Shown piece by piece: positions 1-64,000 of a stretch of 64,000 nucleotides of DNA; position 1 is the first letter of the stretch; each line of letters begins with the position of its first letter. Origin of the DNA: a virus; the IMG/VR virus record IMGVR_UViG_3300036846_000489, positions 1 to 64,000 of that record; one strand, 5' to 3'. The translations under genes were made by a program, and so were the position numbers. The notes beneath the pieces were generated by a model. That model ran no database searches. It was given only the letters and a program-made list of their open reading frames with translations, and had not been told where the DNA came from.

Positions 1-2
1 TG

Positions 3-473
3 GCCTCTGCCCCGATAGGAGCCAAGGTCCAGGCGTTGTTACAGCAACAAGTGGACCTGATCACATCGCTTCCCTCTGAAGCCGCTCAAAGAGTGCAGCA
101 GAAGTCACTGGAAAGTATGGAGACAGGCTCACGCTATCCCGAACGCGGGGAAGAGATCGAGGAACTGCTCCGTCAGACCCGCCCCGAAGCCACCGAGGAA
201 TGGCTGAAGAACCGCGCAACCTTGATCGCCAGGACCGAGACCGCCAGGGCGGCCAGTGTGCTGACGCAAGCCAGGGCACAGCACATCGGCAGTGAGAACT
301 ACATCTGGAAGACCGCCGGGGATGCCAGGGTGAGACAAAGCCATCGGGTATTGAATGGCACCAGCCAGAAGTGGGATGATCCTCCATTGTCTGATCCACC
401 CGATCACCATTCCCATCCCGGTCAAATCTGGAACTGCCGGTGCGTGGCCCTTCCCATTATCCCTCAAGGGTAG
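3..473 (+). CDS. Phage minor head morphogenesis protein (MuF/SPP1 gp7 family), 5'-truncated by window
   Basis: RATLIARTETARA, WKTAGDARVRQSH and HPGQIWNCRC motifs; frame open back to window start. Confidence 0.9.
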   Translation, partial: ASAPIGAKVQALLQQQVDLITSLPSEAAQRVQQKSLESMETGSRYPERGEEIEELLRQTRPEATEEWLKNRATLIARTETARAASVLTQARAQHIGSENYIWKTAGDARVRQSHRVLNGTSQKWDDPPLSDPPDHHSHPGQIWNCRCVALPIIPQG

Positions 474-593
474 CATTCTGACCAAGCCGAAGGAGAGTCA
501 CATGAGCGACAAGCCAAAGCCAGACGAGAATGAAAAGCCACAACCCGATCCGCCACCACCACCAATACCACCGAGCAAGGAAGCCGAGGACGC

Positions 594-794
594 ATGACAC
601 CGGATCAGGAACCCCTGCTGCAATTCTTTTCCTACGACCACCTGCGCGAGGAACTACAGATAATCTCACGGTCGTTCTCTCTGCTGGCCCATCAAATGGT
701 GGATGTGTTGCCACGCAATCCGGAACGCACCGCCGCCATCCGGAAACTCCTGGAAGCCAAGGATTGCGCGGTGCGGGCCAAACTCTATCAGTAG
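594..794 (+). CDS. Small helical protein, Acb2/Tad1-hairpin-like
   Basis: FFSYDHL...LPRNPERTAAIRKLLEAKDCAVRA; ATGA overlap with upstream small ORF. Confidence 0.5.
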   Translation: MTPDQEPLLQFFSYDHLREELQIISRSFSLLAHQMVDVLPRNPERTAAIRKLLEAKDCAVRAKLYQ

Positions 795-803
795 GAAAAA
801 GCC

Positions 804-1112
804 ATGAGCGATGAGGTCAAGCTGGATGTCGATGCAATCGTCCCGATCATGGCCGGAGCGCTTTACGAGGATGTGCTGGCCACCGCCGACACATTCGACC
901 CTCCACCTCCGGCCAACCTGTTCATTGGTGCTGACCTCACGCCACAGTATTTTACCCTTTGCGACAAGGGCAATACCGTCGTGGTCATCACCTTTGATCC
1001 GCCAGGGGTCGAGGTGAACCCGGACTACGACTGGAACACCGCCGCCAAGTGCTTCTGGAATGCGGTCTGCCGGGTATCAGGCAGGCCGGCATTGTTTCCC
1101 GACGCAGGATGA
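804..1112 (+). CDS. Hypothetical protein
   Basis: ORF with AGGA Shine-Dalgarno (SD), in operon. Confidence 0.6.
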   Translation: MSDEVKLDVDAIVPIMAGALYEDVLATADTFDPPPPANLFIGADLTPQYFTLCDKGNTVVVITFDPPGVEVNPDYDWNTAAKCFWNAVCRVSGRPALFPDAG

Positions 1113-1357
1113 TCCTGGTGATCCTGGGCGCGGTGATCATCATCATTGTGGTGATCCTGGCATCGAGCGTGACATGACGGAACTGGTCGAGGCCACATGG
1201 CGCGAGACCGTGCGGGATATTTATGACCGGCTGCATTTCGGCCCGGAGGATTATTTCAGCGGCAACGCCAGACTGGCCAAGGAACTCGTTCATCTGATCG
1301 AAACCCGGCATCCGGATTTCTTCGGGCTGCCTGCCGCAGAATAACCAGGAGGGGCGC

Positions 1358-2995
1358 ATGGAGTGGCACACCGTCACCCGTCTCAGCCCACGCATGCACC
1401 TGACCGACGAAGGTTATCTGGTGTGTCGTGACGTGCCGGTCGCCCGCACCGGAACGCAGGTGTATTTCGAACACGAAGTCCCACCCCTGCAAGGCGACAG
1501 TGGTGGCCGGGTCCACGTCTCCCGCGACGCCTCGGAAGTGTTCAAGCCGCTCAGCATTTCGACTTTCGAAGGCAAGCCGATCTGCGACGATCATCCGATG
1601 GAGCCGGTCGGACCGGCCAACTGGCACAACCTCTCCATCGGCTACGTCAGTAACCCAAGACGCGGGGAAGGCACCAACGATGATCTCCTCTTCGCCGATC
1701 TGATCTTCACGACACAGAAAGGCATCGACGCGGTCCAAGGCGGCAAGCGAGCCATCAGCGTGGGGTATAATGCCTTCTATGAACAGACCGCCCCAGGGTT
1801 GGGAAGGCAGAAAGACATTCACTGCAATCATGTGGCACTGGTGGACGAAGGCCGTTGCGGCGCTCGGTGTTCCATCATGGACGGCAAAACGGTCTATACG
1901 GGCGATCTTCACAAAATCGCCGTCACTACGCCAGCAGGAACTTTCCATATTAGAAAGCATGGAGAGGTTGAGCGTTATCGCGAAGGGTATCACAATGCCG
2001 AACTTGATATCGAGCGTGAGTTCTCCCGACCCGAATGGCTCACCGATCTCCCCCAGCCCGACATCGACTTTCCGTCCGAGACCGACGATCCGCCCCTACG
2101 ACCCGGTGACGACGAAGACATCGACTATCCCGTCGAGGACGTGGCCGAGTTCCGCGAGACGCAACATCCAAGAGGCGGAAAGGGTAGTGGCAAGGGTGGT
2201 GAGTTCGTCGCGAAGGGGACTGGTTCCGGTGGAACCGAACGCACCCAGGAGGCCAGAGCCGGGAAGCGTGAACAGCGCGCCAGCCGCACCGAGCGTCAAG
2301 GTCGTCAGAGCGAGGCACAGGGTAAGGCCGTAGAGGCGGGTAGGAAGCCCCAGGAAGCCGCCGCGAAGGCTGCCGGCACCCCTACCACCACTCAGGCCCC
2401 GGAAGCCGCTCAGAGCGCTCCTAAGGCCGCCGCAAGCGGGGTCGGAAAGCTCACCCCGACCAAGACCCGTGCCTACACCGGCCAACAGGTCGCGACGAAG
2501 ACCCAACTCACCAAACAGGAGACCGGGGCCATCGGGGAAGCGGTGATCACCAATTACATGAAGCAGTTCGGTGGCCTGCCCGATGCCCGCCCGCTGAACA
2601 TGAAGGAAAGCAACTTCCCGGTGGACATGATCGGCGATCACGAACTGATCGAGATCAAGACCGGACTGGTATCCAATTCATCTTCGGCCCAGAAATGGCG
2701 TGCCACCATTGGTCAGCCGGGCAAGGCCGAAGCGGCATGGCTGGCGAAAGCGAAGCCGGAAGAGAAGGCCGCCTGGAACCAGAAGAAGATGCAGGCCATC
2801 ATGGACCGGAAAATGGCCGTGCTGAAGGAATACCAGCAGAAATACGGGAACAAGGTGCAGGGCAAAACGGTGACCGCGATCATCAACCCGGACACCCGCA
2901 CCGCCGACCTGTTCCAGTATAATGGCTTCCATCTGAATATCCGGTGGAACAGCGATGAGACCAAGAAATCCTACGTCGGGTCTTACAGCTATTGA
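1358..2995 (+). CDS. DUF2213 prohead protease-like domain fused to a C-terminal PD-(D/E)xK nuclease-like domain
   Basis: DEGYLVCRDVPVARTGTQVY, ISVGYNA, NHVALVDEGRCG; then HPRGG..GGEFVAKG linker and FPVDMIGDHELIEIKTG; SD AGGAGG. Confidence 0.8.
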   Translation: MEWHTVTRLSPRMHLTDEGYLVCRDVPVARTGTQVYFEHEVPPLQGDSGGRVHVSRDASEVFKPLSISTFEGKPICDDHPMEPVGPANWHNLSIGYVSNPRRGEGTNDDLLFADLIFTTQKGIDAVQGGKRAISVGYNAFYEQTAPGLGRQKDIHCNHVALVDEGRCGARCSIMDGKTVYTGDLHKIAVTTPAGTFHIRKHGEVERYREGYHNAELDIEREFSRPEWLTDLPQPDIDFPSETDDPPLRPGDDEDIDYPVEDVAEFRETQHPRGGKGSGKGGEFVAKGTGSGGTERTQEARAGKREQRASRTERQGRQSEAQGKAVEAGRKPQEAAAKAAGTPTTTQAPEAAQSAPKAAASGVGKLTPTKTRAYTGQQVATKTQLTKQETGAIGEAVITNYMKQFGGLPDARPLNMKESNFPVDMIGDHELIEIKTGLVSNSSSAQKWRATIGQPGKAEAAWLAKAKPEEKAAWNQKKMQAIMDRKMAVLKEYQQKYGNKVQGKTVTAIINPDTRTADLFQYNGFHLNIRWNSDETKKSYVGSYSY

Positions 2996-3254
2996 CCATC
3001 TTGCCTGGGTCCGCCGTCAGCCATGCTGTGTGCCGGAATGCGGTCGTGCGCCTTCGGAGGCGCATCACGTCAGGACCAGCGCGAACAGCGGCACCGGGAT
3101 GAAGCCGGACGCGGTCTACGCCGTCCCGCTCTGTCGCTACCATCACGATGCTTACCACCGTCTTGGCCGGCACACCTTCGAGGATCGGCATGGCGTCGAT
3201 CTGGACGCCGAACTTCGCTTCATGCAACTCGCGTCTGGAACCGAAATGCCATGA
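2955..3254 (+). CDS. DUF968/HNH-like zinc-binding protein (start uncertain)
   Basis: HLAWVRRQPCC..CG...EAHH...GTGMKP....VPLCRYHH. Confidence 0.75.
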   Translation: MRPRNPTSGLTAIDHLAWVRRQPCCVPECGRAPSEAHHVRTSANSGTGMKPDAVYAVPLCRYHHDAYHRLGRHTFEDRHGVDLDAELRFMQLASGTEMP

Positions 3255-3505
3255 CCAAGGAAGAAGCGGAGGCAGAGCTATACCGGCGCAACCATGACAT
3301 CGCCGCTCGCACCGCGACTAGCATTATTCATGCCCTGACGTGGGGCGATATTCCAGATGCCTCGATTGATGCAATTCGTAATCTTGGCCGGCAAAAATGG
3401 TCATGGATACCCGGTGTCGGGAGAATGACGTTGCTCGATCTCGACAAGCTGGTCAGGTATTGGACCGACGAAGAGAAAATGCTGCTGGAACGGACACCGC
3501 CATGA
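3251..3505 (+). CDS. Small protein with helix-hairpin-helix (RNAP alpha-CTD-like) motif
   Basis: RTATSI...SIDAIRN....W..IPGVGRMTLLDL; ATGA coupling. Confidence 0.45.
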   Translation: MTKEEAEAELYRRNHDIAARTATSIIHALTWGDIPDASIDAIRNLGRQKWSWIPGVGRMTLLDLDKLVRYWTDEEKMLLERTPP

Positions 3506-3705
3506 GCGCCGAAGACGATCTGAGAAAACTAATCCAACTCGCTCACAACGCAGTGGCGGCGAGCCACAACGGCGCGGATTTCACCGCTGCCTATGCCGAA
3601 CATTCGGCTCTGGCCAACGAGATCGGCCAGAAGTGCCAGGAGAGAGCCTACCAGGATGAATATTCCGCTGCCGTCACCCGACTGCTTCTGGATTACCGGC
3701 CATGA
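3502..3705 (+). CDS. Hypothetical protein
   Basis: ATGA-coupled on both sides. Confidence 0.55.
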   Translation: MSAEDDLRKLIQLAHNAVAASHNGADFTAAYAEHSALANEIGQKCQERAYQDEYSAAVTRLLLDYRP

Positions 3706-3938
3706 GCGGCACGGAAACTCCCGTCGATCCCGACGATCTTGATCCCGACATCGAGGTTCCCGAAGGGACCGAGGTCGATGTGCCGCCAGAGGTATTGGCC
3801 GAGTTCGAGGCCGAACTCGACGCCTACGAGCAGGAATTGCGCGAGCAATTGGGCCAGCAGTTCGCCGACTACGAAGACATCGACCATCCCGAGGACGATG
3901 ACGACGAGGACATCGATTATCCCGAAGGGGAGAAATAA
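3702..3938 (+). CDS. Highly acidic small protein
   Basis: D/E-rich ORF containing EDIDHP and DDEDIDYP. Confidence 0.55.
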   Translation: MSGTETPVDPDDLDPDIEVPEGTEVDVPPEVLAEFEAELDAYEQELREQLGQQFADYEDIDHPEDDDDEDIDYPEGEK

Positions 3939-3984
3939 CGTGCCGTGCCTGTGCGATATCTGCGTTAGCGAAAGGAGGACTAGC

Positions 3985-5007
3985 ATGAGCAAGCGGACCG
4001 TCCGCGATTGGATGAGCCGTTCGTTTTTCGCCAAGGACAAGGCGACATTCGCGCGTCTCGCCGACGAAGCGGAACAGGAACTCACCATCGCCAAGGGTCC
4101 AGCGGCCCAAGGCAACGGGAACGGAAACCCGAACCCAAACCCGGATGAAGACCTGGGGCAACACGTGGAACCGGACGGCGATGAGGGAAAGCATCCTCAG
4201 AACGTCCACATCCACGTCGAACATGCCGGCGAAAGCGGCAAGGGCAACGGTGGTGACAACGGTCTGATGGACCGCGTCACCGCCCTGGAAGACGGCGTGA
4301 AGGGCATCAACGACAAGCTCGGTCGCGTGCTCGACGCCCTGCCGCCCGAGTTCCTGAAGAAAAAGGACGACGATCCCGACGAGGTCAAAGACGCCGATTG
4401 GGGCGGCGACGTGACCGAAGGCGGAACCGACAAGGATGGCAAGGGCGATGACGGCGGCCTGACCATGAAGGCCCCGCCCGCTTCCTCCGCCGAACTGGTC
4501 GAAGCCGATCCGGCCTTGGGGCAGGAGAAAACCAGGATGGGCGACGCGGCAATCAAGTCCAGGACCATTCAGGCCATGGGCACGGTGATGCGCGATACCA
4601 TCGCACGCGCCGAAATCCTGGCACCGGGGATCAAGGTCGGCACCCTGGACGCCGGACCCGAGAAGTGGACCGACACCCAGAAGCGTCTCCATGCGCTGCG
4701 CCAGAACGCCCTGAAGGAACTGATGAAGTCCGAGAAGGCCCAAGGCGTCCTCGGACTCTATGCCGCCACCGCCGACAAAATGAGCTACGACGCCACCCGC
4801 CTTATCTTCAACGATGCGTCCGAGAAAATCAGGCAGGCGAACAACGCAGCCAATATGCCGTCACCGATGTTCGGCGACACCGCAGGAACCCTGCGTTCCT
4901 ACCGGAACCACCAGGAAGCCGTGATCGGCGGCATCAACGACGCCAATCGGGAATATTGGGAAAAGCAAGGGGTGGCAATGGGCCAACCCCGCAGGAGGGC
5001 CGCATAA
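3985..5007 (+). CDS. Capsid scaffold-like protein (resembles the C-terminal half of canonical DUF2213 proteins)
   Basis: SD AGGAGG; MSKRTVRDWMSRSFFAKD, ARAEILAPGIK, INDANREYW; position before decoration and capsid genes. Confidence 0.7.
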   Translation: MSKRTVRDWMSRSFFAKDKATFARLADEAEQELTIAKGPAAQGNGNGNPNPNPDEDLGQHVEPDGDEGKHPQNVHIHVEHAGESGKGNGGDNGLMDRVTALEDGVKGINDKLGRVLDALPPEFLKKKDDDPDEVKDADWGGDVTEGGTDKDGKGDDGGLTMKAPPASSAELVEADPALGQEKTRMGDAAIKSRTIQAMGTVMRDTIARAEILAPGIKVGTLDAGPEKWTDTQKRLHALRQNALKELMKSEKAQGVLGLYAATADKMSYDATRLIFNDASEKIRQANNAANMPSPMFGDTAGTLRSYRNHQEAVIGGINDANREYWEKQGVAMGQPRRRAA

Positions 5008-5508
5008 ATGGCACTGACACCAGGAGCGATGTCCGAAGGACCAAAGCCTGCTCCGACACCGTTCGATCAAACGGAAACACCGGCCAATGTCGCGGAAAGG
5101 GAAACACGGCTTCATGAAAAGGAAGCCATGCTCCGCGATATGCCGTTGATCGATGGCGCGCCGGAATATTGGGCGCTTTATCCGGAAGCGGTTGGCTTCC
5201 AATATCCGCCGGGCCAACAAGTCCTGCCATCCGGCATGTGGCCGTGGGAAAGCCCGGTGGCAAAATCCGCCAGGGCATTGCGTGGCGAAAATCCCAATGA
5301 GCCACCGCAGGATTACCAGGAAGTCGTTCTGGAAGCTCTCGGCTTCCCGTTTGTGCCGCATCTGCCCGAGGAAGAAAGGGCAAAGCGGGACGAGGCGAAA
5401 AGTGCCCACAGACAAGAAGCCACGGCAAGGGCACGGACTGCCCAGGAACAACGGGCCGCGCAGGCACAGCCCAATCGCTCCAACCCGCCTGCTGCTCACC
5501 AACACTAA
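5008..5508 (+). CDS. Hypothetical protein
   Basis: ORF abutting upstream stop. Confidence 0.55.
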   Translation: MALTPGAMSEGPKPAPTPFDQTETPANVAERETRLHEKEAMLRDMPLIDGAPEYWALYPEAVGFQYPPGQQVLPSGMWPWESPVAKSARALRGENPNEPPQDYQEVVLEALGFPFVPHLPEEERAKRDEAKSAHRQEATARARTAQEQRAAQAQPNRSNPPAAHQH

Positions 5509-5520
5509 TAGGAGGCATAA

Positions 5521-6027
5521 GTGGTAGCATTTCTCTATCGAATGGACGTTGGCTATCCCGGCGCGGTCAACCGCACCCAGCCGGCCACCGTGCAGGCGGA
5601 AATCCTCAATACCACCACCCCGCCACTCGGTTATGGCACCATGCTGGTCATGGACAGCGCAACCGGCACGCTGCGTCCACCCACCGGCACCGACACCTTG
5701 GCCGGCTTCGCCGGCCTCTATGTCCGGCCATACCCGAGGCAGAGCAACCTGAATATCAATGATCCACTCGGCACCGCCACACCGCCCACCACGGGCATGG
5801 GCGATGTGCTCAAGCGTGGCTACATGATCGTCAGGCTCAACACCGCGTCCCCGGCCGTCGTGAAGGGCCAGCCGGTCGGGGTATTTATCGGTGCCGCAAC
5901 GGCGGGAAATCCCGCCGGAGGTGTCACTGGAGCCGCGCCGGGAGCCACCGTTCTCGCTCTGACGAACTCACAATTCATGGGTCCGGCAGACGCAAATGGC
6001 ATGACTGAGATAGCCTACAACCTGTAA
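5521..6027 (+). CDS. Capsid decoration/cement protein
   Basis: FLYRMDVGYPGAVNR...DVLKRGYM...EIAYNL; directly upstream of the capsid gene; SD AGGAGG. Confidence 0.8.
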   Translation: MVAFLYRMDVGYPGAVNRTQPATVQAEILNTTTPPLGYGTMLVMDSATGTLRPPTGTDTLAGFAGLYVRPYPRQSNLNINDPLGTATPPTTGMGDVLKRGYMIVRLNTASPAVVKGQPVGVFIGAATAGNPAGGVTGAAPGATVLALTNSQFMGPADANGMTEIAYNL

Positions 6028-6041
6028 CGAAAGGAGACCGA

Positions 6042-7058
6042 ATGTCCGGCATGATCGGCCACAATGGTGGCCCACCGATGGGAGGGCAACTGCGGCCTCC
6101 CATGTTTACCTACGACGGGCTGTATACCAAAGACAGCACCGGCGCATTTCTGATCGGGGAATTGGAACGCCTCGACCAGACCCTTCACGGTCCACTGTTC
6201 ACCGTGACCTGGGGACGTGACATCGACCTCCGCGAAGACGTGACCGTGGGCGACGAATATTCGTCCTACACGAATTCATCCTTCGCTTCGGCCGGCGGCA
6301 TCAACCCCGCTGGTATTGCCTGGATCGCCAAGGACACGAATACGATCACAGGCGCTCAGTTGGACATCGGCAAGACGCCGCAGCCGTTGTTCCTCTGGGG
6401 CATGGAACTCAGCTACACCATGCCCGAACTCGCCTCTGCCATGCAGCTTGGCCGGCCCGTCGATGACCAGAAGTTCCAGGTCATCAGGACCAAGCACCAG
6501 ATGGACATCGACCAGTTGGTCTATATCGGTGACAGCACCGTGGGATCAGCCGGGCTGGTGAACCATCCGCTGGTGACAAACACCACGAACGTCACGGGTG
6601 GCACATGGCAAGCCGCCATCACGGCACAAACCCCAGCCGTCCTATTGCAGCAGATCAACGAACTGCTGACCTCGGTCTGGACCGCCTCGGCCTTCGCCGT
6701 GATGCCCGACCGTCTGCTCGTGCCTCCGGCACAATTCTCGCAGCTCGTCAGCAACATCGTGTCGAGTGCCGGCAACATCTCCATCCTGCGCTTTCTTCAG
6801 GAAAACAACCTCGCCGCCACGGCGGGGAAGACCCTGGAAATTCAGCCGGCCAAGTGGCTGATCGGGAGGGGCGCAGCCGGCGCGCAACGCATGATGGCCT
6901 ACACCAAGAACTACGACTACGTCCGCTATCCGATGACCCCACTGCAACGCACCCCGCTGGAGTGGCGTTCCCTCTACAACATTACAACTTACTGGGGCCG
7001 CCTCGGCATGATCGAGGTGGTGTATCCCGAACTCATCGGCTACCGCGACGGCATCTGA
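6042..7058 (+). CDS. Major capsid protein (DUF2184, HK97 fold)
   Basis: DSTGAFLIGELERLDQ, TWGRDIDLREDV, YWGRLGMIEVVYPE. Confidence 0.92.
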   Translation: MSGMIGHNGGPPMGGQLRPPMFTYDGLYTKDSTGAFLIGELERLDQTLHGPLFTVTWGRDIDLREDVTVGDEYSSYTNSSFASAGGINPAGIAWIAKDTNTITGAQLDIGKTPQPLFLWGMELSYTMPELASAMQLGRPVDDQKFQVIRTKHQMDIDQLVYIGDSTVGSAGLVNHPLVTNTTNVTGGTWQAAITAQTPAVLLQQINELLTSVWTASAFAVMPDRLLVPPAQFSQLVSNIVSSAGNISILRFLQENNLAATAGKTLEIQPAKWLIGRGAAGAQRMMAYTKNYDYVRYPMTPLQRTPLEWRSLYNITTYWGRLGMIEVVYPELIGYRDGI

Positions 7059-7169
7059 CCGTCGCAATCATTTATTCACATTCCTCTGAGCTATGCGGTG
7101 GGCAGATTATCCCGCAGACTTGCGCACGTTCGCCGCACCAAATTGCCGACCCGACAGGGAGCTACGCTC

Positions 7170-7583
7170 ATGATCATCCACGTCGCGAAGAAGTTCACCT
7201 TCCAGCACAACCCAAGGCAGACCGGGTCATACTTCGACGAGAAGGAAAAGAAGGAGTTGCCGGTGTTCGCCCTGGAAGGCGACCGCCAAGACTTTCTTCC
7301 CGGCATCTACGACGTGCCGGAATACGTCGCGAACCACTGGTATGTGCAGGCCCATCTGGAAGGCTTCGTCGAACCGATGCCGCAGAGGGGCCAGCCGGAC
7401 TATGCCCAGCGCGCGGCCATAGCAGCGAGAGCGGGCCGAAACACAACCAGCGTTGAAGAAGCCGCGCCCCGCCCCGCCCCGCCTCCACCGGGCGTCCAGC
7501 CGGCTCCCAGGCACTACTTCGCCGGTCAGCCCATAGAGGACAAGGAACGACCGGAGGCACCGTCCTGGATGTCGGGGAGGTAG
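7170..7583 (+). CDS. Phage protein following the capsid gene (STY1053-like)
   Basis: IHVAKKFTF...PGIYDVPEYVANHWYVQAH. Confidence 0.6.
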   Translation: MIIHVAKKFTFQHNPRQTGSYFDEKEKKELPVFALEGDRQDFLPGIYDVPEYVANHWYVQAHLEGFVEPMPQRGQPDYAQRAAIAARAGRNTTSVEEAAPRPAPPPPGVQPAPRHYFAGQPIEDKERPEAPSWMSGR

Positions 7584-7586
7584 CCG

Positions 7587-8141
7587 ATGCCACTCACCGA
7601 GAAGGGCGAGAAAATCCTGGAGAATATGGAAGAGACCTATGGGTCTGAAAGGAAGGCCAAGTCCGTGCTCTACGCATCCAAGAACGCCGGCAAGATCAGT
7701 GGCATCGACCAAGGTCCGCTGCCGTCATCCATGCCGACCGCGAGCATCGCACCGAACGCCGGCAGTCCCACAGCGGCGAGTGCCACACCGCCACCGACGC
7801 CCAGCAGTCCGGTCACCGGAGACGACGACAACACCGATGGGCCGAAGGGGGTATTGAAGCCAATCGGGGAAATGCCGGAAGAGAAGGCGATCAAAAGCAA
7901 CAATCCCGGCGGACCATCTGGCACGCCCGACGCGGCTGAAACCAAGGAAGGAGAGTGGCCGCCAATACCAAAGAAGCCGATCCTGGGTTCGACTGCGCCC
8001 AAGCCTGGACGCATCAAGACCGCATACGGCTGGGCCGGAAAGGATGAACCCGGGCAGCGCAATCTCGCCAAGGATCGTCCGCCGGATAAGGCGGTCGGCA
8101 CACTGAGAGACTACGCCGCAGCGGCAGGGGCAAAGCGGTGA
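7587..8141 (+). CDS. Hypothetical protein, ordered N-terminus plus Pro-rich tail
   Basis: MPLTEKGEKIL...YASKNAGKISG; SD GGAGG. Confidence 0.6.
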   Translation: MPLTEKGEKILENMEETYGSERKAKSVLYASKNAGKISGIDQGPLPSSMPTASIAPNAGSPTAASATPPPTPSSPVTGDDDNTDGPKGVLKPIGEMPEEKAIKSNNPGGPSGTPDAAETKEGEWPPIPKKPILGSTAPKPGRIKTAYGWAGKDEPGQRNLAKDRPPDKAVGTLRDYAAAAGAKR

Positions 8142-8671
8142 GCGGCACAATACCGCCTCCCGCTCCTCCTATCATCCCGCAGACCAATCCCTACGTCTCA
8201 CCAAGCCAGTTCCGCGCCGACTTCCCAAGCTTTGCCGACACGACCAAGTTCCCCGACGCTCAGATACAGCGGTTCCTCGACCTGTCCGGCTGCATGATCA
8301 ACACCGACCGATGGGGATGCTTTTCCACCATGGGAATGGAATTGATCACCGCACACTTCCTGACCATGCAAGGGTATTTTCTGGCGATCAACCAGGGAAT
8401 GCCCTATCCGGCTGGCATGGCGCTGGGAATACCGACCAGCAAGTCCGTGTCCAAGGTATCCGTAGGATCAGACATCGCGTCCTTCATGATCGAAGGTGGT
8501 GGACCGTGGAACTACACGGTCTATGGACAACAATACCTGTGGTGGGTCACGCTGGTCGGCACCGGAGGCTACGAAGTCCTGATGGACACCTATACGCCTT
8601 CCGGATTGGAAGGCACGGTGCAGACTTACGCGCGGGGTGTGTTCGAAGCCTGGGGGACGGGAAGTGCCTGA
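8138..8671 (+). CDS. Head-tail adaptor (DUF4054)
   Basis: [46 protein letters not shown]. Confidence 0.85.
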
Positions 8672-11090
8672 CGGGATCAGTTTCTCTTCGTCCTTTCTCG
8701 GGCCTTCCCCGTTGGCGCCGGCCAGGACCAACGTCATCCAGCATTACCGCACCGCGACCGACAACAATCCTCCGGCTCCGTTGTCCTTGGCCGAAGGCGA
8801 GTTCTGCGTGGAGATGGGCACACCCATGCGGGTGTGGATCGGGGTGCCCCTTTCACTTGATCCGACCGGCCAGAAGGTCATGTTCGACCACACCTTCAAC
8901 ACCGGTATTCCCGAGGCGCCCCAAGACGGTCAGGTCTATGGGCGCAGCGATGCCACGTGGCTGCCGGTGCTGCCGATATCGGGAGGCGCGCTGACCGGAT
9001 CATTGATCCTGGCACATGATCCGACCGCTCCGCTGGAAGCGGTGACGCTGGAATACTACACCACGAACCTACCTGTCGGCTTCCCCGAAGCGCCACAGGA
9101 CAGTCACCAGTATGGCCGGCAGAACGCCGCCTGGACGATTGTGGCAGGCAGCGAAACTGCCACCACGGTCGCGATCTCCGACACCGCGCCGTCGCTTCCC
9201 GTCCCCGGTGAACTGTGGTGGGACAGCAAGGGAACGCAGCTTTATATTTGGTATCAAGACCCGAACTCATCGGCCTGGGTCGCGGCGTCGAATGCGGTCG
9301 GTCCATTCTCCGAGGCGCCGACCGACGGCGCATCTTATGGCCGGCGAAACGCGGCCTGGAACGCTGTGCTTCCCCTGACCGGCGGCACGCTGACCGGCGC
9401 CTTGACCCTCTCGGCTGATCCCGCCGCTCCTTTGCAGCCGGTCACGCTGCAATATTTCAATGCCCATCTTCCGGCACCGCCGACCTCACTGCCGCCTTCG
9501 GGCGCGGCTGGTGGTGATCTGACCGGAAGCTATCCCAACCCGGTTCTTGCGAACACAACGGTCACTGCCGGCTCCTACACCAATACCAACCTCACCGTGG
9601 ATGCAAAGGGCAGGATCACCGCAGCGGCCAACGGAACGGGAGGCACGGGAGGCGGCGCCACAATCACCATTGGCGACACCGCGCCGGCCTCTCCGACCGT
9701 GGGGTCGATGTGGTTCGACAGCGTGGGCGTGCAGACCTACCTCTGGTATCAAGACCCGACCGGTGCCCCGCAATGGGTGCCCTTGAATGCGCCGCCGGGC
9801 ACGACCCAGACCGCCTACCTTCCCCTCTCTGGCGGCACCCTCACCGGCCCACTTAACATCACCTCTGCCGCCGGCTATGCCACCCTTACGCTTGCGGCGG
9901 TCTCCGGTCAGGGCAGGCAAATTTCCTCCTATACCGGAGCCAATCTGCGCTGGGTGCTTTCTCTTGGTGGATCGGCTGCCGAAAGTGGCAGCAATGTTGG
10001 CACCAACTTCTCGCTTAACAGCTATTCTGATACAGGCACTTTTCTCGATACACCGATGACGATCAACCGTGCCACCAGTAAATCCTCCTTCACGCAGACC
10101 ATGGCGGTCGGCGTCGCGATGCCTGCCAATATTTATCCAAGTGTATATGGCAATGAGATATCGTCGGCGGCAAGCATCTCGATCTGTGGCTACCTCAACG
10201 CTGCCGCGACCACTTGGATGCACGCGAATAGCACGGGATCAATCGGGGTATTCGATCCAAATCCATCGAGCATTACCCTCAGCGTCGGTCCTCCCGGCAC
10301 CGCCGACACAGCGTGTGGTTCTTACCTAACATATACCTTCGGCACAAATGGCCATTTCGGTGCGCGAAACGTCGATGTCGGTCAAGCCGCGGCGGTTAAT
10401 GATCCGCTGTTGGTGAGCGTCGCGAACGGCAGCTATGCCCGCGTTTATTATACCGTGACGGGAACACGCTCTTGGTCTTGTGGCATCAATCCTAATGGGC
10501 AGTTCGCGCTGGCCGATGAGACCCGAGCGCAAATTGCTGTGTTACTCGATACCGACGCCACTTTATACCATTATCAGTCAGGCAGCGTCAGGGCTAACTT
10601 TCAAGGTGGTTGGGGCCTTGGGTTTCCCAACTGTCCTTATGGTTCCGTCAACGCTTTCGTGCTTGGCTGGGGCACATCGGTAGCGAGCAACATCGCGATC
10701 TCGGTTGATGGCGGTGGGGCGGTCGGCAATGTTCCGAACAGCGACCGGCGGATGAAAATGGACATCGCGCCATCCTCACACGATTGTCTCTCCACCGTGC
10801 GCGCGTTGCCGGTGCATGAGTTCAATTGGCGCGATCTCGGTGATGATCCATGGAAATTGCGTGAGGCGCATTCGCGTGGTCTGCGCGCCAAGGGCCGTGT
10901 CAAGGTCAGGGCCGGTGTGGTCGCCCAAGAGATCGCCAAGGTATTTCCCGAGGGCATTCTTCATGGGGACGATTTCGAGGACCATCTTGGGGTCATCTGG
11001 AATGTTGATCCTGGAACCATGTTCGGATTGCTGATCGGCGCGATCCAACAGCTATCGGCGGAAGTGACGGAATTGCGTGCCCGTGTTTGA
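8664..11090 (+). CDS. Fibre protein with C-terminal intramolecular chaperone (peptidase S74)
   Basis: EAPxDGxxYGR, LPLxGGTLTG, WWDSxGxQLY repeats; SDRRMKMDI...GVVAQEI. Confidence 0.85.
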
Positions 11091-12522
11091 CTTCCCATCA
11101 TCGCCGACCTCCGGCACCATTGTCTCGGGACCAAACGGTGCGGCATGGCGCTGGGACGGCACCAAATGGCTCGCTTCCCAATCGGGTGCTCAGACCATTG
11201 TGGTGTCCGACACGCCGCCGCCGAATGCCACCCCTGGCACGCTCTGGTGGGACAGCGCGGGTGGCCAGATGTATCTGCGCTTTCAAGACCCGAACTCGAC
11301 CGCCTGGGTGCCGGCATCCAGCCTCGCGGGAAGCCAGGGCGTGTTCATCGGCGATACCCCGCCGACCACACCGGCACCGGGCGTGATGTGGTGGGACAGC
11401 ACGGGTGCCCAGCTATACGTCCGCTACCGTGATCCCTCCGGGCCGGATCAATGGGTGCAAGCGAATAGCCTGACCGCCGACATGAGCGCGGCGGTGGCTC
11501 AGTCGCAGGGCAACACCGGGCGCAATCTTATCGGGAATGCGTTGTTTCAGGTGCAACAGCGCGGCGTTGGTCCGTTCACTTTGAACGGCTCGGGGCCGGT
11601 ATATTCCGGTTATACCGCTGACCGTTGGTTCATGAGCCCATCAGGAGCCGGGTCTACGCAAACCGGCTCTATCATCACGCTGACCGACACCGACCGGGCG
11701 CAAATCGGCGATGAGGCTGCCAGATATGCTTTGCGCTGTGCCTTTGTCGGCTCATCTGGCAGCACCGATATGGTCGGTGCGCAACATAGGATGGAGGACC
11801 CGTATCGCGTATCCGGCAAGACCGTCATCGTGTCCTTCTGGGCAAGAGCAACGGTCGCCGGCATCAGGTTAGGCTTCAATACGTGCGTATATTTTGGCTC
11901 TACCGCCTATCAATCACCGACCGCTGCATTGGTGACGCTGACCACAACGTGGCAGCGCTACAGCGCGGTCTTCACCAATATCTCATCGAGCGGCTACGCC
12001 AATCCTCAAAACCACTATCTCCAACTCAATTATTCCAGCGGGTCGTTCTTCGGTAGTAGTGGAGTTTTTGGAGCGACAGGCGTGCAGTCCGGCACGGTAG
12101 ACTTGTGGGGCTGCCAGATGGAGATTGCGGCGGCGGGACAGACCCAGCCAACGCAACTAGAGAAAATCGACGCGGCGCTCGATCTGATCCGCTGCCAACG
12201 CTTCTATCAGACCTATTCCCCGCCACCGTTGCGCGGTGGCGCCCAAGGAGCGACTGCTGCGGCAACGCGAATGGGCATGGTGCTTCCGGTGCCGATGCGA
12301 GTAACGCCGACCCTTAGCCTTGTCCAGGCGTTACCGGTATGGAATGGAGTTTCGACGACAACAATCACTTCTTTCTCAGCCAATTATACCACCGCATTTG
12401 CGATTGAAGTTGAAGGCGTTATTCCGGTGGCTTGGGGAACTGTGTCAGGCACGGTATTGCCGGCTATGGTCTATCTTGCTTCCAATCCCACCGGCCAGCT
12501 AACCCTCAGCGCTGACCTCTGA
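11077..12522 (+). CDS. Fibre/appendage protein with carbohydrate-binding-like domain (paralog 1)
   Basis: FDFPSSP..WDGTKW; GRNLIGN.FQVQQRG, ADRW, VSFWA, CQRFYQ, ends SADL. Confidence 0.75.
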
Positions 12523-13673
12523 TGCTCGACTTCCCAGCATCCCCCGCAACCGGAGATACCTTCGCCGGCCCCAACGGCATCCTGTGGCAATGGGACGGGG
12601 CAAAGTGGGTGACGCTGGCACCGACCTCCGCTGCCGCCCCAATCATGTCGCCGGTGTTTCAGGGCGACCCACGGGCACCGACACCCGCCTACGGCGACAA
12701 CGACACCTCGATCCCGACCACGGCCTTTGTGCAGAGTGCGGTCGCGCCGGCACTCAACAACGTCGGACGCAACCTGCTGCACAACGGGCTGATGAACGTG
12801 CAGCAGCGCGGGGTAGGCGGGTGGACGGGGACGACTTACACGGTGGACCGCTGGCAAACCGTTGTCGTGGGAAGCACTGGCACCACGAACCTGCAAGCCC
12901 TTGCGGACGCGGATCGGGCAGTCATTGGTGATGAACAAGCGACGATTGCGCTACAGGCAGTGTTTACCGGCACGGCTGGCGCTACGGATGCGGTGCTGTT
13001 TTTGCAAAAAGTCGAGAACGTCAGACGACTAGCCAATAAGACGGTAACGGTATCGTTTTGGTCCAACGCCGGTGCAGCGCTGCGACTAGGCGTCTCGCTT
13101 GACCAAAACTTTGGCAGCGGTGGCTCGCCTTCGGCAGCAGTTCTGGGCAACGGTGTTGCGGTCACGTTGTCTGGAACCTGGACACGCTACACTGTGTCGC
13201 TGGTAGTGCCGAGCATCGCCGGAAAGACAATCGGCACAAATCATGACGACAATCTCGAACTCAATCTGTGGTTTACGGCGGGAAGCAGTTTCAACGCACG
13301 ATCCGGCAACGTCGGCGTGCAAAGCGGCGCTGTGAACATATGGGGCGTGCAGCTCGAACTCGGCTCCGTCGCCACCCCGCTGGAGAAGCCCGACCCGCAG
13401 CAGGATCTGGCCAAGTGCCAGCGGTTCTATTCCATTGGCTCGGTCCGTCTGCTTGGCGGAGCTTATATTGCGAACATTGTGCAAGCCCAGTGGCAGTCAT
13501 TCCCCGTCCAGATGCGGGCGACCCCGACGATAACTCCAACCTGGACCACCCAGAGTAATTGCACCGGCACCATAGCCCCGGTCGATGGCAGCGGATTTGA
13601 ACCGTATTCGCAGTCTGCGGCAGCAGGCCAGACTAACCTTCAAGGCTCTTACACCGCGAGTGCGGACCTCTGA
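12522..13673 (+). CDS. Fibre/appendage protein (paralog 2)
   Basis: Same motif set; TGATG overlap. Confidence 0.75.
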   Translation: MLDFPASPATGDTFAGPNGILWQWDGAKWVTLAPTSAAAPIMSPVFQGDPRAPTPAYGDNDTSIPTTAFVQSAVAPALNNVGRNLLHNGLMNVQQRGVGGWTGTTYTVDRWQTVVVGSTGTTNLQALADADRAVIGDEQATIALQAVFTGTAGATDAVLFLQKVENVRRLANKTVTVSFWSNAGAALRLGVSLDQNFGSGGSPSAAVLGNGVAVTLSGTWTRYTVSLVVPSIAGKTIGTNHDDNLELNLWFTAGSSFNARSGNVGVQSGAVNIWGVQLELGSVATPLEKPDPQQDLAKCQRFYSIGSVRLLGGAYIANIVQAQWQSFPVQMRATPTITPTWTTQSNCTGTIAPVDGSGFEPYSQSAAAGQTNLQGSYTASADL

Positions 13674-14806
13674 TGCTCGATTTCCCCAACTCCCCCACGG
13701 TCGGACAGGTCTTCCAGAACCTCACCTGGGATGGTGTGAAGTGGACCAGTGTTTCCAGCACCGCGCTGGCTCCGCTCAATTCCCCGGTCTTCATCGGCGA
13801 CCCACAAGCGCCAACAGCCTCGGTCGGAGACGCGGATCAGAGTTTGGCGACCACCGCATTCGTGGCAAGAGCTGTGGCGCCGGCGCTGCGCAATGCTGGG
13901 CGCAATTACCTGGACAATGCCCGCTTTCAGGTTTGGCAACGTGGCCTTGGACCATTCACCGTGTCTGGCCTCTCTGCGGATCGCTGGTCCTATGGGTATA
14001 GCGGGACGGGTGCTAGTATCAGTGTCCAGGCGACCTCGCTCACTGACGCCGACCGCGCTGCAATTGGCGACGAAAGCGCGATCTATGGAATGACCGTTAC
14101 CTTCGCCGGGACCGGGGCGGCGGGCGATTACAATCAGGCTTTCCAGATGGTGGAGGATGTTCGCGCGCTGGCGGGCAAGACCGTGACTGCCAGCTTTTGG
14201 GCAAAGTGCAACACGGCGCCGCTCAATCTTGGCATAGGCACCCTGCAACTTTTTGGGTCTGGCGGCTCGCCTTCTGCGCCGTTTCGGGTCAACGGGCAGG
14301 CGGTTGCGCTTTCGACCACATGGCAACGCTACAGTGTGACCATCACCCTACCGAGTGCGGCTGGGAAAACGCTGGGGACTTCCGGCGGCGATTGCACACA
14401 GCTTGCATTCTGGTTTTCCTCCGGCAGCACTTATGCGGCTAACGCCGGCAATCCCGGTGTGCAGTCCGGCACCGTGTCGATCTTCGGGGTCCAGTTTGAG
14501 GAAGGCTCTGTTGTATCACCGCTGACGCGGCAAATCTATCAGCAAGACCTTGCTCGTTGCCAACGCTTTTATCAGATCGGCTATTTGCAGGCGAACGGCT
14601 ATGGACAGCAGGTATTTGCTCTCGACATGCCGTTGCCGGTAGTAATGCGCGTGACGCCGACGATAACAAGCAATTTCACGACGCTGCAAAATTGCACTGT
14701 TGCTGTCAGTTCTTACTTCCCCGCGATGATCCAGTATGTCACCACCATTACGGCTGCTGGTATGTTTAACTCTGCTGGCACCTTCACAGCATCAGCGGAC
14801 CTCTGA
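13673..14806 (+). CDS. Fibre/appendage protein (paralog 3)
   Basis: Same motif set; TGATG overlap. Confidence 0.75.
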
Positions 14807-14807
14807 C

Positions 14808-15104
14808 ATGGCACAACCCTACCAACTTCTCCACGACACCGATACCGTGCTGCGGATCGCGGACAACGCTTACATCCCGAATGATCCCGCCAACCGCGAC
14901 CGACAGGAATACGAGGCGTGGTGTGAGGAAGGGAACGTCGCCGATCCCGCACCGTCACCTCCCGAACCTCTGCCTCCGGAACCGCTGAAGCTTCCCATGG
15001 CGATGCCGGAGGAGCCTATGGACGCGGTGCCGAAGGTCTATCTGGACAATCTGATCAATCCCTTGATCGCGCGGATCGCTGCGCTGGAACGAAAGCTCGG
15101 CTGA
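14808..15104 (+). CDS. Putative fibre assembly chaperone
   Basis: [21 protein letters not shown] motif typical of genes next to tail fibres. Confidence 0.7.
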
Positions 15105-17098
15105 TGTTTGACTTTCCCGCCTCTCCGGCGATCAGCGATACCGTCACCGGCCTTGATGGCGTCGTCTATGAATGGGACGGCGTGAAGTGGACGGCGATCA
15201 ATGGCGTTCTCGCTGTGATGCCGGACGCCCCTTCGAATGGCACAACATATGGGCGCATGAATGCCGCGTGGACGCCGGCAATGCCTCTCACCGGAGGCAC
15301 CCTCACCGGGCCGTTGATCCTCGCCGGCAACGCGACGAACCAACTCGGTGCGGTGACGCTACAGCAACTCACCTCGACGGAAGGGAATTATCTCCCCCTA
15401 ACCGGTGGCACGTTGACCGGCGGTTTGGCAATCAACGTATCATCTGGCTGGGCCAATCTTAGCCTTACGGCGCCATCTGGGTATGGCCGGCAGATCATCG
15501 GATACACCGGAGCCAATCTGCGTTGGACCCTTATCATGGGCGACGCGGCGGCGGAAAGCGGCGGAAACGTCGGCACCAACTTCAGTATTAACCGGTATAA
15601 CGACGCCGGCACCTATATCGACACCCCGTTGTCGATCAACCGTGCCAGCGGCGCGCTTTCCCTTGGCGCCACCACGACCGGCGCCTTGAATGTGAATGGC
15701 GGCATCTATGCTACCGGCAGCATTCTGGCGATGAACGACAGCGGCTTCGGTCTTGCCTCTGACGGCAGCTACAAATGGCTTTCTTGGCAAGCGAATTGGG
15801 TGGATTATTGGCGCCGCTCTGACGGACTTCGCCTGTGGAACTCTCCATCCGGCACCGTGATGTCGTTGGATGGCGGCGGCAACTTCTGGATCGGTGGAGG
15901 CTTTGTTGCGGTTGGAGCGGTCACCGCCGCCTATATTCATTCGACCGGCAACATGCAGATCGATGGCAGCATCAACGCCACTGGCAACATCATCACGCCG
16001 GGGAATACCGTGCAGGGCGCTTACATTCACTCGACCGGCTCCTTGCAGGTCGATACCAGCGGCAACTTCAACGGGAGACTGCGAACCGCCGAGGCCATCA
16101 TGTCGGCGAGCGGCACCTTCTATGTCGCCGACAACACCAACTATTATCTCTCGCGGAACAGCAGCAACGGCTCTTGGTATTTTGTCGAGAATGGCAACGT
16201 GACATTCCGGATCGACACCTCCGGAAATATCTGGCCCTCTGCCGCCTGCACCGCGACCTACGTTCATTCCACTGGCACCGTCGCGGCTGACGGCAACGTC
16301 ACCGGAAACCAGCTTTCTGCGGGCGGACTATGGATCAACGCCTGGGGGATGCAGGGGCCGAGCGGTTACTGGTGCCGCACCGACTGGGATGGCAGCAACT
16401 GCCCGTTCTATGTCAACGGCGGTTATGCCTGCACCTTGGTGTCCTCGACCTGGGTCAGCAACAACTTCAAAGCCATCGGTGCCTACACGCCGAACCAGAA
16501 TGTTGATAACGGCAGCAGTCCGACATTTTACAACCTCTACTATGGTAGTTCTGGCGAGCGTTATCTTGCAACGAACCAAGGCTCTGGCGTTATCTGGCAG
16601 TTCCAGGGCGGCTGGTATATGGACTGGAATTGGGGCAACGGCAATCTTGGGTGGCCCAGCAGCAACCTGTTTTTCTTCTGGCGGATCACCGATGGCTGGT
16701 CCTACAATGCGCGTGGTCCGGTCGGCGGGGTTGGGGGTTATCAAGATGTCTCCGATATTCGCACCAAGACCAGTATTTCCGATGCGCAGGTTGGTCTCAA
16801 TGAGGTGCTTCGCTTGCGCGCCAAGCGTTTCAGGCGCCTGCCTCCAAGGCCCCAGCAACTGCCGAACGGAGAATGGGCCAAGCATTCCGACCGGTTTCAT
16901 CTTGGCTTCACCGCGCAGGATGTGCGCGAGGTTATTCCCGAAGCGGTCTCTGAGGCTGGCATAGAATTGGCGGATGGCACGGGCGGCCTCGACACAGATG
17001 CGCCGACGCTGGCCATCACCTTGACCCCGATTGTCGCCGCCTTGGTCAACGGCATGAAGGAACTGGCCGCCCGCGTTGCCACGCTGGAAGGACGATAA
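15104..17098 (+). CDS. Fibre protein with S74 chaperone
   Basis: FDFP..WDGVKW N-terminus; SDIRTKTSI...LGFTAQDVREVIPEAV. Confidence 0.85.
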   Translation: MFDFPASPAISDTVTGLDGVVYEWDGVKWTAINGVLAVMPDAPSNGTTYGRMNAAWTPAMPLTGGTLTGPLILAGNATNQLGAVTLQQLTSTEGNYLPLTGGTLTGGLAINVSSGWANLSLTAPSGYGRQIIGYTGANLRWTLIMGDAAAESGGNVGTNFSINRYNDAGTYIDTPLSINRASGALSLGATTTGALNVNGGIYATGSILAMNDSGFGLASDGSYKWLSWQANWVDYWRRSDGLRLWNSPSGTVMSLDGGGNFWIGGGFVAVGAVTAAYIHSTGNMQIDGSINATGNIITPGNTVQGAYIHSTGSLQVDTSGNFNGRLRTAEAIMSASGTFYVADNTNYYLSRNSSNGSWYFVENGNVTFRIDTSGNIWPSAACTATYVHSTGTVAADGNVTGNQLSAGGLWINAWGMQGPSGYWCRTDWDGSNCPFYVNGGYACTLVSSTWVSNNFKAIGAYTPNQNVDNGSSPTFYNLYYGSSGERYLATNQGSGVIWQFQGGWYMDWNWGNGNLGWPSSNLFFFWRITDGWSYNARGPVGGVGGYQDVSDIRTKTSISDAQVGLNEVLRLRAKRFRRLPPRPQQLPNGEWAKHSDRFHLGFTAQDVREVIPEAVSEAGIELADGTGGLDTDAPTLAITLTPIVAALVNGMKELAARVATLEGR

Positions 17099-17686
17099 AT
17101 GCCAGAGTTCGATATCCGCAAGACCATCGACAACGTGGCCGAGTTGGTCAAGCGGGTGAACACGCTTACCGGCTCCGATGTATTTGTCGGTGTGCCGGCG
17201 AGCAAAACAAGTAGACGGCAGGGTCAGATCGGCAACGCCGACCTCGCCTACATTCATGAGTTCGGTTCTCCGGCCCACAACATCCCGGCACGACCATTTC
17301 TCCATCCGGGTATTAGGCGGGTAAAGGACGAGATCGTCGCCATGATGAAGGAGGGGATGAAGAATACGCTGGAAGGCAAAGGGAAGCCGGAACAGGTGCT
17401 TGAACGGGTCGGCATGCTGGCACGCAATTCGGTGGTCAACGAGATCACCGATCCCGATCCACCGTTCGTCCCGCTCAAGGCCGCCACCATCCGGGCACGG
17501 CTCCGCAGGACCGCCGCCGGACGAAGAAAGCTACGAAGTCTAAAGCAGATCAAGGCTGCCGCCGGCTGGAAAGCCGAGCAATCAAATGAGGCACTGACCG
17601 AATGGGCCGAGGCGGGCAACGCCAAGCCGCTGATTGACACCGGGCAGCTTCGTGCCAGCATTACCTATGTCGTCAGGAGCGTGTGA
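17099..17686 (+). CDS. Neck/tail-completion protein
   Basis: LAYIHEFGSP.HNIPARPFL, KPLIDTGQLRASITY. Confidence 0.85.
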   Translation: MPEFDIRKTIDNVAELVKRVNTLTGSDVFVGVPASKTSRRQGQIGNADLAYIHEFGSPAHNIPARPFLHPGIRRVKDEIVAMMKEGMKNTLEGKGKPEQVLERVGMLARNSVVNEITDPDPPFVPLKAATIRARLRRTAAGRRKLRSLKQIKAAAGWKAEQSNEALTEWAEAGNAKPLIDTGQLRASITYVVRSV

Positions 17687-18099
17687 TGGCGAATATCGGT
17701 GTTTCAGAACTCCTGCTTGATCCCGACTTCGTGGACCAAGTGATTGTGCTGCGGCAGGTCGAAATCATGGGAGACGATGGTATTGCGGTCAGACAGCCGC
17801 AGTCTATCAATATCCTCGCATCCATTCAGTCCAACGATGACACCCTTCAGATGACGCCCGATCTTGCCCGCACGGAAGGGAGCTACGAGATCATCACCAC
17901 ATTCCCGTTGCTCACCGCTACCGACACGTCGTCGGCGGATGTGGTGGTGTGGAACGGCCGGCAGCATAAAGTGACTTCCGTTGCGCGGTTCGGAAATTTC
18001 GCCACCGGCTTCGGGCATTTCGAGGGGATCATGGAAATCATCTCGGTCCAGCCGGTTCCCCTGGACGCACTGGCACCGACATTCAGCGAGGGAACATGA
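17686..18099 (+). CDS. Head-closure/stopper protein
   Basis: VSELLLDPDF...ADVVVWNG; synteny. Confidence 0.7.
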   Translation: MANIGVSELLLDPDFVDQVIVLRQVEIMGDDGIAVRQPQSINILASIQSNDDTLQMTPDLARTEGSYEIITTFPLLTATDTSSADVVVWNGRQHKVTSVARFGNFATGFGHFEGIMEIISVQPVPLDALAPTFSEGT

Positions 18100-18320
18100 C
18101 CGATCTTCCAGAGACGATTACCGTCAAAGAACAGGCACAAGCCTCTGGACAGGGAAAAATACTGCCCATTGGGGCCTATCCCGACATAGATCAGCTACGC
18201 GATCATGTCCGGGCATTTCTCATGGCCGAGCAGCACCAAGGTGGCGAGGCATTGGCGATGGCGAAGACCAAGGCGACCGAGATGGACTTCTGGCTGCGCA
18301 CTCATAGGGGCAGGCGGTGA
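18096..18320 (+). CDS. Small protein with Acb2/Tad1-hairpin-like C-terminal helix
   Basis: EALAMAKTKATEMDFWL. Confidence 0.4.
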   Translation: MTDLPETITVKEQAQASGQGKILPIGAYPDIDQLRDHVRAFLMAEQHQGGEALAMAKTKATEMDFWLRTHRGRR

Positions 18321-18955
18321 GCACAAGCGTTCCGAACGACAGCACGACCGGTGGCTACATCGTCGATGTCCCGCCGCCGCCGGCCACCGTGGAAGACCTC
18401 CAGAGCGCGCTCCAGCAGGCGGTGGCCGGACTGGCGGGACTGCCCGGCAGCCTTGTGCGGCCCCGCTGGCAGCCCGTCCCGCCGGCTCAGCCGCCGGTTG
18501 ACGTGACCTGGGTATCCATCGGCGTCACGATGGTCGAGGCCGACGAATACCCCTACCTCCTGCATGTCGGCGGCGTCACGCTGGCCGGTGCTACCGCTCC
18601 CGGCTACACCATCATGCAGCGGCACCAGACAATTACCGTGGTGACCACGTTCTACGGTCCCCAGGCCGACGCTCTGGCGGCACAGGTCAGGGACGCATTC
18701 TATGTGCCGCAGAACTACGAAAATCTGTTCCCGGTCGGACTAAAACTTCGCACCATCCACGACCTGCAACGCGCACCGGAATTGATGAACCAGCAATACG
18801 TGGACCGGGCCGATCTCAGAATGGAATTCCGTGCCATGATCGAGCGCGTCTACCCGATCCGCGATCTCGACGGCGCCGACTTCACCATCAATACCGACCA
18901 AGGCAGCGAGACGTTTCAGGTTCGCGAGGATACAGTAGTCTATCCTGAGGGCTAA
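18317..18955 (+). CDS. Tail terminator/neck protein
   Basis: NDSTTGGY, LVRPRWQPVPP, FYGPQA, PELMNQQYVDRAD. Confidence 0.75.
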   Translation: MSTSVPNDSTTGGYIVDVPPPPATVEDLQSALQQAVAGLAGLPGSLVRPRWQPVPPAQPPVDVTWVSIGVTMVEADEYPYLLHVGGVTLAGATAPGYTIMQRHQTITVVTTFYGPQADALAAQVRDAFYVPQNYENLFPVGLKLRTIHDLQRAPELMNQQYVDRADLRMEFRAMIERVYPIRDLDGADFTINTDQGSETFQVREDTVVYPEG

Positions 18956-19245
18956 GTTTCGTCGGGAATGTATTGGATGCCGTCGCGTGTCGCCATGCAG
19001 CCAATCGTCACCGATGACGGGTCGTTCATGTCACCGCGCGTCATGATGCTTGCCACCACCGAACAATTCACACAGAGCACCGTGTAGCAGCCGACCCCAG
19101 GTGCCGGGTATGGCACCAGACCAATCTGACAGCTAGGCTGATGGCCTCCGGTATAGTCCAGGTTGGACGTTCCCGGTTGCACCACGTCAGAGGCGTCAAA
19201 GTCCATCGCTTTCCAGGATACCTGAAACTGCTGAAGATACGCCAT
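18952..19245 (-). CDS. Cys-rich hypothetical protein antisense to the structural operon
   Basis: SD GGAGGTG; C..LVPYPAP..GC...C..C...DPSSVTIGC; fills the gap between + strand genes. Confidence 0.6.
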   Translation of the reverse strand: MAYLQQFQVSWKAMDFDASDVVQPGTSNLDYTGGHQPSCQIGLVPYPAPGVGCYTVLCVNCSVVASIMTRGDMNDPSSVTIGCMATRDGIQYIPDET

Positions 19246-19271
19246 TCTCACCTCCACAAAGGAGACCCAGC

Positions 19272-21566
19272 ATGCCGGGCCTAGCGCTGTCTGATGTCGT
19301 CAACGTCAGTGTGAACCTTACACCACTCGCCGTGCCGGTGCGCAACTTCGGCGTTCTGTGCATCGCCGGGGCGTCGGACGTGATCGACGTGGAAGAGCGG
19401 GTGCGGGAATACGCTACGCTCGACGAGGTGGTCTCGGACTTCGGCTCCACCGCGCCGGAATATCTGGCGGCCGATCTGTATTTTTCGCAAAATCCCACGC
19501 CGTCGATCTGCTATATTGGGCGGTTCGCACAAACGCCCACGTCGGCCATTCTGAAAGGCCAGATTTTCTCGACGGCCCAACAGACCCAGCTTTTGACTTC
19601 GTTGAACACGATCACCAACGGCACCATGACGATCCCCATCGACGGGTCGCCGCGTCCGGTCGGTCCTTCGGCTGCCGTGCTGTCTTCCGGGTTCTTCACC
19701 GCCACCGACCAGACCAATCTTCTCACCACCTTGCAGGGTATTAACAACGGCGCGTTCACCATCACGGTCAACGGCACCTTGCAGCATCCGGCCACCATCG
19801 ACTTCACGTCGATCCTGACCCTTACCGATGCGGCCACCAAGGTTCAGGCGGCCTTGACCAATGCGACCTGTGTGTGGAGTGCCTCGCAGGGAGGCTTCAT
19901 CATTACGTCCTCGACCCAGGGCACGGCTTCGACCTTGAGCTATGCCAGCCCACCGTCCGGCACACCGATCAATACCACGACCACCGCCTCGGTGGCCTCC
20001 GGTGCCACGGTGATCCCGGTTGCCACCACCACGGGAATGCTGGCGAACATGCCGATTGCCGCCACGGGCATTCCGGCAGGAGCCACCATCACCACGGTCT
20101 CTACCACCATGCCGATCATTACAACCACGACCGGCGTGGTCGCCTCTGGTGCCACCGTCATACCGGTCGCGTCGGCGGCGGGGATGGTTGCGGGTCAGCC
20201 GATTGCTGCTACCGGTATTCCGGCCAGCACGACCATTGTCTCGATTGCTTCACTTAACGTCACGATTTCGGCGGCAACCAATGCATCCATCGCGTCCGGT
20301 GCCACAATCACCGTCACGGCGACTTCGCCCAACGTCACCATCTCAACCCCGACCACCGCAACCATGGCGTCCGGCACGGCAGTTGTCGTCACCCCTCCCG
20401 GTGTCGGCACCGACGTTTCCGGCGATCTGCGGTTCACCGCGACCACTGGCGCCTTTCTGACCCAAGGCACGGCGGGTATGAACTTCACGGGAATTACCAA
20501 CCTCAACGGTGCGGCTTCCATCGTCTCATCGGCCCTTTTGGGCGCTCACTGTCATTGGGATGGACAGCGTTTCATTGTGGAATGCACCAGCGCTGGCACC
20601 GCGTCCACCTTGGGATACGCCAGCGGCACCGGATCGGGACAGGATGTTTCGGTTCTTCTGGGGTTGACCAATGGCCGGGCCTTGCCTCCGGTCAATGGTA
20701 TTGCGGCGGAAACACCTTTGGCCTGTGCCACCGCGTTGCGTGCTCATCCCGAATGGTATGGCCTGACCTTTGCGCCGCCGGCCAACCTGCCGCTGGCGGT
20801 CACCGATCAGATCGCGGTCGCGGGGTTCATCGAAGGCTGTCAGCCGTATTCTATTTTCGGCTACACCACCCAGGACACTCTCGTTCTGTCCGGCACGGTG
20901 AACAACGATATTGCATCGTCCATGCAATCGCTCGGCTTTACCCGCACCTTTGGTCAATACAGCCTTTCCTCGCTTTATGCGGTGTGCGCCATGTTCGGAC
21001 GCGCCTTCACCGTGGACTTCCAGGGCCAGAACACGGTGATTACCTTGAAGTTCAAGCAGGAGCCGGGCGTGGCGGCAGAGCAGTTGACCGAGACGCAGGC
21101 CAGCGTGCTGAGAACGAAACGGTGCAACGTATTCGTGGGATACGCCAACGATGCGGCGATTATCCAGGAAGGCGTCATGGCGTCGGGAATGTTCTTCGAC
21201 GAACGGCACAATGCCGACTGGCTGCAAAACCAAATCTCTACCGATCTCTTCAACGCGCTCTACACCAGTCCCACGAAAATCCCGCAGACCGATGCCGGCG
21301 TTCACGTGTTGACCACGACGGTCGCGAACTCCTGTGCTCAAGGGGTGCAGAACGGCATGATCGCGCCGGGGCAGTGGAACGGGCCGCCGCTGGGGCAGAT
21401 CAGCACCGGCCAACAGCTTCCTGCTGGCTTCTACGTCTACGCTCCCAGGGTGGCGACGCAACCGCAGAGTATCCGGGAGCAGAGGATTTCGCCGACCATT
21501 CAGGCATTGGTGAAACTGGCCGGGGCAATCCACTTCGCCGACTGCATCGTCAACGTCAACCGCTGA
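19272..21566 (+). CDS. Tail sheath protein (DUF3383) with nested domain insertions
   Basis: DFGSTAPEYLAA.LYFSQ, TLKFKQEPGV, KIPQTDAG, KLAGAIH. Confidence 0.92.
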   Translation: MPGLALSDVVNVSVNLTPLAVPVRNFGVLCIAGASDVIDVEERVREYATLDEVVSDFGSTAPEYLAADLYFSQNPTPSICYIGRFAQTPTSAILKGQIFSTAQQTQLLTSLNTITNGTMTIPIDGSPRPVGPSAAVLSSGFFTATDQTNLLTTLQGINNGAFTITVNGTLQHPATIDFTSILTLTDAATKVQAALTNATCVWSASQGGFIITSSTQGTASTLSYASPPSGTPINTTTTASVASGATVIPVATTTGMLANMPIAATGIPAGATITTVSTTMPIITTTTGVVASGATVIPVASAAGMVAGQPIAATGIPASTTIVSIASLNVTISAATNASIASGATITVTATSPNVTISTPTTATMASGTAVVVTPPGVGTDVSGDLRFTATTGAFLTQGTAGMNFTGITNLNGAASIVSSALLGAHCHWDGQRFIVECTSAGTASTLGYASGTGSGQDVSVLLGLTNGRALPPVNGIAAETPLACATALRAHPEWYGLTFAPPANLPLAVTDQIAVAGFIEGCQPYSIFGYTTQDTLVLSGTVNNDIASSMQSLGFTRTFGQYSLSSLYAVCAMFGRAFTVDFQGQNTVITLKFKQEPGVAAEQLTETQASVLRTKRCNVFVGYANDAAIIQEGVMASGMFFDERHNADWLQNQISTDLFNALYTSPTKIPQTDAGVHVLTTTVANSCAQGVQNGMIAPGQWNGPPLGQISTGQQLPAGFYVYAPRVATQPQSIREQRISPTIQALVKLAGAIHFADCIVNVNR

Positions 21567-21577
21567 GGGGCACAGCC

Positions 21578-23722
21578 ATGGGCAAGCCGCCGACCAGGAA
21601 GCCACCGGAAGGGCATCAGCCTCCCGGCCACGGCGGCACGCCCCCAGGGCAAGGCCCTGGAGGCCCTCCGGGCCAGGGGCCGGGTGGACCCCCAGGCCAG
21701 AGGCCAGACCGGCCTGAGCGGCCTCCTGAGCCGCCTGTAGACGCGGCTCCCGAGCATCCCATCGTCATCCCTCCCGAGGTTCCTCCCGAGCCGCCGGTAG
21801 ATGCCGCACCTGAACATCCCATTGTTATTCCGCCAGAACCGGAACAGCCGCCGGAAGAGATCACCCCGCCCGATCCACCGCCAGCCGGCACGTTGCAGGC
21901 CATCGTTGACCTGAGCGGCGGGCAGTTCGTCTACAACGAAGCGGATGGCACCGATGTCGGAACCTACCAAGACCCTGACGGGCGCTTCGCGGAACGCTGC
22001 ACCCGCACGGTTAGCACGGACTGTCCTATCCGCGTTGATTTCCGCAGGATGGAAGGGCGTGTCTCTGTCGTGTTCGGCCAAGGAGCCTGGAACGAACCAA
22101 CCCACCTTAACCTGCCACGCTATCGCGTCACCATCGTCGGAGACGAACTAACCTCTCCGGTCGAGATCGACGTGCCCAGCCATGGTTCCTATCAGCGGCA
22201 CCGCTGGTATTCGAACGACTGGCCGCTGCCGATGCGGAAGATGTCCGACATCTACGACAAAAAGCTCATGCCGCGCTTCGATCCCGACCTCACCCGTGGC
22301 ACCGACCCCTACCCTGGCCGACAATACCACTATACCCCGATGGGACTGGCCGGCCTTTTCGCCTACATGCCGACCACGGGCGGACGCGGCGACATTGGCC
22401 ACGTCACCAGTGCACAGGGCCATTATATGGCGAACGAGGACAATCCCGACGCGCTGGCCGACGTGATGGCACAGGCCGAAGCAGCCGGCACATTCACCTG
22501 GGATTTTTATGACCGGGACACGGGTGCGGTGATCGACCCGATCATGGGATACCCACAATCGACGCTTTACAGCGAACAGGCCGGCACGCCTTACATCACG
22601 TGGTCATTGGCTTCGAATTGGGTCGATGTGACTATTTCTGGCCCTGCGGGCACCGTGCTGTCGGCCAACGGCAGCCCGCCTGACTGGAACATGGTGGTCG
22701 ATGCCTTTGGTGTGGAATGTCGTGTGCCGGTCGATACCATGATCCCGGCCAGTGGCTCGGTGACGGTAAGCTGCGAGGTCTATGGCACTTCGACACCGGG
22801 TCCCGCCTCGATCAATCCTCCGGTCGAGGGTGTCAGCGCGGAAATCTCGGACAATTTCGTGCCCGGCACCGGCATCTATCTCGACAGCGCACACCAGCCG
22901 GCCGTGAGCTACCTGCCGTTTCTGCTGACCGGCGATCCGTATCATCTGGAAAATCTGCAACGGCAAGCCGTCTTCATCATCATGGAAAATCCAAGCGCAC
23001 CAGTCCGGTCCTACGGCGTGCTTCAGCCGAGAGCCACCGGCTGGTCGGCGCGCACGCTTGCCGCCGTTACACGGGTGTCTCCGGAAAATCCACCATCATG
23101 GCTTCTGCCTCGCTCGATTTTCCATCAGGCGCTGAAGGACTGGGCAGCCAACTTCGTTTACAATGAGACCGTGTTGAACGGTGATCCCATTGCCGATGTG
23201 CTGCACCTTGCCTCACGCAGCTTCGCTGGCGGCGAAGACAATACCTATTCGTGGTATCAGCCATGGCAGGAAGACATCTGCTCCGGCGGCTGGGGATGGA
23301 TCGCACTGCTGCATCCGGACATGGCGCAATGGCGGGAAATCGTTGACTGGAAGGCACGGAACGCGATTGCCCGACTGGATGAGAACTCTGGTTGGTCTTG
23401 TCCTTATGCGTCCAGCTATGTCGCGAAAGCCGCCGTCACCGACCTGTCCGACGTTTACACGTCCTGGTCCGATGCCTGGGCCGGAAATGCGCCGTTCCTG
23501 GGCGATCCGAGACCAGCGGAATATTCGCCTGACTATCCACCATTCAGCGGCGACATGGACTATCCTGGCTATTTGTCCTGCTCGTTGGCAATCGCATGGC
23601 AGGCCGGTGTGGCCGACGTTGAGCAAGCCCTGATTAAATTGGAGACCGGCCTGATCGCCGGGCTGGAGCAGGGCAGCACCGTGAGACCGATCAAGCAGGC
23701 CATCGCCGGACCTATGGGTTAA
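21578..23722 (+). CDS. Large protein: Pro-rich PEHPIVIPP N-terminus plus putative alpha/alpha-toroid glycan lyase-like domain
   Basis: TTGGRGDIG, DSAHQPAVSYLPFLLTGD, QPRATGWSARTLA, PWQED motifs; SD GAGG. Confidence 0.55.
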   Translation: MGKPPTRKPPEGHQPPGHGGTPPGQGPGGPPGQGPGGPPGQRPDRPERPPEPPVDAAPEHPIVIPPEVPPEPPVDAAPEHPIVIPPEPEQPPEEITPPDPPPAGTLQAIVDLSGGQFVYNEADGTDVGTYQDPDGRFAERCTRTVSTDCPIRVDFRRMEGRVSVVFGQGAWNEPTHLNLPRYRVTIVGDELTSPVEIDVPSHGSYQRHRWYSNDWPLPMRKMSDIYDKKLMPRFDPDLTRGTDPYPGRQYHYTPMGLAGLFAYMPTTGGRGDIGHVTSAQGHYMANEDNPDALADVMAQAEAAGTFTWDFYDRDTGAVIDPIMGYPQSTLYSEQAGTPYITWSLASNWVDVTISGPAGTVLSANGSPPDWNMVVDAFGVECRVPVDTMIPASGSVTVSCEVYGTSTPGPASINPPVEGVSAEISDNFVPGTGIYLDSAHQPAVSYLPFLLTGDPYHLENLQRQAVFIIMENPSAPVRSYGVLQPRATGWSARTLAAVTRVSPENPPSWLLPRSIFHQALKDWAANFVYNETVLNGDPIADVLHLASRSFAGGEDNTYSWYQPWQEDICSGGWGWIALLHPDMAQWREIVDWKARNAIARLDENSGWSCPYASSYVAKAAVTDLSDVYTSWSDAWAGNAPFLGDPRPAEYSPDYPPFSGDMDYPGYLSCSLAIAWQAGVADVEQALIKLETGLIAGLEQGSTVRPIKQAIAGPMG

Positions 23723-23853
23723 GTCTTGGTGGCACCCCGCGTTTGATCTACCAGCCGGCGCAGAAGCTCGCCTATGGTGATCCCGAGCCGCTTCGCTTCC
23801 CGGCGAAGCCAAGCCACCTGTTGATCTGTAAGCGAGACCGACATACGCTGCAT
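23719..23853 (-). CDS. Ribbon-helix-helix (CopG-like) DNA-binding protein
   Basis: MQRMSVSLTDQQVAWLRREAKRLGITIGELLRRLVD. Confidence 0.7.
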   Translation of the reverse strand: MQRMSVSLTDQQVAWLRREAKRLGITIGELLRRLVDQTRGATKT

Positions 23854-23904
23854 CGCGTAAGCAGTGCCTACGCACCACATCCCGTCAAGTGAAAGGACGT
23901 TTCC

Positions 23905-24477
23905 ATGCCAACCCTCGACGTAGTCATCAGGGGACAAATGGTCCTGCCGGAAGTCAGCACCGGCCCGTTGCCTCCCGGCAGCGGCGGTCATCCCGAGCAT
24001 CCGATCTACAACCCACCTGGGATCAATGTTCCGGTATTCCCGACGTTTCCCATCGTGATCCCGCCGGAGTTCATCGCTGACGTTCATCCCGAGCATCCCA
24101 TTGTCATTCCTCCGCCGCCAATGCCACCGGGCATCTGGCCTTCTCCGGGCCATCCTGCCCATCCTATCGCTCCCGGTGGCAGTCCCGGCCAGCCTGCGCA
24201 TCCTATCGCTCCCGGCGGTGGTCCCAGCCATCCCATCGTGATCCCGCCTGATGTCGATGTCTGGCCGCCGAACGCCAAGCCGGAACATCCCATTGTCGTT
24301 CCGCCGCCGACCACGATCTGGCCGCCGTTGCCGACCCATCCCATCGTGGTGCCTCCCGATGGCCCGCCGGAGGTTCTGGAGAAGTGGGACGTGGTGGCAT
24401 ACTGGACGCCGGCAGGCGGCTGGGCGATGGCCATCGTGCCGACTGAAAGCCATCCCGGTGTTCCGACCCCGGCCTAA
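23905..24477 (+). CDS. PxHPI-repeat Pro-rich protein
   Basis: Seven PxHPI repeats; C-terminal YWTPAGGW; SD AAGGA. Confidence 0.75.
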   Translation: MPTLDVVIRGQMVLPEVSTGPLPPGSGGHPEHPIYNPPGINVPVFPTFPIVIPPEFIADVHPEHPIVIPPPPMPPGIWPSPGHPAHPIAPGGSPGQPAHPIAPGGGPSHPIVIPPDVDVWPPNAKPEHPIVVPPPTTIWPPLPTHPIVVPPDGPPEVLEKWDVVAYWTPAGGWAMAIVPTESHPGVPTPA

Positions 24478-24500
24478 ACCCTCTCTCTGAAGGCAGACCT

Positions 24501-24689
24501 ATGCGCCGTCCGTGGTCTTGGCTGCGGGCGGCGTTTCTGCCTCTCGCGTTCCACCTTGCATCCTGCTCTGGCGCCCTGAACTCACACTCGGCATGTTATG
24601 TGTTCGTGTGGAACGCTATTGTTGCGTGCTGGCCGGAACAGGAGCCACCATCATCCCTGCCGCCGCTCCCACCACCAAAAAAGCCGTAA
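24501..24689 (+). CDS. Small putative lipoprotein
   Basis: Signal-like N-terminus with LASC lipobox, Pro-rich end. Confidence 0.35.
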   Translation: MRRPWSWLRAAFLPLAFHLASCSGALNSHSACYVFVWNAIVACWPEQEPPSSLPPLPPPKKP

Positions 24690-24698
24690 GGAGGTCCT

Positions 24699-25163
24699 AT
24701 GGCAACCGGAAGCACCTATTCGTTCATGGACGTGAACGCCTCCATTGTCGGGCCGGGAGGCTCATTTGCCCTCGGCTACGGCAGTGCAAATGCCGAAGAA
24801 GGCATCACCGTCGCGATGGTCGAGGCCAAGAACACGATGACCATGGGCGCCGATGGATCGTGGATGCACAGCCTTCACGCCGGCAACGGCGGCACCGTGA
24901 CCATTCGGTTCCTTAAGACCAGCCCGACCAACCAGCAACTCATGGAACTCTACGACACCCAGCGGATTAGTTCGGCGTTGTGGGGCCAAAATACCATCGT
25001 CATCTCGGACCCGGCACGCGGCGACAGTATCACCTGTTCCGGGGTCGCGGTGCAGCGGGCACCGAACATTGCCTATGCGAAGGACGGTGGTATTCTGGAA
25101 TGGGTGTTCGACGCCGGGGCAATCAACCACGTGCTCGGTGACGGCACACAGGTCGCCGCATGA
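24699..25163 (+). CDS. Tail tube protein (DUF3277)
   Basis: TYSFMDVNASIVGPGG, GADG..MHSLHA, LKTSPTN; SD AGGAGG. Confidence 0.9.
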   Translation: MATGSTYSFMDVNASIVGPGGSFALGYGSANAEEGITVAMVEAKNTMTMGADGSWMHSLHAGNGGTVTIRFLKTSPTNQQLMELYDTQRISSALWGQNTIVISDPARGDSITCSGVAVQRAPNIAYAKDGGILEWVFDAGAINHVLGDGTQVAA

Positions 25164-25678
25164 TCGAGTTTCGCATCGGCGATCACGTCTACCGGTCCAG
25201 GAAGATGAACGCCTTCCAGCAGTTCCACTGCGCCAGAAGACTGGCTCCGGTGATGTCGGAAGTGTTTACCAATTCCGAGCTTCGCGACGCTCTGGAAGAG
25301 GCACAAGGAAATCGGGCGCCAGCGGCGGACGGCGTAGACCAGGACAGCCTGGAAGGTCTCAAGGGCTTTCTGGTGGTCGCCGTGCCGTTCGCCAAGGCGC
25401 TCAGCCACGTCACCGACGAGGACTGCAATTATGTGTTGCAGATGTGCCTTCAGATGACGCAAAGATTGCAGGGCGGAAACGGCGCGGCACCGATCTGGGT
25501 GGACGTGTTCAGTGAACGGGCGAAGCGCCTGATGTTCGAAGACATGGACAATCTTCCCATGCTCATGCGGATCGTGAACGAGGTCTTGCAGGACAACCTC
25601 ACGGGTTTTTTCTTCGGCGTCTTGCCGGGTGGGGGCGCGACCGAGGGCCTGACCGGAACCCCGACATTGAATTCGTAG
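25160..25678 (+). CDS. Tail assembly chaperone (short form)
   Basis: KMNAFQQFHCARRLAP...LQDNLTGFF. Confidence 0.85.
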   Translation: MIEFRIGDHVYRSRKMNAFQQFHCARRLAPVMSEVFTNSELRDALEEAQGNRAPAADGVDQDSLEGLKGFLVVAVPFAKALSHVTDEDCNYVLQMCLQMTQRLQGGNGAAPIWVDVFSERAKRLMFEDMDNLPMLMRIVNEVLQDNLTGFFFGVLPGGGATEGLTGTPTLNS

Positions 25679-25857
25679 CTCTCGACGACGGCGAGATGTA
25701 TCTGATGCGGCCGGCGCTGCGTGGCGTCTACCGCATGGAAAGCCTGCTGGACGGCACCATTGACCTGGAACACGTTCTGGTCGCCAACGACGCGCTCAAC
25801 GTGAACGACGAGAACGAACAGCGCTTTCATGAATGGCAACTACGGAATAGAGACTGA
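25603..25857 (+). other. Programmed -1 frameshift site and extension frame (long chaperone form)
   Basis: G GGT TTT / T TTT TTC at 25603-25612; -1 frame open to TGA 25855-57 and encodes YLMRP..ESLLDGTIDL..NDAL. Confidence 0.8.
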
Positions 25858-26891
25858 TGGCAAATGGCACAGACGTTAATGCCACGCTGCCGGAAACCAC
25901 GGTCACCGCCAAGCGGGACCCGGTTCCTCCGTCGGCACTATGGATGCGGTTGTGGGACGTGGTAATTGCCGGTGGATCGAGCAGCGATACTCCCGGCGAC
26001 GTCAACGCTCAATCACTGGCACAATTCCACTACCAGTTTGAGATCGACATCAGCGTCTCTCAGGTCATGCAAGGCGCCTTGGTCACGGTGTTCAACCCAC
26101 CACCGGAACTGATCAATGAAAACCTGTCGCAATGGAGCGACATCGCGATTTATGGTGGCTACCAGAAGGCGCGCTATGGCGAACTCTTTTCGGGGAAGAT
26201 CACCTATTTCGAGCACGGGAAACAAAGCCCGTTGGAGACCTACCTGAAAATACATGCCGTCATGAACGACGAAACGCTCACCATTGCCGTGGTCAATCAC
26301 GCCCTGCCCGCCGGCACCACCGGAGACGACATCGTGAACGCCGTCGTGGCCGCCATGGCACCCTACGGCATCACCAAGGGGCAGATCACCGAACTGGCGA
26401 AGAAGATGCCGGCGTCTCCAAGGGGCCGCACGCTGTTCGGGATGCCGATGGACATTCTGCGCGACCTGTCTCAGACCCTCGATGCCCGCGTGTTCATCGA
26501 CACTGGTAAACTCCACATGCTCGGTCCCGGTGAACAGATCACCGGAGACGAGATCGAGTTGAACATCGGCAACGGACTGATCAACTTCCCGTCGCAGGAA
26601 ATGAACGGCGGTCTGAAGCTGCAATGTCTCTTGCACTATCAGGTCCGGCCAGGACGGGTAATCAAGATCAACAACAAGGATTTCAATACCCCGGTCAGGC
26701 AGATCACCAAGGTCAACAACCTGTTGGCGGATCAGGGGCTGGAAGCGTCCAAGGACGCCATTCAGGCGGATGGAAAATACGCGGTTCACACCGTTCGCCA
26801 CCACGGCGATAATCGAGGCCAGACGTGGTATACCGACATTACCACCAATCCGATCATTCAGCCCGGCCTGTCCATCGGCGGTGGAACGTAG
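25857..26891 (+). CDS. Baseplate hub protein
   Basis: GGYQ...GELFSG.I, PRGRTLFG, HHGDNRGQTWY. Confidence 0.8.
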   Translation: MANGTDVNATLPETTVTAKRDPVPPSALWMRLWDVVIAGGSSSDTPGDVNAQSLAQFHYQFEIDISVSQVMQGALVTVFNPPPELINENLSQWSDIAIYGGYQKARYGELFSGKITYFEHGKQSPLETYLKIHAVMNDETLTIAVVNHALPAGTTGDDIVNAVVAAMAPYGITKGQITELAKKMPASPRGRTLFGMPMDILRDLSQTLDARVFIDTGKLHMLGPGEQITGDEIELNIGNGLINFPSQEMNGGLKLQCLLHYQVRPGRVIKINNKDFNTPVRQITKVNNLLADQGLEASKDAIQADGKYAVHTVRHHGDNRGQTWYTDITTNPIIQPGLSIGGGT

Positions 26892-26894
26892 CTC

Positions 26895-29063
26895 ATGGCT
26901 AACGTCCTCGAAGAATACCTTGTCAACATAAAATATGTCGTAGACAGCACCAGCCAGAACAAGGTTCTGGAAGGGCTGAAGCATTTTGCCCATTCGGTTC
27001 TCGGCATTAACGTCGAAGTTCTCACCCTGGCCGGTGCACTGACGGAATTGACCAAGAAACTCGCTGAGGCCGGCGAGAAATGGTATTGGATGGGCCAACA
27101 GATCGGGGCCAGCGTCGGCGACCTGATCTCTGCATCCGACGCCCTGCGGTCGCTCGGAATGTCGTCCGAGGCGGCGGTGGGAAGCCTGAATGCCTTCGCC
27201 TTCTGGACCCGATCCATGGGGCCGGCGGCAATGGCGGTAATGCGTGGCCTGGGCGTCACCGCGACCGACTTCAAAGGCCAACTGCTACAGCTTGGGCCGA
27301 TCCTGGCCCGAATGGGAGGTGCCGACCCGAATAATCCGAATTACTGGCGAGCGCTCCAATGGGAGCAGATGATGCACATCTCGCCGGAACTCGGTCTGCG
27401 CGTGGCACAAGGGAAATTCGCGGACGAGGAGGCCCGACGAAGAGAGGTCGGTGCGACGGTCTGGGGCGTGAAGCCCGGCCAGTTGAACGCACAATACAAG
27501 GAATACGCTGACCAAGCCGAACGCTTCATGAAGGTGATGCACAACTTCGGCTTCGCCTTCGAGGATTTATACAAATATTTCGGGCTGGAACTTTTCAAAC
27601 AACTCACCCCGACGTTCGAGCATATGTTCAAGGTGTTCGAACAGAACATGCCGATGATCCGGAGTTTTCTCCACCTCATCGCCTCGCTGATCGGGGAATT
27701 CTTCCGGCTGGCCGACGCCGCCATCACGCTCACCTCCGCGCTCGCCCACGGGTTCTCCCAACTGCCGGGAATATTCGAGGTGGCGATTGCGGCGCTGACG
27801 CTTCTGGGTGCGCGGCTCTTGATGACCCCCATCGGGAGAATTATTGCCGGGCTGTCGTTCCTGCTCCTGCTGATGGAAGATTACATCGGCTGGCAGCACA
27901 AGATGAAATCCGCCTTCGACTGGTCTTCGGTTGACAAGGCGATCAAGACCAAGCCCGAAGAACGGTCATGGTGGCAGACGGCCCTGCATTATCTCGGGCA
28001 GGTGCTCGATTATTCTCTGGCCATCTGGCTTGGCTGGAAGGTATTTGGCGGCACGATCAGAACCGTGTTCAGGCCCATCGCGGCATTGCTCGGTCGCCTC
28101 GGTCTCGGAACATTGCTCCGTGCCGGCGGCGTGGCGGGAGCCGGCCTGCTGACCGGCGGTCTGGTGCCGGCCACCGCCATTGGCGCCGCCGCTCTGGGCG
28201 GCGCGGAAATCCTCATCGGCGCCGCCATCGGTGCATTGATCTACAAGGCCGGCGAATGGCTGTTCTCCAATACCGAAGTTCAGAACGCCCTGAAGGAAGG
28301 CGCCGAGGGCTTCTGGGATTTCATCAAGGGGCTGTTCGCGAACCAGGAGGAAGCCGATCCGACCGGTGGATCGGTGAACCAGCCGAAAGGTCTGTGGAAC
28401 CGTGTGACCCAAGGAGCGGGTGGCATGGGTCCGGCAGGCGATCCGGTCAAAGAAGCCGACATGATGAAGACCCTGACCAGCAAATACGGGCTGAGCCGGG
28501 AAGATGCCGCCGCGTGGATCACCAACTGGGAAGCCGAAAGCGGTCTTCGCAGCGACATCACCAATCAAGGGGGTGGATATAATCCGGCTTCCACCCGTGC
28601 CTACGGCCTGATGCAATGGATTGGCCCGAGGTTGCAGGCATTGAAGAAATTTGCCGCAGATCGCCATCTAGACATCCGCCAAATGGACACTCAGTTGGCG
28701 TTCTGGTGGCAGGAAACGCACGAGAACCCGACCTACAAGAACATCATGGCACATGTCGCCGCCGCAAAGGGCCGGCATAAGGCCGAAGTTGTATTTCATG
28801 AGGCCGAAAGCGGCGGTGACCCCAGCTTGGAACACGATCTTCCCGGCCACACCAAAAATTGGGAGCGTATTGCTAACCTTCCCGACACCCCTTCCACCGG
28901 CCCGCCAAGAATGGGAGGTGGACCGGTGGTGCAGAACAATAAAACCGACATCAACATCACCCATGGGCCAACTGCCGCCTCCACCGCCGCTGCCGTGGCG
29001 GACAAGCAGGATCAGGTGCATCGTGATCAGGTGCGAACCTTGCGTCACGCGGCGGTGCGATAG
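26895..29063 (+). CDS. Tape measure protein with tail lysozyme domain
   Basis: LEEYLVNI start; helical/hydrophobic core; NWEAESGL...AYGLMQWIGPR...TQLAF. Confidence 0.85.
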   Translation: MANVLEEYLVNIKYVVDSTSQNKVLEGLKHFAHSVLGINVEVLTLAGALTELTKKLAEAGEKWYWMGQQIGASVGDLISASDALRSLGMSSEAAVGSLNAFAFWTRSMGPAAMAVMRGLGVTATDFKGQLLQLGPILARMGGADPNNPNYWRALQWEQMMHISPELGLRVAQGKFADEEARRREVGATVWGVKPGQLNAQYKEYADQAERFMKVMHNFGFAFEDLYKYFGLELFKQLTPTFEHMFKVFEQNMPMIRSFLHLIASLIGEFFRLADAAITLTSALAHGFSQLPGIFEVAIAALTLLGARLLMTPIGRIIAGLSFLLLLMEDYIGWQHKMKSAFDWSSVDKAIKTKPEERSWWQTALHYLGQVLDYSLAIWLGWKVFGGTIRTVFRPIAALLGRLGLGTLLRAGGVAGAGLLTGGLVPATAIGAAALGGAEILIGAAIGALIYKAGEWLFSNTEVQNALKEGAEGFWDFIKGLFANQEEADPTGGSVNQPKGLWNRVTQGAGGMGPAGDPVKEADMMKTLTSKYGLSREDAAAWITNWEAESGLRSDITNQGGGYNPASTRAYGLMQWIGPRLQALKKFAADRHLDIRQMDTQLAFWWQETHENPTYKNIMAHVAAAKGRHKAEVVFHEAESGGDPSLEHDLPGHTKNWERIANLPDTPSTGPPRMGGGPVVQNNKTDINITHGPTAASTAAAVADKQDQVHRDQVRTLRHAAVR

Positions 29064-29939
29064 ATGAGCGGTATTCTCGGCGTCGGCACCGGACTGCTGC
29101 AAGGTTCTGCCGGCAGTCTCATCAGTGGCGTTTCCCAGGCATTTCCGGCGGTCATGCAGCAGACCGGCCTGGGTGGTCTGCTGGCGTTCATCCGTCAGCC
29201 GAGAAGCATCGGCACGATCATCCCGGACGTGACCATCGAAGAGAATTTCGAGGATCGTCTCGCCGTCACGTCGCATCCAGTGGCAACCGGCAGTCCCATC
29301 CAGGACCACGCCTACCGTGAGCCACGACAATGCACGATGCGGATCGGCTTCACCAACGCCAATCCGGTCGGTGGCGCCGTCAGTGGCCTGCTCAGCGGTG
29401 GCAGCGGCCTGCTGGGCAGTTCCGGCGGTGGGCTGCTGTCCGGTGACATCGCCGGAGGTCTGACCGGCGCGGCCAACGGCTTGATCTCTTCGGCCTTAGA
29501 GCAACGTGCTCAGGACATGTATAAGAAACTGCTGGATTTGCAGTTCACCGAGGCGGCGTCGTTCGCCTCCACCGGTCCCCAGGCGGGAACGCCAAACCAG
29601 CAGAGCAAGACCGGCACGGTCATTCCATTCCAACTGACCGCCGGAAAACGCACCTACCCGTCGATGGTGATCACCAGCATCAGCGTCAGGAACGACCACC
29701 GGACAGAATACGCCTGCATTCTGGAAGTGCGGATGCAGGAAGTCATGTTCGTCTCGGCGTCACTGTCCTCGCAGCCAAGCGGAGACAATCAGGGCAAGCC
29801 AAGCCAGACACAATCGCCTGACAAAACCGGAGAAACCCAGCCAACCGGGGAGACCACGCTGCACAGCGGCTTTGGCTTTCTAGGCAAAGTTCCCGGATTT
29901 CTCGGAGACCTCATCAGTGGCATCACAGGAAACCCATGA
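29064..29939 (+). CDS. Baseplate/Dit-like protein
   Basis: IIPDVTIEE...HPVATGS.IQDHAY, KRTYPSMVI. Confidence 0.8.
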   Translation: MSGILGVGTGLLQGSAGSLISGVSQAFPAVMQQTGLGGLLAFIRQPRSIGTIIPDVTIEENFEDRLAVTSHPVATGSPIQDHAYREPRQCTMRIGFTNANPVGGAVSGLLSGGSGLLGSSGGGLLSGDIAGGLTGAANGLISSALEQRAQDMYKKLLDLQFTEAASFASTGPQAGTPNQQSKTGTVIPFQLTAGKRTYPSMVITSISVRNDHRTEYACILEVRMQEVMFVSASLSSQPSGDNQGKPSQTQSPDKTGETQPTGETTLHSGFGFLGKVPGFLGDLISGITGNP

Positions 29940-30295
29940 GCGGCACCTTCACACCCACCTTCTATGAAATACCATTGAACGGCCGGCCACAGGTCTTCCC
30001 GATCACCCTGGCCGGAAATCCTCTCCGTCTGACCTTCAGCTACCGTGACAGCCAGATCGGCATGGGCGGCTGGGTGATGGACGTGGCCGACAGCGGCGGC
30101 GTGCCGATCCTGTGTGGGGTGCCTCTGGTCACCGGAGCCAATCTCTTGCAGCAGTATGACTATTTGGAGTTTGGTGGCGTGCTGTTCGTCATGACCGACG
30201 GCGATCAGGACGCGGTGCCGGGGTTCACCACCTTGGGCCAAATACCCGGAAGCCATCTCTATTGGATGCCCTTGCCAGGATCACCTTCGCCATGA
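29936..30295 (+). CDS. Baseplate protein
   Basis: YEIPL..PQVF.I.L, GVPLVTGANLLQQY. Confidence 0.8.
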   Translation: MSGTFTPTFYEIPLNGRPQVFPITLAGNPLRLTFSYRDSQIGMGGWVMDVADSGGVPILCGVPLVTGANLLQQYDYLEFGGVLFVMTDGDQDAVPGFTTLGQIPGSHLYWMPLPGSPSP

Positions 30296-31224
30296 GCGTC
30301 ACCACCGCGAAAAATCAGCAGTCCACTACCACCGTATTAGACAATCGGGAACGTCGCGCTGATCCGTTGGAGGCCATTCAGTCCGGCCTGGACGGACGGC
30401 AGGCACAAATACACACCGGAATGCCGGGGCAGATCGTCAGCTACAATGCCGCGAAGATGACCGCCACGGTGCAGCTTTCCATTCAGGCGGTGCAGACCCA
30501 GAAGGACGGCACCAGAAAGAACATCTCCATCGCCCCCATTCAGGATGTGCCGGTGATGTTTCCCGGCGGCGGTAGCCACACCTTTACCTTTCCCATCGCA
30601 GCCGGTGACGAATGCTGGGTGGCGTTCTCGGAACGGAACATCGACGCTTGGTTTCAGCACGGTGGACCGAAGCCGCCGCCTGACTGGCGAATGCACGATG
30701 TCAACGATGCGGTCTGTTTTGTCGGGCTGCGCAATCAATCTCGGGTGCTGGGTGCGGATGGCAAAGCGCCGGTCGCCAGCAAAGATACGACCACGCTGCG
30801 CAGTGATGACGGCAAGACCGTCGTGCAGATAGATGGTCCGAACAACGCGATCACCCTTTATGCCGCCGGCCAGACCGAAAGCGTGGTATTCGTGGACGGC
30901 AAGAACCAGCAGATCACCACGATGGCGGGTGGCACAAAGACTGTGGTCGATGGCTCCGCTAATACGATCACCGTGACGGCGGCAACCGTGACGATGAGTG
31001 GCGATCTCCATGTGATGGGTGAGGTGTGGGGCAAGTTCCAGAGCGGCCCTGTGTCGGTCACGCAGCACATTCACAAGGCACTCAACCAGCCGCCGAATGT
31101 CGGCACGTTTGCGATACCCGCTGAGCCGCCGGTTATTACCGGAAGCTATGGCGGCATCGCGGCACTGAAGAACCTTTTACAATTTCTCGACCAACGCGGC
31201 GACATCGTGGATCAAAGCACATGA
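30292..31224 (+). CDS. Baseplate central spike (gp138/gpV-like)
   Basis: HTGMPGQIVSY, DVPVMFP, GDEC.V.FSERNID.W, HIH apex motif. Confidence 0.88.
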   Translation: MSVTTAKNQQSTTTVLDNRERRADPLEAIQSGLDGRQAQIHTGMPGQIVSYNAAKMTATVQLSIQAVQTQKDGTRKNISIAPIQDVPVMFPGGGSHTFTFPIAAGDECWVAFSERNIDAWFQHGGPKPPPDWRMHDVNDAVCFVGLRNQSRVLGADGKAPVASKDTTTLRSDDGKTVVQIDGPNNAITLYAAGQTESVVFVDGKNQQITTMAGGTKTVVDGSANTITVTAATVTMSGDLHVMGEVWGKFQSGPVSVTQHIHKALNQPPNVGTFAIPAEPPVITGSYGGIAALKNLLQFLDQRGDIVDQST

Positions 31225-31354
31225 GCGAAGAACCGAACCTGGAGCGTGACTTTCAGGAGACTGTGCTGATTTCACTGGCACGCATCGAAGCCATGCTGAA
31301 GCAAATGCTCGATCAGCAACTCCTTCCGGAAAAGCCAGAGCGGGGATTTGGGAA

Positions 31355-31888
31355 TTGAGATACCGGAAGCTCGATCCGGTGACCGGCGACTATCGCTTCG
31401 GGCGCGGTCAAGGGGATTTTTACGTCAACGTCCCAGAGGCGGTCGGTCAGAGCGTCTACACCCGGCTTATGCTGTGGACCGGCCAGTGGTTTGCCGACCT
31501 GACTGAAGGCACGCCATGGGGCGCCGAGGTATTGGGAACCAACACCCGCTGGACGCGGGACATCGTGGTGCAGGAACGGGTGCAGACCACCTACGGTGTG
31601 ACCGACATCGCCGCCTACGCCTCGACGGTCAACGTCAACCGACGTTCCTTCACCGCCGCGATGACCGTGGACACCATCTACGGCACCGTGGTCTCAGTCC
31701 TGGCACCCTCCCTGCCCGCCACCATCCCGCCGTTGCCGGCACCAACTGTCGCGGCTCATCTGCTCGGCCTTGTCGGTGGCAACCCACCGAAGACCGGAAC
31801 CGAGATGCAGCCGGCAGACCTAACCGCATCCGGTCAGGCACAGATCACCGACTTTCAGGTCACACGGGCAGACAGCGGGAGCTTCTGA
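31355..31888 (+). CDS. Baseplate wedge/sheath initiator (gp25/gp46-like) with C-terminal extension
   Basis: RYRKLD..GDY.FG.G, TRLMLWTGQWFAD..EGTPW. Confidence 0.82.
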   Translation: MRYRKLDPVTGDYRFGRGQGDFYVNVPEAVGQSVYTRLMLWTGQWFADLTEGTPWGAEVLGTNTRWTRDIVVQERVQTTYGVTDIAAYASTVNVNRRSFTAAMTVDTIYGTVVSVLAPSLPATIPPLPAPTVAAHLLGLVGGNPPKTGTEMQPADLTASGQAQITDFQVTRADSGSF

Positions 31889-32382
31889 TGGACATCACAA
31901 CCTCCCCGGTCATGGTCGTGATCCCCGGTCGAAGCCCGATGCCCCTCGTCCCGGCCCGTGGAAGGCCCGTGACGGCCGAGAAGCCGGCCCCCGCCCCTTA
32001 CACCGCCCCTGGGCCTCCACGGCTTCCAGCGGCTCCCCAGCCGCTCCGGGTGCGGGCCAAAGGCCCCGAGCCGAAGGTGAAGCCAAAGGAGCCGCCTAAG
32101 GCTCCGGTCATCCTCTACGTGCCGCCCACACCATCCCTTCAGGTTGAGCCGTCTTGGCGGCTGGTCTTCACGGCACGGGTAGAGATGGCACAGAAGGCGG
32201 CACCGGCACCAAAGGCTCCGGCCCCGCCGCCCTATGTTCCCACCAATTTCGCGACTTACGTGGGACTTATTCCAAGCGGCGGGACCTTCGTCACATCAAC
32301 ACCAGCTAACCTGTTGATTGGGCCGGTAACTTACATTGCCGACTTCACCATTCATGCGCTGGACGCGGGAACCTACCTATGA
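31888..32382 (+). CDS. Pro-rich hypothetical virion protein
   Basis: TGATG-coupled ORF between wedge genes. Confidence 0.55.
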   Translation: MDITTSPVMVVIPGRSPMPLVPARGRPVTAEKPAPAPYTAPGPPRLPAAPQPLRVRAKGPEPKVKPKEPPKAPVILYVPPTPSLQVEPSWRLVFTARVEMAQKAAPAPKAPAPPPYVPTNFATYVGLIPSGGTFVTSTPANLLIGPVTYIADFTIHALDAGTYL

Positions 32383-33833
32383 GCGGAACGGTTTCGCAGA
32401 CTGCCGCCTATGTCGATAGCACCGGTATCCATGCGCCGAGCTATCAGGATTTGGTCGGCTTCCTGACCAGCCAGTTCCAGGCGATCTACGGTGCCGACAT
32501 CGTGGTGTCGCCGGACAGTCAGGACGGGCAATTGATTGGTATTTTCGCCCTGGCGCTCAGCGATCTCAACGCCGCCTGCATCGCGGTGTATAATTCCTTC
32601 AGCCCATCCACCGCCCAAGGCGTGGGGCTGTCGTCCAACGTCAAGATCAACGGAATGACCCGTGCCATTCCGAGCCAGTCCACGGTGCAGCTTCTGGTGA
32701 CCGGCGTGGCCTATACGGTCATCAACAACGGTGTCGCCAGAGACGATGCCGGGAATTCATGGGCACTGCCATCGGCGGTGGAAATCGATGCCACCGGACA
32801 GATCACCGTCACCGGCACATGCACGGTTCCCGGTGCGGTATTCGCGCTGCCCAACACGATCACCGAGATTGCCACCGTCACTCTTGGCTGGCAGAGCGTG
32901 ACCAACCCGGCTGCCGCCGATCTTGGGGCACCATTGGAAACCGATGCGGCGCTGCGTCAGAGGCAGGCGACCTCTACGGCGGTGCCGTCTGTGACCGTGC
33001 TGTCTGGTATTGTCGGCGCGGTGCTGAAGCTCTCCGGTGTGACCTCGTGCGTGCCGTATGAGAACGACACAAATACCGATTATACAACCGCGCCAATCAC
33101 CACGACCACGACCGCTCTGGTGGCGTCGGGCGCAACGGTTATCCCGGTGACTTCGGTTGCTGGAATGGCAGCGGGCCAACCGATTGCCGCCGCCGGAATT
33201 CCGGCCAACACGACCATTTCTTCGATTGCGGCGCTGAATGTCACGATCTCGCACGCAACCACCGCCAGCATCGCGTCTGGTGCGACGATCACCGTCACCG
33301 GACCAGGAACGCCGCCCATCGGTGAAGGTCCATTGCCGCCACATTCCATCAGCCTCGTGGTCCAGGGCGGCGATCCGGTGGCAATCTGCAATACCATTCT
33401 CATGCACAAGACGCCCGGTTGCTACACCTACGGCACAACCAGGAGAACGGTGGACGATGGTTACGGCCTGCCCCACGACATCGGCTTCTACATTCCGACG
33501 CCGGTCAATGTCGGGGTGAGCATCAATCTGAAAGCCGGCGCGGGGTATTCCAGCATCATTGGAAGCCAGATCAGCGCCGCCGTCGCCTCCTACATCAATG
33601 CTCTCGGCTCCGGCGAGCCGGTGGTGTGGAGCAAGCTGTGGCTGCCGGCCAACCTGTGCGACTGGACCACGGGCGTGCCGACCAATGCCACCGGCACATA
33701 CGACATCACCCAGATCACCCAAGGCACCCCACCAAGCGGCACGGCGGTGGGCTACGGCATGACCAATATTCCCATCAGCATTTTCCAGATTGCACAGTGC
33801 CAAGTCTCTGACGTGATCGTCCACGCCTCGTGA
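32379..33833 (+). CDS. Baseplate J-like protein with inserted beta module
   Basis: IYGAD...DSQDGQ, ETDAALRQRQ, YENDT, PHSISLVVQGG. Confidence 0.9.
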   Translation: MSGTVSQTAAYVDSTGIHAPSYQDLVGFLTSQFQAIYGADIVVSPDSQDGQLIGIFALALSDLNAACIAVYNSFSPSTAQGVGLSSNVKINGMTRAIPSQSTVQLLVTGVAYTVINNGVARDDAGNSWALPSAVEIDATGQITVTGTCTVPGAVFALPNTITEIATVTLGWQSVTNPAAADLGAPLETDAALRQRQATSTAVPSVTVLSGIVGAVLKLSGVTSCVPYENDTNTDYTTAPITTTTTALVASGATVIPVTSVAGMAAGQPIAAAGIPANTTISSIAALNVTISHATTASIASGATITVTGPGTPPIGEGPLPPHSISLVVQGGDPVAICNTILMHKTPGCYTYGTTRRTVDDGYGLPHDIGFYIPTPVNVGVSINLKAGAGYSSIIGSQISAAVASYINALGSGEPVVWSKLWLPANLCDWTTGVPTNATGTYDITQITQGTPPSGTAVGYGMTNIPISIFQIAQCQVSDVIVHAS

Positions 33834-34513
33834 CGCTCTACGAATACATTGCGCTGATCCCGTCGTTCAACGCCGGGAAGCCGCGTTTTGTCAATACTCT
33901 GGCGGCGTTGATCCAGCCGCTCATCGACGCCCAGGACCTGTTGGCCTCGCTCACCGCAGACTTCGACCTCGACACCGCGGTCGGCGTGCAACTCGATATC
34001 GTGGGTCAGTGGCTGGGTCGCACACGGTATCTGACCGAGCCGATCACCGGGGTCTACTTCGCGTTCCACACCCCCACCGATCCGGTGCAACGCGACGGCT
34101 TTGATCAAGGTATTTGGCTCGGTCCTTATGATCCGACCACCAAGATCATCGCCATGCCGGACGATGCCTACCGGAAAATCCTCAAGTTACAGGCCATCGC
34201 CAATCACTGGGACGGGACGGTTCCGTCCATCCAGGAAGCGTTCAACAACGTCTTCCCCGGCGTGGTGGTCCAGGACATGGGCGACACGTCCGGTGGCCTC
34301 ATGGTCATGGACGTGCTGATCCCTGGCATCGAGATGAGCAGTCTGGAACTTGCCGCCCTGGAGCAAGACTTTCCCATCAAGCCGTCCGGGGTGCGGGTGA
34401 ACATCATCGAAAGCAGCGTCACCACCACACCGCTGTTTGGCTTCAACGTGGACGGTAGCATCATCGGCGGCTTCGACCACGGCTCTTGGGGCGTCGTGAT
34501 CCAATCGACGTAA
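33830..34513 (+). CDS. Baseplate wedge protein (DUF2612)
   Basis: FDLDTAVGVQLDIVGQWLG, NHWDGT. Confidence 0.88.
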   Translation: MTLYEYIALIPSFNAGKPRFVNTLAALIQPLIDAQDLLASLTADFDLDTAVGVQLDIVGQWLGRTRYLTEPITGVYFAFHTPTDPVQRDGFDQGIWLGPYDPTTKIIAMPDDAYRKILKLQAIANHWDGTVPSIQEAFNNVFPGVVVQDMGDTSGGLMVMDVLIPGIEMSSLELAALEQDFPIKPSGVRVNIIESSVTTTPLFGFNVDGSIIGGFDHGSWGVVIQST

Positions 34514-34522
34514 GGGAAACAA

Positions 34523-36499
34523 ATGGCAACCAACGACTTCCTCGCGTTCGCGGCAGACCCTGCGGCCAACGTCATGCTGCAAACCGACTACGCGGCAACC
34601 GGCTTCACGCCGCGTATTCTGGGCTTTCAGACCGGCACCGCGCTCAGCATTCAGTTGAACAAGGTCTGGCGGCAGGCCAGCCTGATCTCGGCCATGATCG
34701 GCCAGTTTCCCGTCACGTCGATTGGCGCCGACATGAAGGACGATGGAAGCGCGGCAGGTCAGGCGGCGCTCCTGACGAACTTCACCAATGCCGTTGCCCA
34801 GGTCGGCGGTGCCGGCCTCGCGGGGAAATACCTGCCGCTTACCGGTGGAATACTGACCGGCCCTCTCGGGATAAACGCCGGATCAAATCAACTGTATATT
34901 TCCGGCACCACCGGCAGCCACGCTATTGCCACGATGACGCGAAACCCCGGTCTGGTGGCACGTTGGGAAGCGTTGTCGAACAATCAGGCGCGCTGGACGC
35001 TGGACATTGCCGATGGAACACCAGAGACAGGGAACAACCTCGGCAGCAACTTCTCCGTCTCGCGATACAACGATGCCGGTGCCTATCTGGAAACTCCGTT
35101 CTCGATTGCCCGCTCGACCGGCATTGTGCAATTCACTCATCCGCCCCAGGTCAACGGTGGCCCGTTGCCCTACCTGCCGATTACCGGTGGCACCCTGACC
35201 GGTGCGCTTGGTCTTCCCCTTCCGGGCATCTACTACAATGGCACCGCCGGCCATTGGCTCGCATTCGATTGGGATGGCAGCTTTATTCGTGGCTGGGTCG
35301 ATGGCGGCAGCGTGGTCTATCAGCTTGCTCACGTTGGTTGGGTCAATTCCCTGGTCGGCAATTATGTCAACAAGGGCGGCGACATCATCTACAATTGGTT
35401 CGAAGCGGATTGCAACGTCACCATCGACGGGTCGCTGTTCAATCGCTCGACGGTGTATTTTTCCAACCTCAGCGACTTCGCCAATTTCACCGGAGGCAAC
35501 TGGCGTTACCGGCAATGGGCCGGCAACTGGTATGACGCATGGGACGGTGCCAGCGGCACAAGAATTTGGGTGAACGGTCCCACCGGCACCAACATGACGC
35601 TGGACCCGTATGCCAATCTGGCGATCAGCGGCACCTTGCACGTCTACGGTGGCCGGCTCGCGGTCGGCCAATACGGCTCGATCTCGGTTTATCATCCCCA
35701 GACCAGCCAAGGATTGTGGGCCGCAGCGGACGGTCTGTGGTTCGGTTGGAACGACAACAGCGCCAACCCTCAACGTGGCCTTCTTCGCCTGGGAAACGAC
35801 GGCGTGCTGGCGAGTTGGTATGGCATTGTCAGCTACGGCTGGATACAGAGCAGCCAATGGGCATCATTCGGCTCCGATGTCACGGTCGGCGGCCACCTTC
35901 AGGTCAACAGCAATGCCGACATCAACGGCTACATGAACAGCCAAAGCTGGGTGCATGCCCACGGCGATATGTGGTGCGATGGCAATTTCACCGCCAATGG
36001 CTGGGCCACTTTCCAGAACCCGACCAACGTCTACGGCCCAGGCCGCTTCATGGTGCATTCCAATCAGCCGGCGATTGGTCTTGATTTCGTCGGCAATTAC
36101 GGCATGGGCATCTGCATCAATTACGCCCTTGGCGCCGCGATGGTATTTACCATGATGGACGGTGGCGCCAACCCGACCGGCTGGCTCGGCTTTCTCAATA
36201 CCGCCGGCGTCTGGGGCGGCTATTATTTCCAGACCGTCTCCGGTCGTGACATCAAAAAGAACATCGATGGATCGCCTGAGTTCGACAGCCTTGCCGCCAT
36301 TTCTCGGATCGCGACGCACAGCTACGATATGAAGGAAAATGACGTGCATCGTGATTTTGGCTTCATTGCCGAGGAGGTTGCCGAGCAACTTCCCGATGCC
36401 GTCGAAGACCACGGCGCCGGCCCGATGCTGGATATCATGACCTTGATTGCCCACGCCTATCGTGCCATTGCGCAATTGGAAGCCAAGCTGGCGCACTGA
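34523..36499 (+). CDS. Tail fibre protein with S74 chaperone
   Basis: MATNDFLAFA...NKVWRQAS anchor; SGRDIKKNI...GFIAEEV. Confidence 0.88.
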   Translation: MATNDFLAFAADPAANVMLQTDYAATGFTPRILGFQTGTALSIQLNKVWRQASLISAMIGQFPVTSIGADMKDDGSAAGQAALLTNFTNAVAQVGGAGLAGKYLPLTGGILTGPLGINAGSNQLYISGTTGSHAIATMTRNPGLVARWEALSNNQARWTLDIADGTPETGNNLGSNFSVSRYNDAGAYLETPFSIARSTGIVQFTHPPQVNGGPLPYLPITGGTLTGALGLPLPGIYYNGTAGHWLAFDWDGSFIRGWVDGGSVVYQLAHVGWVNSLVGNYVNKGGDIIYNWFEADCNVTIDGSLFNRSTVYFSNLSDFANFTGGNWRYRQWAGNWYDAWDGASGTRIWVNGPTGTNMTLDPYANLAISGTLHVYGGRLAVGQYGSISVYHPQTSQGLWAAADGLWFGWNDNSANPQRGLLRLGNDGVLASWYGIVSYGWIQSSQWASFGSDVTVGGHLQVNSNADINGYMNSQSWVHAHGDMWCDGNFTANGWATFQNPTNVYGPGRFMVHSNQPAIGLDFVGNYGMGICINYALGAAMVFTMMDGGANPTGWLGFLNTAGVWGGYYFQTVSGRDIKKNIDGSPEFDSLAAISRIATHSYDMKENDVHRDFGFIAEEVAEQLPDAVEDHGAGPMLDIMTLIAHAYRAIAQLEAKLAH

Positions 36500-36510
36500 A
36501 AGGAGAATAA

Positions 36511-36714
36511 ATGCCTGATTATCCTAGCGTCCCGGTCGCGGACCCGGCCACCGCGAATGTCGAAACCGGACCAACGCCGATGCCTCCCGACATCGGGCCG
36601 CTGCAAACCATCCCTAAGGCCGCGCCGCCGCCGCCTTCGCCGCCAGACGGCATGACCATCGGCACGGCTGAAGCACCACCGATGGTCGCGCCGCCAATCC
36701 CCCCACTGCCATAG
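36511..36714 (+). CDS. Pro-rich small protein
   Basis: SD AAGGAG. Confidence 0.5.
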   Translation: MPDYPSVPVADPATANVETGPTPMPPDIGPLQTIPKAAPPPPSPPDGMTIGTAEAPPMVAPPIPPLP

Positions 36715-36726
36715 GAGACCGCACTA

Positions 36727-36945
36727 ATGTCAGGCACTACCCCACGTTCGGTGCAAGAGCCGGAAATCACCTGGACCATGCCATTGAGTTCGGCACGGTT
36801 CGTGCTCTCGATCATCGCCAAGCAGCCCTACGAAACCGTCAACACGCTGTTCCGCATGCTGGAAGAACAGGGCAATGCCCAGGTTCGGCAGTTTGAACAA
36901 CAGATGCAGCATCGGGGGAACGGCGAGGATAGGCCACTCGCATGA
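36727..36945 (+). CDS. Small fibre-associated protein
   Basis: L.IIAKQPYETV..L motif; SD AGGAG. Confidence 0.55.
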   Translation: MSGTTPRSVQEPEITWTMPLSSARFVLSIIAKQPYETVNTLFRMLEEQGNAQVRQFEQQMQHRGNGEDRPLA

Positions 36946-37115
36946 GCCTAATATGGGTTCTGATCATCGTCCTGCTGGTGGTTGTGCTGGTCGGCGGTGG
37001 TGGTGGCCATTATTACGGCTGGTATGGTGCCTCGCCGTATTTTGGTCCCGGCATTGGCATCGTCGGCGTGATCCTTGTGGTTTTGGTCTTGCTTGTGCTC
37101 ATGGGCCGCATCTGA
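36942..37115 (+). CDS. Small two-TM membrane protein (DUF3309-like); not in ORF track
   Basis: MSLIWVLIIVLLVVVLVGGGGGHYYGWYG...GIVGVILVVLVLLVLMGRI. Confidence 0.7.
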   Translation: MSLIWVLIIVLLVVVLVGGGGGHYYGWYGASPYFGPGIGIVGVILVVLVLLVLMGRI

Positions 37116-37150
37116 TAGCCTTCCCGCTTCCTCAACACTGTTCCCCTGAG

Positions 37151-37180
37151 GCCCCGCTCTCCCAAGCGGGGCTTTTTTTA
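37151..37180 (+). terminator. Intrinsic terminator of the late operon
   Basis: GCCCCGCT-ctccca-AGCGGGGC followed by T-run. Confidence 0.85.
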
Positions 37181-37284
37181 TTCCTTTTTCCTCGGGGGCG
37201 AAGCGATCCACAACGCCAACGCCGTCACCCCGATCCACATCCCTATGGTGATCGCGGCGACGATGGAAAGCAGCCACCAGAGGC

Positions 37285-37470
37285 TCATTCCGGCCGGAAC
37301 TTCGGCCTGAGCGCCTCGACCTCGTCAAGCAGCCACGTGATAGCGAGCCGGTCGATCCGGGTGGATACGGAAATACGCTCATTGCACTCGGCGATGACGT
37401 GCGTCAGCACCCGGCTGATCAGGTCACATTCGCGGTCGGTAAGTTCGACGGTCATCGGCCCTTCCTTCAC
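37285..37470 (-). CDS. Hypothetical protein
   Basis: ORF in leftward operon. Confidence 0.45.
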   Translation of the reverse strand: MKEGPMTVELTDRECDLISRVLTHVIAECNERISVSTRIDRLAITWLLDEVEALRPKFRPE

Positions 37471-37639
37471 TCGTCACGACTGTTGCCCGCCAGCCCTTCT
37501 GGCGGAAATACTCGCGTATTTGGTCAGACGACCAACCGATCATCCGGCGCAGGATCGGCGCAGCACGAATGCAATATCCGTCACGGACGATCAGTCCGGC
37601 GACAAAGTGTGGTGCGACCACACGAACCAGGGTTTCCAT
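37424..37639 (-). CDS. Phage hypothetical protein
   Basis: APHFVAGL..DG..IRAAPILR...KGW. Confidence 0.55.
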   Translation of the reverse strand: METLVRVVAPHFVAGLIVRDGYCIRAAPILRRMIGWSSDQIREYFRQKGWRATVVTSEGRADDRRTYRPRM

Positions 37640-38547
37640 AGGTCGGTCTCGCTCACCACTTCGGTCGTGTAGAAGCCGATATTGGCATAGGCACGGTCTA
37701 GCGCTATGCTCGCCAATGTGATACCGGCCACCAAGAGCCACCGCGATCCGCCTAGCCTAACGTCCCCTCGGGTAGTGGCGTGGAACCGGTGCACGACCTA
37801 CGAGCGCCGGAGATTTTTAACGCTGCTCAACGATACCCAGGAACCAAAGGACTTGCCCCATGAGTGAATACCAGAGTGAGCTGGTGCGTGAGCTGTATAT
37901 ACAAATCAAGCAGCTTGAGCGCGAGAACGCGGACCTGAAACGCCAGAACGCCGAGCTGCGTGGAGCGGTTGCAGCATTGATGGATCCTACATCTGTAAAG
38001 TTTTCTGACACTCTCGGCGTTTCCCCACAAGAGGGAGCGGTCCAGGGCGTTGCATCGCGTGGCAGGCCGGCACAGCGAACGAGCAGGAACTCATCCGGCT
38101 GATGGACAAGATTGTCCAGGCCACCGGCTCAGGCGTCGAGATGGACCCCGGCAGGTGCGTGGCGGGACCGGTGGACACCGTCAGCAAGACGCTTCAGCGG
38201 CTGGAGCCGACCCTCGATCCCGCCGAAGTTTCCGGTGATACTTGAAGCGTGCAACGACGCACCAGCTTTTGGCGCGCAGCGGGTCAATCGTCCAGGCATG
38301 TATTCCGTTCTTTTCTCCGCAATAGAGCGTGCCGTCCTGCGGGGTGCGCAGATACCATCTCATGTCGCACTTCGTGCGAAGCGTTTCTGGTAGCAGGTCA
38401 TACACAGCCTCTGGCCTTCCTTGATCTTCGGGTTTTGCGCGTGGGTATAGCCGAACGAAGCGTCGGCACGGCACCGGTCACAGAGAAACTTGCTGTCCCG
38501 CCGCATCGGGATCGGCAGCCGATGAGACCTCGGCTCTTTCTTGCGGA

Positions 38548-38826
38548 TCATTGGAACCTCTCGGGCGCGTGCTGTTTCGCCGCGTCCATGAAATAGTGTG
38601 CCAACATCATCATGACCTCCCCGCGTTTGATCTGGTAATTGTCGGCGGTGGTTAGCGCCACGCTGACCGTCACGTTCATCAGGGCGGTTAGCGTATCGCC
38701 GGGCATATGGCCTTCCCCAACCAGCCGGTTGGCAAGCGCACCGAACAGGTCGGCCATGAAGCCGATGTTTGGCGGCACCTCCTTGGTGAAGTGATAATCG
38801 AGCGTCTGGGTCCAGTTCTCGGTCAT
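38548..38826 (-). CDS. Hypothetical protein
   Basis: MTENWTQTL...; ATGA-coupled to gcrA. Confidence 0.55.
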   Translation of the reverse strand: MTENWTQTLDYHFTKEVPPNIGFMADLFGALANRLVGEGHMPGDTLTALMNVTVSVALTTADNYQIKRGEVMMMLAHYFMDAAKQHAPERFQ

Positions 38827-39287
38827 AGCGCTGTCTCCCGCCGATCTTTGATCTTGACATAGGCCAGCCGGCAATGATCGGCACAATACGACCGGCCTGG
38901 ATCGGACGGCTTGCCGCAGAACCGAAAGCTTGCCGTTCCCGGCTCTCCCAGCGGCCAGGAGCAGGTTCGGGGCGGGGGCGGCGGCCTTACCACCGGCTCG
39001 AACCTCACCGCCGTCCTGGGGCCTCCTGGGGGCTGTGGCGACGGTGTCGGCGGCTTCGCCGCCCGGCGGGCGATGATGGTGGCGCGCTTGGTCTCTTCCC
39101 GCCGAGCCTGTATGCCAGGATCGTTGCTCTTGATCGGCGATCCGCGAGCCGGCAATCCGAGCCGATGTGCCTTCCCCGCGACCGCGCTCGCGCTGACGCC
39201 GCCGACTTCCTTGGCGATCACCGAACAGAAATGCCCCTCCGGCCACATCCGGCGCAGGGTCGCCAGCATCTTGTCGGTCCATTCCAT
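38823..39287 (-). CDS. gcrA: GcrA-family cell-cycle regulator homologue
   Basis: MEWTD...LRRMW.EG...IA...VS.SAV.GKAHRLGL and C.WPLGEP....FRFCG...GRSYC..H...AY. Confidence 0.9.
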   Translation of the reverse strand: MEWTDKMLATLRRMWPEGHFCSVIAKEVGGVSASAVAGKAHRLGLPARGSPIKSNDPGIQARREETKRATIIARRAAKPPTPSPQPPGGPRTAVRFEPVVRPPPPPRTCSWPLGEPGTASFRFCGKPSDPGRSYCADHCRLAYVKIKDRRETAL

Positions 39288-39895
39288 CAGTGCAGCATCC
39301 GGTGGTTGCCGTCGTAGGCGATGTCGAACAGGTCGCGGTCGATCAGCCCGTTATCTTCATAGTATTTCCGCATCACCTCATTGGCCGCACTGCGGGAGAG
39401 CCGCGTCGCATCGGTGTCCAGGCAGATGGTCTGAGCATATAGTATTTCCCCGTCTGCGGCGTCCGACCGAAGAACCATGGATTGCGTGGGAGCGTGGAAC
39501 TTCACCCAATCGGGATACGGCTGCTTCATCTCCCCGTTCAGCATGTGGGTTTCCAGGACGCCATAAATACCATGAACGGTCTGCACCGCCCTGGCGCTCT
39601 CGCGCTTCGCCTGAATGGAAATCTGGCGGTTCACTCTGACCGACATCAGCCCGCCGACACACATCGGCTGAAGCTCCCGGCGGGTCTGCTGAGTGGCAAT
39701 CATCAGTTCGAACTGCTCGTCCGGGTCCACGTTGCAATCAATCGCGAACATGATGATCGAGCGATATCGGCCCTGGGTATAATCCGCCAGGGTGCCGCCG
39801 TTGCTGAGAAAGTTCACGGTGGCACCTTCCAACGGCTGATTTCGCATCCTGACGTTGGCCGGGATGATGTGGTCGAGCAGGAAATCTCGGATCAT
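39287..39895 (-). CDS. Hypothetical protein
   Basis: Coupled ORF MIRDFLLDH... Confidence 0.55.
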   Translation of the reverse strand: MIRDFLLDHIIPANVRMRNQPLEGATVNFLSNGGTLADYTQGRYRSIIMFAIDCNVDPDEQFELMIATQQTRRELQPMCVGGLMSVRVNRQISIQAKRESARAVQTVHGIYGVLETHMLNGEMKQPYPDWVKFHAPTQSMVLRSDAADGEILYAQTICLDTDATRLSRSAANEVMRKYYEDNGLIDRDLFDIAYDGNHRMLH

Positions 39896-40314
39896 GGCGA
39901 GAACTCCAACGTGCCGTCGGCGTGGACTATGGTGACGATCTTGCCTTGCTTTCTGGCGTATCGGATGGTTGCCCAGGTTCCCGACCGTGGCGAATGCGCT
40001 TCGTCCGAAGCGGGCGCGGCAATCAGTTCTTCGCTGAAATCGACGATGGTGTGATTTCTCTGAAGGTATTCCTGTTCGGGGTAGAGCTGGTCGAAATAGC
40101 CACACTCCACGGCACGGTGACGTTGGTTCTTGGGTGGGTGTCCAGCGACGAATATCCCGAGGCTGATAGCGATCCTGTGGGCCTGTTCGTCGGCACCGAC
40201 ACACACGCCGTGATGCAGCCATGCCGGAACCCGTGCCAAGAGAAGATCGGACAGAACGGCCTTCTGCACGTTCTTCATACCCTCTCGGGTGCCGGTGAAG
40301 CCAATATGCCTCAT
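39892..40314 (-). CDS. SLOG-superfamily nucleotide-binding protein
   Basis: IGFTGTR, HHG.CVGAD, RNH.IVD, SGTWATIRYA. Confidence 0.8.
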   Translation of the reverse strand: MRHIGFTGTREGMKNVQKAVLSDLLLARVPAWLHHGVCVGADEQAHRIAISLGIFVAGHPPKNQRHRAVECGYFDQLYPEQEYLQRNHTIVDFSEELIAAPASDEAHSPRSGTWATIRYARKQGKIVTIVHADGTLEFSP

Positions 40315-40565
40315 GATGACGCCACCAATCGTCTGGCATCCGATCCCTCGCTTTCCAGCGCGTTCTTCCCCGCCCGCGTGAGATCGAAGATCACCAGCCG
40401 CTTGTCGTCCGGGTCTTCTAGGGCACGCGCCCAGCCGCGCGCCACGAGGTTGTGGGCCTGCTTTCCCACCTGAGAGCGTGACAGGCCCATCAATTCCCCG
40501 GCCTCGGTAGCTGATAGCGCCCCGTGCTGGTCGATCAGCGCCATCAGCTTCCGCGACGGCCTCAC
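40311..40565 (-). CDS. MarR-type winged-helix regulator
   Basis: LSATEAGELMGLSRSQV...LVARGW...DPDDKR...LTRAG. Confidence 0.75.
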   Translation of the reverse strand: MRPSRKLMALIDQHGALSATEAGELMGLSRSQVGKQAHNLVARGWARALEDPDDKRLVIFDLTRAGKNALESEGSDARRLVASS

Positions 40566-42088
40566 CCCAACTCTCCCTGCTTCTTGCCGAACGCTGCCGC
40601 CACGATGTCGAACGTCGGCTTGTCTTCCTTGTTCATCACCCTCATGCGTGGATACGCCGCATTCTTCGCCGCCTCGAAACCTTCCGTGTCGGTGATCCAA
40701 TGCAGTTCGGCCATTCTCGCCTCGGCCCATTCCTTGTGGTCGCAGGCAGCGCCGATTGGCAGGATCAACTGACGTAGCCAGTCCGGCTTTGCCATCCCGC
40801 GCTTGGTCATGGCACCGGCAATAACCCTGACCGCCACCTGCCGGTAGAGGATTTCGGCGTCGGCCATGACCGACTTCTGGGCTTCCAGCCAGGACATCAG
40901 ATATTCATCCTCCGGAAAATTCCCGATCAAAGACTTGACCCAGGCGCTCCACACCGGCCTCCCGTTGTTCATCGGCGGCTGCACCGTCTCAAAGGACAGC
41001 GGTGGACTTTCGTCTCCGCTGGTCTCCTTGCGCCACTCGTCCACGTCCTTGAGCAGCGGCGTGCGGGTCTTTCGTGCCGCAACCAGGGCGTCGGCGTTGT
41101 GGTGCAACAGGTTCTCTCTGGCCTCGGCTCCGGTCGCCGCGTTCCAGTATTCCTTGAACTCCCTTACCCAGCCGGCGACATCTGGGTATAGCTCGCCGTC
41201 AGTCTCTCCCTCAGCGTCCCTCACCAAGAAATCGAACCTCTCCGGCGCGGCACTCAGACGCTCGCGCGCTTTCATCAAAGCCTCCCCTATTTCCTTCTGC
41301 TTCCCGGCGTCGAGAGTGTTCACATTATCCCGCACCAGATCGACCAGAGCTTCCAGGTCTTCCGATGTTTTTGCATCAGCGAAGCCGTGGGCCAGCGCGC
41401 CCCACCACTGCGGGTTACGCTTGAGTATGTCTTCGACGCTCTTGGCCCAAACATTTCCCATCGACTTTTCTGATGGTGGCGGCGAGGCCGGCCCACGCTC
41501 CCGATGGGTTCCGTCCGTGTCTTCGCCCTTCACCACGATATTCAGCAGCGCGACGGTGAGATAGCGGATGGCAAAGGTCTGCGCGGCCCCGCCTTTCTGC
41601 TGAATACCCATGTAGGCATCTTTGTCGATTGGCTCCTGTTTCCTGGCGGTGAACGACCATCCGGTATCTTCGTGGATCAGTTCCCCCTCCACGATGATGT
41701 AGTCGGCGGTCTGCTCGATGGGCCGGAAGGTCAATCCGAACCCGTGCTTCGTCATGATCGGTCGAACCACTTCGTCGATGTCTTCCTGGGTGGCAAAGCC
41801 GTATTTTATGGTCCCCCCACGCTTCGTGACGGTATCCACCCTGCCCTTTTTCTCGATCTGCGGAATGTCGTGGTGCATCCGCACGAACGCCTGTTTGGCG
41901 GCAATCTCCCGGTCGCGATCTTTGGTCCGCTCCCACAGGGTGGTCAGCCGCTCAAGCACCTCTATGTTTCCACTGGTGGAAGCTTGCGCCATCATGGTCA
42001 TGATGGATGGCACGGCCTGTTCTACTACCTTCCCGTTCCCGGTGTGCGTGATGTTGATCTGCGCTTCGGATGTGTCTGTCTGGCTCAT
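40562..42088 (-). CDS. ERF-family single-strand annealing protein with long C-terminal extension
   Basis: AFVRMH.DIPQIEK, FAT.EDI..VVRP.M.KHG, QQ.GGAAQTFAIRY, EDTDG. Confidence 0.8.
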   Translation of the reverse strand: MSQTDTSEAQINITHTGNGKVVEQAVPSIMTMMAQASTSGNIEVLERLTTLWERTKDRDREIAAKQAFVRMHHDIPQIEKKGRVDTVTKRGGTIKYGFATQEDIDEVVRPIMTKHGFGLTFRPIEQTADYIIVEGELIHEDTGWSFTARKQEPIDKDAYMGIQQKGGAAQTFAIRYLTVALLNIVVKGEDTDGTHRERGPASPPPSEKSMGNVWAKSVEDILKRNPQWWGALAHGFADAKTSEDLEALVDLVRDNVNTLDAGKQKEIGEALMKARERLSAAPERFDFLVRDAEGETDGELYPDVAGWVREFKEYWNAATGAEARENLLHHNADALVAARKTRTPLLKDVDEWRKETSGDESPPLSFETVQPPMNNGRPVWSAWVKSLIGNFPEDEYLMSWLEAQKSVMADAEILYRQVAVRVIAGAMTKRGMAKPDWLRQLILPIGAACDHKEWAEARMAELHWITDTEGFEAAKNAAYPRMRVMNKEDKPTFDIVAAAFGKKQGELG

Positions 42089-42291
42089 GATTGAACCTCC
42101 TTCCGCTTTTTCTCTTTCCGCAGTCTGTCAAGTTCCCGCTTTGACCTGCCCTCTCGGATGCTGCCGGACAGGATGACCATGGCACCACACGGATGCAGCG
42201 CCCTGAAGTGGCCGCTTCCGGTCGGCGTCACCGTGTATCCGAGGTCACGAGCAAATCTGAGAACGGTGTCTCGCGCATTTCGCGATGTCAT
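42085..42291 (-). CDS. HicA-like small protein
   Basis: LGYTVTPTGSGHFRALHPCG.MVILS. Confidence 0.5.
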   Translation of the reverse strand: MTSRNARDTVLRFARDLGYTVTPTGSGHFRALHPCGAMVILSGSIREGRSKRELDRLRKEKKRKEVQS

Positions 42292-42899
42292 GACACCGCC
42301 AGGGTCTGGTTCTTCACCCACTTGATCCCCGGTATTGTCCGGCGTGGCACGCGAGTTTTCGGGTGGCGATCCGCCATCACCGCCTTTACCATCCGGTCGT
42401 CCACCGTGAGATATTCCTTGGGGACTTTGGCGATGTCCTCGACCTCGTATCCCCAGGTCTCCTTCACGGTTGCCTTTGAGCCATAGATGCCCCGCACCGG
42501 CTCCTTTTCCTCAAAGACCCGAGCGCGGTCCCGGCGAATGGTAAAATCCCGCAGGGCCGAACGGAGCGGCTCCACCGCTGCGTCGATCATCCCGGTGATG
42601 GTATTCGTCCAGACATCGACCTTTCTGCCGAGGGTCAAATACGGAGCCTTTTCCTCCTGGTGAAAATCCACGAAGGCCGAGCGGAGCGCCGCCACCATGC
42701 GGATGTTCTCGGTGAAAATACCAGCCGTCTCTTCGTCGCCGTCGTTGATGACAGGATGCTCCTGCCTGATCTGCGACAACGCCGGGGCGAGTTCTTTCCA
42801 TCGGGTGAGAAGGTCCGAAGCGGCATATTCCAGCCACGCGAAAAGTTCTTCCGGCTTTGCCGTTTCGGGTCGTCGCGGCACATTCGCTATGGTGTCCAT
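42288..42899 (-). CDS. Recombination-linked coiled-coil protein (Gam/Gp157-like)
   Basis: EEKAPYL..GRKVD; WGYEVEDIAKVPKEYL...IPGIK. Confidence 0.6.
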   Translation of the reverse strand: MDTIANVPRRPETAKPEELFAWLEYAASDLLTRWKELAPALSQIRQEHPVINDGDEETAGIFTENIRMVAALRSAFVDFHQEEKAPYLTLGRKVDVWTNTITGMIDAAVEPLRSALRDFTIRRDRARVFEEKEPVRGIYGSKATVKETWGYEVEDIAKVPKEYLTVDDRMVKAVMADRHPKTRVPRRTIPGIKWVKNQTLAVS

Positions 42900-43261
42900 G
42901 GTTTCCTCGGTATCAGTGGTCGCAGGTTCATCGGGTCCATGCTGGTCCACGGGTTCAGGCACGGATGATCCGGGTCGTGCCTTTTTGCCCATTCCTTGAT
43001 CCCGATCAGGTAGCCGTAATGTCGGTCGCTGACTTTCTCTCCCCATTCGTGGATGTGAACGATCTGCGGACAGTCAAACGGATCAGCCACCGTGTATCTG
43101 GCGCGGCTTCCATCGACCTCCGCGAACCACAGAAAATCTTCCTGGATGATCCGGCACGGCACCTTCCATCCCTTCCGAATGAGCGACATCCGATACAGTC
43201 CAGGCTCAATGACATCCGGTCGTCTTGCCTGTTCTGGCCGGTGCATTCTGGAACGCGCCAT
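42887..43261 (-). CDS. Hypothetical protein
   Basis: PGLYRMSLIRKGWKVP...HP. Confidence 0.6.
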   Translation of the reverse strand: MARSRMHRPEQARRPDVIEPGLYRMSLIRKGWKVPCRIIQEDFLWFAEVDGSRARYTVADPFDCPQIVHIHEWGEKVSDRHYGYLIGIKEWAKRHDPDHPCLNPWTSMDPMNLRPLIPRKPWTP

Positions 43262-43268
43262 GTGCGGG

Positions 43269-43344
43269 ATATTAGACAGGTTGTAGTTCGATTGTCAACA
43301 TCTATTTCTCCATATTGACATATAGAAACCGCTTGCCGCATGGT
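43269..43344. promoter_or_regulatory. Back-to-back divergent sigma70-type promoters
   Basis: TTGACA on - (43293-98) with TAATAT 18 nt away; TTGACA on + (43315-20); AT-rich gap between divergent operons. Confidence 0.65.
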
Positions 43345-43352
43345 CTGAATTT

Positions 43353-43721
43353 ATGGGGGATCAGCGTCCAACCATGGTCCGGTGCCGAACCTTCACCGAG
43401 GTGCTGGACCTGTTTCCGAGCTTCACGTCGCTGGCGGCGAGCCTGCGGCTTCCCGCCTCCACGGTGCGTTCATGGAGCGTGAGAAACAACGTGCCGGTGG
43501 CCTACTGGCACGACCTTGTCGCCGCCGCGCGGGCCACGGGAATTCACCTGACCCTCCACCGCCTGAATATCTGCATCAAACAACAGGAGCCACAGGATGG
43601 CAGCCAACAACGATCTGATCTGCGAAGCCAGTCGCGTCTATCGCGGCGACCGGCGGACTATGGACAGTCACAACGGACGGCTCAGGGCACACCTGAAGCA
43701 CTACGGCGAGCAAGGCGTTGA
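43353..43721 (+). CDS. Cro-like HTH protein
   Basis: FTSLAASLRLPASTVRSW..RNNVP..YW..LV.AA. Confidence 0.7.
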   Translation: MGDQRPTMVRCRTFTEVLDLFPSFTSLAASLRLPASTVRSWSVRNNVPVAYWHDLVAAARATGIHLTLHRLNICIKQQEPQDGSQQRSDLRSQSRLSRRPADYGQSQRTAQGTPEALRRARR

Positions 43722-44283
43722 CCTGAAGGCACTGCAACGGGTCAGCCGCGCATTCGGCAAGATGGAGCCGGAGGATTTCGTCAAGCTCCTGGCCACCGAA
43801 CTCCACTACGCGAAGCTGATCCTGCGCGCCGAAGCCCAGCCGGAAATGTTCTTCGGGGAAGACAGCGATACCACGGTCAGCAACATGACCCGCTATAGCG
43901 ACGATGTGATGACCGCTGAAAGCAGGGGATACGAGGCCGGGCGCCAGGGCGTGGCACGCGACGAATGTCCCTACCCAGAGGGTTCCGATCTGGCGAAATC
44001 CTGGAGGAAGTGGTGGAAGAACGGCGACACCCACCGCGCCGAGGTGAAGCCGGCCAGCAAGCCAGCAAATGCCAGCCGAAAGGAAGCGCGCAAGCGTCAA
44101 GCAAGAATGGCAGGCACCGAGGGTATTCAGTATTCCCCCAGGCGCAAGCGGCGTCAGCAGGCTGCGGAACAACAGGCCCAAACGGGCAAGCGGCGCGGCA
44201 GGCCGAAGGGCAGCAAGAACCGGCCAAAGGTGAACGGCCCCGAGGTGGTCGATTTCCCGGCACAGCTTCCGCCGGCAGCGTGA
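43597..44283 (+). CDS. GapR-like N-domain plus RMF-like motif protein
   Basis: GVDLKAL...Y..L...QPEMF; AESRGYEAG..G...DECPY.......W...W..G; basic tail; SD AGGAG. Confidence 0.55.
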   Translation: MAANNDLICEASRVYRGDRRTMDSHNGRLRAHLKHYGEQGVDLKALQRVSRAFGKMEPEDFVKLLATELHYAKLILRAEAQPEMFFGEDSDTTVSNMTRYSDDVMTAESRGYEAGRQGVARDECPYPEGSDLAKSWRKWWKNGDTHRAEVKPASKPANASRKEARKRQARMAGTEGIQYSPRRKRRQQAAEQQAQTGKRRGRPKGSKNRPKVNGPEVVDFPAQLPPAA

Positions 44284-44867
44284 CAAACCTTCCTCCCGGC
44301 GGGGTGTTGACGCTTGACCTCTCCACCATGGTCGGGTGGTGCTATGGGCCAGTGACGGGGAAACTCCCACTGGCCACTGGCACATGGGAACTTCCCACGT
44401 TCGACGGAACCAAGCTTGGACTTGGCTCCAAGGTTCCCTACGGAACCAAGGGTCACCGAGGCATGTCCCTGGAAAATAGCCTGATCCAAGACTTCCTCTG
44501 CGTCGGCAAGAATGAGATCGTGCTACCCAGCCTGATCATCGTAGAGAAGCCGTTGCCTCCCCAGGCGCAGACCCAAACGGAGACCTGCGCTTTGCAATAC
44601 GGGCTTTCCTTTCTGGTCGAAAAGAATGCCTATGTCGCGAGTGTGCGGTATTCCGAGATCGAGGTCTGGAACGTTCGCCGCGAGGTATTTGGGGAGGCGG
44701 TTCGGGTAAGCCCGAAGCAACTGAAATCGACGATCCTCAAGCTGATCCGGCAACGGGGTATTCCCGCCAGAGATCATCACCAAGCCGACGCCGCCGCAAT
44801 CTGGTTGTGCCACAAGCAGCGCTCCACCCACGGTGCCGGTCCTTTGTGGGAGGAATACGCGGCATGA
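44280..44867 (+). CDS. RuvC-like Holliday junction resolvase
   Basis: LTLDLSTMVGW, IIVEKP, DHHQADAAAI. Confidence 0.7.
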   Translation: MTNLPPGGVLTLDLSTMVGWCYGPVTGKLPLATGTWELPTFDGTKLGLGSKVPYGTKGHRGMSLENSLIQDFLCVGKNEIVLPSLIIVEKPLPPQAQTQTETCALQYGLSFLVEKNAYVASVRYSEIEVWNVRREVFGEAVRVSPKQLKSTILKLIRQRGIPARDHHQADAAAIWLCHKQRSTHGAGPLWEEYAA

Positions 44868-45058
44868 AAATCAATGACCTCATCCTTGTCGCCATCATGG
44901 CGGAAATCGAGGATCATGCCGGGGACTGCAAGATCGAAATCCACAAGATTGTGCCACTGGATTATCCCCAACAGGTGAAGGTCGCGCTGGCCTTCGAAAC
45001 CATGCTGGACAACATCGAGGATGCCATTCGAAATGCCAGCGACATTGGATCAACGTGA
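44864..45058 (+). CDS. Hypothetical protein
   Basis: SD GGAGG, ATGA overlap. Confidence 0.5.
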   Translation: MKINDLILVAIMAEIEDHAGDCKIEIHKIVPLDYPQQVKVALAFETMLDNIEDAIRNASDIGST

Positions 45059-45452
45059 TCGGGAAAAGCTGATCAAGCTGCTGGGAATGATCGGCTCGTC
45101 AGCGGACGGCGAGGCGCTCAACGCCGCCCGTCTGGCGAACAAGCTCGTTTCCGACCGGGGACTGACCTGGGGTCAGGTGCTCGCTGTCAACGGTGCCCAG
45201 GTATGGCCCCAAGGGGCACACCAGACCGTCTGGCCGCAGTCGTCCTGGTCGCCTCCACCGCCTCCCAGACCGTCGCAGATGGAGCGGTGGAGGACCGTGG
45301 CCGACTTCATCAAGACCTACCGGGCGGCTGAGATTAACGATTGGGAACAGCACTTTCTGGCCAGCATCTTGTCCAAGAGATCAGCTCTCACGCCGAAGCA
45401 GATGGAGACCCTGGTGAAGATCGGTCAGAAGTGCCGTATCATCGTTGACTGA
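45033..45452 (+). CDS. Phage protein with DUF2786-like N-terminus
   Basis: KLIKLLGMIGS..DGEALNAAR, WEQHFL.SI, LTPKQ. Confidence 0.6.
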   Translation: MPATLDQRDREKLIKLLGMIGSSADGEALNAARLANKLVSDRGLTWGQVLAVNGAQVWPQGAHQTVWPQSSWSPPPPPRPSQMERWRTVADFIKTYRAAEINDWEQHFLASILSKRSALTPKQMETLVKIGQKCRIIVD

Positions 45453-45889
45453 CCAACTTCTCTCCTGATTTCAACAGGATGCCGTGCCGGCTTCAACCGG
45501 TCTGTGCGGAACAGCAGAGAATTTGGGGGTTGACTGGTGAGGTCCGGGGTGTAGGCTTTTCCCTTCGACCCGACCTAGGTTCGTGCCTGAAATAGAACCG
45601 GCCCCGCTTGTCTAGAGCGGAGCCGGCAGACTTGGAGGTTGTGCGCCTACCAAGGAGGAAAAACGACCACCCTCCACGTAGCGCACTTCCTCCGTCATTG
45701 CAACAGGAGGAAAGCGCAAATGTCTGAAAATTCCGTGACAGCCCTCGATACCACCACCGACCAGCTTCTCGCTGAATGGCGGCGGCAGCTTCTGGTTGTG
45801 CCGCGTTTCGAGCGGTGGCACCGGACGGTGTGCCTGATCTCCAACCTGCTTCACAGCCTCGCCGTGGTCGAGGATTGGGAGGCCGGTCA

Positions 45890-46381
45890 ATGACTGGCAC
45901 AGAAATTGCTCTCGCGCGCACACCCCTTTCTTCTACTTCTTCTACCTCTAACAACCAAGATAATAATTACAATCCTTTTGATACCAAGAAAGGGAAGGGA
46001 AGACGTAGTGATGGAACTAATCCCAGAGCACTAGGAACCAACCCTAAAGCTCTCGGAACTAACCCAAGAGCATTAGGCACCAATCCAAAGAAAATTGGAA
46101 TTATCGTTCCGCAGGACTGGCGTCCTTCCCAGAGTGCTTGGACCTTTGCCACCAAGCTTGGATTTGGGGAAAGGGAACTTGCCCAATTCATCCGCTACAA
46201 CCGGCATAAAAGGTATCACGCATTCAAATGGCAATGGAATAAAATTTTCGTCGGATGGTGCAAGAAAATCCATCAGCGGAAGGAGGAACGGTCGGCACAA
46301 CCGACAGAGACACCGATGGGACAATTCGGCGGGTCATTGCTTGATGGGAGAAAACTCGGGATGTGGGAGACGGTGTGGTGA
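45890..46381 (+). CDS. Replication-associated protein with GTNP(R/K)AL repeats and DnaT-like C-domain
   Basis: VPQDWRPS...ELAQF..Y...W...F.GW; upstream of primase-helicase. Confidence 0.5.
   Translation: MTGTEIALARTPLSSTSSTSNNQDNNYNPFDTKKGKGRRSDGTNPRALGTNPKALGTNPRALGTNPKKIGIIVPQDWRPSQSAWTFATKLGFGERELAQFIRYNRHKRYHAFKWQWNKIFVGWCKKIHQRKEERSAQPTETPMGQFGGSLLDGRKLGMWETVW
46013..46090 (+). repeat. 21-bp tandem repeat, about 3.7 copies
   Basis: ggaactaatcccagagcacta / ggaaccaaccctaaagctctc / ggaactaacccaagagcatta / ggcaccaatccaaag. Confidence 0.85.
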
Positions 46382-48150
46382 TCGAGAAGAACCTGTTCGA
46401 CCTCCTGGATGAACACGGCATTCCCCGCCTCAAAAGCTACCAGCCCGGCTACACCGAGAAACTGATCTGCCCCAAATGCGGGGGTGGAAGAACCCGAGAC
46501 CACTGCCTGTCCGTGACCATCTCCGACGATGGCACAAACGCCATGTGGCAGTGCCACCGTGGAAACTGCGATGGCTTCTCCGGCAAGGTGTTCGTCAAGG
46601 GCGGGCACTTCGAACCAAAGCCCAAGCCTCGCCCAGCCAATCCGTTCGCCGATGCCGAGGTTCCCCAGGATCAGCCTGTTTATGCGCCGCCGTGGTATTG
46701 GGACTTTTGGGCCAACCGGCACATCGGGAAAAAGACCCTCGACGATCTCGGCATCCATTTTTCAGTTCATCCCGTCTTAGCTGACAGCATCGTCTTCCCG
46801 TATCGGTGGAAAGGGAGGCTGGTCAATCGGAAATTCCGATCCCATCCGAACAAGGACTTCCGCAACGACGCCGGGTCGCAGCCGACGCTGTTCAACGTGG
46901 ACAGCATCGATCCCAAGGAACCGCTGTATTGGGTCGAGGGAGAGATCGACGTTCTGACCATGCACGAGATGGGCTACCCGCACGTCGTCTCGTTGCGCGA
47001 CGGTGCACCGCAGAAGGTCGGCCAGGGCGACAAGCGGTTCGAGGCACTGAATACCCACGCCGACGCGCTGCACAAGGTCGGCACACACATCCTGTGTCCC
47101 GACGCCGACAAGCCGGGTGAGGCGTGGCTGGAAGAACTCAGCCGGCGTCTGGGCCGGCACAGGTGCAAGATCGTGCGCTGGCCTGCGGGGCGAAAGGATG
47201 CCAACGACACGCTCTGCATGGCCGACGACGATGAACGAAATACCATCGAGTATTGCACCTCCCACGCGCAGCGGTTTCCGCTTCAGGGCATCCGCGACAT
47301 TTCCGAGCGGGTGATCGAACGGGCGTTCACCAGAAAGCAACCCGACGTTCTGACCCTCGGGGTCCAGTCCATCGACAGCACGCTGAAGTTTCCCGCCGAG
47401 GGAAAGTTGATCGTGGTGAGCGGCGTGCCGTCCCACGGAAAGTCCACGTTCATGCGCTTCGTGACGGTCAAGACGATCCAGCACTACGAACGGAAATGGC
47501 TGGTGTTCGTGCAGGAAGACGACTTCCACGACTACGTCATCGACGTGGCAAAAATACATGCCGACAAGATGTATTCCGAGGTGACCAGGGAAGACCGTGG
47601 CGAGGCCGGCGCTTCGTTCATGAACGGCGGTCTGCGGATTTTGATGTTCGACGGCGAGCGTGATCCACCAACCATCGACACGATCTTGGAGCGGGCACGA
47701 TTGTCCATTCTTCAGGACGGCACCACAGACCTGTTGCTCGATCCGTTCAACGAACTGGAAGATGCCTACGAGCATGGCGACCAAAGCCAGACCCAGCACA
47801 TCGGCCGCACGCTGCAACGGCTCAAAGCCTTCGCCAAGGAATATTCCTGCAACGTCTGGGTCATCGCCCATCCGGCCAAGCCGTCCAACGGTGAGCGCCA
47901 TCCACCGGATGGATATTCCTGTGCCGGCTCGGCGAATTGGGCCAACAAGCCCGACCTTGGTTTTTCGGTCTGGCGTCCCGGTCCAATCGGCGACGTGGAA
48001 CTTTACGTCTGGAAGAGCCGCACCCAGCGATGGGGTAGCGCGAAGACAGTCGCGAAGGCGTGGTTCAACGCTTCGATTGGCACCTACCACACACCCACAC
48101 CGAAGGAGACCGAACAGGCACCAACAGACACACCCGGTTGGATCGACTGA
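46378..48150 (+). CDS. Bifunctional primase-helicase (T7 gp4/Twinkle type)
   Basis: Zn finger CPKC..CHRGNC; TOPRIM VEGEID, DADKPG, KDAND; SF4 Walker A GVPSHGKS, LLDPFN, VIAHP. Confidence 0.92.
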   Translation: MIEKNLFDLLDEHGIPRLKSYQPGYTEKLICPKCGGGRTRDHCLSVTISDDGTNAMWQCHRGNCDGFSGKVFVKGGHFEPKPKPRPANPFADAEVPQDQPVYAPPWYWDFWANRHIGKKTLDDLGIHFSVHPVLADSIVFPYRWKGRLVNRKFRSHPNKDFRNDAGSQPTLFNVDSIDPKEPLYWVEGEIDVLTMHEMGYPHVVSLRDGAPQKVGQGDKRFEALNTHADALHKVGTHILCPDADKPGEAWLEELSRRLGRHRCKIVRWPAGRKDANDTLCMADDDERNTIEYCTSHAQRFPLQGIRDISERVIERAFTRKQPDVLTLGVQSIDSTLKFPAEGKLIVVSGVPSHGKSTFMRFVTVKTIQHYERKWLVFVQEDDFHDYVIDVAKIHADKMYSEVTREDRGEAGASFMNGGLRILMFDGERDPPTIDTILERARLSILQDGTTDLLLDPFNELEDAYEHGDQSQTQHIGRTLQRLKAFAKEYSCNVWVIAHPAKPSNGERHPPDGYSCAGSANWANKPDLGFSVWRPGPIGDVELYVWKSRTQRWGSAKTVAKAWFNASIGTYHTPTPKETEQAPTDTPGWID

Positions 48151-48306
48151 AAGGGAGGACGCCATGAACCGCGAGACTGAGGTTGTTGAGCAAGCCATGC
48201 GAGACTTGGAAGAGGAACTGGACACCCGCTTTGACATGCACGAACGCATTGCCGTTCAGCACGTTCTTGAACGGCTGGTTGATGAAGCACCCAGGAGGTA
48301 TCAGCC

Positions 48307-48528
48307 ATGGCACTGATCGAACTGCCGCAGATCGAGCATGTTTGGGTGTGCCTCTGTCGTGCTGAAACTGTCTGTCGTCCTGAGGATTTTTACCCCGGCG
48401 CTGTCTACCAGTGCCCCGGTTGCGAACGTGTGTGGGCATGCGTTAGTCCCCGGAGAGGCGGAAAAGCCTGGGTCAGAGTGACCGACCAGGATGCAGAATT
48501 CCATCGGCTAATGGATGAGGATGACTAG
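48307..48528 (+). CDS. Small zinc-ribbon protein
   Basis: CLC, CPGC; SD GGAGG. Confidence 0.55.
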   Translation: MALIELPQIEHVWVCLCRAETVCRPEDFYPGAVYQCPGCERVWACVSPRRGGKAWVRVTDQDAEFHRLMDEDD

Positions 48529-48530
48529 CA

Positions 48531-48851
48531 ATGGCACTGAATTACGGAATACACGGCAGCAGGGCTGCCAGGGATCAGGGTATTTCTCTGGTCTCGGGAA
48601 ACGCCACGTCCTTCATGGCACGCGGCATGGAATACATCCAGAAGCTTCCGCCCGGTGATTACACCAGCGAGGATATTAATGCCCGGCTGGACATCGCCGG
48701 CATCAAGCCGCACACCCCAAAGGCGTATGGGGCGCTGACTTCCCATGCGGTGCGGCTCGGTCTGCTGGAAGATACCGGGCGGGTGCGGCAGATGAAGAAA
48801 TACAAGAGCCACGCCCGCCGCACGCCGGTCTGGCGCCGGCCGGCTTGGTGA
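48531..48851 (+). CDS. Phage hypothetical protein
   Basis: ARDQGI, PKAYGAL, SHARRTPVW. Confidence 0.6.
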   Translation: MALNYGIHGSRAARDQGISLVSGNATSFMARGMEYIQKLPPGDYTSEDINARLDIAGIKPHTPKAYGALTSHAVRLGLLEDTGRVRQMKKYKSHARRTPVWRRPAW

Positions 48852-49474
48852 TGGCCAAGGGAGGCAGACCAGCCGTTCCGGACGAACTGGTGCCGGCGGC
48901 GATCCGGATGCTGATGACCTACGGTCCCACGGCGGTCATGGAGGCGCACTGGCGTGATCCGGATGACACGACACCGAACGCGGCACGGAACGCCAGAGAG
49001 GTCAGGGGGTTCCGGTCTTACGATCCGCTGCGGTGGTCGCGCCGCCGGCATGGTGACGCCAGTTCGATCACCGAGCTTCACATCCATGCCGCCGACCGGC
49101 TTCGACACGCCGCCGACGTGGCACGCCTAGGAGGGCTTCCAGGGCCGTTGCCAGGGTGGGGCGCCACCCCTACCCAGGCCGGCCGCTACAGCCCGTCCAC
49201 GGGCTTCCCCGCCGCCGCACGGGCCATGTTGCGGGCCGACCGGGAATACCGGAGAGCCATGAGCATTCTGATACCGTCCGAACAGGAGATCATCGTCGTG
49301 GTCGTGCTGAGAAACGTCAGCATTGCTGCCTGGACGCGGCTTCGAAGATACCTCGGGGACCGGACCCTGCCGCAGACCGAGACGGCCAAGCTGGTTGGCG
49401 CTTTGGACAAGCTGGTTGACCACTACGACACCGAGATCAAGGAAGACATGGCATTCGGGAGGGTCGAGGTATGA
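48851..49474 (+). CDS. Putative late transcription regulator (Q/sigma-region-4-like)
   Basis: IT..H..AADRL, ALDKLVDHY; position after replication genes. Confidence 0.5.
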   Translation: MAKGGRPAVPDELVPAAIRMLMTYGPTAVMEAHWRDPDDTTPNAARNAREVRGFRSYDPLRWSRRRHGDASSITELHIHAADRLRHAADVARLGGLPGPLPGWGATPTQAGRYSPSTGFPAAARAMLRADREYRRAMSILIPSEQEIIVVVVLRNVSIAAWTRLRRYLGDRTLPQTETAKLVGALDKLVDHYDTEIKEDMAFGRVEV

Positions 49475-49770
49475 AGCTGCCGACCAGCGCTTCCCAGCCG
49501 GTCATCGATCTGCTGCGAGAGATCAATGAAACCGCCAATCGGAAAAAGGTCGAAGACCTGCGGGATCAGATCAACGATATCCTGGTCGATGAGAACCGAT
49601 GCGACAGCATGTTTGCCATGGTTCTTGTGCTGTCGGGAATGGCCATCGATCAGCCGGAAGAGAACTGCCAGGAAATCATTCTGCAATCATTCTACACGCT
49701 CGCGAGACAGGTCATCTATTTGTGGGAAATGAAGCAGGACGGGAACCATCGCCGGAATTTCCAACCGTAG
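49471..49770 (+). CDS. Hypothetical protein
   Basis: ATGA-coupled, SD GAGG. Confidence 0.5.
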   Translation: MKLPTSASQPVIDLLREINETANRKKVEDLRDQINDILVDENRCDSMFAMVLVLSGMAIDQPEENCQEIILQSFYTLARQVIYLWEMKQDGNHRRNFQP

Positions 49771-49921
49771 ACGCCCCGTGACGCCCCTGTGTGGCCAGAA
49801 AATGCTGTAGAACACTGGAAATATCGGATAATTCCGAAACTCTGCACGACAGAAGGCGCTGGACAAACCGAAAAAATGCGCCGAGAATAATCAGGAAGGA
49901 CACGCAACCAGGAGAACGAAC

Positions 49922-50455
49922 ATGAATAAGAAGATGCAGGTTCCGTGGGTAAACCAAGCTACGTTGACCAAGGCCGAAATGGAGAAGGTTCGCACGAATT
50001 GCGAACCGCGTCGGCCAACGATGTGCCTTAATACCAAGATGGTGAAGCTCGGTGCCGAGAAAAAGGGAAGGATCGTGCGTGGAGTAAGCACCTTGAATGG
50101 GTTCGTTCATTGGTCTGAACAAGAGAAAGACCTTACGTGGCATATGTGGCGCGCGAAATTGCTGCTTCCGTATGCGGAGAAGATCGATGTCTACGATACG
50201 GACGGCAAGCAATTCACATTGCCAGCAAAGCCGCCGTTTGGTCCGGTGGAATACCGGGGGCCGTGTCGGCCACGCCGGGGCACGCCAGAGGGTGCCAGAT
50301 TGGCCAGCAAGAAATTCCAGGAAAGGAAGGCGGCCGGATTGGCTCAGTCACGGAAGAAGTATCGCAATTTGCAAGCTCCCGAGGTGATCAGGATGGGAGA
50401 GATGGAGCGGGAAAGGGAAAGCTTGCCAGAGGCCGAGCTAGTTCCTACCTTCTGA
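49922..50455 (+). CDS. Hypothetical basic protein
   Basis: SD AGGAG. Confidence 0.5.
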   Translation: MNKKMQVPWVNQATLTKAEMEKVRTNCEPRRPTMCLNTKMVKLGAEKKGRIVRGVSTLNGFVHWSEQEKDLTWHMWRAKLLLPYAEKIDVYDTDGKQFTLPAKPPFGPVEYRGPCRPRRGTPEGARLASKKFQERKAAGLAQSRKKYRNLQAPEVIRMGEMERERESLPEAELVPTF

Positions 50456-50842
50456 TCCCCTTCGGGGTGTGGTGTCCTTCCACAGAGAGCCGGGCGATCC
50501 CGTCGCTCGGCTCTCACCACATCTGGCGCGAGAAGGGGCTTGACCGCGCAAGATGAGCGAAGGCATGCTTTCCCTATCGTCGCGGGATCGCACACCTTGG
50601 AGCCAGCTATGTGACCTGCTAGCGCAGCATTATGAATGGATACGGAATTGGTGTGCTACCTGTTGGGCATCCAGCGACGCGGGTAGAAGCCGGGATAGTC
50701 TTTTCCTTCTTGCCACCACTCACGAGCAAGTTTCGGCGCTCTCAGTAGGGCCGCGTCGCGTTCTTCCCCTAGAGACAGCAGGTGGAAGTAGGCTCTGAAT
50801 ACCAAGGCACGATGTTCCCCCACCCGCATGTCCAGGTGGCGG

Positions 50843-51055
50843 TCAGTCTTTGGAAGCATAGGGCTGCACCTTTTGTCCGAGGAAATCGAGGTCAAGAACA
50901 TTCAGGTTGTGGCGTTTGCACCAGACCTGAATACCCTGTTGCGTCCAGCCGACCTCAAGCCGTGACCACGTTTGCGGCGAGACGCCGGCGGGCATTTCCT
51001 TCAGGCACCTGGCACAGTGCATGAACTGGAAGATGCGGTTGGGATGGTCGGTCAT
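50843..51055 (-). CDS. Small Cys/His protein
   Basis: HCARC...LEVGWT..GIQVWCKRH. Confidence 0.6.
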   Translation of the reverse strand: MTDHPNRIFQFMHCARCLKEMPAGVSPQTWSRLEVGWTQQGIQVWCKRHNLNVLDLDFLGQKVQPYASKD

Positions 51056-51348
51056 ATCGGACCCTCCGCATCACACCACACACACCGGCCGTCTACACCG
51101 TAGCGGTGCCTTCCGCTCGGCACACGGCAGGAAGTTTCTGATCTCACCGGCTTCGGTTCGACCAGATCGTCCACCTTGTGCTTGATGTATGCCTGATCGT
51201 CGGAGAACGTGACCCACGAACGAACGTCGGGGAAGATACGCTGTCCGCATTCAGGGCAGAAGTTCGGCAGCCGGGGATTAACCCAGCATAGCAGACAGAT
51301 GCAGCATTCTGTGCGAATGAGCCGGAAGTGCGCTCTGGTCAGTGCCAT
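51052..51348 (-). CDS. Zinc-finger hypothetical protein
   Basis: CC..LLCWVNPRLPNFCPECG. Confidence 0.55.
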   Translation of the reverse strand: MALTRAHFRLIRTECCICLLCWVNPRLPNFCPECGQRIFPDVRSWVTFSDDQAYIKHKVDDLVEPKPVRSETSCRVPSGRHRYGVDGRCVWCDAEGPI

Positions 51349-51448
51349 TCCATTACTCCCGTCTGCTGCATCAGCCAGTGCTGGACGACGACGTGGCGGT
51401 AGTGCCACATCGCCGGGTAGAAGGTGGTTGTGGTCATCAGAAACAGCT

Positions 51449-51697
51449 TCATTGTTTCAACCTCTGGCTGACATTGATCTTGGTGTCCGGACCAATACCG
51501 TCCTTTAGGGTTTCCGCGCAGTGTGCTTCGGTTTCGCCGGAGAAAATCATGACATCGACCGGCAGCCCAACTTCGCGACCGATGATGCGGATGAAGCTGT
51601 CACCCGGCTCTTTGCGGAACTGGTCCAGGTTGGCGAAACTCAGGCCGATCACCAGGATGCTTTTTCCGGTTCCGTCTCTCGCAATTGCTTTGATCAT
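51449..51697 (-). CDS. Hypothetical protein
   Basis: MIKA...IGLS..N...GETE. Confidence 0.6.
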   Translation of the reverse strand: MIKAIARDGTGKSILVIGLSFANLDQFRKEPGDSFIRIIGREVGLPVDVMIFSGETEAHCAETLKDGIGPDTKINVSQRLKQ

Positions 51698-51942
51698 GAG
51701 GATTTCCTGTCCAGCTTGATGTCGTGGGTGCGGTGGCCGTATGATCTACCGGTTCTTATGGCATCGACCAGTTCCTCCATCAGTTCAACAAACTCATGAG
51801 GGGGTGTGGTCGAGACCACGCGATTTTTCTTTTCTCCCGCCAGTCGATAGATCAGCAGCCAGTCACCGTCATCGCCTATTGCCTTGGCGAGAAACTGACC
51901 TACGGCATCAGCTATGAATTCATCCTCTTTGTCTTCGGTCAT
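51694..51942 (-). CDS. Cassette gene, hypothetical
   Basis: Start preceded by AAGGACACCAAATG. Confidence 0.65.
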   Translation of the reverse strand: MTEDKEDEFIADAVGQFLAKAIGDDGDWLLIYRLAGEKKNRVVSTTPPHEFVELMEELVDAIRTGRSYGHRTHDIKLDRKSS

Positions 51943-52014
51943 TTGGTGTCCTTTTCCTGTTTCCAGCGAAGTGCTGGTGCAGAGAGCCACGCCCCACGGG
52001 ACGCGCTCCCTGCA

Positions 52015-52266
52015 TCAATGCTTCGTCTCCGCAGCGTCTTTTAAGGCGGTGAGTTTGAGGATTAATTTCACTAGCATCGTCAATAGGCTCGACCGAATTT
52101 CTGCGGTGTCCTTGTCGTCTTCCCCATAATGCCCAGCAACCCATATGGCGGTTAGTTCGGCGAGAACTGCGCCCTGTATGGCTGAGGACTTGCCAGCCAG
52201 GATCGGCTTGATCTGACCGATCAGAGCGATTATTTCCTCTACGTCTTTCTTGGCGAAATCGGTCAT
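52015..52266 (-). CDS. Cassette gene, hypothetical
   Basis: LAGK...IQGAVLAEL.A.WVAGH; stop lies in type B element. Confidence 0.65.
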   Translation of the reverse strand: MTDFAKKDVEEIIALIGQIKPILAGKSSAIQGAVLAELTAIWVAGHYGEDDKDTAEIRSSLLTMLVKLILKLTALKDAAETKH

Positions 52267-53309
52267 CAACGCACCTCGTAGTGGGAACGGTTGGACTTGA
52301 AGCTCTTCCGCTGTTCCTCGGTAGCATTGACCAGTGTGTCCGCGATCCAGATCGACCGACCCGTGGCGTAGTTTCTCGGGTGTCCCATGCGGATGTGGAA
52401 CTGCGGACTTGCGTGGTGCCCGCCCAGACCTTCGCTCCGCTCCCGATGACCGCGTGCCAGAATAGCCGTGACATACGGCTCACTAAGCACCCGGTCGTAG
52501 TGCGGGATCGGCGGCTTCCGGCTTTTCATCCTGGCACGTTGCAATTTCTCCGGTGGCCGAACTGTCTCCCGATCCACCCCGCGCGTGGCGAGGATCATCA
52601 GGCAACAGATAATCGGGTCACCGATATTGCAGCTTGCCGCCTCGTGGGCCGATTGTCCGTTGTTCTGCAAGGCACGGAATTCATCGTCGGCGACGAACCG
52701 CAGAATAGACGGTGCCACTTGGGAAATATGGTCAACGCCAAGTTCCGGTGGCGGCACCATGAACATGCCACGGTCACCGATTACCAGGAGTTGCTGGTAA
52801 CCGAGCGTCAAGGGCTGAAGCTCGCAGACTTCGAAGGTCGTGTCGGAAGGACGATTGACCAGATAGACCGCTATCGCCTTGGTTTCTGGCAACACCACTG
52901 GCTGAGGGCCTGCGCCCTTCCAGATGAGGTTATGATCCCAAGTGTGGTAGCAAATCCACGGGTCGGAAAATGGGAAACCCAAGGCTCCCATATTCCACAT
53001 CTTCCCGCCACGCTTCGCGCATTCCGAGATGACCAAGTTCGGCAAGTGACCGAAGTCGATGACCCTGCCGGCTGTCACCGCATCGCGGCACCGAAGGGAG
53101 ATCAATTCAACCTCCCTCTGTGTCGAGGCGTATTCACGGCTCTCGGGAAGCAACCGCATGTTCGATGACTGGAAACCGGTGACGCGAAAATCGAGCACCG
53201 CGTCCCGCATCTGCGTGACGGTTGGTCTCCACTCCATGTCCAGCGACATAGTTAGCTCCTGCCCGAAGATCACCTGACCTTCGGGAGTTCTCATTAGTCT
53301 CGGTTCCAT
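52266..53309 (-). CDS. Cassette gene with C-terminal HxRxGH motif
   Basis: Conserved start sequence; HASPQFHIRMGHPR. Confidence 0.75.
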   Translation of the reverse strand: MEPRLMRTPEGQVIFGQELTMSLDMEWRPTVTQMRDAVLDFRVTGFQSSNMRLLPESREYASTQREVELISLRCRDAVTAGRVIDFGHLPNLVISECAKRGGKMWNMGALGFPFSDPWICYHTWDHNLIWKGAGPQPVVLPETKAIAVYLVNRPSDTTFEVCELQPLTLGYQQLLVIGDRGMFMVPPPELGVDHISQVAPSILRFVADDEFRALQNNGQSAHEAASCNIGDPIICCLMILATRGVDRETVRPPEKLQRARMKSRKPPIPHYDRVLSEPYVTAILARGHRERSEGLGGHHASPQFHIRMGHPRNYATGRSIWIADTLVNATEEQRKSFKSNRSHYEVR

Positions 53310-53379
53310 TTGGTGTCCTTCTCTGTGTCCCCTGGTCGGGGCGAGGACAGCACCGATGCCGGCGCTGCCTTCGTCCAGA

Positions 53380-53997
53380 TCAGCGAATATCAACCTTTTT
53401 CGCCGCGCCTTGCTCAAGAGCGGCTTTGAGTATCTGTTGGGCGGCATCGCGTTCTTCGAAGGTTGGCTCCCTTTCCGGCAGAACCTCGGCAAAACTTCCC
53501 ATTATGAAACTCTGCGGGTCAGAGGTCTTTTCATCCTTTACCCCGGTGCATTTGCCTTTCGCGTTTCTTACGACTTCGGCTTGTGCCACGGCGGTAAGGC
53601 GTTCACCGGTATCGTCGTTGCGCCATATGATCTGTGCTATGACGACTTCTTGGCGATCTTCCCGTTGGCTCGGCATGACCTCGGGATATTCTGGGTCCGG
53701 TTCTCCTGGCTTGCTGCTCGCAATCCAGGCTTCGCCGATGAAGGCGACGGCGAACCCGTTGTCGGCTATACAGATGAGCCGGGCCATTTCCCGGTGTCCG
53801 CGTTTTTCCTTGTCGTCGTAGTTGTTCATTCCGCCGACACCTATCGGGGTAACTCTATGGGCGGCATGAACCACGAATAGCGGCATAAGGTGTCCTTCTT
53901 TGGTGATACACCGCTTGGCATATTCTAGATCAAGCCGAAGTTGTTTGGCATAATCGAACTTTCCCTTGGCGATGTTTGGTCCGGTTTTTCTCGGCAT
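53380..53997 (-). CDS. Cassette gene, hypothetical
   Basis: Conserved start sequence; EAWI...PSQREDRQEVV; TGA inside element. Confidence 0.75.
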   Translation of the reverse strand: MPRKTGPNIAKGKFDYAKQLRLDLEYAKRCITKEGHLMPLFVVHAAHRVTPIGVGGMNNYDDKEKRGHREMARLICIADNGFAVAFIGEAWIASSKPGEPDPEYPEVMPSQREDRQEVVIAQIIWRNDDTGERLTAVAQAEVVRNAKGKCTGVKDEKTSDPQSFIMGSFAEVLPEREPTFEERDAAQQILKAALEQGAAKKVDIR

Positions 53998-54070
53998 CTG
54001 GTGTCCTTCCTGTTCTCCCCTGGTCGGGGCGGTGACAGCCACGGAATATCCTTGGCTGCCCCCGTCTGGA

Positions 54071-54235
54071 TCAGGGCAAATACCTCTCAGCGACGTTCTC
54101 GCGCTTAATGAACTTCAGTAGGGCTGAATAGAATTCTTCCAGCCGTTGCTCGCCGTCCTGTTGCGACAGCCGTTGTTGCCAATGCTCCAGGAAATCCCAG
54201 GCATTGATCAACGCTCTTTCCCGGTCATAGAACAT
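54071..54235 (-). CDS. Cassette gene, hypothetical
   Basis: TGA inside element. Confidence 0.5.
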   Translation of the reverse strand: MFYDRERALINAWDFLEHWQQRLSQQDGEQRLEEFYSALLKFIKRENVAERYLP

Positions 54236-54458
54236 GAGCGGCCGCCAGCAGTAATCCAGCGACAATTCCGACCACCAGGAACAGGCTGAAGCCGCCCTGT
54301 CCTGGCCGTTCCCGATCCCGCCTTCTCTCGGTGATTTCGATGTTGACCACCACGCGCCGGGGCGGCCCGCCTGAAGGCGGGGGAGGATCGTTGTGGAAGG
54401 AATTGCCGTCCAGTAAGTAGTCGAATGAGCCACGCTTCGGCTCCTTGTTCTTCAGCAT
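54225..54458 (-). CDS. Small membrane-anchored protein
   Basis: C-terminal hydrophobic segment. Confidence 0.5.
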   Translation of the reverse strand: MLKNKEPKRGSFDYLLDGNSFHNDPPPPSGGPPRRVVVNIEITERRRDRERPGQGGFSLFLVVGIVAGLLLAAAHVL

Positions 54459-54685
54459 ATGCCCAACTCCTTCTTGGTCCGATCAACCAGATTTTCCCAC
54501 TCCTTGCAGGCATCTTCCAGCCAGTTGATTGACTTGGCCGATCCCTGAAATTCGTAGGTATCGCGATCAAAGTGAAGACCGTTGAGCACCTCTCTTGCCG
54601 CCGCTCTCATCGAACAGGCAACATCATACATCAATTGCTTGTTCGCTTTCATAGCGACGGCCTGATCTTCAGTTCTTTTCGGCAT
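54452..54685 (-). CDS. Cassette gene, hypothetical
   Basis: Conserved start sequence. Confidence 0.6.
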   Translation of the reverse strand: MPKRTEDQAVAMKANKQLMYDVACSMRAAAREVLNGLHFDRDTYEFQGSAKSINWLEDACKEWENLVDRTKKELGIC

Positions 54686-54790
54686 GGGTTTGGTGTCCTT
54701 CTCTATTCCCCGACCGACTGGTCGAGGCGACAACAGCACCGCGCAAGGCGGGCTGTTCCCGTCAGGATCAGCACGACAGTCTGGCGACCG

Positions 54791-55402
54791 TCAGTGGTAT
54801 CTCCGGTGGTTGCCGTCGGCGGACCAATTTACTTCGTGCCAGTCCGCGACCGGCCCAGGCACGGTCAGAACCGGCACGGCCAATGCCCCGATGATCCCAG
54901 CGGACGCCCTGCCCTCTACACCGGCCAGGACGATCAGCGTGCCACGAGTAAGGAGCGTGGCCTTTTGGTTCGGGAACAGAACCGGCTCCTTGGTATTATC
55001 GAGGCGATCAAGGCTGCTTTCGAATTCGGCAATTCCCTGTTCCCCCAGGCGGGTTGCCAGGGTGACAAGGGCGCCGTGGCTGTCAGCTTGAAGAATGAAA
55101 GACGCCATGGTTGACCACAGTGCTGCCCGGTCTTCCAGGTCGGTATTATTTATCTCTGGGACCGGGTCAGACCACCGAAGCATGTCGCAGATCATTCCCC
55201 GGTTGGGGGAGGCAAATACCACATGCCGCCCATAGCAGGCCGGGAGTGCTAGTTTCCCAGCTTCCTCTGAAGCGATGGCATCGACAACCTCCTGCAAGGT
55301 CGGAATACAGCGACGCAGTATTCGCTTCGTGCTCGGCTTTTGCGCGCGGCCTTTCACCACATCCTCTAAGGTCATGGTGGCGACGTGTTCTCCTAGTGTC
55401 AT
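54791..55402 (-). CDS. Cassette gene, hypothetical
   Basis: Conserved start sequence. Confidence 0.65.
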   Translation of the reverse strand: MTLGEHVATMTLEDVVKGRAQKPSTKRILRRCIPTLQEVVDAIASEEAGKLALPACYGRHVVFASPNRGMICDMLRWSDPVPEINNTDLEDRAALWSTMASFILQADSHGALVTLATRLGEQGIAEFESSLDRLDNTKEPVLFPNQKATLLTRGTLIVLAGVEGRASAGIIGALAVPVLTVPGPVADWHEVNWSADGNHRRYH

Positions 55403-55479
55403 GGGTTGGTGTCCTTCTCCGTCCTCGACTTCTGGTCGAGGCGGCGACAGCGCGGCTTCCCGTGCTGTCTCCGTCCAGA

Positions 55480-56637
55480 TCAGGGTCGTCTCCTGATGAC
55501 GTCATAATCGTCGTGAACAACGAAGCCGCGTGAGGCGTCGCCGCGTTCATGCTCCGGTCGCCACCAGCGTTTGCCGCCACAGTCCGAACAGACCCAATTA
55601 TCCGGATCGTCCGGCCCAGCGTCCGGCCACGGCAGCCATTTCGGTGGACCGTGGTTCGGTTCGAAGTTGTGGACGCACCCGGCGATCCTGGAATAATCGC
55701 GGGCTTCCTTGTTGTGGCAGTAGTGACCACGAACTTCGTGCCGGCGACGCGGCACAGCGTCACCCGCCGGGGTGCCGATCAGCCTTAAGGTCGGCACCGG
55801 ATCGATCTCTATGGTCACCGTGGTATGTGCCATGTAGGCCCGGAACTTGCCGCTGATGAAGCCAGGGGCATTCGGCAGAGAGTTCCGGTAGCTGGTCAGC
55901 GACGGCCGGTTGAGCATCAGCAGGATCGCGATGATCGTCCGAAAGTCGCCAATCGTGCCACGTGCCATGGACGCCATGCCGCCGTCAGCGGTCCATTTAT
56001 GGTAGGATGGATGGGCCGGATTGAGCGGCGTCTGTTCCATGACGTTGAACTCTCGCAGCACGCGCCGTTCGTCGTTGGTCAGGTTGTCCCAGGTTGATCC
56101 CCACATAAGCATGTCGAGGCTCATCCGAGAGCACCCGCACAGACGGGCGAATTCCAACTGATCGTCTATCGGCCATTCGGTTCTTAGTCGATACTGCATT
56201 CCGGTCACCTGCGGGTCAGTGACCGGGTTGGCCACCGTGCCGCCGCAGATGGTATTGATCCGATTATGGTCGATCAGATACCCGACCGTGTGATCGGCAC
56301 TGTCAAGTTCGCCATACCAGCCGGTATTTTCATACCGTCCTGGATCAGCGTCGCGTAGCACCTTCCAGTAAATCCACGAAGGCCACTCTATCCAGGTGAC
56401 CTCGAAAGGTGGTCTGGCGAAGCCGTGTTCCCGCACCAGAAGTGAAGGAATATCACGCACGACCTGGGCAATACGCTCCGCGGCCCGCTCGTCAAAGACG
56501 AACTTATGGGCGGCACGCATGGAGCGTTGAAGCATGTCCATGGTTTTCGGATGGACGAACCGCTCCTTGGCCGAAAACTTATGAGCCAAAAAGCGGTCAG
56601 CCAGTATTGGCCCCCGCTTGGTAGGTGTTTTGGCCAT
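55480..56637 (-). CDS. Cassette gene with HEVRGHY and Cys-rich C-terminus
   Basis: Start-sequence variant; RRRHEVRGHY, CSDCGG, HERGDAS. Confidence 0.75.
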   Translation of the reverse strand: MAKTPTKRGPILADRFLAHKFSAKERFVHPKTMDMLQRSMRAAHKFVFDERAAERIAQVVRDIPSLLVREHGFARPPFEVTWIEWPSWIYWKVLRDADPGRYENTGWYGELDSADHTVGYLIDHNRINTICGGTVANPVTDPQVTGMQYRLRTEWPIDDQLEFARLCGCSRMSLDMLMWGSTWDNLTNDERRVLREFNVMEQTPLNPAHPSYHKWTADGGMASMARGTIGDFRTIIAILLMLNRPSLTSYRNSLPNAPGFISGKFRAYMAHTTVTIEIDPVPTLRLIGTPAGDAVPRRRHEVRGHYCHNKEARDYSRIAGCVHNFEPNHGPPKWLPWPDAGPDDPDNWVCSDCGGKRWWRPEHERGDASRGFVVHDDYDVIRRRP

Positions 56638-56712
56638 GTTGTGTCCTTCTGTTCTCCCCGAGCATGTCTGATCGAGGCGGAAACAGCCATGCTGCTTCCG
56701 TCCGGATCAGGC

Positions 56713-56738
56713 AAAGAAAAGGGGAGCCGAAGCTCCCC
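56713..56738 (-). terminator. Intrinsic terminator (UUCG loop)
   Basis: On - strand: GGGGAGC-TTCG-GCTCCCC-TTTTCTTT. Confidence 0.8.
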
Positions 56739-56769
56739 ACAAAGTCTGGGTCGGATATTTTCTGCCGGT

Positions 56770-57408
56770 CTACGCCGACCGACGCCGCAACAGGGTCAGG
56801 CCGATCAGGCCCATCCCGAGGATCACAAGCGAGGCAGGCTCCGGCACGGCCGTCGCCGAAGCACTGATGTCACCCGCAAAGCTGGCATTGAAGGCGCCAA
56901 TTGTGCTGCCGTCCAAGGCAAGGGTGGGCAGCAGATTGGTGAACGCCAGATTGAACGAGCTTGGGGGCACCAACTCGTTGGCCGGAATGACGTTGCTGGC
57001 CAACGTGAGGCTCTCCGGGGGGTTGTTGACATTGACTGTCAGACCCGGCCCACCATTTGCCCCAAAGGCGGCATCGGTGAACGTGCCAGAGAGGAAGTTA
57101 CCCGTGCATCCGGCAGCACTTGAGATACAGAAGCTTCCCGAGTAATGCTGGATGATGTTGCCCGCTACCGTGATTGCCGCATCGATAGAATGCGCGGAGA
57201 GGGTCATCATGGCGCCAGGAATGGCACCGAGAATACCGCCGCCCAGCAAAGCTAGCTGGTTGGTGTAACTGATATTCGTCACGGTGCCATTGTCGGTCGC
57301 TACCACGGTATTCGTCGTGGCCTCCTGAGCGAAAGTCGTAAGCAAGGCGGCTTCCGCTACTGTCGGCAAGGCCACGGCGATGGTGGAGGCAAGCAAAAGT
57401 GCCTTCAT
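56770..57408 (-). CDS. PEP-CTERM sorted secreted/surface protein
   Basis: Signal peptide MKALLLASTIAVALPTVAEA; C-terminal VPEPASLVILGMGLIGLTLLRRR. Confidence 0.9.
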   Translation of the reverse strand: MKALLLASTIAVALPTVAEAALLTTFAQEATTNTVVATDNGTVTNISYTNQLALLGGGILGAIPGAMMTLSAHSIDAAITVAGNIIQHYSGSFCISSAAGCTGNFLSGTFTDAAFGANGGPGLTVNVNNPPESLTLASNVIPANELVPPSSFNLAFTNLLPTLALDGSTIGAFNASFAGDISASATAVPEPASLVILGMGLIGLTLLRRRSA

Positions 57409-57518
57409 CTGGTTTCCTTTCGGGTTGGTGTGAACACTCAGTCTCCCCGGCTTTGCTGGCCGAGGCCGGAACGCCCGCCACAGTTTCCTGTGGGGACGCT
57501 CCGGTCAAGGTCAGATTT

Positions 57519-57728
57519 CTACCGTCTCCGGTGGCTGGCATCTATAGGTTCGATGTCGGTCTCAACCTGACGGGGATCGCGGCCCTGTTGTATCCGCGAT
57601 ATCCTGGCGGGCAGGATGATATCCCGATTGCAGTCGTCGCAGCACCGGCCATGGTTGATCGGCTCCGCGTTGTTCCCGAACCGGGTGTATGGCCGCCCGC
57701 AGATCGTGCAGGCTCCGTTCTCATCCAT
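57519..57728 (-). CDS. Small zinc-binding protein
   Basis: CTICG...GNNAEP...GRCCDDCN. Confidence 0.7.
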   Translation of the reverse strand: MDENGACTICGRPYTRFGNNAEPINHGRCCDDCNRDIILPARISRIQQGRDPRQVETDIEPIDASHRRR

Positions 57729-58224
57729 CCTTGTTCTCCTCTTCCTTGCGCGGCATTCCGGAAAGAAGCTGACCGTAGGTGTGGAGCACCTCGGTCACCG
57801 GCTTGCCGTCTCGGAAGAACGTGATGGTTCCCGCCGCCTCTGAGGCGCGAGAGTTGCCCCAGGCGTCGAACTCGGCACGATCCATCCAAATGATGTTCCG
57901 ACGCAGCCATTCGACGGTGACCACCGGATCGACCGTGTAGTAGCCTCCCGGCACGTCTTCGTCTTCGACCTCTTCGCCCACAACCACACCGTTGCCGGCC
58001 ATTGGCTGGTCGGTGCGGAATGCGCAGAAGAAAAAGTGCATGGTTGGTTTCAGCAAGCCTTCCTCGTCCACGAACATCACATCTCCAGACGGGAACCGAA
58101 AGGCCGCTTCGATCCAGCCACCGATATAGTCACCGACGGTAGGAAGCTCGCCTTCGGCACTTTGTATGCGATATTCGACCTCACGGATTTCCCGCTTCAC
58201 GGCATCAATGAGAATTGCCTTCAT
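57721..58224 (-). CDS. DUF3846-like protein
   Basis: MKAILID, IGGWIE, FVDEEGLL, AGNGVVVG. Confidence 0.65.
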   Translation of the reverse strand: MKAILIDAVKREIREVEYRIQSAEGELPTVGDYIGGWIEAAFRFPSGDVMFVDEEGLLKPTMHFFFCAFRTDQPMAGNGVVVGEEVEDEDVPGGYYTVDPVVTVEWLRRNIIWMDRAEFDAWGNSRASEAAGTITFFRDGKPVTEVLHTYGQLLSGMPRKEEENKDG

Positions 58225-58308
58225 GGGTATTTGGTGTCCTTCCATTCAGTTTCCCCAGGCTGGCTGAGGCGAGGACAGCCACCGGCCTGAGCCGGCGCTG
58301 CCTTCGTC

Positions 58309-58491
58309 TTAGTCAGGGTCTATCGGCTCGTCGTGATCGTAGTTCGGATCGGTCAGAACCTCTGGCCGGAACGCGGCCAGCTTCTCCTTTTCGCATTTCC
58401 CGCACATGTATCCGAGAGGAATTCCCCTCGCATCCAGTCCGACCCACGGCCACTCGCCGCTGCCGCACGGGCATTCAGTCAGCATCGCCAT
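58309..58491 (-). CDS. Small zinc-binding protein
   Basis: CPCGSG...DARGI....C.KC...FRPEVL. Confidence 0.65.
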   Translation of the reverse strand: MAMLTECPCGSGEWPWVGLDARGIPLGYMCGKCEKEKLAAFRPEVLTDPNYDHDEPIDPD

Positions 58492-58778
58492 CATGGTTCT
58501 CCGTCGTGGCCAACGGCTTTCTGGTCCGCCACGCCATCGACGGTGCGATGGCGTCCGGCGTATTCCCACTGGACCTGATGGAAGCGTTCGATATTCGCGA
58601 TGTCACGAATATCCAACTTGAACCCCAGAGCCAAGTAGATTAGTTCCAAATCGCCTTGGTTGAGCCGGTCGAGGTTGGGCAAGGTGGCATGAGGGATGCC
58701 ACAGTGCTCAATGATCCACTCACGGATGACGCGGACCAGTTCGTATTTGTCTGGCCGCATCTTGGGAGGAAGCGACAT
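58491..58778 (-). CDS. Hypothetical protein
   Basis: TGATG-coupled to upstream minigene; SD GGGAGG. Confidence 0.55.
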   Translation of the reverse strand: MSLPPKMRPDKYELVRVIREWIIEHCGIPHATLPNLDRLNQGDLELIYLALGFKLDIRDIANIERFHQVQWEYAGRHRTVDGVADQKAVGHDGEP

Positions 58779-58894
58779 CACGCTGCCTCCCGAGGGTCTT
58801 CAGTATTTATCGGCATTTGGTGTCCTTTCCAAAGTCCTCGGCGAACTGGCCGAGGCGGCGGTAGCCACGACAAGCGCAGCTACCCCCGTCCAGG

Positions 58895-59113
58895 TCAGAT
58901 CAACTTGATCTCGACAGAAGTGACCGTGTAGGGGCCGTTGCAGCCAAGGCCGGGAGAGCCATACACGGCCTTCCCGTGGGTCAGTTCCCAGAAGCTTTTC
59001 TGCCGAGCCTGAAGGTAGACATCATCAAGCTCACCTTCGCAGATCGACTTTGTCTCCCAGGTCTGGCCCTTGGCAGCGGTGCCACGAAGGGTGCAGTTGT
59101 AGAGGCGGATCAT
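58895..59113 (-). CDS. Cassette gene, hypothetical
   Basis: LTHGKAVYGSPGLGC.GPY; TGA inside element. Confidence 0.6.
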   Translation of the reverse strand: MIRLYNCTLRGTAAKGQTWETKSICEGELDDVYLQARQKSFWELTHGKAVYGSPGLGCNGPYTVTSVEIKLI

Positions 59114-59445
59114 GCCGGCCTCCTTATGAACTCTCGGCCCGGCCTGGACCGAATACCATGGATCAGATCGTCATGTTCTGTAGCGAACCGAACCATGGCA
59201 CGGCGAAGGTCCAGCATCACGTCGCAGATTTTCCGCAGGCGATCCACCTCTTTCTGATCCATCGGAAACTCCGACAACTGCGCCATGGCATCACAGAGGT
59301 TCGATACCATCGCGTTCATCCGGCCCAGGATCAGGTCTTTCTGATCGGTCTCTTTCTGGTATTTCGCCATCAACAAAGCCATGCTGGAACGCGCTTCTCG
59401 CGCTTCAGCCTTCGCCTGTTGCAGCGGTGTAGGGTTTCGAGGCAT
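59110..59445 (-). CDS. Cassette gene, helical
   Basis: Conserved start sequence. Confidence 0.6.
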   Translation of the reverse strand: MPRNPTPLQQAKAEAREARSSMALLMAKYQKETDQKDLILGRMNAMVSNLCDAMAQLSEFPMDQKEVDRLRKICDVMLDLRRAMVRFATEHDDLIHGIRSRPGREFIRRPA

Positions 59446-59520
59446 TTGGTGTCCTTCCGTTCTCCAGCGCAAACGCTGGTGCAAAGAGCCACGGGCCATT
59501 GCTGACCCGCGCTCCTTGCA

Positions 59521-59991
59521 TCAAGGTTTGTTTGCTTCTCGCGCTATCCGCTCGTCTTCCTTCGTCGCATAATGAGGAAGTTCGCGCAGAGAAAGGCGGG
59601 GCCTTCCAGGCTTTTTTGGCCCAGGTGTTCTTTCCCGTTTCTTTTCCGGTGCTCGCTTTCCCAGCCTATGGGCTTTGGTAGGCGCAAAAAGTGTGAGTTT
59701 GCCGTAGACAAACCGTCCTTCGGTATCGAATTGACGAATGACTTCTGGCCAGTGGTTGACGTATCTCAGCCAGTGTTTTGCCCCTTCTTCTAGCACATAA
59801 GCTCGGTATTTATAGACTATCGCTGCCCGAGCGCCTTCGCGCATTAACGAACGAGCCCAAGGGCAGTCGCACGGATCGTTGGGGCAGGCGCCCTTGATAT
59901 CAACAAGAAGAGCCACGACAGGTCTATTCTTCTTCGCGTCCACTATGGGTAGTCCTAGAAAGGCTGGATGGTTTCTCATCATGGATGCCAT
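59521..59991 (-). CDS. Cassette gene, hypothetical
   Basis: Conserved start sequence; DPCDCPWARSL. Confidence 0.7.
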   Translation of the reverse strand: MASMMRNHPAFLGLPIVDAKKNRPVVALLVDIKGACPNDPCDCPWARSLMREGARAAIVYKYRAYVLEEGAKHWLRYVNHWPEVIRQFDTEGRFVYGKLTLFAPTKAHRLGKRAPEKKRERTPGPKKPGRPRLSLRELPHYATKEDERIAREANKP

Positions 59992-60084
59992 TTGGTGTCC
60001 TTCTCTGTTTCCTGGTCCGGGTCTGGCCCAGGCGGAAACAGAAACGGCCCCCGAAAGGGCCGCTCTGCTACCGTCACGGTCAGA

Positions 60085-60351
60085 TCATCCCCGCCGCGTG
60101 ATGGTCACGTCGTATCCCTTGTCCACGATTTTCTGGATCAGAATTTCCAGGTCTTCGTGATCGTCGGGGAAAAGCATGTGCAACAGCTTTTTCACCTTGG
60201 CGGGACGCGGCTGGGCGTTGCCGTTCTCGATCTGCGACAGATAGCCATTGGACAATCCGGCACGTTCCGCGAGAGCGGTCTGAGACAAACCGCGTTCCTC
60301 ACGGGCTTGCCTGATCTTTTCGCCCAGGTCGGGGCTGTCGAAATTCACCAT
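60085..60351 (-). CDS. XRE-family HTH regulator
   Basis: KIRQAREERGLSQTALAERAGLSNGYLSQIENG. Confidence 0.88.
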   Translation of the reverse strand: MVNFDSPDLGEKIRQAREERGLSQTALAERAGLSNGYLSQIENGNAQPRPAKVKKLLHMLFPDDHEDLEILIQKIVDKGYDVTITRRG

Positions 60352-60353
60352 GG

Positions 60354-60569
60354 TCAACCTCCTGTCTTCCACCATCGGCCGTGATCGCCCAGAGTGTATT
60401 TCTGGCCGACCCCGACGCCGAGGCCAAAGCCGAACAGAAGATGGCATCTCAGGCACATCATTGCCCACGGCCCCCGACGGGTTGCTCCATCAACAAAGTC
60501 GGTGTTGAGGGAGCCGCGGCAGATGGCACAGGCAACAGGCTTGCTGCCTTGCCAGTAAAGCTTGGTCAT
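60354..60569 (-). CDS. Small zinc-binding protein
   Basis: CAIC...FVDGAT..GPWAMMC..C...G.GLG.G.GQKY. Confidence 0.7.
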   Translation of the reverse strand: MTKLYWQGSKPVACAICRGSLNTDFVDGATRRGPWAMMCLRCHLLFGFGLGVGVGQKYTLGDHGRWWKTGG

Positions 60570-60654
60570 TTGGTGTCCTTTCCGTTTCCCCCGATCCGCT
60601 GATCGAGGCGGTGGCAGCACCGCACAGCGGCGGGCTGCCCCCGTCCGGATCAGA

Positions 60655-61209
60655 TCATTCCATCCAGAAACAATTATACCGTTCGCGTTTCGCCATCCGG
60701 CACTTCAGGTTGTTCGCCTCGGCGATCCCTCGCAGATAGGCGAACCACTTCGCACTGGTCTGACCCGTGTGATCGCTGAGTTCCTTTCTCGAAACCCCCT
60801 GCGGCCGGCGAGATTGCTCGACTGCCCAATCGACGAACCCGGCGGGCAGTTTGGAGAGGCTGGGACCGCCCTTGATCTCCGGCCCCCGGTATTCCCCAGG
60901 CTCGACTTCTTCCGGCTTGGGAGAAGCCTCAGCGGCCTTCCTGGCAGCCTTCTTCGGCGCCGGCGCTTTCTTCGCGGTCGGTGCCGCCGCTTTCTTCTTC
61001 TTCGCAGCCTCGATACGCACGACGTTGCTTCCTTCATCGTCAGGAAGCGGACGATCAATCAGGCACCACTTGCCTTCAGCATTCTGTCCCGGCATGTGGT
61101 CGGCACCGAGCAGACGCAGACCGGAGCGCTTGAACTCCTTCTCCATGTCTTCCTTGCTGTCCCATGTCCGAGTTTGTGCCTCGACAATGGTCATGCGTGT
61201 AGCGGCCAT
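60655..61209 (-). CDS. K/A-rich protein with DUF3489-like winged helix
   Basis: AKKAPAPKKAARKA; RRPQGVSRKELSDHTG. Confidence 0.6.
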   Translation of the reverse strand: MAATRMTIVEAQTRTWDSKEDMEKEFKRSGLRLLGADHMPGQNAEGKWCLIDRPLPDDEGSNVVRIEAAKKKKAAAPTAKKAPAPKKAARKAAEASPKPEEVEPGEYRGPEIKGGPSLSKLPAGFVDWAVEQSRRPQGVSRKELSDHTGQTSAKWFAYLRGIAEANNLKCRMAKRERYNCFWME

Positions 61210-61319
61210 GAATGTGTCCTTCTGTCCGTGGTGGAAATTCCCGGGACTGGCCCAGGCGGAAAAAGCGTGGGGCAGAGGTTTCCCCCTGCCCCGAGTTGTT
61301 TCCGTCACGGTCAGTCAGA

Positions 61320-61739
61320 TCAGGCGCGCTTGCGCACTGCGATCTTGGTCAGCTTGAACACCGGCTTGCCGCCAGAGACGCTGTAGGCGAGGCCGTTGCT
61401 CGTGGCCAACCGTTCTACCCATGGCCGCCACGCCACTTGGTTCTGTCCGGCTCGGCGCGCCAGCATGGCCCGCGTTACCCCTCCCGGACTGGACGCCATC
61501 TCCAATACCATCTTCGCGAAATCCTTCGGCAGGATGGTATCGTTGACCGGCGGCATCGGCGTTCTGGCTTTTCTCGGCGCTCTGGCTTTTCTTTCTGCCC
61601 GAGGCTTCCGAGCCGACTTCTTCGCTTCCCGGCCCGGTTTCGGGCCTTGACGCCCCCCGGCCACTACCTTGAACTTCTCTGGCACCGCAGCCATGCGGGC
61701 TGAGGCGCTGTTCTTTTTCTTGATTACGGTCTTAGCCAT
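61320..61739 (-). CDS. Basic protein with DUF3489-like winged helix
   Basis: K/R-rich N-half; MASSPGGVTRAMLARRAG. Confidence 0.6.
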   Translation of the reverse strand: MAKTVIKKKNSASARMAAVPEKFKVVAGGRQGPKPGREAKKSARKPRAERKARAPRKARTPMPPVNDTILPKDFAKMVLEMASSPGGVTRAMLARRAGQNQVAWRPWVERLATSNGLAYSVSGGKPVFKLTKIAVRKRA

Positions 61740-61850
61740 TGTCTTAACCCTCTTGTTCGAAGACGCACGCCCGCAGTCGGGACGTGCCCCCGGCATACTG
61801 GCCGAGGCCGCAGCACCACCACGGTTTCCCGTGGGGTGCTCCGGTCCGGG

Positions 61851-62036
61851 TCAGGTATCGAAGTCGCGGCGATGCGCCGCTAGGATTTCCGCGATTTCCT
61901 CTGATGGGATCGGCTCGGCCCGATAGAGGATATCGATGTCCGGCACTTTGCTGATGATCATCCGGTAGCCGGGTGGCATTTTCTCCAGCAACATGAGAAT
62001 GGTTGCTGCCACGTCGGCATTTTCATCGTTTACCAT
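61851..62036 (-). CDS. Cassette gene, hypothetical
   Basis: SD AGGAG; TGA inside element. Confidence 0.55.
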   Translation of the reverse strand: MVNDENADVAATILMLLEKMPPGYRMIISKVPDIDILYRAEPIPSEEIAEILAAHRRDFDT

Positions 62037-62328
62037 CCGTTTCTCCTTGCCCTAAAAAGCGAAAGCTGAGACCGTGATTGCCGTCGTTCTCCCCGACAAA
62101 GGATATCGCTGGATGCCCCTCGATCAACAGAAGGTCTTCGTAGAAGCTGTCCCATTCGTCGATCACGGTATCCATCTCTTCCCCTTCTTTCGGGTAGTTC
62201 TCGGCTATGTAGGCGTCGAGCGACATCTGCCGAGCCAATAATACGGCGTTGCCTTCTTCCTGGGCATTCACCCGGATCGCTTGCATGTAGCCTTCGTCTC
62301 CTATCAGGATGACGGTGTAGGGTTGCAT
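62023..62328 (-). CDS. Cassette gene, acidic
   Basis: Conserved start sequence. Confidence 0.6.
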   Translation of the reverse strand: MQPYTVILIGDEGYMQAIRVNAQEEGNAVLLARQMSLDAYIAENYPKEGEEMDTVIDEWDSFYEDLLLIEGHPAISFVGENDGNHGLSFRFLGQGETDGKR

Positions 62329-62400
62329 TTGGTGTCCTTTCTCCCGAACCATTCTGGCCCAGGGAGAAACGTCGTCCGCAGACGACGCTTCCCTCACAGG

Positions 62401-62652
62401 TCAGGCTTCTTGGGGTTCGCCAAACAATTCCTTCCACATCTCGACCGTGGAGAACTGTTCGACCAGCTTCTTCGCCTCGTCCTCTGGCTGCGGCTCTATG
62501 CTCATGGTTTCGTAGCTCTTGACGAAGAGGTAGAACCGGGAGCTTGCGGTGCGATACAGGATCGCATGATCCCAGTGGAGATACTGGCCGAGGTCGCAGA
62601 TCGGCTTTCCCTTATCCGTATCGTAGAGAACGCCGTCGATTATTTTCTGCAT
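62401..62652 (-). CDS. Cassette gene, small protein
   Basis: KIIDGVLYDTD...LYRT....FYL...EA...FGEPQEA. Confidence 0.7.
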   Translation of the reverse strand: MQKIIDGVLYDTDKGKPICDLGQYLHWDHAILYRTASSRFYLFVKSYETMSIEPQPEDEAKKLVEQFSTVEMWKELFGEPQEA

Positions 62653-62735
62653 TTGGTGTCCGTCCTTCTGTCTCCCGTGCCAACCACTGGCCCAGGCGAG
62701 GACGGCCACGGTTCCCCGCGCCGCCTTCGTCTTGG

Positions 62736-63032
62736 TCAGATAAGTGGTTTCCATCCACCCCATGGGGGAAGCTCTTCGCCCCACCGTTTCTTCGGCTTCA
62801 CCCTCTTGCTGCGTGCGGTCACCGCCCGATCATGGGCGGCTCCCAACGCGGCATCCGACATTGGTTTCTCTTTCGCCCGAGACCAGCTATCGCTTGGCCC
62901 CACACGAAGCCGAACCTCTGGCACGCTTCCATAGGGCAGACCCTTCGCCTTGGATTTCCGGTTGGGATTTCCCTGACGAAGGAACTTCCTGCCCTTCGGA
63001 TACGACCAGTTAATCCGAGACTTTTTCTTCAC
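62736..63032 (-). CDS. Basic hypothetical protein
   Basis: GTG start; TGA inside first element. Confidence 0.45.
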   Translation of the reverse strand: MKKKSRINWSYPKGRKFLRQGNPNRKSKAKGLPYGSVPEVRLRVGPSDSWSRAKEKPMSDAALGAAHDRAVTARSKRVKPKKRWGEELPPWGGWKPLI

Positions 63033-63198
63033 TCGGAATAGGCTCGAATATGACCGACCACTCGGGGTTTGATCCTTCCGGGTTGCATCTGATTACGATC
63101 TGCTCTCCGGGAGAAAGGTCGTCGAGAAACTCGACCACCCGCTGAATGATGGCGAACCTTGGTTCTTCGTATTCGCGCTTGTTGGCGACTTCTTCCAT
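63010..63198 (-). CDS. First gene of early operon, hypothetical
   Basis: Start preceded by GAAGGACAGACACATG. Confidence 0.55.
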   Translation of the reverse strand: MEEVANKREYEEPRFAIIQRVVEFLDDLSPGEQIVIRCNPEGSNPEWSVIFEPIPSEEKVSD

Positions 63199-63199
63199 G

Positions 63200-63880
63200 T
63201 GTCTGTCCTTCCGTTCACACTCGTGCTCTGTCTTGGGGGCTTGCAACCCTCGGCAACCTTTCGGCTGACGGCGACATTCCGACCGACCCCCGTAGGGGCC
63301 GGGCGGTGAACAGAGGTTAAGGACACACCAAATTTTCGTATGAATACAACCGAGACTGTTTCGCCCTTCCCGCCCGCAAGATCGCCTCACGGCTACCCTT
63401 ACGACTTGTTCTCAGGCTAGGCTGTATCCACACGCCCGTATCCATTCACAATGCTGGCTTACACGCTGACGCCAGCAGACATCCGACAACCCTGCTCACG
63501 CCCACCGGGCGTTTTTCTAGGTGTCGGTGTATCTACTGTGTCAGCCAGAGCGGGGCGCTCTTGGCAGGCTTACAAGGATCGCGCTCTCCCGGTATTCCCA
63601 ACGCGCATTGATCCAGGGGGGTTTATGTTGCTGCCCATTTCGCCTTGCCAGTCTGATACCCTTTGCGACCTCTGTTGAGGTCGGGCCTTCTGGGTGGCAC
63701 TATGGCGTGGCCGTGGTCCGCTCCTTGACACACTGTCGGCCAGCGTGTCACCTCGGACACCGTCCACTTGCACCTCGGAAGTTCTTTCCTCGCACGCTTG
63801 CAGCGCCCCATCTTCACCTGTCAAAGAACCCGCCGGGGTCGAAGGCGGGGCGGCCCGCCGCCCCTTTTCCTCCCGGCCAT
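63200..63880 (-). ncRNA. Long structured 5' leader / candidate ncRNA
   Basis: No SD-supported ORF; long imperfect stems (e.g. 63466-63546, 63301-63366); lies between promoter and first gene. Confidence 0.55.
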
Positions 63881-63886
63881 TTTAAG

Positions 63887-63915
63887 ATCATAGCAAATTT
63901 TACCAGGTTTGTCAA
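63887..63915 (-). promoter_or_regulatory. Near-consensus sigma70 promoter with extended -10
   Basis: On - strand: TTGACA-17 nt-TATGAT, with TG one base upstream of the -10 (TGcTATGAT). Confidence 0.85.
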
Positions 63916-64000
63916 GGTGGAGGATGCGCGGCGGTGGCGCCGTTCGCCGGTTTCCATCGTTGCTCATGTCCCAGGCGACACGCGACCCGCGAAACGATAA

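Follow-up and report, generated by a model that had tools for sequence, protein, structure and literature searches.

Here we report that the early operon of a soil phage (G000; a 75,088-bp IMG/VR genome with direct terminal repeats, of which bases 1-64,000 form the 64,000-nt window analysed here) carries, in the leader of its mRNA, a 28-nt element antisense to the start regions of the operon's own genes. Comparison with related sequences confirmed the element as real, conserved and co-varying with the start motif on the transcribed strand. The best explanation, which we hold with moderate confidence, is that the element is a cis-acting anti-ribosome-binding-site sequence in the long 5' leader of the early mRNA, where it would clamp the first start region.

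The early genes of G000, whose sequence is also contained in soil metagenomes, lie in a leftward block of small genes running on the minus strand from 63,198 down to about 50,650, with additional leftward genes at 64,768-67,177. About 16-20 of these genes share a standard start region, GRRAACAGAAGGACACCAAATG; the rightward structural genes have ordinary AGGAG sites. AAGGACA(C) stands 3-9 nt upstream of the ATG in 16 leftward genes (51,942 to 65,381), 12 of which have GGACACCAA, and most of the 16 standardised starts are preceded by an upstream GRRAACAG and a GC hairpin. Within the window the array of standardised starts extends over 51,942-63,210 (minus strand), often as a hairpin followed by GRRAACAGAAGGACACCAAATG, and contains 15 start-associated copies; the sixteenth lies past the window end, at genome position 65,393. 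The seven start regions quoted in the initial annotation (at 53,307, 53,995, 56,635, 59,989, 61,213, 61,737 and 63,205) read as quoted there. Searches of ten early proteins against Pfam and PHROGs returned 0 matches, as did blastn of 58,000-64,000 against a phage GenBank collection, and the first early ORF (63,010-63,198, minus strand, 62 aa) is without a known family. Sense copies of the motif lacking a start were also seen past the operon end, at 50,478 in G000 and at 46,395 in its closest relative, G001.

The element itself occupies 63,306-63,333. The plus strand here reads GTGAACAGAGGTTAAGGACACACCAAAT, the sense form of the start motif, and the minus strand reads ATTTGGTGTGTCCTTAACCTCTGTTCAC, which as RNA is AUUUGGUGUGUCCUUAACCUCUGUUCAC. 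A scan of the early region's plus strand finds AAGGACAC at two places only, 49,896, which is the start region of a plus-strand gene, and 63,319, which is the element. The match to the consensus start region is imperfect because the element has two insertions, GTT (3 nt) and AC (2 nt). Even so, the earlier proposal that this segment is antisense to the early start regions is borne out by duplex energies: paired by RNAduplex with 23 early start regions, the 28-mer has a mean energy of -19.1 kcal/mol, against -10.7 +/- 2.3 kcal/mol for random genomic 28-mers, a difference of 3.6 sd. Only 4 of 1,500 random windows were as good, and these are taken to be the antisense of real start sites, while none of 1,000 shuffled versions of the element reached -19.1 kcal/mol.

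Several features place the element in RNA of the operon strand, as had been assumed when it was first described. A promoter at 63,887-63,915 (minus strand), with -35 TTGACA at 63,915-63,910, a 17-nt spacer containing TG and -10 TATGAT at 63,892-63,887, matches the sigma-70 consensus at 11 of 12 positions and lies upstream of the segment. The leftward transcript should start near 63,880, which would give an untranslated, strongly folded leader of about 680 nt (63,199-63,880; full-leader minimum free energy (MFE) -313 kcal/mol). A search around the leader found no promoter on the plus strand, the interval 63,199-64,025 is free of ORFs with coding signal, and the gene adjoining the leader side (64,026-64,727) is divergent from the early operon; together with the minus-strand promoter, these observations put the element in the leader RNA, about 550 nt into it and 107 nt before the first AUG (63,198). 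We infer transcription of the leader from the promoter and the orientation of the genes. Contigs of one groundwater metatranscriptome run, which are strandless, cover only 63,337-63,461 and 63,700-63,800, outside the element.

The element is kept in six phages (G000, G001, G004, L128, L245 and L136), of which about four are distinct. A large terminase search yielded 41 related loci, and a search through the neighbouring 233-aa protein found no relatives. G004, L128, L245 and L136 were found by degenerate-pattern scans and k-mer screens, L245 being the single new contig contributed by one metagenome scan; the pattern AGAGGTTAA(N)GGACAC hit 54 loci, G001 alone being real. The distance from the element to the first start codon, which lies downstream of it, is 93-182 nt across the six phages. 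In G001, the closest relative, terL is 80% identical to that of G000; the sole blastn match between the two leaders is the element (25 of 26 nt plus a 1-nt insertion), and the remainder does not align. Its element is opposite in strand to its sense reading and is followed, 144 nt on, by the first AUG of an early operon whose genes begin with TTGAACAAAGGAC.. or GAGAAAGGACACCAAATG. Two further relatives, G002 and G003, have a terL about 74% identical to that of G000; the layout of G002 differs, with short leaders and GCACACA..AGGAG starts, and a k-mer screen of G003 found no standardised start array. For folding, the leaders of G001, G004 and L136 were represented by about 600 nt or more before the first ATG, and those of L128 and L245, counted from a TATAAT promoter, measure about 500-530 nt.

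Compensatory changes, which the initial annotation had named as a check, are present in these relatives as three classes of start motif with matching element variants. G000 and G001 combine the start AAGGAC(AC) with the element GUCCUU. In L136 the start is ACAGAGGACACC (GAGGAC) and the element GUCCUC, so that an A-U pair has become G-C. The starts of G004, L128 and L245 are ACAGAAAGGAACA (AAGGAAC) and their element is GUUCUUU, in which an extra U meets the extra A of the start and a C>U change yields a G.U pair. Beyond CUGU, the 3' flank of the element matches the phage's own first start (GUUCAC/GUGAAC, UGUUCAA/UUGAACA, CUGUUG/CAACAG and CUGUA/UACAG), and in a cross-phage energy matrix the best binder of each set of start motifs is the element of its own class, by margins of 0.1 to 1.2 kcal/mol. 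Variation within soil populations follows the same pattern: in variants about 95% identical to G000, the single change in the element, T>C at 63,307, converts U-A into U.G in the helix, and many changes have accumulated in the flanks (63,235-63,261 and 63,345-63,409). The sense reading of the element in G004, L128 and L245 is without the GGA core (AAAAGAACA), which argues that selection acts on the operon-strand RNA; neither a decoy ribosome site nor a DNA motif should bear such a loss, whereas in the operon-strand helix it amounts to no more than a step from G-C to G.U. From this comparison, the element is under selection, and several of its changes, which keep pairing only on the operon strand, favour RNA pairing there.

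Predicted structures point to the first start region as the partner in cis. In G000 this region spans 63,193-63,220 on the minus strand, with GUGAAC at 63,218-63,213, AAGGA at 63,210-63,206 and AUG at 63,198-63,196. MFE folds of all six phages pair the element with the first start region over 17-25 bp (23 pairs in G000, from -22 to +5), in a predicted helix that extends from about -20 to +5 around the start codon and covers at least two of the three GGA bases of the Shine-Dalgarno (SD) sequence and the A of the AUG in each phage. Folds of the whole leader retain the pairing over 12-23 bp. When the start region was omitted, the CU-rich anti-SD part of the element was unpaired in five of six leader-only folds, and could thus nucleate pairing. 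The initial annotation had instead placed the segment in the loop of a local stem formed by 63,301-63,313 and 63,356-63,366. That stem exists, as 5 + 5 bp around an internal loop, but is missing from the MFE fold; display of the segment by a stem-loop therefore lies outside that fold and has, by eye, no counterpart in G001. The structured insert between the element and the first start gave a twister-P1 (Rfam RF03160) score of 32 bits, below the gathering threshold of 67.2, and no twister-P1 match was found in the leaders of G001, G004, L128 and L136. The other Rfam match in the leader region was a chance snoRNA.

Based on these folds, we propose the following sequence of events. Host polymerase would start near 63,900, and the CU-rich middle of the element, CCUUAACCUCU, would stay largely unpaired as the leader is made. 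The first start region, synthesized about 100 nt later, would zip with the element into a bulged helix of 17-25 bp that encloses the variable structured insert and hides both the GGA of the Shine-Dalgarno sequence and the A(U) of the first start codon. Entry of ribosomes at the 5'-proximal cistron should then be delayed until an agent such as RNase III or a competing RNA cleaves or unwinds this helix. With one standard start region for all early genes, such a clamp should work whichever gene recombination puts first, and the element's complementarity to the other early genes would follow from that shared start region.

Some quantitative observations temper the proposed clamp. The expected number of pairs between element and first start region is 15.8-21.2, compared with means of 3.8-12.9 for shuffled-element controls, and exceeds the phage's own control maximum in only two of the six phages; these maxima are high (16-20 pairs) because CU-rich and GA-rich compositions pair appreciably even when shuffled. 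In overall fold energy the G000 segment is unremarkable (z = -1.3), and that of G001 does better (z = -2.7). Among the starts of its own phage, the first start region ranks 2 of 16, 9 of 13, 8 of 13 and 3 of 9 as partner, and with such ranks, action on many start regions is conceivable. The first early genes of G000 and G001 were judged by eye not to be similar, a point against the clamp, as no particular need to control the first cistron is evident.

The leader has a possible second partner. In the three complete genomes, its top same-strand complement within its own genome is the 3' end of the early operon. In G004 the match lies on the element (60,684-60,703 with 70,994-70,975; 20/20, E 4e-5), and in G001 it involves the 5' half of the element and its flank (32,794-32,810 with 46,189-46,173; 16/17). 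In G000 it lies about 100 nt upstream of the element, where the 21-nt segment 63,436-63,456 (minus strand) matches 50,625-50,645 at 20 of 21 positions, and the lone mismatch is a G.U on the operon strand. The 3'-end partner of G000 (50,625-50,657, minus strand) begins directly after the stop codon of the last ORF; within it, CCGUAUCCAUUCAUAAUGCUG pairs with 63,456-63,436, and for the adjacent CACACCAAUU there are two possible partners, the element's 5' half and a closer GUGUG. A co-fold lengthens the pairing in G001 to about 37 bp around a 35-nt hairpin. Past the 3' partner, G001 has a terminator at 24 nt (an 11-bp stem and a U run) and G004 has a 15-bp hairpin with a U7 tail at about 20 nt, which was unflagged by the pattern scan; no terminator was found near the 3' partner of G000. 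The partner sequences vary between genomes and match within each (flanks AGGGAUC, ACC and AUU), and both mismatches are G.U on the operon strand. The match may reflect either leader-trailer RNA pairing or an inverted DNA repeat homogenised by gene conversion. Being complementary to the leader over the element's 5' half and the sequence next to it, the 3' end might rival the clamp for pairing or define a site of processing.

These data must be weighed against other functions for the element. The initial annotation had envisaged a master antisense RNA, and the leader or a fragment processed from it might indeed pair with many early starts, on its own RNA or in trans, and shut down early translation. 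For the consensus start region the element has a predicted affinity equal to or above that for the first one, its mean energy over the 23 starts also speaks for this reading, and the conserved 5' half (UUGGUGUG) matches CACCAA(AUG) in the consensus and fits the first starts of G001 and G004 poorly; the best partners in these two phages are downstream genes with CACCAAAUG. The exposed anti-SD part within a very stably folded leader would suit such a role as well. We nevertheless consider it unlikely, since each transcript carries one element for some 20 start regions and the first start region, made so soon afterwards on the same RNA, will usually win. A separate master RNA is not borne out either: in G000, G001 and G004, the operon strand around the element shows neither a promoter nor a terminator that would belong to it, and the lone terminator-like match, in G004, consists of a weak hairpin and the U-rich tract of the element behind it. 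An antisense RNA might be processed from the leader, but no evidence of processing was seen. The accompanying idea that the starts are conserved because of this RNA is also not supported: unrelated IMG/VR phages, which share no detectable proteins with G000 over the stretches compared, have 16-20 copies of a unit made up of a TATAAT promoter and, behind it, CGAAAGGACAC..ATG, all in a single orientation, and opposite-strand 8-mer copies number zero or one, which is chance level. These phages, exposed by an IMG/VR scan with the exact 14-mer AAGGACACCAAATG (among the matches listed, mostly chance singles), indicate that standardisation of the start does not need a leader element. Pairing with the 3' end may instead be the main function, as a site of RNase III processing or stability control, a means of releasing the clamp, or a reset of leader RNA borne by the polymerase that would let termination occur at the operon end. 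Its recurrence in all three complete genomes, the terminators about 20-24 nt downstream in G001 and G004, and the flanks that match within each genome with G.U mismatches on the operon strand speak for this reading, but we regard it as quite improbable: the partners would be 10-13 kb apart on a translated mRNA, the main match in G000 is off the element and near no terminator that we found, the sample is three genomes, and a gene-converted inverted DNA repeat would look alike. More speculative still, and a long shot, is a timing circuit with the element as its hub, in which it would clamp the first start, perhaps others as leader accumulates, and be neutralised or cut once the far end of the operon, with its complement 20-24 nt before the terminator, has been transcribed; or the complement might strip leader RNA from the polymerase and so restore termination at the operon end.

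Readings that dispense with pairing in the early mRNA fare worse. The element could be a DNA-level feature with no RNA role, an inverted start-cassette boundary left by, or used for, recombination that shuffles early genes. The early genes do differ between relatives while their boundaries are kept, the start-less sense copies at 50,478 (G000) and 46,395 (G001) lie past the operon end, and the start region of the gene at 61,739 shares a GGTTAAG insertion with the element. Against this, the position of the element relative to the first start codon is conserved, contigs from other samples show no joints at the element, and the C>U and G.U-compatible changes keep RNA pairing and break identity, a selectivity not expected of a DNA site or recombination substrate; we therefore find this reading very unlikely. 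No serine or tyrosine recombinase was found encoded, and a site-specific inversion or integron-like system was rejected on the lack of an encoded recombinase. The initial annotation had also offered a sense decoy on a plus-strand transcript. Such a transcript, which might equally be a small RNA or encode a small ORF, would bind up ribosomes or a start-binding factor with its look-alike of a start region. Terminator-like hairpins with T runs do occur on that strand (63,498-63,522 and 63,847-63,873) and a 26-codon ORF begins at 63,340, but this ORF has 14 nt between AAGGA and ATG and is missing in G001, no plus-strand promoter was found, and neither G001 nor G004 conserves any opposite-strand terminator. 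The sense reading has moreover lost its GGA core in three phages, and a decoy function is hardly credible.

A single start region, repeated without change, serves the early, fast-evolving accessory genes of many phages. The six phages described here offer a concrete and testable role for a single inverted copy of the start motif, as the RNA partner of the start region, kept by compensatory change at a fixed spot in the leader; this role is a candidate reason for inverted copies. If the cis clamp is true, a regulatory helix would survive constant reshuffling of the genes behind the leader, because every gene brings the same start region with it. Were the leader-trailer match an RNA pairing, it would join both ends of a 10-13-kb phage mRNA, for which we know of no precedent. 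The timing circuit, if true, would mean that one 28-nt RNA segment couples the translation of about 20 early genes to the completion of their own transcript.

The architecture most reminiscent of this one is that of the Cluster K mycobacteriophages, in which many non-structural genes carry an SD-containing motif (SAS, with the associated ESAS) a few nucleotides before the ATG, in one orientation and often behind an inverted repeat, and each genome has a single, unexplained inverted copy free of a gene start (PMC3203893). A 2025 survey of 188 genomes describes the function of SAS/ESAS as still unverified (PMC12699233). The 13-bp consensus GGGATAGGAGCCC is unrelated to GRRAACAGAAGGACACCAAATG and the host phylum differs, so that only the architecture is alike, and we regard the likeness as a loose analogy, not homology. 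The inverted SAS of phage Anaya follows the last SAS gene, between gp96 and gp97, rather than lying in a 5' leader; the Cluster K copy was accordingly rejected as a leader element, given its place at the far end of the array.

Long-distance pairing of 5' and 3' ends governs SD access in type I toxin mRNAs such as aapA1 (PMC6733600) and hok. These mRNAs are a few hundred nucleotides long and encode one toxin, whereas the ends that would pair here lie 10-13 kb apart. An RNase III processing or stability site at paired leader and trailer sequences would have parallels in rRNA operons and lambda sib, and the promoter-stem-loop repeats reported for T4-type phages are a parallel for the DNA-level reading. 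T4 RegA, a protein repressor that recognises the start regions of many early mRNAs, would be the functional analogue of a master regulator, but RegA is a protein and the element an RNA with only putative action in trans. The c4 RNA of P1 and P7 is a leader-encoded antisense that blocks a ribosome-binding site of its own operon, and acts as a processed 77-nt RNA with two short loops and one target gene. Unlike c4, the element bears no sign of processing and its complement is one long bulged stretch, and the c4 model (Rfam RF01695) found 0 matches at the gathering score in the window and 0 at E<=1 in 63,100-64,000.

The nearest mechanism is ordinary sequestration of a start region in cis by the same mRNA, as in the T4 lysozyme gene (e), which is silent on early transcripts, the lambda N leader, which contains an RNase III site, and the translation-inhibition structure of Mu mom. 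In these systems, translation is governed by the choice of transcript, by processing or by a helix-opening factor. As in the predicted clamp, the SD sequence and start codon are paired with RNA from farther upstream in the same transcript. The element differs from them in that its predicted helix spans a variable insert of 93-182 nt in the last part of a leader about 500-680 nt long, in that it would mask a single representative of a start that about 20 genes have in common, and in that it has a co-evolving second partner at the 3' end of the operon.

Same-strand complementarity between the early-operon leader and the 3' end of the operon was found in all three complete genomes, the soil phage under study (G000) and two of its relatives (G001 and G004). 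The paired segments are window positions 50,625-50,657 with 63,436-63,456 in G000, 46,173-46,189 with 32,794-32,810 in G001, and 70,975-70,994 with 60,684-60,703 in G004. Their sequence is particular to each genome, the mismatches are G.U pairs, and the operon 3' site lies directly upstream of a terminator in G001 and G004. Within the roughly 200 nt past the operon end, G000 (window 50,450-50,560, - strand) and G001 (46,300-46,410) also look alike by eye, and this stretch carries a terminal sense copy of the start motif that lacks a start codon (G000 50,478; G001 46,395).

Additional signals may be present in the leader itself. A repeated motif, TTGACA(A/G)NTG, occurs at window 63,800-63,830 (- strand), in two copies in G001, and in the leaders of the related phages L128, L245 and L136; it could mark additional promoters or an operator. 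The space that separates the anti-start-region element from the first start region is filled, on the - strand (window 63,220-63,283), by a match to the model of the self-cleaving twister-P1 ribozyme (RF03160). This match covers the model in full, with an E value of 2e-5 for 251 nt, and its 32 bits fall below the family's gathering score of 67.2. The loop CCC is replaced by UGC and the 3' GGG by GCA, which constitutes a joint change. A working ribozyme is disfavored, as the UAAA linker is short by three bases, the domain was not found in the leaders of G001, G004, L128 and L136, and a consensus A (63,242) is altered in a soil variant. This twister-P1-like domain is probably inactive in self-cleavage.

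Gene 61,739 has in its start region (GAACAAGAGGGTTAAGACAATG; window 61,737-61,760, - strand) the GGTTAAG insertion that also distinguishes the leader element from the consensus, and a start region of this type may have been the ancestor of the element. The start region AAAGGACACCAAATG on the - strand (window 58,775-58,827) is perfect, yet the mini-ORF it opens is just 12 codons long. Because the stop codon of this mini-ORF overlaps GTGATG, where the following gene starts, it resembles a coupling leader ORF.

The start region is in wide use outside the phage family of G000. In five loci of unrelated IMG/VR phages (L035, L110, L084, L056 and L018), AAGGACAC was found a few nucleotides upstream of ATG in 4-20 copies with a single orientation, and most copies follow a TATAAT promoter, as CGAAAGGACAC. 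In the Cluster K Mycobacterium phage Anaya (L250), which carries the start-associated sequence (SAS) compared here with the start motif, the sole inverted SAS (34,871-34,883) is located in the 385 bp that separate gp96 from gp97, 3' of the last SAS-bearing gene and in the same rightward transcript direction.
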